Positions 1-32,000 of a stretch of 32,000 nt of DNA are shown here, one piece after another. Within the stretch, counting starts at the first letter, position 1. Each line of letters begins with the position of its first letter. The stretch comes from Acholeplasma laidlawii PG-8A. Lineage in GTDB: Bacteria > Bacillota_I > Bacilli_A > Acholeplasmatales > Acholeplasmataceae. The translations under genes and the position numbers were made by a program. The DNA is taken from positions 150,001-182,000 of the forward strand of contig NC_010163.1 in the NCBI RefSeq assembly GCF_000018785.1. Reading direction: 5' to 3'. The notes beneath the pieces were generated by a model. That model did not search any database. It saw only the letters and a list, made by a program, of their open reading frames with translations, and was not told the DNA's origin.

Positions 1-509
1 ATATGTCCCATGATGGTTTCATCAGGAATTTTAGTAAATTGTGTTTTTAGTGCTTTATTAACTAAGTCTTGATAGTCCATTGGACTGTTTACAACTTCAT
101 CAAATCTTGGCCATTCATTTTCTGGTTTATCTGCATAAACCTCAATACCATTACCATCTGGATCATCTAAGTAAAGTGCTTCACTAATACCATGATCAGC
201 ACCTCCAGATACTGGTGTTTTAGTATCGATCATATGCTTAATGAATTGTCCTAAGTGTGCTCTTGAAGGAAGTAGTATTGCGAAGTGATATAGACCGGTT
301 GTAAGTTGTTTTGGCATAGATAGTGTATTATATACTAATGTTATTAAATGTGTATTGGTGTGTGTACCTAATTTATAGGTGTTATCAATTTTTTCTAGTA
401 GTTTAAAACCAAATACTTCTTGGTAAAACTTTAGTGATGTTTCAATGTTTGAAACCATTAAAGTAACATCTGTTACTTGCATAAATTGATTAGAGTGAAA
501 ATTGTTCAT
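1..509 (-). CDS. VOC (glyoxalase / bleomycin-resistance / extradiol dioxygenase fold) family protein; 3' end runs off the window
   Basis: Not in the ORF track because it is open at the window edge. Reverse-strand translation from the ATG at 509-507 gives MNNFHSNQFMQVTDVTLMVSNIETSLKFYQEVFGFKLLEKIDNTYKLGT...LYHFAILLPSRAHLGQFIKHM...GGADHGISEALYLDDPDGNGIEVYADKPENEWP. GGAGGT RBS (complement of 515-520) lies 5 nt upstream. The betaalphabetabetabeta-type motif pattern is typical of the VOC superfamily. Confidence 0.75.
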   Translation of the reverse strand, partial: MNNFHSNQFMQVTDVTLMVSNIETSLKFYQEVFGFKLLEKIDNTYKLGTHTNTHLITLVYNTLSMPKQLTTGLYHFAILLPSRAHLGQFIKHMIDTKTPVSGGADHGISEALYLDDPDGNGIEVYADKPENEWPRFDEVVNSPMDYQDLVNKALKTQFTKIPDETIMGH

Positions 510-543
510 GTGTAACCTCCTAAAGTATTTATGTTACGAGTTT

Positions 544-580
544 ATTATAACAGTGATAGTATCTTTTGGGAAGTAGGCAC
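544..580 (-). promoter_or_regulatory. Candidate sigma-A promoter for the VOC gene (extended -10)
   Basis: The minus strand reads TTCCCA - 17 nt - TATAAT with TGT immediately upstream of the -10 (TGnTATAAT). The -10 is the complement of 544-549. Confidence 0.4.
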
Positions 581-610
581 TTCTTGGTAACTATGTTACT
601 TTACAACAAA

Positions 611-652
611 ATCCCAAAATAAAATCCATTCAAGCAAATGACTTGAATGGAT
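611..652 (-). terminator. Rho-independent terminator downstream of the 663-1235 gene
   Basis: 11-bp perfect stem ATCCATTCAAG (624-634) / CTTGAATGGAT (642-652). On the minus strand it is followed by TTTATTTTGGG. Confidence 0.65.
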
Positions 653-662
653 GGGTTTATTG

Positions 663-1235
663 TTATTTCTTGTAAATGGTCATCCCAATACCGTAATCAT
701 GGATAAGTGTATCTGGTTTACATCTTATGAGTTTTAATATGACGTAGAAATCTCCTACACAGCCAGCGGTATGAATTGCTAGTATGATATATAAACCAAG
801 AGAGTGCATCGGGAATAAATAGATGGATGCGACAAGTAGTGGTGTAATGATCATAAATGGTGCAATACCTGTTAGGATATAGTGATTTTTATAAAAGTAA
901 ATACCCTCCACGGATGCAGATGCTGCCCATCCGTGGAATTTATAACTAACCTTTTCTTTAGTACCTAGCTTAAAGAATATGCCATGAATGAGTTCATGAA
1001 TGATGATTGAAAAGAATGCGAATACTAAATATAGAAGTATGTCTAATGGATTCATCGTAATGGGATCATTATAGGGATTTAAATCTAAATATATAACATA
1101 ACCTAAAATGAAAGGTAGTATCAATAAAATAGAACCAATATTTAAGAATACAAGTATTTTCTTATCTTTTAAATTGATACTTAATTTTTCTTTGTAGCCA
1201 GTTGGTAGAGTATGATAACTTCTAATACGTTTCAT
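663..1235 (-). CDS. Polytopic membrane protein with HExxH motif (DUF3267-like putative zincin peptidase)
   Basis: 190-aa ORF with about 5 hydrophobic segments. It carries the HELIHG zinc-metallopeptidase-type motif inside a membrane segment (FSIIIHELIHGIFF). The family assignment is from memory of DUF3267, not from a search. Confidence 0.6.
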   Translation of the reverse strand: MKRIRSYHTLPTGYKEKLSINLKDKKILVFLNIGSILLILPFILGYVIYLDLNPYNDPITMNPLDILLYLVFAFFSIIIHELIHGIFFKLGTKEKVSYKFHGWAASASVEGIYFYKNHYILTGIAPFMIITPLLVASIYLFPMHSLGLYIILAIHTAGCVGDFYVILKLIRCKPDTLIHDYGIGMTIYKK

Positions 1236-1384
1236 GATAGTAACCTCATTATTAAGACTTATAATCGACTACATTATAGCAGTAATTAAATAAAAAGTGT
1301 TGAAAGATTGTAAGATGAAATGTCACAAAATTTTCATATCTTTTTTAGTGTGTGTGAAAATGCGGAGAGGTGACACTTTTCTTG

Positions 1385-1413
1385 TTGACATACACCCTCA
1401 ATAATGATAGAAT
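1385..1413 (+). promoter_or_regulatory. Consensus-like sigma-A promoter of the rplK-rplA operon
   Basis: TTGACA (1385-1390) - 17 nt - TAGAAT (1408-1413), about 75 nt upstream of the rplK start. Confidence 0.65.
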
Positions 1414-1489
1414 ATTCACGCGTGTAAACACACCATAGTGGGAGAAATATTCGTACCACATACTTATTACAAAAGAAGGAGGTCGTGTT

Positions 1490-1921
1490 ATGGCAGAAAA
1501 GAAAAAAGTAGTCAAACAAGTTAAGTTGCAAATTCCTGGCGGTAAAGCAACTCCAGCTCCACCCGTTGGTCCAGCACTCGGGCAAGCTCAAGTTAACATT
1601 CCGCAATTTGTTAAACAATTTAACGATATGACTCAAAATATGGTTGGTTATATTGTACCAGTTGTAATCTCTGTTTATGATGACAGAACATTCTCAATTG
1701 AAACAAAAACTCCACCTGCTTCTGACTTACTAAAGAAAGCAGCAAATATCAAAGCTGGAGCAAGTAATCCAAAGAAAGATAAAGTTGCTACAATCACTAG
1801 AGCACAGTTAGAAGAAGTTGCAAAAATGAAAATGCCGGATTTAAACGCATACGATGTGAAAGCAGCATCTAAGATCATCGAAGGTACTGCAAAACAAATG
1901 GGCATTATAGTTTCAGAATAA
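1490..1921 (+). CDS. rplK: 50S ribosomal protein L11
   Basis: 143 aa. [21 protein letters not shown]... is the L11 signature. AAGGAGG RBS upstream. Confidence 0.97.
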
Positions 1922-1987
1922 TTTAGAACTTTAAAGTTTCTAAATTGTGGGAGGATATCCCGTTATACCACATTTAGGAGGAATTTC

Positions 1988-2680
1988 ATGAAAAGAGGAA
2001 AGAAATACTTAGAAGCAGTTAAGTTATACGATAAATCAGTTGCTTACACTGGTTTAGAAGCTGTAGAACTTGCTAAAAAAACATCTGTTGCTAAGTTTGA
2101 TGCAACCGTCGAAGTCGCATTCCGCTTAAACGTTGACCCTAGAAAAGCTGACCAAAACCTTAGAGGAGCTATTAGCTTACCTCATGGTACTGGTAAGACT
2201 GTTAGAGTTGTCGTTATTGCAAAACCAGAAAAAGCTAAAGAAGCTTTAGCAGCTGGTGCGCTAGAAGCAGGCGATGTAGAGTTAATCGATAAGATTGGTA
2301 AAGGTTGGTTTGATTTCGATGTTATGGTCGCAACACCAGATATGATGGCTCAATTAGGTAAATTAGGTAGAGTATTAGGTCCAAAAGGATTAATGCCAAA
2401 CCCTAAAACCGGAACTGTTACATTAGACGTTGCTAAAGCTGTAGAAGAAATTAAAGCAGGGAAAATCGAATATCGTACAGATAAAGTAGGTAACATCCAT
2501 GCACCAATCGGTAAAGTATCATTTGATTCAAATAAACTACATGAAAACATGTTAGCTATTTACAATCAATTAGTACGTATTAAACCAGCTACGGTTAAAG
2601 GTACATATATCAAAAAAATTGCTCTTTCAACAACTATGGGCCCTGGCATCATGGTTGAAGAAAACAATATCAAAAAGTAA
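1988..2680 (+). CDS. rplA: 50S ribosomal protein L1
   Basis: 230 aa. Matches L1: [24 protein letters not shown]...[19 protein letters not shown]. Confidence 0.97.
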
Positions 2681-2859
2681 GACACAACAATTAATTAAAT
2701 ATTTACCAAAGACAGTAGCTGTGGTATCCACTTAATTTGCTACCGAGGAAAAATAAACCTGGAACTTATTTTCTCTCTTTATATGTCTTTATATATTAAG
2801 AGGGATTTTATTTATTAAAAATGAAATCCAAAATCAAAACCTTACAAAAGGAGGCACTC
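2681..2859 (+). promoter_or_regulatory. Probable rplJ (L10) autoregulatory leader with attenuator hairpin
   Basis: 179-nt untranslated spacer before rplJ. Nested helices GTAGC-GTGG-TAT-CCAC-...-GCTAC lie at about 2714-2745. A terminator-like hairpin TCTCTCTT / AAGAGGGA (2772-2805) is followed by TTTTATTTATT. An L10 leader acting by attenuation is known in Bacillus. Not verified with a covariance model. Confidence 0.4.
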
Positions 2860-3348
2860 ATGAAGAAACAACTTCAACGTAAAGTCGATCAAGTGGCAAC
2901 ATTAACTGATAAATTCAAAATGGCTAAAACAATTGTTATGTTTGAATATAAAGGATTATCTGTTGCAAATTTAACATCACTAAGATCTGAATTACATAAA
3001 GAAAACATCGATTTAAAAGTTTACAAAAACAATATCACAAGACGTGCCGCAATCAATGCAGGATTCGATGCTTTAGAACCATCATTAACAGGTCCTTTAG
3101 CAGTTGCAATATCATATGATGATGTTGTAGCTCCAGCTAAGATCATTAATGAATTTGCAAAGAAAAACAAAACGGTTGTGATAACATCTGGTGTTATTGA
3201 AGCTAAAGTAGCTGACCAAGTAGCAATTATGGCACTTGCAAACCTACCATCAAGAGAAACTTTATTAACACAACTAGCAGCTGGTCTATTAATGCCAGTA
3301 AAAGAAATAGCTATTGGATTAAATATGCTATTAGAAACTAAAGAATAA
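2860..3348 (+). CDS. rplJ: 50S ribosomal protein L10
   Basis: The ORF track starts at 2821, but AAAGGAGG (2847-2854) sits just upstream of the in-frame ATG at 2860 ([12 protein letters not shown]...). The upstream 13 codons overlap the leader U-tract. Sequence is L10-like: [23 protein letters not shown]. Confidence 0.93.
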
Positions 3349-3365
3349 TTAAGGAGAATACACAC

Positions 3366-3737
3366 ATGGCTAAATTAACAAAACAAGCTTTCGTAGAAGC
3401 TTTAAAAGAAATGTCTTTATTAGAAATTAAAGAACTAGTGGACGGATTAAAAGAAGAATTTGGTATTGACCCATCAGCAGTAGCAGTAGCAGCAGGTCCT
3501 GCAGCAGCAGCTGAAGTTGAAGAAAAAACTGAATTCAACGTAGTATTAAAATCATTCGGTGACAAGAAAATCGAAGTTATTAAAGTAACTCGTGAAGTAA
3601 CTGGATTAGGTCTAGTTGAAGCTAAGAAATTAGTTGAAACTGCAGACGCTGTAATTAAAGAAAACGCTAAGAAAGACGAAGCAGAAGCTCTTAAAGCTAA
3701 ATTTGAAGCAGCTGGCGCAGTCGTTGAAATTGTTTAA
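3366..3737 (+). CDS. rplL: 50S ribosomal protein L7/L12
   Basis: 123 aa. Ala-rich hinge [20 protein letters not shown] and C-terminal domain [19 protein letters not shown]. Confidence 0.97.
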
Positions 3738-3757
3738 TTTAATTTAAATGAATGTTT

Positions 3758-3784
3758 AAAAACCTGAGATTACTCGGGTTTTTT
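3758..3784 (+). terminator. Rho-independent terminator / attenuator after rplL
   Basis: AAAAA-CCTGAG-ATTA-CTCGGG-TTTTTT. 6-bp stem with one G-U, extended by A/T pairs, followed by a T6 run. Confidence 0.6.
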
Positions 3785-3808
3785 CACTTCTTTTTTATAG
3801 GTGAATTT

Positions 3809-4402
3809 ATGTCGCATTACTTTAGAAATGATCCCAATTTAATCAGTGAAGAAACTACGTATCAAGTCGAAATGTTTGATCAAAAATTTACATTTTTATC
3901 AGATAAAGGTGTTTTTAGTAAAGACCACTTAGATACTGGTTCATACGCACTTATAGCTAATTTAGATATACCAACTCATGCAAAAAGCCTACTGGATGTG
4001 GGCTCAGGCATAGGCGTCATAGGTATTATCTTAAAAAAAGTACATCCAAACTTGGATGTTACTCAAATAGATATTAATACACGTGCACTAGAACTTAACA
4101 TTAAAAATAATAAACTCAATCAAGTTGAAACAACCGTGTATGAGTCTAATTTATTCAGTCATGTAGACAAAACATTTGATTGTATCGTATCTAACCCGCC
4201 TATACGTACGGGTAAAGCTACCATATACAACTTATATAAAGATGCCTATAAACATTTAAATACATATGGACAATTGTGGATAGTCGTTAGAAAAGATCAA
4301 GGTGCTAAATCTACAATAGATTATTTATCAACAATTTATGAAGAAGTAGAACTTGTTAAACGACATAAGGGTTTTTATGTGATACGCGCACAAAAGAGAT
4401 GA
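3809..4402 (+). CDS. Class I SAM-dependent methyltransferase (RsmC/YbxB-like small rRNA methyltransferase domain)
   Basis: Motif I LLDVGSGIGVIG and the NPPIRTGK (NPPxH/R-type) motif are present. It occupies the same position as Bacillus ybxB, between rplL and rpoB. The start was moved from 3752 to the ATG at 3809 because the first 19 codons of the ORF-track call cover the rplL terminator. Confidence 0.85.
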   Translation: MSHYFRNDPNLISEETTYQVEMFDQKFTFLSDKGVFSKDHLDTGSYALIANLDIPTHAKSLLDVGSGIGVIGIILKKVHPNLDVTQIDINTRALELNIKNNKLNQVETTVYESNLFSHVDKTFDCIVSNPPIRTGKATIYNLYKDAYKHLNTYGQLWIVVRKDQGAKSTIDYLSTIYEEVELVKRHKGFYVIRAQKR

Positions 4403-4417
4403 AAACTGCCGTTTGTA

Positions 4418-4447
4418 TTGACACTATTGTATACAATGTGGTAAAAT
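4418..4447 (+). promoter_or_regulatory. Candidate promoter for rpoBC
   Basis: TTGACA (4418-4423) - 18 nt - TGgTAAAAT (extended -10, TAAAAT at 4442-4447). The spacer contains the perfect 10-bp palindrome TTGTATACAA (4427-4436). Confidence 0.5.
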
Positions 4448-4539
4448 TATAAAATGCATAGAAATGGGTTTTTTATATATTTATATATATAAATGAAGCC
4501 TAATACAAGAATTTTAAATAACGATAGGAGTGTGGATTC

Positions 4540-7500
4540 ATGAGTTATAAAACCGTAAAATACGGAAAAAAAGCAGAACGACGTGATTATTCAAAAATGT
4601 TACATCAGGTTGAACTGCCGAATCTTATCGAGATACAGACTAAATCCTTTGAGGAGTTTGTAGAAACTGGTATTGATGAACTGTTAAAAGACATTTCACC
4701 AATTGAAGGACACAATGGTGACTTGAAACTCTACTTTGAGGAGAGTTCATTATCCGAACCAAAGTATTCTACTATTGAAACCAAGATTCGTGATCTAAAC
4801 TATTCTAGACAATTATCTGCTAGAGTTAAATTAGAAAACGCAATTACAGGTGAAGTAAGAGAATCCACCGTATTAATGACAGACCTTCCTATGATGACAC
4901 CATCAGGGACTTTTATCATTAATGGCGCTGAACGTGTAGTTGTATCCCAAATTGTACGTTCATCAGGTGTGTATTATACATCTGAATTGGATAAAAAAAT
5001 AAACCAAATTAAGTACTCTGCACAAGTGATCCCAACACGTGGTGCTTGGATAGAGTTTGAACAAGGTTCTAAAGAGATTTTATATGCTAAACTTGACCGT
5101 TCTAAGAAAGTTCCATTAACAACTTTCATTAGAGCATTAGGGTTTACTACTAAAAAAGATATTGAAGAAACTTTTGGTCGCTCAAGCTTAATTACCAACA
5201 CTTTTGAAAAAGATGAAACCAAATCACCAAATGAAGCGGTTATTGATCTTTACTCAAAATTACGTCAAGGTGAAAAAGTTCCGGCTGATGCAGCACGCGA
5301 ATTCATTAGAATGCGCTTATTTGATGCTAGACGTTATGATTTAGCTAAAGTAGGACGTTATAAATTCATTAAGAAATTAGACGTATTAGCAAGAGCAGAA
5401 GGTACATACTTAGCAAACGATATCATCTTAGATGGTGAAGTGTTAGTTGCTAAAGATACACACCTTACAAAAGAAGTTATTCAAATTTTAGCTCAAAATC
5501 GTGATGCATTTAGAAAACAATTAATTACTAAAGAAAATAACTTACAAAATGAAACTGCTGATGAAATATTAGCAACTACTTTACCAGAAGGTGGTAACAC
5601 ACTTTATGCTAAAGAAAATGTTGTGAACTTAAAAACTGGTGAAGTTTTAGTTAAGAAAAATGAAGCTATTACTGAAGAAGTTTTAACAAACTTAAGAAAA
5701 AATAGACATTCAATTGACGAAAAAGTCATCAAATACTTCTTAACAGAAGACGTTTACAAAAAAGAATCATTACGCCAAGGCGTTATTTCTGAAATTCTTG
5801 ATGTATATGTATATGATGATGCAGGCGATAAATCAAACGTTATCCGCATTATCGGTAGTGACCAAAGAGAAGATAGAATCTTCGTAGCAGTATCTGATAT
5901 TGTTGCAAGTATTTCATACTTCCTAAACCTATATGATGGTTTAGGTAATGTAGATGATATCGACCACTTAGGTAATAGACGTCTAAGATTAATTGGAGAG
6001 CTATTAAAAAACCAATTTAGAATTGGTTTAGCAAGAGCTGAAAAGAACATCAAAGATAAGATGTCAACAACAAACTTTAATGATGCAACACCTGCAAACG
6101 TTATTAACATGACGCCACTTGTAGGTGCTATTAAAACATTCTTTGGTTCGTCACAATTATCACAATTCATGGACCAAATTAACCCACTAGCAGAGTTAAC
6201 TCAAAAACGTAGAGTATCTGCCTTAGGTACCGGTGGTATTGCAAGAGATAGAGCTGGGGTTGAAGTACGTGACGTGCATAACTCTCACTACGGTAGACTC
6301 TGTCCAATTGAAACACCAGAAGGTCCTTCAATTGGTTTAATCTCCTCACTTGCTACATATGCTAAAGTCGATGAATATGGCTTTATTAAGACACCATTCT
6401 TAAAAGTTGTACAAAACGGAAATGAAACATCAGTGACTAAAGAAGTTATTTATTTAACAGCTGACGAAGAATCAGATCACGTGATTGCATCTGCTGCTAC
6501 ACCAATGGATGAACATGGTTTATTCATTGAAAGTAGAGTGATTGCAAGACGTAATGGTGAAACTGGTATTTATGATGCTAATGAAATCACTGCAATGGAC
6601 GTTAGTCCAAAACAGGTCGTATCTGTTGCGACATCTTCCATTCCATTCCTAGAACACGATGATGCTTCTCGTGCGCTTATGGGTGCGAACATGCAACGTC
6701 AAGCAGTACCTTTATTACAACCTACATCACCGATTGTTGGTACAGGGGTTGAATACCGTGCAGCTAAAGACTCTGGTGCTGTAGTCATTGCTAAAAACTC
6801 AGGTTATGTAACCTATGTCGATGGTAAGAAGATTATCATCACACCAGAACCAACTGATACAATTAAATCAGGATCTAAAACACTATATAAAGTGGGCGGA
6901 GAATTTGATTATGGTATCGCTAAGAAACTATATGAAACCAAATCAGTTCAAAATGATCAATATGATTTAGTTCAATTCTTTAGATCTAACCAAGATACTT
7001 TAATATTACAAAAACCAATCGTTATGCAAGGTGAGTACGTTGATGCAGGCGATGTCATTGCTGATGGCCCTTCAACTGAAAATGGTGAATTAGCATTAGG
7101 ACGTAACGTAACCGTGGCATTCATGACATGGGAAGGTTATAACTATGAAGATGCTGTCATCATGAGTGAAGACTTAGTGAAGCATGACGTGTATACATCC
7201 ATTCACATTGATGAATATGAAATTGAAACAAGAGATTTAAAACAAGCTAATGGTAAAGAAGAAATCACAAGAGAAATTCCTAACGTTGGTCAAGAAGCAA
7301 TTAAATTCTTAGATGAACGCGGTATTATCGTACCAGGCTCTGAAGTTAAAGAAGGCGACATCTTAGTTGGTAAAATCACACCAAAAGGTGTATTTGAACC
7401 AACTCCATCAGAAAAATTAATTCACGCTGTTATTGGTGATAAAGCTAAAGAGTATAGAGATTCATCCCTACGTGTACCTCATGGTGGCGGTGGTGTAGTT

Positions 7501-8355
7501 CAATCTGTTCAATACTTCAGTAAGAAAAATGGTGATCAATTACCAACTGGTGTAAACGAACAAATTAGAGTTTATATTGCTAAAAAGCGTAAAATCACTG
7601 AAGGTGATAAGATGGCTGGGCGTCACGGTAACAAGGGTGTTATTTCTAAAATTTTACCAAGAGAAGATATGCCATATTTAGCAGATGGAACATATGTTGA
7701 CATCATGTTAAACCCATTAGGGGTTCCATCACGTATGAACATTGGACAAATCTTAGAAATTCACTTAGGAATTTCGGCTCAAAAATTAGGTATTAAAGTT
7801 GCATCCCCAGTATTCGATGGTGTGACTAACGATGAGTTAGGCGCAATCATGGAAGAAGCAGGTATTGCACCAGATGGTAAGACTACATTATATGATGGTC
7901 GTACCGGAGAACCTTATAACAACCGTATTTCGGTTGGTGTAATGTACATGATCAAACTATCGCATATGGTGGATGATAAACTACATGCTAGAAACGTTGG
8001 ACCTTATACATTAGTTACACAACAACCAATGGGTGGTAAAGCTCAAAACGGTGGACAACGTTTCGGGGAGATGGAAGTTTGGGCACTTTATGCTTATGGT
8101 GCTGCACATACACTTCAAGAAATGTTAACGATTAAATCAGATGATATGATTGGACGTAATAAAGTGTATTATGCAATTACACACGGCCAAGAAATACCAA
8201 AAGCAAGTATTCCTGAATCCTTTAGAGTATTAACAAGAGAACTTCAAGCCCTAGGCTTATATGTAGAACTCATTGATGCAAACAAGGGAGAGAATGAGGC
8301 GATCAAGTCTTTAGTAGACAACTCGTCCAAAGGTTTTAACAAAGGGAGGTTTTAA
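4540..8355 (+). CDS. rpoB: DNA-directed RNA polymerase subunit beta
   Basis: 1271 aa. Hallmark segments: [47 protein letters not shown]. Confidence 0.99.
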
Positions 8356-8357
8356 TC

Positions 8358-11300
8358 ATGGCTAAGAACGAAGTATTATCCTTACCTGTAGATTCTTTAA
8401 AATTAAGTCAAACTGCATTAGATAGATTAAAACTATCTGGTATTAGTCGTTTAGAAGATTTCAATACATTTAACTTAAAAGAACTTCAAATGTTATTGAG
8501 TGATTCTTTTAATGAAGTCCTTCCAACATTAATTTATTACAAATTACCAAGAGATGTAAGAGATTTATCATTATCAGATGAAGTTGTTTCAGTACTTGAA
8601 ACAGCAGGTATTAAAGATTTAGAAGCATTAACAAAATATGACAAATCTACACTTTATCATGTGTTTAAAGACGATGAGTTCTTATTAAAAGAAATCAACG
8701 ATTTATTTGAACTATATCACGAAGAAAAATTATCTACTCTTAATGTAGCAACAGAAGTTTTTGAAGAAGTAGCACTTCCTCAAGAGGTATCTGTTGAAGA
8801 CAGAGTAAATAAGATCATTCAACCAATTCGTAAAACATATGGTTCTAAAGCATTTACGCACTTTAAAGTGAGACTTGCAAGTCCAGATGAAATTAGAAAC
8901 TGGTCTTATGGTGAAGTTATTAACCATGAAACTATTAACTATAGAACATCAAAACCTGAACCAGGTGGACTATTTGATGAAAGAATTTTTGGACCTACAA
9001 GAGATTACCAATGTGCTTGTGGTAAGAAACAAACTGTAAACAAAGGCCAAATTTGTCCAAAATGTGGTATTGAAATTACAGAGTCTAAAGTACGTCGTGA
9101 ACGTATGGGACATATTAACTTAGAAGCACCTGTTGTGCATACATGGTACTTAAAGAACTCTCCTTCAAGATTAGCTATCCTATTAGGCATTAAAGCTAAA
9201 CAATTAGAAGAAGTTGTTTACCATGCAAGTTATATTGTGACTGACCCAGGTCAAAACACACCACTAGCTAAAAAACAAATCTTATCCGAACAAGACTATT
9301 CTTTACTTGTTGAAGAATATGGTTCAAGATTTACAGCGCTTACTGGTGCTGAAGCGGTTAAAAAATTACTTCAAGATCTAGATTTAGATAAAGAAGTTAA
9401 AAATTTAAGAAAACGTCTTAAAACAAGTTCTAAACAAAAACGTGATCGTATTATTAAACGTTTAGATGTTGTTGAAGCATTTAACCAATCAGACAATAAA
9501 CCTGAGTGGATGGTTATGGATGTTATTCCAGTCATTCCACCAGATTTACGTCCAATGGTTCCACTAGATGGTGGTAGATTTGCTACAACTGACCTTAACG
9601 ACTTATATAGAAGAATCTTAAACAGAAACAACCGTTTAAAGAAACAAAAAGAACAAATGGCGCCTCGTTTAATTACTAAGAACGAAAAGCGTATGTTACA
9701 AGAAGCAGTAGATGCATTATTCGATAACGCGAAACGCGGTAAGAAGGCTGCTGTTGAACGTAACCGCCACTTAAAATCATTATCTGATTTACTACGTGGT
9801 AAACAAGGTCGTTTCCGTCAAAACTTATTAGGAAAACGTGTGGACTACTCTGGACGTTCAGTTATTATTGTTGGTCCAGACTTAGAGATGTACCAATGTG
9901 GTATTCCTCGTGAAATGGCAATTACATTATTTAAACCATTTATCTTACGTGAATTACAACTAACACATGGTGCAGAAAAGAAAAATGCAAACGCTAAATA
10001 CGAAAGACGCGATGACGACACATGGCGTGCACTTGAAAAAGTTGTACGTGAGCACCCAGTATTACTAAACCGTGCGCCAACGCTACATAGACTTGGTATT
10101 CAAGCATTCGAAGTGAAATTAATTGATGGTAAAGCGATTCGTCTACACCCACTTGTTACACCTGCGTTTAACGCGGACTTTGACGGGGACCAAATGGCGG
10201 TTCACTTACCACTATCACCAGAAGCTCAAGCAGAAGCAAGATTATTAATGCTTGCATCTAACAACATCTTAAACCCTAGAGATGGTAAACCAGTTGTTAC
10301 ACCATCTCAAGATATGGTTTTAGGTAACTATTACCTAACTATTGAAGAATCTAAAGATCGTAATTTTGGTGATGATCTTGAAAGAACTAAGAAACACCAA
10401 GAAAAGCATCGCCATGAAGGTAAGTTCTTCTCATCTATTGATGAAGTTAAGATTGCTTATGAGAATAAAGATATTTCTTTACATACAAGAATTATCATTA
10501 AACCAGAATCAGTTAAAGACACATTTACAGTAGAACAAAAGAACATGTATTTAGTGACAACATTAGGTAAAATCATCTTTAACGAAATCTTACCTGAAAC
10601 ATTCCCTTATGTAAATGAACCTACAATGTCTAACTTAAGTGAAAAGACACCAGACATTTACTTTATTAAAAAGGGTGTGAATCCAAAGGATGCACTAAAG
10701 CATATTCCTACACCTGAGCCATTTAAGAAGAGATTCTTATCTATGGTTATTGCTCAAGTATTTAAATTATTCCACATTTCTGAAACATCAAGAATGTTAG
10801 ATAAATTAAAAGACTTAGGATTTAAATATTCAACAGTTGCTGGTATTACAATTTCTTATGCAGACATCAACGTATACTCCAAGAAAAAAGAAATGGTTGA
10901 AGCAACCGAAGAAGAAATTAATGAAATTGAAGAATGGTTCGAAGATGGATTACTAACAGATTCAGAACGTCGTAAACTTGTTATTGATAAATGGACAAAT
11001 GTTAAAAACGAAATTCAATCTGGTATTATGAAAGAATTCGATAAAGATAACAACATCTTTATGATGAGTGACTCTGGTGCCCGCGGTAACGTATCTAACT
11101 TTACACAGTTAGTCGGTATGAGAGGACTTATGAGTAACCCTAAAGGGGAAACGATTGAAGTTCCAGTTCAATCATCATTTAGAGAAGGTCTAACCGTATC
11201 TGAATTCTTTATCTCCACCCACGGTGCGAGAAAAGGTTCTACCGATACCGCGCTTAAGACCGCAGAATCTGGTTACTTAACACGTCGTTTAGTCGACGTA

Positions 11301-12485
11301 TCACAAGACGTTATTATTGTTGAGGATGATTGTGGTTCAAGCCATGGTGTTTATGTAGAAGCAATTAAAGATGAGTCAGGTAAAGAAATCGTTCCATTAT
11401 ACGATAGAATTTATGGCCGCTTTGCTGCACATGACATTATCAGTCCAAAAACTGGTGAAGTATTTGTGAAACGTAATGAACTGATTACTGAAGAAATCGG
11501 TTTGGCAATCGTTAAATCAGGTATGCAAAAAGTTGAAATTAGAAGTATTATGACATGTACATCAAGTCATGGTATTTGTGCGAAAGACTACGGTATTAAC
11601 TTAGCTACAAACCAATTTGTTGAAGTTGGTGAAGCTATTGGGGTTGTTGCTGCTCAATCTATTGGTGAGCCAGGTACACAGTTAACCATGCGTACATTCC
11701 ATACAGGTGGGGTTGCTGCTGGTGCCGATATTACTCAAGGTTTACCACGTATTCAAGAGTTATTTGAAGCACGTAATCCAAAAGGTAAAGCAACGATTTC
11801 AGAAGTTGAAGGTAAAGTTAAAGATATCTCACGTCGTGGTGGTTCAATTAGCATTACAATTACTGATACCCAAGGCACTGAATACAAATACACGCTTGAT
11901 CCAAACATTGAAGCTTTAGTTAAAAAAGGTCAAGATGTTGTTGCAGGTCAAAAACTATCTAGTGGATCTATTAATCCAAAAGAATTACTACGTGTAACAG
12001 ATGTTAAAACAGCATCTAACTACATTTTAGAAGAAGTTCAAAAAGTTTACCGCGCTCAAGGGGTTGAAATTTCTGACAAGCACGTTGAAGTTATTATTCG
12101 TCAAATGTTACGTCGTATCATGGTAATTATTGAAGGTGATACCAACATCTTACCAGGTACAGAGGTATCTATTGATGAGTTTAAACGTGAAAATAAAGAA
12201 GTACTTAAAAACCGTGGTCGCTTAGCTGTTGGTCGCCCAATACTATTAGGTATTACTAGAGCATCTCTAAGAAGTGATTCCTTCTTATCTGCTGCATCCT
12301 TCCAAGAAACTACAAGAATCTTAACAGATGCTGCAATTAGAAGTAAGAAAGATGAATTACACGGACTAAAAGAAAACGTCATTATCGGTGGATTAATCCC
12401 AGCTGGTACAGGTATACTGCAAGAAAAATTCTTCCATTATGATCAACCAGAAGATAAAAAACCAATATATGATGATTTTGAATAA
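8358..12485 (+). CDS. rpoC: DNA-directed RNA polymerase subunit beta-prime, with a ~160-aa N-terminal extension
   Basis: 1375 aa. GGGAGG RBS 8 nt upstream. Catalytic NADFDGDQM motif, zinc-binding CxCGK...CPKCG, and trigger loop/bridge helix regions are present. Homology to the canonical N-terminus (..[15 protein letters not shown]) begins only near residue 166. Confidence 0.99.
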
Positions 12486-12506
12486 TCATTAAGTAAAATC
12501 ATTTTT

Positions 12507-12543
12507 AAAAGAGACTATTTCATATAAAAATAGTCTCTTTTTA
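12507..12543 (+). terminator. Strong rho-independent terminator after rpoC
   Basis: 14-bp perfect stem AAAAGAGACTATTT / AAATAGTCTCTTTT with a 7-nt loop, running into a T-run. Confidence 0.85.
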
Positions 12544-12596
12544 TATGAAAATGCTAATAATTTCAATAATTTATACTTTTAAAGTATAATATAGGT

Positions 12597-12695
12597 GTAA
12601 TCAATTAAGTTAAGTCAAGGCTGTAAAGACTCAAGGGAGAAAGTTTTTACAGTCATAAAAATCATAAAAAGGGGTACGTTTTCGTATCCCTTTTT
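12597..12695 (+). ncRNA. Candidate ~100-nt small RNA or cis-acting leader (function unknown)
   Basis: Possible promoter TTCAAT (12562-12567) - 17 nt - TATAAT (12585-12590). A 10-bp hairpin CTGTAAAGAC / GTTTTTACAG (12621-12652) has a GGGAGA-containing loop. It ends in the terminator hairpin GGGGTACG-TTTT-CGTATCCC + T5 (12671-12695). There is no ATG-initiated ORF inside. Confidence 0.25.
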
Positions 12696-12742
12696 ATCTA
12701 ATCGGTTATAATAGAGTTATAAACCAAGTTGGAGGTAGACAT

Positions 12743-13018
12743 ATGATGTTCAAACAAGAACCCGGACGATTTTATATAAATGATGAATCGGGTAAAATGA
12801 TTGCAGAAATTACTTATAAATATATTGGTGAATATATTGCAGCAACACATACATTTGTTGATCCTGTATTAAGGGGACAAGGTATTGCACAAAAGTTAGT
12901 CGATGAAGTTGTAAGACTTTCAAGAAGTGAAGGGAAGAAAATAGATCCTGTTTGTCCATATGTAAAAAATCTATTCGAAAAGGATATGCAGTATAGTGAT
13001 GTGTATTTAAAACGTTAG
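12743..13018 (+). CDS. Small GNAT-fold N-acetyltransferase (Acetyltransf_CG / YjdJ-NATD1-like)
   Basis: 91 aa. GGAGGT RBS. THTFVDPVLRGQGIAQKLV...CPYV is the typical single-domain GNAT acetyl-CoA-binding pattern. Confidence 0.8.
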   Translation: MMFKQEPGRFYINDESGKMIAEITYKYIGEYIAATHTFVDPVLRGQGIAQKLVDEVVRLSRSEGKKIDPVCPYVKNLFEKDMQYSDVYLKR

Positions 13019-13028
13019 ATTATAGTTA

Positions 13029-13060
13029 TTGACAGTTTTAAATTTAAGGTATGTTAAAAT
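13029..13060 (+). promoter_or_regulatory. Candidate promoter for the GGDEF operon
   Basis: TTGACA (13029-13034) and an extended -10 TGtTAAAAT (13052-13060). The spacer is over-long at 20 nt, so the call is weak. Confidence 0.35.
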
Positions 13061-13103
13061 ATTTGTTGTGTGATAAATAATTACATAGATTAGGGAGAAA
13101 TCT

Positions 13104-14231
13104 ATGCAAACTGTAAATATAGCTTTATTTGTTTATTCATTTATCTTATTGATTTCTATATATTTATCAAGTGGACAAGTTAGGTATAAGTTAATGAGTG
13201 ATAGGCTTTTTAGGTCACTCATTAGAGTAACCCTGCTTCTTTTAATGGTTGATATGATAGCTAGGTTTGAGGGATTAGACTATTGGTTCTATCCTGTTTT
13301 TAGTCGTGTAGGTAATTTTGTATCCTATGGTATAAGTCACTTTATATCATCATTATGGTTCTTATATATTCATAATAGAATTTATACAGATACTGAACGA
13401 ACAAAAAACTTATACAAATACTTTTTCCTAATTAATTTGGTAAACTGGATTTTACTAATTATCACTCAGTTTACTGGATGGTATTATTATTTGGATAGTT
13501 CAAATATATATCACAGAGGACCATTATTTTTCTGGACACAATTAGTCAATGCTGTAATTTTACTTAGTTCACTTGTATTACTTGTATTAAAACGTAAACG
13601 TATTGAACAAAACACGATGTTTGCATATATTTTGTTTAGTTTAATTCCGGCGATTGGCTTAACTTTACAAATTATATTACCTGGAATTGCCTATATTCCA
13701 AATTCAGTGGCTGCTGCACTCATTATTCTATATTTATTCGTTCAAAACAATAAAGTAAGATATGATCACTTAACCGGCATATTTAATAGAAGGCACATGG
13801 ATTATTATTTAGAAGATAAACTAATAAGTGCAAAGCGCGGTAAACCATTTTCAGCTATTTTATTTGATTTAGATGATTTTAAAGATATCAATGATACATT
13901 AGGTCACTCTGTTGGTGATATTGCGATTAAAAAGACTGCGAAAATACTTGCCAGTGCAAGTAGTAAACATGAATTTTTAGCACGTTATGGTGGAGATGAG
14001 TTTTTGATCATAACAAGTAAGTATGAAAAACAAGATATTGATGAAATAGTAAAAAGGGTCTATGATGGTATTAATCAGTTTAATAAAATCAATGATAAAT
14101 TTAAACTAAGTATTAGTCATGGTTATTATGTATATCATAAGGATTTAAATTTAAGTCGAGATCAATTCATTGATGTTGTAGATAGAAATATGTATGATAA
14201 TAAAATAAAAAAGAAAAATTCTAGAGTATGA
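13104..14231 (+). CDS. Membrane-anchored diguanylate cyclase (multi-TM sensor domain + GGDEF domain)
   Basis: 375 aa. The N-terminal ~210 aa carry about 6-7 hydrophobic helices. The C-terminal part reads DHLTGIFNRR...LFDLDDFKDINDTLGHSVGD...RYGGDEFLII, an intact GGDEF active site. No RxxD I-site lies 5 residues upstream (SKHE instead). Confidence 0.9.
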   Translation: MQTVNIALFVYSFILLISIYLSSGQVRYKLMSDRLFRSLIRVTLLLLMVDMIARFEGLDYWFYPVFSRVGNFVSYGISHFISSLWFLYIHNRIYTDTERTKNLYKYFFLINLVNWILLIITQFTGWYYYLDSSNIYHRGPLFFWTQLVNAVILLSSLVLLVLKRKRIEQNTMFAYILFSLIPAIGLTLQIILPGIAYIPNSVAAALIILYLFVQNNKVRYDHLTGIFNRRHMDYYLEDKLISAKRGKPFSAILFDLDDFKDINDTLGHSVGDIAIKKTAKILASASSKHEFLARYGGDEFLIITSKYEKQDIDEIVKRVYDGINQFNKINDKFKLSISHGYYVYHKDLNLSRDQFIDVVDRNMYDNKIKKKNSRV

Positions 14232-14656
14232 TACAAAACACGATATTAAATCAATTAAATGAAAAAGGATTTGTAGTATCTAAAATAAGAGGGGTAAGTA
14301 TGTGGCCCTTCTTTAATCAAAAAAATACGCAAGTCTATATTAAGAGTGCTCTTAACTACAATAAAAATGACTGTATTCTTTTTTTAAGAGATGATGGTAG
14401 TTTAATTATGCACCGTATTCTTTACTTAAAAAAAGACTTCTTCTTAGTGTGTGGGGATAACCAGTCACAATTAGAAAAAGTGTATTGTAGTCAAATAAAA
14501 GGTAAAATGACTGAGTATTATATTAATGGACATACCAGACGTCCAATAGGTATAAAATATCACGTGTATGTAAGATGGATAAGAATTACTAGGCCGATAA
14601 GAGTTATAAGAGATCTATTAAAGCATATCATAAAAAAAATAATCAACAAAAAATAA
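14228..14656 (+). CDS. Soluble S24/S26-family (SipW-type signal-peptidase / LexA fold) serine peptidase-like protein
   Basis: 142 aa. The start overlaps the GGDEF stop (ATGA at 14228-14231). Motifs: RGVSMWP (nucleophile Ser box), LIMHRILY (His box as in S26B/SipW-type enzymes) and CGDNQ (GDN box). There is no N-terminal TM anchor. The C-terminal tail is very basic. Confidence 0.6.
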   Translation: MIQNTILNQLNEKGFVVSKIRGVSMWPFFNQKNTQVYIKSALNYNKNDCILFLRDDGSLIMHRILYLKKDFFLVCGDNQSQLEKVYCSQIKGKMTEYYINGHTRRPIGIKYHVYVRWIRITRPIRVIRDLLKHIIKKIINKK

Positions 14657-14675
14657 CTTACAAGGAGATATGTAA

Positions 14676-14999
14676 ATGTTTTATTATAAGCAAGCAAAAG
14701 TGAATATGATTACATATCTTGTTATTATTGTTTTTTTAAGTTTATTGGCTTTAATACCTTCTGAAGGTGATAATGAACTTATTATTTATCTATTAGGTGT
14801 TTATAGTTTTATTTGTGTATTTAATATGTTTTTGTATGTCCAAATCAAAAAACATATTAAAGGAAATCGTGTGATCCCAAGGTATATGAAAGTTGTAGTT
14901 CTTACATCACTTATCATAGTAGTTTTCTCACTTATATTTAATTTAGAAGCTGCAATTGATTTTTATAATGAAATCAAAGACAGCAAAAAAATACATTAA
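14676..14999 (+). CDS. Small 3-TM membrane protein, unknown function
   Basis: 107 aa. AAGGAG RBS 9 nt upstream. Three hydrophobic helices. No recognisable motif. Confidence 0.6.
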   Translation: MFYYKQAKVNMITYLVIIVFLSLLALIPSEGDNELIIYLLGVYSFICVFNMFLYVQIKKHIKGNRVIPRYMKVVVLTSLIIVVFSLIFNLEAAIDFYNEIKDSKKIH

Positions 15000-15014
15000 T
15001 GTTTAAAAAAACGT

Positions 15015-15044
15015 AGCCGGATAGTTTAAACTTATCCGGCTTTT
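15015..15044 (+). terminator. Rho-independent terminator
   Basis: AGCCGGATA / TATCCGGCT 9-bp stem with a 9-nt loop, followed by TTTT. An A-run lies upstream, so it may act bidirectionally. Confidence 0.75.
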
Positions 15045-15085
15045 ACTATGTAAATTTTATGAAAACGTATTCATTATAGTTTCAT

Positions 15086-15113
15086 TTGAATTAATTTTAA
15101 AATCATATAAAAT
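15086..15113 (+). promoter_or_regulatory. Candidate adhE promoter
   Basis: TTGAAT (15086-15091) - 16 nt - TAAAAT (15108-15113). Confidence 0.45.
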
Positions 15114-15155
15114 AGGGCTATAAAACCAATTCATATAACACAAGGAGAATTTAAT

Positions 15156-17744
15156 ATGGAAAAAGACACACTTATCTTAAACGAGGTAGATCTTTTAGTC
15201 ACGTCTGCTTTAGAAGCACTTGACGAATACATGGAGTTTACCCAAGAGAAGATTGATGAGATTGTAGCCAAAGTTTCTGTTGAAGCAATTGATGCACATG
15301 GCCGTTTAGCCAAGCTTGCTGTAGAGGAAACTAAACGAGGGGTATTTGAAGATAAAGCAACCAAGAATTTATTTTCAGTAGAATATGTCATCAATCATAT
15401 GAGACACCTAAAAACTGTAGGGATTATCTCGGAAAATACAGTAACGGGTATTACAGAGGTAGCTGATCCTGTTGGGGTAATTTGCGCTATTACACCAGTA
15501 ACGAATCCAACATCGACGACAATATTTAAGTCATTGATTGCACTTAAAACTAGAAATCCAATCGTCTTTGCGTTTCATCCAAATGCGCAAAATTCATCAA
15601 AGGAAGCGGCTAGAATTATTAAAGAAGCAGCGATTAAATCAGGTGCTCCAAAAAATTGTATTTCATGGATTGAACATCCAAGTTTAGATAATACAAATAA
15701 ACTTATGAACCACCCGGGGATTGCAACTATTTTAGCAACTGGTGGTAATGCAATGGTTAAGGCAGCTTACTCATGTGGTAAACCAGCTCTTGGTGTCGGT
15801 GCAGGTAACGTACCAGCATACATTGAAAAAACTGCAAACATTAAAACCGCAATCAATGATATTGTTATGTCTAAGTCATTTGATAATGGTATGGTATGTG
15901 CATCTGAACAAGCAGCTATTATTGATAAAGAAATCTATAAAGAAGCTTTGGCGGAATTTAAAAAGTTACATACTTTTTTATGTAACAAAGAACAAAAACA
16001 AATGCTGGAAACATTTATGTTCCCAGATGGTGTCAAGCTTAATCCTTATGTTGTAGGTAAGAGTGCACATCACATTGCAGAACTTGCAGGTTTCGAAGTT
16101 CCTTTAAATACCAACATTTTACTAGTAGAATGTAAAAGTGTTGGTAAAGAAGAACCACTTACAAGAGAAAAACTCTCGCCAGTATTAGCAATTCTTAAAT
16201 CAAATGATGAAGTACATGGTGTAGCACTTGCAAAAAGTATGGTAGAACTTGATGGTTTAGGACACTCTGCAGTGATTCACACACAAAATGATGAACTTAA
16301 AAAAACCTTTGGTTTAGCACTTAAAGCGATACGTATTATAGTGAATTCACCAGCGACTTTTGGTGGCATAGGTAATGTATATAACAGGTTTATACCATCA
16401 CTTACCTTAGGGTGTGGTTCTTATGGTAAAAACTCTGTTTCTGATAATGTCAGTGCCATCCACTTACTTAATATCAAACGTATCGGTGAAAGGAAAAATA
16501 ATATGCAATGGTTTAAGGTTCCATCTAAAATTTACTTTGAAAAAGATTCTATTGAATACTTAAGACAAATGAGAGATGTTAACAAGGTTGTCATCATCAC
16601 AGATAGAGTGATGGTTGACTTAGGTTATGTTAAAAAAGTAACTGATCAACTAAGTTTAAGACGTAATCATGTTGTATATCAACTATTTACCGATGTTGAA
16701 GCTGATCCATCCATTGAAACAGTTCATAAAGGTTATGAACTGATGAAATCCTTCCAACCAGATACGATTATAGCTATTGGTGGTGGTTCACCAATGGATG
16801 CTGCAAAAGCTATGTGGTTATTCTATGAAAACCCTGAAGTAGATTTTAACGACTTAAAACAAAAATTCATGGATATTAGAAAACGTGCATTTAGATATCC
16901 TGATTTAGGTAGAAAATCTAAATTAGTATGTATTCCAACAACCTCAGGTACTGGTAGTGAAGTGACTCCGTTTGCAGTTATCACTGATAATAAAGAGTCT
17001 AAAAAATATCCATTAGCAGATTATTCATTAACACCAACTGTAGCTATTATTGACCCTGCACTTACACTTACTCAACCAAAATCTGTTACAGCAGATACTG
17101 GAATGGACGTGTTAACACATGCAGTAGAAGCTTACGTTTCAGTACTTGCTAATGACTATACAGACTCACTTGCAATTCAAGCAGTTAAAATGGTATTTAA
17201 ATACTTAAAACGTGCATTTGATAATGGATTGGACTTTGAAGCAAGAGAAAAGATGCATAATGCATCTACCATGGCAGGTATGGCATTTGGTAATGCATTC
17301 TTGGGTATATCTCACTCTATGGCTCATAAAGTAGGTGGAAGATATCATATACCTCATGGTAGAATTAATGCAATCTTATTACCACATGTCGTTTTATATA
17401 ATGGTACAGTTCCAGCTAAGTTATCTACTTGGCCAAAATACACATATTATGTAGCAGATGAAAAATACATGGAACTAGCTAGAGCAATCGGATTAGATCC
17501 TAAATCTAAAGAAGAAGGCGTTAAGATGTTTGCTAAGGCATGTCATGATTTAGCAGTATCATTAGGTATTAATATGAGTTTTGCTAGTCAAAAAGTAGAA
17601 GAAAAAGATTTCTTAGAACACAGTGAAACTTTAGCTTATCTAGCTTATGAGGATCAATGTTCAACAGCTAACCCTAGACTACCTTTAGTAGCGGATATGA
17701 AGGTGATCCTAGAAAATGCATATTACGGCAAACTAGATATATAG
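15156..17744 (+). CDS. adhE: Bifunctional acetaldehyde-CoA / alcohol dehydrogenase
   Basis: 862 aa. The N-terminal aldehyde dehydrogenase half contains the catalytic region FDNGMVCASEQ. The C-terminal iron-type ADH half contains GGGSPMDAAK and HSMAHKVG...H. AAGGAG RBS. Confidence 0.97.
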   Translation: MEKDTLILNEVDLLVTSALEALDEYMEFTQEKIDEIVAKVSVEAIDAHGRLAKLAVEETKRGVFEDKATKNLFSVEYVINHMRHLKTVGIISENTVTGITEVADPVGVICAITPVTNPTSTTIFKSLIALKTRNPIVFAFHPNAQNSSKEAARIIKEAAIKSGAPKNCISWIEHPSLDNTNKLMNHPGIATILATGGNAMVKAAYSCGKPALGVGAGNVPAYIEKTANIKTAINDIVMSKSFDNGMVCASEQAAIIDKEIYKEALAEFKKLHTFLCNKEQKQMLETFMFPDGVKLNPYVVGKSAHHIAELAGFEVPLNTNILLVECKSVGKEEPLTREKLSPVLAILKSNDEVHGVALAKSMVELDGLGHSAVIHTQNDELKKTFGLALKAIRIIVNSPATFGGIGNVYNRFIPSLTLGCGSYGKNSVSDNVSAIHLLNIKRIGERKNNMQWFKVPSKIYFEKDSIEYLRQMRDVNKVVIITDRVMVDLGYVKKVTDQLSLRRNHVVYQLFTDVEADPSIETVHKGYELMKSFQPDTIIAIGGGSPMDAAKAMWLFYENPEVDFNDLKQKFMDIRKRAFRYPDLGRKSKLVCIPTTSGTGSEVTPFAVITDNKESKKYPLADYSLTPTVAIIDPALTLTQPKSVTADTGMDVLTHAVEAYVSVLANDYTDSLAIQAVKMVFKYLKRAFDNGLDFEAREKMHNASTMAGMAFGNAFLGISHSMAHKVGGRYHIPHGRINAILLPHVVLYNGTVPAKLSTWPKYTYYVADEKYMELARAIGLDPKSKEEGVKMFAKACHDLAVSLGINMSFASQKVEEKDFLEHSETLAYLAYEDQCSTANPRLPLVADMKVILENAYYGKLDI

Positions 17745-17766
17745 TATATATTCAAATAATTAAATC

Positions 17767-17836
17767 AAAGACTTTCAAATAACTTATAGGTTTTAGTAAA
17801 TCTTGTAAGACAAAAGTTATTTGAAAGTCTTTTTTT
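17767..17836 (+). terminator. Long-stem terminator after adhE
   Basis: 19-bp perfect inverted repeat AAAGACTTTCAAATAACTT (17767-17785) / AAGTTATTTGAAAGTCTTT (17814-17832), followed by a T-run. Confidence 0.8.
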
Positions 17837-17995
17837 ACTATTTAAACACAAAAAACGAAAATTATTTTCACCTAATGAAAATATATGCTAATCTATTGTA
17901 TAAAATGATATTAAATTGCTAAATGATATACGAAAGTAAATCGAGTGTAATATAATCATAGGTAAATATGGAAGCGTTTTTATAAGGGGGAAAAT

Positions 17996-18127
17996 ATGAT
18001 AAAAACGGTAGAAACAAAAAAGAGGGCATATGAGTGTCCTGTTATTGAAGTGGTCAAGTTTGAAGAAAATGTTCGAACTGGATCCGAGGGTTCAGCAAAC
18101 GTGAGTGACTGGTGGTTTGAGGTATAG
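17996..18127 (+). CDS. Unannotated 43-aa ORF (possible RiPP/lasso-like precursor or coupled upstream ORF)
   Basis: ATG at 17996 preceded by AAGGGGG (17984-17990). Translation: MIKTVETKKRAYECPVIEVVKFEENVRTGSEGSANVSDWWFEV. The TAG stop at 18125-18127 directly abuts the next gene's GTG/ATG. It is below the ORF-track size cutoff. Confidence 0.45.
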   Translation: MIKTVETKKRAYECPVIEVVKFEENVRTGSEGSANVSDWWFEV

Positions 18128-18130
18128 GTG

Positions 18131-20389
18131 ATGAAGAAACTTACAATTATTGTAACTTTCCTAGTAACTCTATTACTAGTAACACCTTTTGTATTTGCAA
18201 GTAGTGGTGCACCTACAATGATAGAGGGTGCATCTATTAGAACAAGTGGAGAACAAGGTTTGAGATTTTATGCAAATCTTGAAAATGAAGCTGTAACTAG
18301 TCAAGGATTTTATCTTGTATATGGTGAAACTTCAGTAGTGAATCTTCAAACTGCTATTTCTAATGCAGTTGAAGACAATGTCATGTTAAATGGCAAAAAG
18401 GTTTTCAAAGTAGAAGTTGAAAACAGAGAACCAAATGGTGATTTCAGTGTTGTTTTAACTGGTATACCTGAAGTTGGTTATTTAGATAAAATAACTGCAA
18501 TTGCTTATGGTGTTGTAGATAATGCAGAAATATTTGTAAGTGCTGGTACTACAAGATCCATTGGAGAAGTAGCTTATAATATGATTAAAGCAAATGATTA
18601 CAACCAAGTGGCACTGGATATACTTGAATCTATTGATATCAATCATAGAGCACTTGTAAGTACTCATTGGGAAACGTACGAAGAATCATCTGCAATCTTT
18701 GAGACAGATCCATTAATATTAAAGACTCAGTTCATTAATGATTGGAATGCCAAATTCGGTACAACTTTAACGGATTTAATAGGAACTGCTTTTCATACAA
18801 GTGCAATTGTTGGTAAAACAGACCAAGCAGCTCAAGGATCAATGACTAATTTGACTGGAATGAGAATCTATGCATTCTTCAAAGATGAATTATATAGTTT
18901 AAAATGGGGTTGGCTTCTAGACTATATTATAAAGTATGGAAGTGGAATTATTCACCCAGCAAGACAGGCTGTTGCGTTAAAGGGCGATGGAACAAATAAC
19001 AACCAAATACTCTATGATGCAAGCCATTTCAATTATTCTCTAGTTAATTTTTTTAATATGAGTAACCAAACTGGAGGTTATGAGCCTATTAATTTTACAC
19101 TTCCAGGCTCTAAAGCTAGATATCAGGATGTTGTAAATTTTAACAATACAATACCTAAAATGTTAAGTATTTATAATTTATCAAAAATTGGTGATAGTGT
19201 TGCACTACCGCAAGATTTATCAAAGGATGGATATACGTTTAATCAAAGTTTCACAGAAGGAACTAATGTACATACAATAAGTTATATTTTGACTGGTCAA
19301 GGAAAAGTGCTTGAACCTAATTTTACAATTGTTAACTACAATATTAGCTATTTAGATGGTGCTGAAGAAGTGTTACCAAATGATTTATATAATATTAATC
19401 AATCTTTAACTTTACCTACCTATGAGAAACCGGACCATATCTTTGAGGGCTGGTTTGATAATCCTTCATTTACAGGTTCACCTGTAACCAGTATTTCCAT
19501 GGGTACTACAGGAAATAAGGTGTTTTATGCAAAAACATCGCTACTAGATGATCCGGTTATTACAAGCTTAATTTCACAATTACCAACACATATTATGAAT
19601 GATTATGTCCTTCCTAATGCAGAAGGTGTTACATGGCAACTAAAAGCAGGACAGGACACTACTTTATACAATGTTGAAACAGGAAAATTACTCAGATTCC
19701 CTGGTGAATCAACACTACTAACTGTAGTCCTTAACAAAGGAAGTATTAGTCAAGATGTAGTATTAAGATTTGGTATAGCAGATCCGACAAAAACACAATA
19801 TTATTATAACGCTGATGCCAACTCAGTAGCGCAAACTGGTGGAACATTTACTACGCAACAAAACAAATCAGGATTCGGTGGGTATACAATAATAGTAGGT
19901 ACAAAACAATACTTTATTGGGTATAGATCCCATATCTCACTTTCTGGTACAACAGCAAATGAAATAATGACAATCTCTCAGCTAAGACCATATGGGTTAG
20001 GAGGAGCAAATAATTATAATTTAGGATTGCTCACAGGAGGTATACCTGCAACTAATTCAAGAGGTTATGGGGTATTGTATGAAAATACAGGCAATGTACC
20101 GGTTCAATTTGATTTGAGAGAAACATATGGAAGAGCAGATTCTGGTTATGCGGGTTATGGTAAATTTATATTAAAGCCTGAAGGAAATGGACAATATAAA
20201 GTTAGTGCTCTATTACCAAACCATACTGGAGGACTGATGGTAACCTTAAACCAGGGCGAACTATTATGGGCACCCCACACTTGGGAAGTAGCTGGAACTT
20301 ATTTATATCAACCAGGCGCAACAAAAGGGGTACTATTAGTAAACTCTATAATCAAAATTGAGACATTTAAAATGGATTTCACAGACTAG
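18131..20389 (+). CDS. Exported multidomain protein: shared EGASIR module + Listeria-Bacteroides-type repeat + Ig-like domain + unknown C-terminal domain
   Basis: The ORF track starts at GTG 18128. The ATG at 18131 has GAGGT 7 nt upstream. Signal peptide MKKLTIIVTFLVTLLLVTPFVFA|SS. Residues ~31-400 are paralogous to the C-termini of the two GHL10 genes. DHIFEGWFDNPSFTGSPVTSISMGTTGNKVFYAKT fits the Listeria-Bacteroides (Flg_new) repeat. LPNAEGVTWQLKAG...LTVVLNKGSISQDVVLRF fits a small bacterial Ig-like domain. The last ~200 aa are Gly/Tyr-rich and unassigned. Confidence 0.85.
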   Translation: MKKLTIIVTFLVTLLLVTPFVFASSGAPTMIEGASIRTSGEQGLRFYANLENEAVTSQGFYLVYGETSVVNLQTAISNAVEDNVMLNGKKVFKVEVENREPNGDFSVVLTGIPEVGYLDKITAIAYGVVDNAEIFVSAGTTRSIGEVAYNMIKANDYNQVALDILESIDINHRALVSTHWETYEESSAIFETDPLILKTQFINDWNAKFGTTLTDLIGTAFHTSAIVGKTDQAAQGSMTNLTGMRIYAFFKDELYSLKWGWLLDYIIKYGSGIIHPARQAVALKGDGTNNNQILYDASHFNYSLVNFFNMSNQTGGYEPINFTLPGSKARYQDVVNFNNTIPKMLSIYNLSKIGDSVALPQDLSKDGYTFNQSFTEGTNVHTISYILTGQGKVLEPNFTIVNYNISYLDGAEEVLPNDLYNINQSLTLPTYEKPDHIFEGWFDNPSFTGSPVTSISMGTTGNKVFYAKTSLLDDPVITSLISQLPTHIMNDYVLPNAEGVTWQLKAGQDTTLYNVETGKLLRFPGESTLLTVVLNKGSISQDVVLRFGIADPTKTQYYYNADANSVAQTGGTFTTQQNKSGFGGYTIIVGTKQYFIGYRSHISLSGTTANEIMTISQLRPYGLGGANNYNLGLLTGGIPATNSRGYGVLYENTGNVPVQFDLRETYGRADSGYAGYGKFILKPEGNGQYKVSALLPNHTGGLMVTLNQGELLWAPHTWEVAGTYLYQPGATKGVLLVNSIIKIETFKMDFTD
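18218..19327 (+). repeat. Copy 1 of the ~365-aa paralogous protein module (N-terminal position)
   Basis: MIEGASIRTSGEQGLRFYAN...FYLVYGET...KKVFKVEV...VVLTGIP...FETDP..FINDWN...LKWGWLLDYI...ARQAVALKGDGT...VVNFNN aligns block by block with copies 2 and 3. Similarity is at protein level; the DNA has diverged. Confidence 0.8.
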
Positions 20390-20397
20390 AAAAAATT

Positions 20398-20426
20398 AAT
20401 AAGGCGCTATTTAATAGCGCCTTATT
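20398..20426 (+). terminator. Hairpin (weak terminator) after the 752-aa gene
   Basis: AATAAGGCGC / GCGCCTTATT stem, extendable to 14 bp. The downstream T-run is poor (CTTATC), so read-through into the next gene is plausible. Confidence 0.5.
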
Positions 20427-20443
20427 CTTATCAGAAAGGTACT

Positions 20444-21151
20444 ATGAACACATATAAAATAGCAGATCTAATCATCAAAATGAATCCTAAACACGATCCA
20501 CTATTAAGTCAAGCTAAAGCTTACTTAATAAATACGAGAGAATTAGTCGATTTTGTAATCCCTGATTTAACAAAGGATGTTTTAGCATATCATAATGATA
20601 ATCAAGATTTAACAATCGGAGACTGTGAATACATTATGTATGCTTCTTATTTTTATACTAAGCTGATAGAATATAATGGTATATACTTACATGCGTCAGC
20701 TGTAGTTAAAGATGGTTTTTGTTATATGTTCTCTGCACCAAGTGGTACAGGAAAATCAACACATACTAATCTATGGCTTAAGAATATAAAAGATTCACTT
20801 ATTTTAAATGATGATAAACCCGCAATTAGAATATTTGACGATACTATTTATGCTTATGGTACTCCATTTTCTGGCAAACATGATTTAAGTATCAACCAAA
20901 AATACCCTTTAAAGGGTATATCATTTATATATAGAGATTCTAAAAATACCATCACTAAAATCAATCCAAATGAGTCATTATCTTTAATGATGGCACAAAC
21001 AGTTAGATCTAAACAAGAAAAATATTTAGTTAAAACACTATCTATGCTAGAAACTATCTTAACTAAAACACCAATATATAAAATGGGTTGTACAATATCC
21101 AAAGAAGCCGCATTAATGTCGTATAACACTATGAAAGGGCAGACACTATGA
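20444..21151 (+). CDS. HPr kinase C-terminal-domain-like P-loop protein (HprK-related kinase, substrate unknown)
   Basis: 235 aa with no signal peptide. LHASAVVKDGFCYMFSAPSGTGKSTHTNLW...ILNDDKPAIRI...YGTPFSGK follows the H-[GA]-x-x-V...G-x-S-G-x-GKS...DD pattern of the HprK C-terminal domain. There is no HprK N-terminal domain. Its stop overlaps the next gene's start (ATGA at 21148-21151). Confidence 0.6.
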   Translation: MNTYKIADLIIKMNPKHDPLLSQAKAYLINTRELVDFVIPDLTKDVLAYHNDNQDLTIGDCEYIMYASYFYTKLIEYNGIYLHASAVVKDGFCYMFSAPSGTGKSTHTNLWLKNIKDSLILNDDKPAIRIFDDTIYAYGTPFSGKHDLSINQKYPLKGISFIYRDSKNTITKINPNESLSLMMAQTVRSKQEKYLVKTLSMLETILTKTPIYKMGCTISKEAALMSYNTMKGQTL

Positions 21152-23868
21152 AGATCAAAAAAACAATAATTATCATACTAGTATGTTTAACCACTATACT
21201 ATTATCAGGATTTACAAAGCCAAATTCAAATGATATAAAATCATTTGAATTTGAGTTTGAAACCAATCAAAAATTAAGAGCAGTCTGGGTTACACCAATT
21301 GTAGGAGAAGTCTCTACATTTACAACTGAAACTGCCTTTAAAAATGAAATGAATCAGATGTTAGATATCTTAGAACATTACAAAATAAATGCACTTATCT
21401 TTCATGTTAGAACACATAACAATGCTTTATATGATTCAGAATTAAATCCTAAAGCAACCGTTTTTGGTAGTGTTAATTTTAATAATTTTGACCCTTTATT
21501 ATGGCTAGTTAATGAAACTCAAAGCCGTGGTATTGAGTTTCATGCATGGCTAAATCCTTATAGAGTGGGAACTAATTATGTAGGCACAATGCCTGCAGAA
21601 AACCCCGCATCAAATGCTAGTAACATATTAAGTAATCCATCGAATTCGGCACTTAAGATATTAAACCCTGGAGAACCTGTTGTACGTGATTTTATAGTTG
21701 ATACTGTAATAGAAATTATTGAAAAGTACCCTGTAGATGCAATCCATTTTGATGATTACTTTTACACTAATTTAGGGGCTAACGGAGCACTTTCTGGTGC
21801 AACCACCATTCTAGATGAACCCGATCAGCAAACATATGTAACTTATGGTAGTGGATTTAATACAACGAGTGCTACTGATAAAGCAAATTGGCGTAGACAC
21901 CAAGTTAATACCATGGTTCAGGCCGTATCTAATGCGATAAAAAATTATAACCAGTTAAATGGTAAGCATATACAATTTGGTATATCACCTACGGGGATAT
22001 ACAAAAATGGGAATGGTGTAGTAACTTATGATGAGTTTGGTAAACCAGTTACAACAGGATCTCTTACTACTGGTCAAACACATTATAGTTCTTATCTATT
22101 TTCAGACTCGCTTCACTGGATAAAAGAAGGCTGGTTAGATTATATTGCCCCACAAAGCTATTGGGCAACAAATCACAGTGCAGCATCCTACTATAATGTA
22201 ATGGGCTGGTGGGAAAAAGTAGTTAAATATTTGGACGTTAATCTCTATTCTGGTATTGGTCTATATATGGCAGATGAATCGACAAATACCTTTAACTGGA
22301 AAGATGATATGTTAGAGATGCGTACTCAATTAGAATATTTAGAGACACTTAATGATGTAGATGGATTAAGTGTATACTCATATAAATATATTAGAAATCA
22401 CTATAACAATCAAAATTCTACTTCAGCAAATCAAATGGAAAATGCAGCTCACTTATGGCAAGATTATTTAGTTTTACCACCACTTAAAAGTATGGAACCC
22501 ATACTTTTAGATGGTGTATCTAATATCTTGCATGAAAATGGGGTATTAACCTTTGATAGACTGGATGGTGCCAAACAGTATTACATATATAGATCACAAA
22601 CTAGCCTAACATATAGCCAATCTGAAATTGTAGGTGTTGTTGGTAGAAGTAATGATTTAAGTTTATCTTATAATACAGGCGATATCCAAAATCAATATGT
22701 ATATGGGATTCGAGCACTATCCTATACAAATCATTTAGGTAGTACCACAGTAACTAATGATATTTCAATGATTGAGGGGGCATCGATTAGGCTTGCTACC
22801 GAATCAAGTGGACAAGGCTTAAGATTTTATGCAAATAAACCTCAATCTGTTTTAAGTGATACACATGGATTTTATATTGTTTATGGTGAGACCACAAGGC
22901 AAGATTTATTAGATGCAATAAACAATCCTATAAATAATGAAATTATAGTAAATCAAAAGAAGGTATTTAAAGTTGAAGTGCCTGATGTTGAAGTAGATGG
23001 AACGTATTCGGTAGTAATTACTGGTATACCAAGTATAGGATATACTCAAAAGATAAGTGTATATGCTTATTACACAAATAATCAACAAACCTATATATCT
23101 TCTAATGCCTCTATAAGATCACTACTTGAAGTAGCGGTTCGAATGGAAAATCTAGATCAGGGTGTTACTCAGAGCAAAGATATTATTAATGAGGTTAAAG
23201 ACTCAACAAAGCATATCGTAAGAAATGCTTTTAATGCATATGAAATTACTGGTATTTTTGAAACGAACCACAATCTAATAAAAGCAGAATTTATTAAAGA
23301 TTGGAACACTTTATTTCAAACTAACTGGACAGAACTAAATGCACAAGACTTTTATAACCATGCAATTGTAGGTAAACTATCTGGTGCTGAAACGCTTGCT
23401 GGTAGTAGATTATATCAGTTCTTTAATCACACAAATTATCAATTAAAATGGGCATGGTTATTAGATTATCTACTAAGTATTGATGGTACTGTTTGGACTT
23501 CAAGACAAATAGAAGCTATTAAACTAGATGGTACATTTGAGTCATACACTAATTTATATAGTGGTAATCATCTGATTTATTCTATCTATAATTTCTTTTA
23601 TGAATCACATGTGGTAGGTGGATATACTGCAATTAATTTCGTTACTAATAAGCAATTTTATGATACAGTAGTTAATTTTAGTAATAGTATCTATTTAAAA
23701 CTAGATAACTATGATTTCTTAAGTGTAGGTCAATCAATTAAACTTCCTAATCCACCGGCTGATTTATCAGCAAACTTTTCACATTACCTGATTGGGTCCA
23801 CAACATATTATCCAGGGGATAACTATGTTGTTACAAGTAATACAAAAATTAAATTTATGTATCAGTAA
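21148..23868 (+). CDS. Exported GHL10 (glycosyl-hydrolase-like family 10, YngK/DUF187-type) protein with C-terminal EGASIR module
   Basis: 906 aa. Signal peptide ending ILLSGF. The TIM-barrel-like region has LRAVWVT, LIFHVRTHNNALYDSEL, FDPLLWLVNETQSRGIEFHAWLNPYR, DAIHFDDYFY, FGISPTGIYKNG and YIAPQSYW, the pattern I associate with GHL10. It is followed by a beta-sandwich (QYYIYRSQ...YVYGIRALS) and then module copy 2. Confidence 0.8.
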   Translation: MKIKKTIIIILVCLTTILLSGFTKPNSNDIKSFEFEFETNQKLRAVWVTPIVGEVSTFTTETAFKNEMNQMLDILEHYKINALIFHVRTHNNALYDSELNPKATVFGSVNFNNFDPLLWLVNETQSRGIEFHAWLNPYRVGTNYVGTMPAENPASNASNILSNPSNSALKILNPGEPVVRDFIVDTVIEIIEKYPVDAIHFDDYFYTNLGANGALSGATTILDEPDQQTYVTYGSGFNTTSATDKANWRRHQVNTMVQAVSNAIKNYNQLNGKHIQFGISPTGIYKNGNGVVTYDEFGKPVTTGSLTTGQTHYSSYLFSDSLHWIKEGWLDYIAPQSYWATNHSAASYYNVMGWWEKVVKYLDVNLYSGIGLYMADESTNTFNWKDDMLEMRTQLEYLETLNDVDGLSVYSYKYIRNHYNNQNSTSANQMENAAHLWQDYLVLPPLKSMEPILLDGVSNILHENGVLTFDRLDGAKQYYIYRSQTSLTYSQSEIVGVVGRSNDLSLSYNTGDIQNQYVYGIRALSYTNHLGSTTVTNDISMIEGASIRLATESSGQGLRFYANKPQSVLSDTHGFYIVYGETTRQDLLDAINNPINNEIIVNQKKVFKVEVPDVEVDGTYSVVITGIPSIGYTQKISVYAYYTNNQQTYISSNASIRSLLEVAVRMENLDQGVTQSKDIINEVKDSTKHIVRNAFNAYEITGIFETNHNLIKAEFIKDWNTLFQTNWTELNAQDFYNHAIVGKLSGAETLAGSRLYQFFNHTNYQLKWAWLLDYLLSIDGTVWTSRQIEAIKLDGTFESYTNLYSGNHLIYSIYNFFYESHVVGGYTAINFVTNKQFYDTVVNFSNSIYLKLDNYDFLSVGQSIKLPNPPADLSANFSHYLIGSTTYYPGDNYVVTSNTKIKFMYQ
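22768..23865 (+). repeat. Copy 2 of the ~365-aa paralogous module (C-terminal position)
   Basis: MIEGASIRLATESSGQGLRFYAN...FYIVYGET...KKVFKVEV...VVITGIP...FETNH..FIKDWN...LKWAWLLDYL...SRQIEAIKLDGT...VVNFSN. Confidence 0.8.
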
Positions 23869-23876
23869 AATCACCG

Positions 23877-23915
23877 AAGGTATAGATGTAAAAAATAATA
23901 CATTTATACCTTTTT
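23877..23915 (+). terminator. Rho-independent terminator
   Basis: AAGGTATAGATG / CATTTATACCTT stem of 12 bp with one G-U and a 12-nt loop, followed by T5. Confidence 0.65.
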
Positions 23916-24000
23916 CTAGTGATATGAAATTAGAAACTTTGAATTGTAAGTGATTTATTATAAAATAGTGTGTAAAAGCAAAACAACAAAGGAGTACACG

Positions 24001-25191
24001 ATGAAAAAAATATATACCCTATTCATATTGATATCAATACTACTTTTAAGTGGTTGTATCATATCAAATGATGATGAACCAAAAAGCTATGAAGTAGGTC
24101 TTGATGTACTATATGAACTAAATGATGAAGTCAGAGGTTTAGATATCATTGTTGATTTAACCATGGAATTTGATGTGAGTGAAGTGACTGACTTTTATGT
24201 CACACTATCATACATGGTAAATGCAACAACAGAAGATTTAGATTATAAGTTGCAATTACCAAGTGCTACAAAGGTAAACTTTTTTGAAGTCACTGGTAAT
24301 CAAGCAGTTCAAACCTTAGAAGAAGTTATATTTGATTATAAAGGTGATTATATAAGTGCATATGTAACTGTACAGTTTAAAAAAGGTATAACGAATCATG
24401 TATATGAACTAAAAAGTATAAAGTCAACGAACCTTTATGAACTTGCATTAGTATCAGAGGGTACATTTGCAACTGAAATTTTAGAATCATATGAACCAAG
24501 TGCTGAGTTTCCTGAACTAGAAATTAGTTTAACTGCTTCATTAAACAATGAATTTAGAGGTTTTGATTTAGCATCAGTTCTAACCTCTAATGAGACCTTA
24601 GAGAGTTTAGAAGTGACTTACGGGTTTATTTACATACTTAATGATGATGAAGCAATCTATTTAAACACACCCGAGGTTACAAATATTACCAAGGAAGAAG
24701 TTATAACACTTGATTTATTAACGAACTTTGATACAAATATTAAGAATACTACGTTAGATTATGAGCTAGATAGAGTTTATGCGAGATCTTTTGTTACTGT
24801 AACTAAATCAGATGAATCATATACATACTATTCAGAAATCATTAATTTTACGCTATATGAATTAGCACTAGAATCTACCGGTGCATTTGCTGAAGAAATC
24901 ATTACTGAAGTAGAATATCAAGAACCAGATCAAACAGTATTAACAATTGTAAGTATTAACGCAAATACTACAAACTATACAATTACTCTAGTAAGTGATC
25001 ATGCAACTGCAACCATCTCAACAGATTACTTAAAAGTCACAGTTGTAGTTACATTAGATACTGGGTATAGTTTTTCTAATAACCTTATCTTTAAGTTTAA
25101 TAATAAAGTAGTTAGTGTATCAAATTATACAATAGTTAATAACAAATTAACTTATATATTTAATGATCCGAACTGGTCAGGTATCTACTAA
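24001..25191 (+). CDS. Lipoprotein with internal tandem duplication, unknown function
   Basis: The start was moved from 23950 to the ATG at 24001 (AAAGGAG RBS at 23988-23994). MKKIYTLFILISILLLSGC has a canonical lipobox L-S-G-C. Two segments of about 150 aa repeat: ...YVTVQFKKGITNHVYELKSIKSTNLYELALVSEGTFATEIL versus ...FVTVTKSDESYTYYSEIINFTLYELALESTGAFAEEII. The TAA stop overlaps the next ATG (TAATG at 25189-25193). Confidence 0.85.
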   Translation: MKKIYTLFILISILLLSGCIISNDDEPKSYEVGLDVLYELNDEVRGLDIIVDLTMEFDVSEVTDFYVTLSYMVNATTEDLDYKLQLPSATKVNFFEVTGNQAVQTLEEVIFDYKGDYISAYVTVQFKKGITNHVYELKSIKSTNLYELALVSEGTFATEILESYEPSAEFPELEISLTASLNNEFRGFDLASVLTSNETLESLEVTYGFIYILNDDEAIYLNTPEVTNITKEEVITLDLLTNFDTNIKNTTLDYELDRVYARSFVTVTKSDESYTYYSEIINFTLYELALESTGAFAEEIITEVEYQEPDQTVLTIVSINANTTNYTITLVSDHATATISTDYLKVTVVVTLDTGYSFSNNLIFKFNNKVVSVSNYTIVNNKLTYIFNDPNWSGIY

Positions 25192-27891
25192 TGAAAATAA
25201 TTAATATAAAAAAAATAGTAGGTGTACTTGTTATGCTATCTTTAACATTCATGGTATTTGCATCAGCTCCAAAACTTGCTGCAAATACGCCGGTTACCCC
25301 AAATAATACAAAACAAGAGTTTCGTGCAGCATGGGCATCACACCTAATTGGTAGTATGCCTGCATACACGTCAGAATCACAGTTTAAAGCACGTGCAACA
25401 GAAATCCTTGATATACTTGAGTACTATAACTTTAACGCCATTATTATGCACTTACGTACGCATAATAATGCATACTATGTATCTGAGTTAAGTCCTAAGG
25501 CTGCAGCGTTTGCAAATGTGAATTTCAATACCTTTGATCCAATGCTTTGGTTTATAGAAGAAACACATAAGCGTGGTATGGAATTTCACGGATGGTTAAA
25601 CCCATACCGATTAGGTACAAACTATGTAGGCACAATGCCGGCAGAAAACCCTGCAAGTAACCCAGCAAACATTTTAAGTTATAATGGTGCTTCCATCTTA
25701 AACCCTGGTTTACCACATGTAAGGGATTTTGTATCTGACACGATTGTAGAAATATTGGAAAGATATCCGGTAGACGCGATTCATTTTGATGATTATTTCT
25801 ACATCAATTTAGGTGCTAACGGATCAACTAGTGGTTCAAATAATATCTTAAATGAACCAGATCAACAAACATTTGTAACTTATGGCAGTGGATATAATAC
25901 AAGTAGTGCACCTTCCAAAGCAGACTGGCGAAGACATCAAGTAAATCTCATGGTTGAGTCTGTTTCAAACACCATTAAAAACTTTAATCAAGCAAACAAT
26001 ACCCATGTTCAATTTGGTATATCACCAACCGGTATCTATAAAAATGGTAATGGTGTTGTTACGTATGATGGAAATATACCTATAACTTCAGGATCTGATA
26101 CGGGTGGTCAAACACACTATTCAAGTTATTTATTTGCAGACTCAGTTAAATGGGCAACAGAAGGTTGGATAGACTATCTACTTCCCCAAAGTTATTGGGC
26201 AAACTCACATCCTATCGCAAGTTATAACAAAATTATGACTTGGTGGAATGATGTCTTTAAGTATTTAGATGTTAATCTTTATTCTGGTATTGGTATTTAT
26301 ATGGCAGATGGTACGGGTAATACCTACGGCTGGCAAACCAATAACAATGAAATGAAAAATCAATTAGAATTCATTAAAGGCTTGGAAAATGTTCAAGGAT
26401 CTAGTGTCTATAGTTATAACTTTGTAGATAGCGCATATAAAGGTAGTAGCGCAAAATCAGCCACTCAAATGCAAAATGCTAAAAGTACCTGGGGTGATAT
26501 TGCAGTCTTACCTGAGTTAAAGAGTATGGCTCAAATTATGCCCGGTAAAGTTACTAATTTAAAACATGTAAATGGTACCTTATCCTTTAATAAAGCAGTA
26601 GATGCTAAACAATATTATGTGTACCGTTCAAAAACTGCATTAAACTTTACGAATGCCGAAATTGTTGAAGTCATTCGTTCGAGTGATAACATAATAAATT
26701 ACCAGACAGGTGATTTAAATAATGAATATACCTATGCAGTACGCGCATTGTCATACTCTAATACATTAGGTGATGCAGTAACGATATTAAATCCGGCAAA
26801 TGATACAAGATTAAATGTTGTTGAAGGTGCATCGATTCGAACTGCACCAAATGAAACGAATCAATCACTTAGATTCTATGCTCAGTTTGACGATGTACTT
26901 GGTCAAACTGAACAAGGATTTTATATGTAGAAGGTGATGTATCGTTAGCTGAATAAAATCACGAGTCAACGTAGAAACAACCATTCAGTTTTCCATAAAT
27001 GGACAAAGTGTTGTTAAAGTACCTGTAAACGACGTAGATAATACGGGTAAATTTACAACGGTGATTAAAGATATAACGCCTGCTGATTTCAGTAAACTCT
27101 ATACAGTTTTCGGATACTATAAAAAAGGTGGTGTCATTACACTATCTAATAATAAAACAACAAGATCTGTATTAGAAGTGGCGTATAAGATGACCTATGC
27201 AGATCAGGCAACACCACGAATTGAAACGTATACCAATCAATTAAAACTATTTGGTGAAGACGCTTTTGGTCAACTAAGAGTTACAGATAAATATGAGACG
27301 AACCATATAGAACTAGCTAAGGCATTCTTAAAAGACTGGAATACCAAATTTGGTTTAAGTTTAACTCAAATTGATTTAGAATCATTTTATAGTAGTGCAG
27401 TCTATGGTAAGGTAGCTAGTAATAATAGTCTAAGTGGTAGTAGAATTTACGAGTTCTTTAAAGATCAAACTCTTAACTTAAAATGGGGCTGGCTACTAGA
27501 TTATATTGAGTCGGTGGATTCAAAAATTTGGCCATCTAGACAAATTGTAGCACTCAAAGGAAATGGTACAAATCCAGAGTACTCAAATATCTATGAAGGT
27601 AGACACTTTATTACCTCGCTAATTGGATTCTTCAATGGTACACATGCATATGATGGGTTTCCAACAAATGATTTTACAGATGTTACTATGTATGACAATC
27701 TAGCTGATTTTGTCGACAGCATACTGGCAAAACCAACAGCATACCAATACGTATATATAGGTGATGAAGTTAAATTACCTATTCAAAGTAACTCAAATTT
27801 TAGTCACTATCTCATGAATGGTCAAATATATCATGAAGGTGATACACTAATCATTGGAGATAATCTCGTTATTAAACTCGTATTTGATTAA
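25191..27891 (+). pseudogene. Second GHL10 + EGASIR-module paralog, disrupted by two single-nucleotide deletions
   Basis: Frame 0 (25191-26930, 579 aa) is co-linear with the 906-aa paralog up to ...EGASIRTAPNETNQSLRFYAQ...GFYM*. Homology continues in the -1 frame for 9 codons (VEGDVSLAE, 26927-26953). It then continues in the next -1 frame from 26953 (..KSRVNVETTIQFSINGQSVVKVPV...) through the ORF-track 27061-27891 piece to the stop. Signal peptide MLSLTFMVFASAPKLAA. Confidence 0.8.
26816..27888 (+). repeat. Copy 3 of the ~365-aa paralogous module (frameshifted)
   Basis: VVEGASIRTAPNETNQSLRFYAQ...GFY(I)VEGD...SVVKVPV...YETNH..FLKDWN...LKWGWLLDYI...SRQIVALKGNGT. Confidence 0.75.
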
Positions 27892-27900
27892 CATTTTCAT

Positions 27901-27945
27901 ACCACCCATCCTTGAGTCTATTTAGATAAGGATGGGTGGTTTTTA
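27901..27945 (+). terminator. Strong rho-independent terminator closing the accessory block
   Basis: 13-bp perfect stem ACCACCCATCCTT / AAGGATGGGTGGT followed by T5. Confidence 0.85.
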
Positions 27946-28011
27946 TTAAGAGATATCCAACGATGTCTAAGGTAAATAATGTAAAAAAATAACAAATTAA
28001 ACATTAATAAG

Positions 28012-28040
28012 TTGACAATTATCTACCAAAAATATATAAT
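28012..28040 (+). promoter_or_regulatory. Consensus sigma-A promoter of the str operon (rpsL-rpsG-fusA-tuf)
   Basis: TTGACA (28012-28017) - 17 nt - TATAAT (28035-28040). Both hexamers match the consensus perfectly. Confidence 0.75.
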
Positions 28041-28151
28041 ATAACAGGTGTGAAACTTTTATCAGAATTCCACTTAACATCTTGGCTTCACAAGGCCAAA
28101 ATAACAATTATGAAACACATGGACATGTGTTTTAGGAAAGGAAATTAGAAT

Positions 28152-28577
28152 ATGCCTACCATATCTCAATTAGTTACAACTTCTCGTCAAGACAAGAATT
28201 ACAAATCTAAATCTCCAGCATTACATTATGGTTTTAACAGCCTTAAAAAAGAAGATTCAGAATATAATTCACCTCAAAAACGTGGTGTTTGTACTCGTGT
28301 TACTACAATGACACCTAAGAAACCTAACTCTGCATTACGTAAATATGCTCGTGTTAGATTATCAAACGGTACTGAAGTAACAGCTTATATCCCAGGTGTC
28401 GGTCACTCATTACAAGAACACTCCGTTGTACTTGTTCGTGGGGGACGTGTAAAAGACTTACCAGGTGTACGTTATCATATCGTACGTGGTGCTTTAGACG
28501 CGACTGGTGTTGCAAACCGCATGCAGGGTAGATCCAAATACGGTGCTAAGCGTCCAAAAGCCGCTAAGAAAAAGTAA
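28152..28577 (+). CDS. rpsL: 30S ribosomal protein S12
   Basis: 141 aa. MPTISQL...[22 protein letters not shown]...[15 protein letters not shown]. Confidence 0.98.
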
Positions 28578-28643
28578 TTCATAAATAAATTACAAACTAT
28601 AAAACTCACATTAAAAATCTAGTAAAGGAAGAAGGTGAACAAT

Positions 28644-29114
28644 ATGCCACGTAAAGGACATATCGTAAAACGTGATGTATTACCAGATCCGATTTACAAC
28701 TCCAAATTAATTACAAGAATCGTAAACACAATTATGGAAGATGGTAAAAAAGGAACTGCGCAAGGTATTTTATACGGTGCACTAAACCGTATTAAGGACC
28801 AAACAGGTCGTGAAGCTATTGATGTATTCAATGAAGCTTTAAACAATATCTCACCAATCTTAGAAGTTAGAGCACGCCGTATTGGGGGTCAAAACTATCA
28901 AGTACCAGTTGAGGTTAGACCTGAAAGACGTCAAGCACTTGCATTAAGATGGTTAGTTCAATATGCTAAGAAACGCAACGAGAAAACAATGGAAGAAAGA
29001 TTAGCAAAAGAAATTTTAGACGCTTCTCAGGGCACAGGTGCCGCTGTTAAGAAACGTGAAGAAGTACACAAGATGGCTGAAGCGAATAAAGCATTCGCTC
29101 ACTATCGCTGGTAA
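28644..29114 (+). CDS. rpsG: 30S ribosomal protein S7
   Basis: The ORF track begins at GTG 28635. The canonical S7 N-terminus MPRKG starts at the ATG at 28644, with AAAGGAAGAAGG upstream. 156 aa ending ...AFAHYRW. Confidence 0.96.
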
Positions 29115-29131
29115 GAAGGGAAGTTAAAACT

Positions 29132-31204
29132 ATGCCACGTCAATATTCATTAAAAATGACTCGTAATATCGGCATCATGGCACACATTGATGCTGGTAAG
29201 ACGACTACAACTGAGCGTATTTTATTCCATACCGGTAAAATCCATAAAACAGGTGAGACACACGATGGTGCATCTCAAATGGACTGGATGGCTCAAGAAC
29301 AAGAGCGCGGTATTACAATTACCTCTGCAGCTACAACCTCTGTGTGGAGAGATCACAGAGTAAACATCATCGATACCCCGGGTCACGTTGACTTCACAGT
29401 TGAAGTGTCTCGTTCATTACGTGTATTAGATGGCGCTGTAACTGTCATTGATGCTCAAGCGGGTGTTGAACCTCAAACAGAAACTGTTTGGCGTCAAGCA
29501 ACCGAATATAAAGTACCAAGAATTGTTTATGTAAACAAAATGGATAAAATTGGTGCTGATTTCAATAACGCTATTAAAACGTTACATAGACGTTTAGGTG
29601 TTAAAGCAAACGCGATTCAATTACCTATTGGTACTGAATTAGACTTCAGCGGGATTATCGACTTAGTCACAATGACTGCAGTTGAATATTCTGGTGATGC
29701 ACTAGAAACAACAAAAGAAATTCCAATTCCTGCACATTTAGAAGAACAAGCAATCGATATGAGAAATGAACTTATCGAAGCTGTTGCAGAATTTGATGAT
29801 GAATTAATGGTTACATACCTTGAAGGTGAAGAAGTTTCAGTAGAATTACTAAAACGCGCAATCAGAAAAGGTGTACTAGCTGTTGAATTCTTCCCGGTTG
29901 TTGCTGGATCAAGTTTTAAAAACAAGGGTGTTAGAAAAGTGTTGGATGCAGTTATTGATTACTTACCTTCACCACTTGATATTCCACCAGTACTTGGTCA
30001 TACATCAGAAGGTGTCGAAGTATATCGTCACGCTGATGATGAAGAACCATTTACAGCTTTAGCATTCAAAGTCATGACTGACCCATTTGTTGGTAAGTTA
30101 ACATTCTTTAGAGTTTACTCAGGTAAAATCAAGAGTGGTTCATACGTACAAAACACAACAAAAGGTGAACGCGAAAGATTTGGTCGTATCTTACAAATGC
30201 ACGCAAATACACGTCAAGAAATTGATGAAGTATATGCAGGTGATATCGCAGCTGCAGTTGGTTTAAAAGTTACTACTACAGGTAATACATTAGCAACACA
30301 AAATGATGATATTATCTTAGAAAGTATGAACTTCCCTGAACCAGTTATTGAAGTTGCTGTTGAACCAAAAACTAAGAATGACCAAGACAAAATGGGTCAA
30401 GCTTTAGCAAAACTTGCTGAAGAAGATCCAACATTCAAAACATATACAAATACTGAAACTGGCCAAACAATTATCGCTGGTATGGGTGAGTTACACTTAG
30501 ATATCCTAGTAGATCGTATGAAACGTGAATTCAAAGTTGAAGCAAACGTTACAGAACCTCAAGTATCTTACCGTGAAACATTAACTGTACCAAATGAAAT
30601 TGAAGCTAAGTTCATCCGTCAATCAGGTGGTCGTGGACAATACGGTCACGTTGTAATTGACTTTGAACCAAACCCAGGTAAAGGATTTGAATTCGTTGAC
30701 AAAATTGTTGGTGGGGTTATTCCAAGAGAATATATTCCATCCGTACAAAAAGGTTTAGAAGAAGCTTTAGGTGGCGGTATCCTTGCAGGGTTCCCTGTTG
30801 TTGATATTAAAGCTACATTAAAATTCGGTTCATACCACGATGTCGACTCCTCTGAAATGGCCTATAAAATTGCTGCAAGTATGGCATTAAAAGATGCTAA
30901 AAATAAAGCAAATGCTGTCATTTTAGAACCAATTATGGATGTTGAAGTTGTTACTCCAAATGATTATGTAGGTAACGTTATTGGTGATATCACAAGCCGT
31001 CGTGGACGCTTGGAAAGCCAAGAAGGTAGAGGAAATGCAATTTCTATTCGTGCCTTCGTACCACTATCAGAAATGTTTGGTTATGCAACATCACTAAGAT
31101 CTAACACTCAAGGTAGAGCAACATTCGTTATGCAATTTGATCACTTCGATAAAGTACCTAAGAGTATTCAAGAAGAAATCATTAAAAAACGTGGTTCAAA
31201 CTAA
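29132..31204 (+). CDS. fusA: Translation elongation factor G
   Basis: 690 aa. [19 protein letters not shown]1 motif, [13 protein letters not shown]. Confidence 0.99.
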
Positions 31205-31290
31205 TCCACTTCACAAAAAATTAGTAATATGATAAAATATCTATTGATAGGCTATTGTATTAATTAAAAATTATAGGAGGCTTTTGCGTT

Positions 31291-32000
31291 ATGGCAAAAC
31301 AAAAATTCGAAAGAACAAAACCACACGTTAACGTTGGAACAATCGGACACGTTGACCATGGTAAAACTACATTAACTGCTGCAATTACATCAGTACTTGC
31401 AGGAAAAGGTTTAGCTACAAAAAGAGATTATAACCAAATCGATGGTGCACCAGAAGAAAAAGCTCGTGGTATAACTATTAACGCATCTCACGTTGAGTAT
31501 GAAACTGTAAACAGACACTACGCTCACGTAGACTGCCCAGGTCACGCTGACTATGTTAAAAACATGATTACAGGTGCTGCTCAAATGGACGGTGCTATCT
31601 TAGTTGTTTCTGCAGCGGATGGTCCAATGCCACAAACTCGTGAACATATTCTTTTATCACGCCAAGTTGGGGTACCTAAATTAGTAGTATTCTTAAACAA
31701 AGCTGACTTAGTTGATGACGAAGAGTTATTAGACTTAGTTGAAATGGAAGTTAGAGAATTATTATCAGAATATGATTTCCCAGGAGATGATATTCCAGTA
31801 ATTAAAGGATCTGCTTTAGGCGCTTTAGAAGGTAAACCAGAATGGGTTGCTAAAGTTGAAGAATTAATGGATGCAGTTGATGCATACATCGATACTCCAT
31901 TACGTGCTACTGACAAACCATTTATGATGCCAGTTGAAGACGTATTCACAATTACAGGTCGTGGTACAGTTGCTACAGGACGTGTTGATCGTGGTATCGT
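31291..32000 (+). CDS. tuf: Translation elongation factor Tu (5' part; continues beyond the window)
   Basis: Not in the ORF track because it is open at the window edge. ATG at 31291 with an [42 protein letters not shown]...[21 protein letters not shown]...NKADLV. Confidence 0.98.

Follow-up and report, generated by a model that had tools for sequence, protein, structure and literature searches.

Background

The C-terminal domain of the RNA polymerase (RNAP) alpha subunit (alpha-CTD) is the classic mobile "hand" of the bacterial enzyme for upstream DNA and activators. Contact with the DNA minor groove is made by the "265 determinant", which comprises residues R265, N268, C269, G296, K298, and S299 (E. 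coli numbering). In E. coli NusA, the C-terminal AR1-AR2 region is a small acidic helix-hairpin-helix pair for protein-protein contacts, and AR2 binds the alpha-CTD. Acidic mimics within the transcription machinery have precedents in sigma 1.1, the delta C-terminal domain, and NusA AR2 autoinhibition. The beta and beta-prime subunits are fused in Helicobacter, and the known insertions in these subunits are mostly beta-rich modules (SBHM, BBM2) located within the chain. Lineage-specific additions to beta and beta-prime, e.g. the E. coli sequence insertions, are reportedly described by Iyer et al. 2004 and by Lane and Darst 2010.

The rpoC gene of Acholeplasma laidlawii encodes a beta-prime subunit with an extension of ~161 residues ahead of the canonical N-terminus. 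Like the additions above, it is a clade-restricted accretion on a universally conserved RNAP subunit and does not alter the catalytic core; it differs from them in being a terminal appendage whose domain was borrowed from another RNAP subunit. No published description of the fusion was found in full-text literature searches, and an earlier note on this DNA likewise knew of none, although an earlier mention may exist. With the extension, a whole bacterial family carries two diverged alpha-CTD copies hard-wired to a different subunit and at a different anchor point, lacking the DNA-reading residues. This is a natural experiment in the uses, other than DNA binding, to which a tethered alpha-CTD fold can be put. 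It bears on the organization of transcription in Acholeplasma and probably in phytoplasmas, i.e. wall-less bacteria with small genomes. Deletion, pull-down, and cryo-EM studies are feasible, as A. laidlawii can be grown in culture and became accessible to genetic manipulation with recently published tools (PMC10805103).

Organization of the rpoB-rpoC region and the translation start

Within the 32,000-nt window (the whole stretch of DNA that was analysed), the genes are arranged in the order rplK, rplA, rplJ, rplL, a methyltransferase gene, rpoB, and rpoC, and the position of rpoC is typical for an rplKAJL-rpoBC cluster. All features described here are on the + strand. Based on the ORF list and translation, rpoB (beta subunit, 1271 aa) occupies 4540..8355 with its stop codon at 8353-8355, and is separated by 2 nt from rpoC (8358..12485, 1375 aa). 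The ribosome-binding site of rpoC is embedded in the last rpoB codons: a Shine-Dalgarno sequence GGGAGG can be read at 8344..8349, 8 nt before the rpoC ATG at 8358. At locus L018, rpoB is likewise found directly 5' of rpoC.

The rpoC product is a member of the TIGR02386 family (1696.7 bits against a cut-off of 963.5, aa 169-1356) and contains the full set of Pfam domains Rpb1_1 to Rpb1_5. The canonical beta-prime is assigned to aa 162-1375 (8841..12485, stop codon included), with the onset of homology at aa 164 (Pfam Rpb1_1) or aa 169 (TIGR02386). The extension-less beta-prime of related lineages begins with MSQKFSHFKIRLASP, which aligns with a 15-residue stretch of A. laidlawii beta-prime. 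Before aa 300, Met is present only at residues 1, 45, and 250. Among codons 2-185, in-frame alternative starts are limited to codons 45, 47, 102, and 171, and no Shine-Dalgarno-like motif was detected upstream of any of the four. The earlier note had described a reading frame continuous from the ATG at 8358 with a GGGAGG ribosome-binding site, canonical beta-prime near residue 166, no internal Met near the canonical N-terminus, and hence a true fusion, and the sequence bears out each of these statements: the fusion is a single open reading frame, and its start is conserved among the orthologues described below.

Fifteen Acholeplasmataceae genomes and a single phytoplasma-like contig carry the fusion. 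When one genome for each species was scanned with the pattern GI[DS][RKT]L[ED]DFN, obtained from a 6-sequence alignment, the fusion was present in 15 of 17 loci, all from Acholeplasmataceae (Acholeplasma, Paracholeplasma, Mariniplasma, and MAGs); because the pattern is narrow, these 17 loci set a minimum for the distribution. It was absent from Izemoplasmatales, Anaeroplasmataceae, and Bacilli. In each of the 15 fusions, the Met is located within 1-10 codons of an upstream stop, and the beta-prime motif R[LI]AS[PS] follows 157-184 residues past the start of the match. RpoC N-termini were surveyed from fragments and genome loci, as word-indexed protein searches gave no full-length RpoC; numerous beta-prime fragments from metagenomes span 98-100% of the query.

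It could be argued that the extension is missing from mature beta-prime, either because translation starts internally or because the linker described below is cleaved to free a two-domain protein. The linker is disordered and variable and therefore a plausible protease site, and the same modules are also known as stand-alone proteins. However, Met is missing between residues 45 and 250, a Shine-Dalgarno motif is strong at codon 1 but lacking at the few GTG/TTG codons, 15 genomes share the start together with a closely preceding stop, and the frame is unbroken in every orthologue. We regard this explanation as highly improbable, although cleavage would be compatible with the sequence. The supplements of PMC3139596 list proteins without peptides and are hence silent on the beta-prime N-terminus.

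Two modules related to the alpha-CTD

The extension is composed of two modules followed by a linker. Module 1 (aa 1-62, 8358..8543) is an alpha-CTD-like helix-hairpin-helix region without the second hairpin, as assigned by Pfam, hhalign, and PDB profile comparison. Module 2 (aa 63-122, 8544..8723) is a predicted alpha-CTD-like four-helix domain, strongly acidic, as assigned by AF2, Foldseek, and hhalign. The linker (aa 123-161, 8724..8840) is predicted from AF2 pLDDT and the alignment to be disordered, acidic, and variable: pLDDT is below 50 for aa 127-166, and its length is ~40 residues here and 33-56 aa in orthologues. A conserved R-K-x-Y-G-S motif at its C-terminal end leads into beta-prime.

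The two peptides quoted in the earlier note sit at aa 11-47 and aa 67-103, and its description of two similar tandem segments holds at the level of profiles. When profiles of 19 orthologues each were compared in hhalign, modules 1 and 2 matched with a probability of 94.1% (E = 1.3e-7, 54 columns). As a single pair, the modules gave a weak ungapped score of 39 (z = 3.0, equalled in 66 of 5000 shuffles) and no significant BLASTP match (E = 0.6), and the internal duplication is therefore visible only by profile comparison. The profiles indicate that the two modules arose by duplication.

A relationship of both modules to the alpha-CTD, proposed from the sequence alone in the earlier note, was supported by profile search and by the predicted fold. 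A. laidlawii RpoC itself falls below the Pfam PF03118 cut-off (21.5 bits vs 23.8; E 2e-4, two stretches, with the module 1 match spanning aa 3-44), and the assignment rests on the orthologue matches and profile comparisons. Eleven of 19 orthologues match PF03118 in module 1 at E <= 0.01 (best 1.4e-7), 10 of 19 do so in module 2 at E <= 0.1 (best 2.8e-4), and several fragments bear precomputed PF03118 matches. In hhalign against a canonical alpha-CTD profile made from three sequences, module 1 scored 93.8% (E 1.8e-7, 58 columns), with a 3-residue deletion at the second hairpin, and module 2 scored 79% (E 1.6e-5). Among PDB profiles, the top match was the T. thermophilus alpha-CTD (1doq, E 0.0086) for module 1 and an RpoA chain (8gzg_A, E 0.0043) for module 2.

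AF2 modelling of module 2 alone gave a pLDDT of 92.7, and the leading Foldseek matches of this predicted model in the PDB were alpha-CTDs (TMq 0.73-0.80, rmsd 2.2-2.5 A, 55-59 of 60 residues). A model of both modules, derived from only five sequences, had a pLDDT of 67 overall and about 78 in the modules (77-82 in module 1); ~62 residues of this predicted structure matched the alpha-CTD with a TMt of 0.74-0.76 and an rmsd of 1.6-2.0 A. The predicted models thus show a compact four-helix (HhH)2 fold that is superposable on solved alpha-CTDs. The second-best structural and Pfam match of module 2 was the N-terminal helix-hairpin-helix domain of RAD51/RAD51D (PF21794); it was weaker than the alpha-CTD in every comparison, its biological context is unrelated, and the likeness is attributed to the shared (HhH)2 superfold. 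Together, the sequence profiles and predicted models indicate that the modules are homologous to the alpha-CTD. With it they share the fold, detectable homology in both modules, a size of about 60 residues, four helices, helix-hairpin-helix motifs, and a flexible linker to the RNAP core, and they likely operate on the upstream face as well. They differ in location, in that the modules are found at the N-terminus of RpoC, with a flexible linker leading to beta-prime, and not at the C-terminus of RpoA, and in number, in that a tandem pair is present once per enzyme instead of one domain on each of two alpha subunits.

Judged from dN/dS, the extension is under purifying selection: the ratio is 0.12-0.25 in the modules (about 0.15-0.25 in module 1), compared with 0.05-0.13 in the beta-prime core and about 0.7-1 in the linker. 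The ortholog alignment contains specific invariant residues in the extension, i.e. LEDFNTF, Y61, and P64.

Residues at DNA-contacting positions and the proposed role

The equivalents of the 265 determinant were inspected in 24 sequences. At the position of R265, Arg is missing from both modules throughout; module 1 has E, T, Q, A, K, H, or D there, and module 2 has E (23 of 24) or D (1 of 24). For modules 1 and 2, respectively, the residues are L and D at the position of G296, D/A/E and F/L/I at that of K298, and S/A and L at that of S299. The 265 determinant is therefore not conserved, a further difference from the alpha-CTD, and Lys or Ser takes the place of E261. The net charge is about -1 for module 1, -8 for module 2 (pI 4.5; -4 to -11 across orthologues), and -10 for aa 1-165. 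The mild acidity of module 1 is accompanied by K/R residues at several positions; the first hairpin (L-x-x-G-I / LxxxGI) is kept in both modules.

The earlier note pointed to the UP-element and activator contacts of the alpha-CTD and suggested that extra copies on beta-prime could alter promoter or regulator recognition. With R265, G296, and K298 replaced in 24 of 24 sequences and module 2 acidic, a contact with UP-element DNA in the manner of the alpha-CTD was not supported. On this view, the two modules would be extra readers of UP-element or upstream DNA and would increase the affinity for promoters in an A/T-rich genome (window GC content 33.7%). Their alpha-CTD fold and homology, the retained first helix-hairpin, and a tether near the upstream DNA face speak for such a function, but we consider it unlikely in view of the missing Arg and the nearly invariant Glu of module 2 at the R265 position, the replaced G296, K298, and S299 equivalents (L/D/S in module 1, D/F/L in module 2), the deleted second hairpin of module 1, and the negative charge. 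Since module 1 keeps its first hairpin and is only mildly acidic with several K/R residues, a non-canonical binding to DNA or RNA backbones is conceivable.

We propose, with moderate confidence, that the most likely role of the extension is that of a tethered protein-docking platform and not of a UP-element DNA reader, because the DNA-reading residues are gone and the modules are acidic. In RNAP structures of other bacteria (not of this enzyme), the beta-prime N-terminus adjoins the zinc-binding and zipper elements, on a face that brings together upstream promoter DNA, sigma region 4, the beta flap, and the RNA exit channel. From this location and with the help of the linker, the two modules could range over the zone normally patrolled by alpha-CTDs. 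They would dock proteins there and could serve to recruit or retain an RNAP-associated factor or a regulator; alternatively, they may touch sigma region 4 or the genuine alpha-CTDs. A putative contact of the extension with activators, as raised in the earlier note, or with other proteins is plausible. NusA AR1-AR2 offers a functional analogy for docking as another tandem acidic helix-hairpin-helix pair flexibly attached to a transcription protein, although the host protein is different and no NusA was found among the top PDB profile or Foldseek matches of the modules, i.e. no specific homology was detected.

The acidity could also be explained by a decoy or autoinhibitory module that shields DNA- or RNA-binding surfaces of RNAP and reduces non-specific binding, in the way of sigma 1.1 or the acidic tail of Firmicute delta. 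Module 2 and the linker are net negative in all orthologues, the tether is flexible, and acidic mimics are known in the transcription machinery. On the other hand, folded and conserved domains with invariant LEDFNTF, Y61, and P64 exceed the needs of a charge decoy, the linker sequence is nearly unconstrained, and the beta-prime N-terminus does not adjoin the main channel in known structures; we find this explanation quite doubtful compared with a protein-docking platform.

Related proteins outside RpoC

An exhaustive profile search across 1.84 billion proteins yielded, at E 1e-14 to 5e-4, proteins in which genuine PF03118 repeats occur 2-12 times; these are the nearest sequence relatives of the extension outside Acholeplasmataceae. 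These tandem alpha-CTD-like repeat proteins (P0024, P0030, P0039, P0042-P0048, P0050, P0053, and P0054) are uncharacterised, and some of them carry sigma-70 region 4, HARE-HTH, or pentapeptide repeats. None is an RNAP core subunit, and in contrast to the divergent beta-prime modules, their repeats exceed the Pfam threshold by a wide margin. As these proteins show, domains of the alpha-CTD type also serve as tandem and mobile modules in proteins other than RpoA. P0029 and P0052 from the same search were discarded as false positives, being leucine-rich-repeat proteins. That the nearest relatives in this whole-library search are multi-repeat proteins and not RpoA argues against a relocated alpha-CTD, in which the RpoA of Acholeplasmataceae would have lost or degraded its own CTD and the beta-prime copies would substitute for it. 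Prompted solely by the homology and the similar tethered geometry, this idea also conflicts with the loss of the DNA determinant, which a substitute should keep, and appears very unlikely. The rpoA gene was looked for in the window and in the 10 kb downstream of fusA and was absent from both; downstream of fusA, this is explained by the gene order of A. laidlawii, in which tuf is not followed by the S10 operon.

Further proteins of this lineage contain the module, in some cases together with sigma-70 region 4, and it hence behaves as a portable unit. Some Acholeplasma genomes encode stand-alone proteins of two or three tandem module copies, located beside or fused to a sigma-70 region 4. The beta-prime modules and these free multi-module proteins might be the two halves of a lineage-specific regulatory system, competing for or pairing with a common partner and thereby reprogramming transcription, with gene conversion matching decoy and target; we offer this as a speculative and rather improbable scheme. 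A phage origin of the paralogues was dropped: no relative of the module was found in the viral contigs searched, the neighbour genes of the paralogues had no PHROGs match, and the paralogues reside in a syntenic chromosomal locus. Sequence comparison indicates that in some genomes the paralogues evolve in concert with the rpoC 5' end: in an A. laidlawii-like contig, one paralogue module and the rpoC 5' end of the same genome share 98% amino acid and 95% nucleotide identity, and the corresponding values for A. granularum are 88% and 93%. Between the two paralogues, the identity is only 84%.

The rpoC reading frame and its N-terminal extension

The genes rplK, rplA, rplJ, rplL, methyltransferase, rpoB and rpoC are arranged in this order in the window, with rpoB at 4540-8355 and rpoC at 8358-12485 on the forward strand, the latter encoding a 1375-aa product. 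The rpoB stop codon and the rpoC ATG at 8358 are separated by 2 nt, and a GGGAGG Shine-Dalgarno sequence (8344-8349, forward strand) is located 8 nt before this ATG. (The methyltransferase encoded at 3752-4402, between rplL and rpoB, is a small-domain enzyme that matches Pfam MTS and, more weakly, PrmA.) Homology to β' begins at aa 164 (Pfam Rpb1_1) or aa 169 (TIGR02386, 1696.7 bits). No Met is found between residues 45 and 250; within codons 2-185 the only other in-frame start codons are 45, 47, 102 and 171, and none of the four is preceded by a Shine-Dalgarno motif. The extension of A. laidlawii strain 8195 is 98% identical to that of the window, and A. laidlawii LS483439.1 is 99.98% identical to the window across 12.9 kb.

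In an alignment of 24 N-termini from genomes and metagenomes, two conserved blocks are evident, aa 1-62 (module 1) and aa 63-122 (module 2), followed by an acidic linker of 33-56 residues, His-rich in some sequences, whose C-terminal end is formed by the conserved motif R-K-x-Y-G-S-x-x-[FY]-x-H, leading into K-[IV]-R-L-A-S-P. Since β' of the nearest extension-less lineages begins at MSQKFSHFKIRLASP, the extension proper comprises approximately 161 residues. Residues 1-165 carry a net charge of -10, module 1 accounting for about -1 to -2, module 2 for -4 to -11 (pI 4.1-4.9) and the linker for -1 to -6 across the sequences. AlphaFold2 modeling of residues 1-166, based on a shallow alignment of five sequences, predicted helical domains at approximately aa 10-125 (pLDDT 73-82) and disorder at aa 127-166 (pLDDT <50).

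Relationship of the two modules to the α-CTD

Compared as a single pair the modules are marginally similar (z = 3.0, BLASTP E = 0.6), and as profiles of 19 orthologues each they align over 54 columns (hhalign 94%, E = 1.3e-7). The window RpoC scores slightly under threshold against the Pfam α-CTD family PF03118 (21.5 bits, threshold 23.8, E 2e-4); among the 19 orthologues, PF03118 is matched by module 1 in 11 (best 1.4e-7) and by module 2 in 10 (best 2.8e-4). The top PDB sequence match of either profile is an RpoA α-CTD (module 1, 1doq at 0.0086 and the B. subtilis domain at 0.047; module 2, 8gzg_A at 0.0043). In hhalign alignments with three canonical α-CTDs, i.e. those of T. thermophilus and B. 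subtilis, both taken from the search output, and that of E. coli, the probability was 93.8% for module 1 (58 columns, E 1.8e-7) and 79% for module 2 (36 columns, E 1.6e-5). Module 2 alone, modeled from 20 sequences, has a predicted fold of pLDDT 92.7, for which α-CTDs dominate the Foldseek matches (TMq 0.73-0.80, rmsd 2.2-2.5 Å, 55-59 of 60 residues), RAD51-type HhH domains being ranked second; in the predicted two-module model, approximately 62 residues superpose on the α-CTD (TMt 0.74-0.76). When the extension profile was run exhaustively with HMMER against 1.84 billion representative proteins, 48 clusters were retrieved, in which the matches beyond the Acholeplasma type contain 2-12 genuine PF03118 repeats per protein (E 1e-14 to 5e-4). 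Two leucine-rich-repeat proteins were rejected as false positives.

From the combined Pfam, PDB, hhalign, predicted-fold and library-search results, homology of both modules to the α-CTD family is well supported. We consider it highly probable that the rpoC reading frame genuinely includes this conserved, α-CTD-homologous appendage. An earlier note had described a continuous rpoC frame from 8358 with its GGGAGG and two tandem α-CTD-like modules; both descriptions were borne out, and the two peptides quoted there lie at the RpoC positions assigned to them.

Distribution and maintenance

A genome scan covering one genome per species detected 17 loci, all in Acholeplasmataceae (A. laidlawii, A. 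granularum, A. oculi, A. equifetale, Paracholeplasma vituli, Mariniplasma and MAGs); because the scan pattern was narrow, this is a lower bound on the distribution. At 15 loci an ORF begins with the module pair and runs on into β', with a Met 1-10 codons from the upstream stop; the sixteenth (A. granularum) starts in the same way and its ORF is ended by the contig end, and the seventeenth is a paralogue. The architecture is kept even in Paracholeplasma, where the extension is as little as 40% identical. The dN/dS values, to be read qualitatively because synonymous sites are close to saturation, are 0.12-0.25 for the modules, approximately 0.7-1 for the linker and 0.05-0.13 for the β' core.

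Metagenomic β' fragments of the Acholeplasmataceae type cover 98-100% of a 400-residue query; those of Izemoplasmatales, Anaeroplasmataceae and Bacilli match its last 60% only, lack the extension and open with the canonical short N-terminus. An rpoB-rpoC contig of a phytoplasma-like, very A/T-rich organism (Logan SRR32933015, 26% GC) encodes both modules (L018:3798-4260), and the closest named relative of its β' is from a phytoplasma (69% identical). On these two grounds we infer, the named phytoplasma fragment being N-terminally truncated, that the extension probably reaches phytoplasmas. The reading frame of this contig is broken between the modules and again deeper in rpoC, probably by assembly error rather than pseudogenisation.

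One β' N-terminal fragment from the library search (P0014, 466 aa) carries the extension in front of unusually divergent core motifs, IFCLASSKEIRRLSYGEIKNDETINLG replacing a 27-residue core stretch; perhaps it belongs to a divergent lineage or represents a second copy in decay.

Stand-alone and multi-module relatives

The tandem module is also present in other Acholeplasmataceae proteins: it is N-terminal in P0012, which has no other Pfam match, accompanied by sigma-70 region 4 in P0015, and located at aa 175-300 in P0019. A paralogue in A. granularum (L005:2107-3368, NZ_JAFR01000002.1) consists of a module pair, a Lys/Asn-rich linker and a second pair, and one on an A. laidlawii-like metagenomic contig (L022:5120-6627, ENA ERZ1645045 ctg140) has three pairs and is followed by a sigma-70 region-4 ORF (L022:7681-8130); both have Polysacc_synt_2 and NTP_transf_5 neighbours upstream. 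In each paralogue one pair is nearer to the rpoC extension of its own genome than to the other paralogue: identity to the extension is 98% (aa) and 95% (nt) in the A. laidlawii-like contig and 88% (aa) and 93% (nt) in A. granularum, against only 84% (aa) between the two paralogues. This suggests that the paralogue and the 5' end of rpoC have undergone gene conversion, or that one has repeatedly and recently been copied to the other. The A. granularum rpoC and paralogue copies both lie at the ends of contigs, a position that assembly breakage at the repeat would explain. Since strain 8195 has the rpoC copy alone, the paralogue is an accessory gene.

P0015, P0044 and P0053 are large uncharacterised proteins with α-CTD-like modules and sigma-70 region 4, an architecture class uniting two promoter-proximal RNA polymerase domains outside the polymerase; in P0053 these are accompanied by pentapeptide repeats and by a HARE-HTH match that is weak and below threshold. 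P0024 (806 aa) contains 12 tandem Pfam α-CTD stretches behind a hydrophobic N-terminus resembling a signal peptide or membrane anchor.

DNA-reading residues and proposed role

As the modules align to solved α-CTDs, the DNA-binding positions (E. coli α-CTD numbering) could be read and counted across the 24 sequences. At the R265 position module 1 has E/T/Q/A/K/H/D and module 2 has Glu (23/24) or Asp (1/24); the G296 position is occupied by Leu and Asp, and the K298 position by D/A/E and F/L/I, respectively. At the position of E261, a residue that in E. coli makes contact with sigma region 4, module 1 has Lys and module 2 has S/A/N. Module 1 has a 3-residue deletion at the expected second hairpin. 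With the DNA-reading residues replaced and module 2 acidic, canonical UP-element recognition is unlikely; the modules might still keep some residual, non-canonical nucleic-acid binding, a main rival to the role proposed below. A second rival is an acidic decoy or autoinhibitory element. A third, drawing on the α-CTD homology, is that the modules replace a lost RpoA CTD.

In known RNA polymerase structures the β' N-terminus is adjacent to the zipper and the zinc-binding domain, and close to the RNA exit channel, the β flap, sigma region 4 and upstream DNA, all of which the modules could reach on a disordered linker of 40 residues. Given the loss of DNA-reading residues and the tethering near the upstream face, we tentatively favour a role in protein docking, in which the modules would act as a tethered appendage on the polymerase.

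Both the α-CTD-like (HhH)2 domain and lineage-specific accretions on β and β' are of known kinds. The A. laidlawii extension differs from known accretions in its donor, an α-subunit domain, and its site, the β' N-terminus, and from the α-CTD itself in being duplicated, attached to β' and devoid of the DNA determinant. PF03118 is already assigned to some β' fragments by automated Pfam annotation, so databases "see" the domain; a full-text literature search found no published description of the extension, and mention in comparative polymerase surveys is possible.

Neighbourhood beyond rpoC

In Bacillus the rpoC and rpsL-rpsG-fusA operons are adjacent; in the window they are separated by approximately 15 kb of non-ribosomal genes (12743-27891), including a GNAT acetyltransferase, a GGDEF diguanylate cyclase, adhE, a Listeria-Bacteroides-repeat surface protein and two GHL10 proteins. 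A GGDEF protein directly after rpoC is unusual in a mollicute. The second GHL10 glycosyl-hydrolase-like gene (25191-27891) is frameshifted into ORFs of 579 and 276 aa, and its LS483439.1 counterpart is intact (900 aa); two indels occur in this 2.9 kb, the window being 99.98% identical elsewhere, and the split reflects pseudogenisation in this strain or else an error in sequencing. Downstream of the window, LS483439.1 has a continuous 818-codon ORF (L019:17796-20252) in which the c-di-AMP phosphodiesterase GdpP (PAS, GGDEF-like, DHH, DHHA1) is followed by ribosomal protein L9 with no stop between them; either GdpP and L9 are truly fused or L9 translation starts inside the gdpP frame, and L9 retains its own Met (…GGDNTPMKVILLEDVKGKG…).

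Follow-up and report, generated by a model that had tools for sequence, protein, structure and literature searches.

A 43-codon gene of Acholeplasma laidlawii encodes a precursor-like peptide from a widespread, kinase-linked family

Is a 43-codon open reading frame that lies directly upstream of an exported-protein gene in Acholeplasma laidlawii PG-8A a gene at all and, if it is, does it encode the precursor of a lasso peptide or of something else? The question arises from a window of 32,000 nucleotides (contig NC_010163.1, positions 150,001 to 182,000), in which the initial annotation drew attention to this ORF and likened its layout to that of lasso precursors. Positions below are those of the window, and all features lie on the forward strand.

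The ORF is as first described: it extends from an ATG at 17996 to a TAG at 18125–18127 (17996..18127), translates as MIKTVETKKRAYECPVIEVVKFEENVRTGSEGSANVSDWWFEV, and is preceded by a ribosome-binding site, AAGGGGG (17984..17990), which ends 5 nt before the start codon. It also abuts, as had been noted, the gene of a 752-residue exported protein with a Listeria–Bacteroides (Flg_new) repeat (18131..20389; Pfam Flg_new, E = 5.8e-10). The start of this next gene is either GTG at 18128 or ATG at 18131, the latter being the choice in other assemblies; the stop of the peptide gene lies 3 nt before that ATG. What did not hold is the statement that the ORF is unannotated: many A. laidlawii assemblies already carry the 43-aa product as a hypothetical protein.

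A length of just 43 codons, and a product that matches no Pfam or NCBIfam model, might suggest that the ORF arose by chance in AT-rich intergenic DNA – a caveat raised when it was first described. Comparative data refute this possibility, which we consider negligible. In A. equirhinis, A. equifetale and a relative known from a metagenome (loci L016, L099 and L102), the corresponding position is taken by orthologs of 38–42 aa. The two comparative checks proposed at the outset both spoke for a gene: frame, start, stop, ribosome-binding site and position are kept in the four orthologs, and divergence is concentrated at the third codon position, with 6–12 codons of each pair altered synonymously. 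In all four the sequence 5′ of the ORF retains a GGGGGA or GGGAGGA element, and the order of genes – peptide, Flg_new protein, ScmC-like protein (in some cases with an S26-like domain) and GHL10 protein, the last three described below – is the same in L016, L099 and L102. Outside this lineage, profile searches against 1.8 billion proteins returned E-values down to 1e-14 and a family of thousands. The 43-codon ORF is thus a genuine conserved gene of A. laidlawii, and its product resembles a precursor peptide.

The gene appears to have its own transcription unit, given that an intrinsic terminator of adhE separates it from the upstream operon. This terminator (17767..17839) comprises a 19-bp stem followed by a U-run; its predicted RNA fold has an energy of –25.3 kcal/mol (z = –6.3), and none of 200 shuffled sequences folded as well. 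Downstream of it, alignment of A. laidlawii, L102 and A. equifetale revealed a candidate –10 box, TATAAT (17951–17956), together with a conserved 5′ element, GAAGCGTTTTTAT (17951..17983 for both); A. equirhinis has a comparable element some 100 nt upstream. The TATAAT box may act as the –10 element of a promoter, a suggestion based on sequence; a promoter consensus scan made no call there.

Evidence as to the nature of the product comes from the family to which it belongs. A profile built on the peptide recovered 5,719 cluster representatives (50% identity; E ≤ 1e-3) of 33–72 aa, all of them unnamed, and another profile search yielded 243 clusters over the same range of lengths. Common to the members is an invariant leader, KK.Y..PEIEI..F..EDIIT.S, and behind it lies a hypervariable acidic tail, in most cases with an aromatic residue close to its terminus. 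Invariance extends as far as T(+14)-x-S(+16), beyond which conservation collapses. In the A. laidlawii peptide the leader comprises approximately residues 1–30, KKRAYECPVIEVVKFEENVRTGS, and the variable tail is EGSANVSDWWFEV, conservation again stopping at T-x-S. Several features picked out from the single sequence proved to be properties of the family: the YxxP residues Y12 and P15 never vary, the position of Thr28 is Thr in 96% of members and lies two residues ahead of a 98% invariant Ser, exactly at the end of conservation, and the C-terminal aromatics recur in that 75% of cores have one in their last five residues as compared to the approximately 31% expected. The Thr28 position is Ala in A. 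equirhinis, and whether Thr is numbered –2 or –3 depends on the cleavage site. Neither Pfam nor NCBIfam holds a precursor model for the family, and we found no description of it in the searchable literature.

Two further genes of the window are of particular relevance. The first, 20444..21151, had been flagged as an HPr-kinase-like gene, and its 235-aa product indeed has the fold of HPr kinases and PEPCK: the AlphaFold2 model (pLDDT 93.6) found its best Foldseek matches in HprK/P and PEPCK (E ~2e-6). The protein carries a P-loop (Walker A, SAPSGTGKSTH), which, like an LNDDKPA motif, is invariant. It matches the NCBIfam ScmC model with E = 1.3e-9 and 37.9 bits, below the curated cutoff of 125, and is a family-level relative of ScmC, not an equivalog. 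Precomputed Pfam PF27840 assignments carry no weak-match flag in most A. laidlawii records but are weak or faint in some relatives. We predict a peptide-modifying enzyme, whose putative kinase activity is suggested by the modelled fold. There are some 4,800 ScmC-like homologs, and the enzyme cassette in which they occur is common in Clostridia of the human gut and rumen.

The second gene, 14228..14656, encodes a 142-aa homolog of S26B (SipW/Sec11-like) serine peptidases; its start overlaps a GGDEF gene by 4 nt. The protein is homologous to the C-terminal domain of proteins in which ScmC and the peptidase are fused (E = 2e-24), as seen in P0053, P0081 and P0097; A. equifetale and A. equirhinis have such a fusion. 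A Ser box (SM.P), a His box (HR) and a GDN box are the defining set of S26B; the G-x-S-M-x-P, H-R and G-D-N-Q motifs are 98–100% conserved in 47 homologs, and the A. laidlawii protein keeps S24, H62 and D77. Matches to the SipW and archaeal SPase I models are weak and sub-threshold, and the best fold matches – SEC11C/A, LexA and SipA – are likewise weak (E = 1.5e-3, from a model with pLDDT 73). The 142-aa sequence has no hydrophobic stretch at its N-terminus that could act as a membrane anchor. Judged by its sequence, the protein is a putative leader peptidase.

The remaining members of the operon are surface-related. The N-terminal ~340 residues of the 752-aa protein are paralogous to the C-terminus (41% identity, E = 5e-61) of a 906-aa exported, glycosyl-hydrolase-like protein of the GHL10 type (21148..23868; Pfam GHL10, E = 2e-47), the gene for which follows the ScmC-like gene as a conserved partner, but in no lineage other than that of Acholeplasma. 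Between the exported-protein and ScmC-like genes lies a 13-bp GC-rich hairpin (20398..20426) that lacks a U-tract and has a predicted energy of –17.6 kcal/mol (z = –4.0); the terminator scan called it on the minus strand only.

A central issue is whether the proximity of the peptide gene to the kinase-like gene is meaningful. The initial annotation had suggested such a pairing, and comparison of loci shows it to be both real and widespread. In 17 of the 55 ScmC lineages a family peptide is encoded within ~3 kb and on the strand of the ScmC gene, often directly upstream of it, these loci having been chosen via ScmC, so that counts of co-occurrence are biased. In gut Clostridia the ScmC/S26-like pair is accompanied by a PqqD-type RRE and an ABC exporter, sometimes also by an NTP_transf_5 protein, and family peptides lie immediately upstream. 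Of 80 metagenome loci with the cassette, 56 contain a PqqD RRE gene; the cassette PqqD matches Pfam with E = 1e-17 and its closest NCBIfam models are lasso B1 chaperones, while the exporter is of the MsbA/bacteriocin type. Two look-ups started from the peptide. That from P0207 recovered ScmC, PqqD, an S24-like gene, the ABC exporter and NTP_transf_5; the other, from L103, found no cassette gene within 8 kb. Some ten well-flanked lineages (for example L017) have an orphan ScmC gene. In the Acholeplasma loci (the window, L016, L099 and L102) PqqD and the cassette-type ABC exporter are absent within ±10 kb. Taken across loci, the family shows the generic hallmarks of a RiPP precursor: a conserved leader, a hypervariable core, and a linked RRE, modifying enzyme, protease and exporter.

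How, then, does this gene set compare to systems already described? The nearest likeness is with the kinase-containing lasso clusters of the paeninodin/pseudomycoidin type (genes A, C, B1, B2, K, N and D). Both have a short YxxP precursor with a conserved Thr near the junction, and both combine a PqqD-type RRE, an HPr-kinase fold, NTP_transf_5 and an ABC exporter; like the lasso clusters, the cassette occurs in Clostridia, sometimes beside two-component systems (PMC7533575). The differences are nonetheless substantial. Cassette neighbourhoods contain no cyclase and no B2, the protease is of the S26B type, the family has no positional ring-closing acid and rarely a C-terminal Ser, the kinase-like protein belongs to the ScmC family and not to a recognised lasso kinase model, and the Acholeplasma loci have neither RRE nor exporter nearby. 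In passages of PMC7533575 that cite Zhu 2016 and Zyubko 2019, the HPr kinases of lasso clusters are described as phosphorylating precursors, which the NTP_transf_5-type PsmN modifies further. The ScmC-like protein, with its modelled HprK/P-like fold and P-loop, would resemble such peptide kinases (PadeK, ThcoK); the A. laidlawii peptide, however, ends in Val, and any target residue must differ.

The second point of reference is the SynChlorMet (SCM) cassette, which comprises ScmC (TIGR04249/PF27840), the PqqD homolog ScmD and two radical SAM/SPASM proteins. The 235-aa protein and its relatives match the ScmC models, the accompanying PqqD weakly matches ScmD, and both cassettes are presumed to serve peptide maturation. 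The match, however, amounts to 38–40 bits as against an equivalog cutoff of 125, radical SAM/SPASM genes are missing from the cassettes described here, and these have an identifiable precursor family and an S26-like peptidase. The peptidase in turn shares the G-x-S-M-x-P, H-R and G-D-N motifs, and matches in fold, with Bacillus subtilis SipW, Streptococcus pyogenes SipA and eukaryotic SEC11, and its predicted cleavage would likewise follow small residues at –3 and –1 (T-x-S). Unlike these enzymes the 142-aa homolog is anchorless, with a predicted cytoplasmic or peripheral location; a P-loop enzyme of kinase fold is its fusion partner or neighbour, and the presumed substrate has no hydrophobic signal sequence. 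To our knowledge, an HPr-kinase fold combined with a PqqD RRE and an anchorless signal-peptidase homolog, and with neither cyclase nor radical SAM enzyme, corresponds to no established RiPP class.

These comparisons bear directly on the lasso proposal, according to which the peptide is cut after Thr28-Gly29 to release the core SEGSANVSDWWFEV, closed by a nine-membered Ser30–Asp38 macrolactam, locked by WWF and decorated by the kinase, with cyclase and B2 supplied from other parts of the genome. The precursor rules are indeed matched by the YxxP leader and by a Thr that precedes an invariant Ser by two residues (PMC10368454 for Thr(–2)). In the peptide itself the core begins with Ser1 and has Asp at position 9, and counting from the invariant Ser places the acid at 9, 7 and 7 in the three other Acholeplasma-lineage orthologs. 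The partners, too – a PqqD closest to lasso B1, an HPr-kinase-like protein, NTP_transf_5 and an ABC exporter – are those of Bacillota lasso clusters (PMC7533575). But Asp9 as a ring-closing acid does not withstand comparison with the family: among 253 members D/E is found at core positions 7–9 in 43%, as against 44% in shuffled cores, and the cores, which are Gly/Ser-rich, range in length from 11 to 58 residues. Known lasso kinases target a C-terminal Ser (PMC7533575), a residue that ends just 5 of the 253. The earlier finding that the 32-kb window contains no cyclase, B2, RRE or cassette-type exporter stands, and the search can be widened: the lasso cyclase is also absent from ±8–10 kb around the gene in the four Acholeplasma-lineage loci, the transglutaminase-like B2 was found in none of the related loci, and no Asn-synthase-like or transglutaminase-like family recurs within 6–8 kb of the cassette in 55 lineages, some of which have complete cassettes flanked by housekeeping genes. 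The dedicated protease is instead an S26B serine peptidase, fused in sister species to the kinase-like protein. In the literature that we found, no lasso cluster is reported from Acholeplasma. A lasso precursor is therefore highly improbable; the initial proposal is supported only in part, as regards a precursor-like, kinase-linked peptide and not as regards the lasso class.

Two other readings assign the ORF a role tied to its large neighbour. It could be a translationally coupled upstream ORF that controls translation or mRNA stability of the 752-aa gene, the peptide being incidental: stop and ATG are 3 nt apart in A. laidlawii and L102 (15–18 nt in the other two species), the downstream ribosome-binding site, GAGGT, lies inside the last codons of the ORF, and within the Acholeplasma lineage the ORF always precedes the Flg_new gene. 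Yet it is the amino-acid sequence that is conserved, across a family of thousands, and not the mere presence of an ORF, and in most lineages members precede an ScmC gene or nothing comparable, with no coupled large gene. Coupling may coexist with another function; it cannot account for conservation of the leader, and we consider this explanation quite unlikely. Alternatively, the small protein could be a partner of the adjacent surface proteins, whether as chaperone, as adaptor for secretion or anchoring, or as regulator, and it is on these large proteins that the ScmC and S26-like proteins would act. Peptides do adjoin large secreted or surface proteins in many lineages, among them Flg_new (the window, L042), Big_2 (L093), M26 protease-like (L035) and GHL10 (Acholeplasma) proteins and a giant with a flagellin domain (L103), and some homologs of signal peptidases are known to serve particular secreted proteins, namely SipW and SipA, the latter also a fold match here. 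These large neighbours, however, share no domain and none bears the leader motif; the PqqD RRE and ABC exporter of the cassette point to a small-peptide substrate, a conserved leader with a hypervariable tail is typical of processed peptides, and the S26-like proteins have no membrane anchor. A partner role is thus unlikely.

The evidence is best accommodated by what had been offered as a fallback when the ORF was first described, namely that the peptide is a precursor matured by some other route not yet described. We put at roughly 60% the probability that the product of the 43-aa ORF is the substrate of a maturation system which is widespread, has no description so far, and is non-lasso though akin to the accessory genes of Bacillota lasso clusters. 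That the enzymes act on this peptide is our inference, as are its phosphorylation, its cleavage site, its export and its biological role. The peptide would comprise a conserved recognition segment, K-R-x-Y-x-x-P-x-I-E-V-x-x-F-E-E-x-V-x-T-x-S, and the species-specific acidic tail. In gut Clostridia the leader would be recognised by the PqqD RRE; in Acholeplasma, with no PqqD nearby, recognition would have to be direct. The ScmC-family enzyme would then modify the peptide with ATP, most likely by phosphorylation of Ser or Thr, and the S26B-like protease would cut the leader off at the T-x-S junction, which is invariant and whose small residues at –3 and –1 suit a signal peptidase. The product would be an acidic, Trp-rich peptide of ~13 residues. 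The Acholeplasma gene is the first of an operon that encodes surface Flg_new and GHL10 proteins, and the product may thus be a signal or effector tied to surface machinery.

Several observations count against this proposal. The Acholeplasma loci have neither PqqD nor a cassette-type exporter nearby, and the A. laidlawii peptidase gene lies 3.3 kb upstream of the peptide gene, in a different operon, with the GGDEF gene. A recognisable peptide is found nearby in just 17 of the 55 ScmC lineages, some ten lineages have an orphan ScmC gene, and the look-up from L103 met no cassette gene. The ScmC scores lie below the curated cutoff, and the peptidase model is of moderate confidence.

More tentatively, and at somewhat less than even odds, the peptide family, the ScmC-type enzyme, the PqqD RRE and the anchorless S26B peptidase may together constitute a pathway for ribosomal peptides of a new class, one that would be abundant in gut Clostridia and kept in a pared-down form in the wall-less Acholeplasma. 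The class-defining modification would be installed by an enzyme of kinase fold and not by a cyclase or radical SAM enzyme, a signal-peptidase homolog would act as the cytoplasmic leader peptidase, and the species-specific, Trp-ended acidic peptides that are released would serve as signals or effectors coupled to genes for surface proteins.

That a YxxP motif, a Thr near the junction and a neighbouring kinase are common to a non-lasso family matters for the automated mining of lasso peptides. If the proposed maturation system is borne out, a 43-codon ORF of a mollicute would point to an uncharacterised peptide family of thousands, to a matching enzyme cassette in Clostridia of the gut and rumen, and to a new type of leader peptidase. 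The Acholeplasma version – the peptide with a kinase-like protein and a peptidase, which sister species have as a single fusion – would be its minimal form, and a convenient experimental entry point.

A critical issue is whether the 43-codon ORF at 17996–18127 is a gene. It opens with an ATG at 17996, closes with a TAG (18125–18127) and encodes MIKTVETKKRAYECPVIEVVKFEENVRTGSEGSANVSDWWFEV; the ORF itself, its ribosome-binding site (AAGGGGG, 17984–17990, five bases 5′ of the ATG) and the adjoining next gene are all present as the initial annotation described them. Its designation as unannotated holds in part only: in more than 20 A. laidlawii contigs gene callers list the 43-aa product, either unchanged or at 95% identity, under the label hypothetical protein. 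Because conservation within a species says little, other species were reached via the downstream HPr-kinase-like protein. The order small ORF, Flg_new-repeat (Listeria-Bacteroides repeat) protein, kinase-like protein and GHL10 is kept in three further loci, from A. equirhinis (L016), A. equifetale (L099) and a metagenomic relative (L102), where the same slot encodes MENLIKRCYETPSIEITEFDEKVHANSTSVPVDSWFAD, MKDKAEKKIYESPKIEVTQFDEKVHTNSASANVDVASWWN and MLKTEKDLKGQYTSPEIVVFQFEEEIQTGSEGSANVSEWWFE, respectively. The small ORF is more than a chance reading frame. The alignment of orthologous loci that had been proposed as a check shows frame, start, stop and ribosome-binding site (GGGGGA/GGGAGGA) conserved in all four Acholeplasma-lineage loci, with 15–23 pairwise differences at the third codon position against 8–14 at each of positions 1 and 2, and 6–12 synonymously changed codons per ortholog pair.

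The preceding gene, adhE, ends in a strong intrinsic terminator (17767–17839; −25 kcal/mol, z = −6.3 by RNA folding), so that the small ORF comes first in a new transcription unit. All four loci share, 5′ of the peptide gene, a conserved non-coding element, TATAAT ... GAARCGTTTTTAT (17951–17983 in the window; approximately 455–490 in L102, 7730–7765 in L099 and 5690–5715 in L016). It matches no Rfam family and is probably a promoter plus 5′-UTR or operator.

The peptide belongs to a large family. A profile of 20 peptides recovered 243 clusters from a word-indexed database, and an exhaustive profile search of 1.84 billion representatives returned 5,719 at E ≤ 1e-3, all of 33–72 aa, all unnamed or 'hypothetical protein', and none with a Pfam domain. 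With the invariant Pro numbered 0, conservation is extreme through S(+16) – Y(−3) 99%, P(0) 100%, E(+1) 87%, F(+7) 97%, D(+11) 96%, T(+14) 96%, S(+16) 98% – and then is gone completely; the YxxP leader motif and the Thr two residues before the junction Ser, both recognized in the single A. laidlawii peptide, thus extend across the family. The architecture is the classic one, a conserved leader with a hypervariable core after it, and the Acholeplasma peptides fit it with one residue missing between the Phe and T-x-S. Cores span 11–58 residues, are rich in Gly, Ser, Asp, Thr and Asn, carry a mean net charge of −3.4 and contain Cys in just 13 of 253 members. The bulky aromatics noted near the C-terminus likewise prove to be a family feature: 75% of cores have an aromatic in the last five positions (about 31% expected by composition), and the WWFEV of the window agrees.

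The 235-aa HPr-kinase-like protein (20444–21151) finds its sole NCBIfam match, below cutoff, in the ScmC model, and also matches Pfam PF27840; about 4,800 relatives at around 50% identity occur in Acholeplasma and in gut and rumen Clostridia. Its label is correct at the level of fold: the AlphaFold2 model (pLDDT 93.6) best matches HPr kinase/phosphorylase and ATP-dependent PEP carboxykinase, and a P-loop (SAPSGTGKSTH) and LNDDKPA are invariant. In A. equifetale, A. equirhinis and one metagenomic relative the ScmC-like protein bears an extra C-terminal domain homologous (E = 2e-24) to the stand-alone 142-aa protein of the window (14228–14656). Among 47 homologs of this domain the motifs G-x-S-M-x-P, H-R and G-D-N-Q, which in signal peptidases of the SipW/Sec11 type (S26B) form the Ser/His/Asp boxes, are 98–100% conserved, and the window copy retains them. 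Weak model matches to SipW and archaeal signal peptidase I, together with top fold matches to SEC11C/A, LexA and SipA (E = 1.5e-3, weak; model pLDDT 73, moderate confidence), are consistent with an S26B assignment, none being strong. The gene fusion indicates that peptidase and kinase-fold protein form one functional system.

This pairing extends well beyond Acholeplasma. Among 80 metagenome loci – fetched via the ScmC alignment, so that co-occurrence counts are biased, and many of them short contigs – 47 have the S26-like gene a short way downstream of ScmC, 56 have a PqqD gene, about 37 an MsbA/bacteriocin-type ABC exporter and 18 an NTP_transf_5 nucleotidyltransferase. The PqqD protein, of 88 aa, is encoded in a recurrent gap of about 270 bp between ScmC and the S26-like gene (Pfam E = 1e-17; closest NCBIfam models lasso B1 chaperones). 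Small ORFs laid out like the Acholeplasma peptide stand directly 5′ of ScmC in many unrelated lineages (MKKYISPEIQIIEFDIEDVLTNS…, MVKYEKPELEIIEFELVDVLTIS…GDWY and MKKKYIRPEIEITSFTTEDIITAS…GTWN are examples). After dereplication, a family peptide lies within about 3 kb of ScmC, always on the same strand, in 17 of 55 lineages, which makes the pairing with an HPr-kinase-like gene, as originally remarked, a widespread one; about ten well-flanked lineages have an orphan ScmC gene. Neighbour clustering across the 55 lineages gave only four recurrent partner types: S26-like plus PqqD, ABC exporter, large surface proteins and NTP_transf_5. Starting instead from the peptide, one entry (P0207) is surrounded by ScmC, PqqD, an S24-like gene, the ABC exporter and NTP_transf_5, with housekeeping genes as bounds, and another (P0142) has no cassette gene within 8 kb; linkage is thus frequent, not obligatory.

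Very often a family peptide adjoins a large secreted or surface protein, and these neighbours come from families unrelated to one another (L042 182–3019, L093 5718–8159, L035 249–8507, L103 8346–13472, L105 6287–7984, window 18131–20389). These include Flg_new repeats, Big_2, a 2,752-aa M26 IgA-protease-like protein, a 1,708-aa flagellin-domain protein and some without a Pfam domain; none has the leader motif. A very common human-gut lineage (L072 6637–14688 and about 12 near-identical loci, the L061 group) encodes a response regulator, histidine kinase, ScmC, PqqD, S26-like protein, ABC exporter and a Wzz/tyrosine-kinase-like protein. Within 10 kb no family peptide can be recognised; the substrate of this lineage either has diverged or is encoded at another locus. 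In two Acholeplasma sp. metagenome contigs (L014/L015) giant GHL10 + Flg_new proteins of 1,500–2,900 aa flank the ScmC-like gene, an AbiEii toxin-like gene adjoins, and neither peptide nor S26-like gene lies within 8 kb either side of it.

That the small ORF is a lasso-peptide precursor, as initially suggested, now seems very improbable. The conserved Thr does occupy the site matching Thr(−2) of lasso leaders (PMC10368454), and the four Acholeplasma-lineage orthologs have an acid at positions 9, 9, 7 and 7 counted from the invariant Ser; however, the proposed Asp9 ring-closure spacing dissolves across the family, where an acidic residue at core positions 7–9 occurs in 43% of members versus 44% of shuffled cores. 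Moreover, the class-defining enzymes, an Asn-synthetase-like cyclase and a transglutaminase-like B2 leader protease, are missing from the 32-kb window and from 8–10 kb either side in the four Acholeplasma-lineage loci, and are not among the recurrent neighbours in the 55 lineages. Known lasso kinases phosphorylate a C-terminal Ser (PMC7533575), a residue found in just 5 of 253 members. Translational coupling to the 752-aa gene, whose start is GTG 18128 or ATG 18131 (the call of other assemblies, giving 752 aa), is plausible as an additional feature, given that the small-ORF stop lies 3 nt before ATG 18131 and the downstream ribosome-binding site lies inside the small ORF, but it leaves the conserved amino-acid sequence unexplained.

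We propose instead that the product of the small ORF serves as substrate for a non-lasso maturation system, one that would be related, by descent or through common modules, to the accessory genes found in lasso clusters of Bacillota – PqqD-type leader-binding domain (RRE), HPr-kinase-fold enzyme, NTP_transf_5 and ABC exporter – with an anchorless signal-peptidase homolog in the place of B2 and no cyclase. By analogy of fold, the kinase-like enzyme would use ATP to modify the peptide, phosphorylation of Ser or Thr being the simplest option. Cleavage by the S26-like protease could follow at the invariant T-x-S junction, a site proposed because its small residues at −3 and −1 match what signal peptidases prefer; this would release EGSANVSDWWFEV (1524.652 Da, or 1604.618 Da if phosphorylated). 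Neither PqqD nor a cassette exporter is found near the Acholeplasma loci, and Acholeplasma appears to carry a reduced version of the system, set in an operon that encodes Flg_new and GHL10 surface proteins.

In the window a block of about 15 kb (12743–27891) is inserted between rplKAJL-rpoBC and rpsL-rpsG-fusA, separating rpoC and rpsL, normally close neighbours. It encodes, in order, a GNAT acetyltransferase, a GGDEF protein, the 142-aa protein, a 107-aa membrane protein, AdhE, the small ORF, the 752-aa exported Flg_new-repeat protein, the 235-aa HPr-kinase-like protein, a 906-aa GHL10 protein, a lipoprotein and a second GHL10. The wholly different surroundings of the peptide/ScmC/GHL10 module in A. 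equifetale and A. equirhinis indicate that it is mobile on evolutionary timescales. In A. laidlawii strain 8195 a DDE transposase (DUF772/DDE_Tnp_1; L001 3283–4782) is inserted between rpoC and the GNAT gene, and the exported protein of this strain, L010 and L011 is shorter (674–677 versus 752 aa). Two single-T deletions, near 26925 and 26953, split the second GHL10 gene (25191–26930 and 27061–27891) relative to LS483439.1, in which it is intact (900 aa) and the remainder of the approximately 18.9 kb compared is identical; the split marks either a pseudogene particular to this strain or an error in sequencing. The last 4 nt (ATGA) of the GGDEF diguanylate-cyclase gene (13104–14231) are also the first of the S26-like gene, an arrangement suggestive of co-translation; A. 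equirhinis also has GGDEF genes near the cassette (L016 12470–13552 and 14408–15994), and a link to c-di-GMP is possible. A perfect 13-bp GC-rich hairpin (20398–20426) lies between the 752-aa and ScmC-like genes; since the coding strand has no U-tract, it is a possible mRNA-stability or partial-termination element and may set the proportion of peptide plus exported-protein mRNA to enzyme mRNA. As expected, rplJ is preceded by the ribosomal protein L10 leader (2688–2820; Rfam RF00557, 69 bits).

The three closest known systems are Bacillota kinase-containing lasso clusters, the SynChlorMet cassette, in which radical SAM enzymes accompany ScmC and ScmD, and dedicated signal-peptidase homologs (SipW, SipA, SEC11). 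The system belongs to none of these, because defining features that were tested are lacking here. The full-text literature searched, subscription journals being outside its coverage, describes neither the peptide family nor the cassette. Taken together, the genes and their arrangement point to an RRE-associated ribosomal-peptide pathway that would employ an unprecedented set of enzymes.
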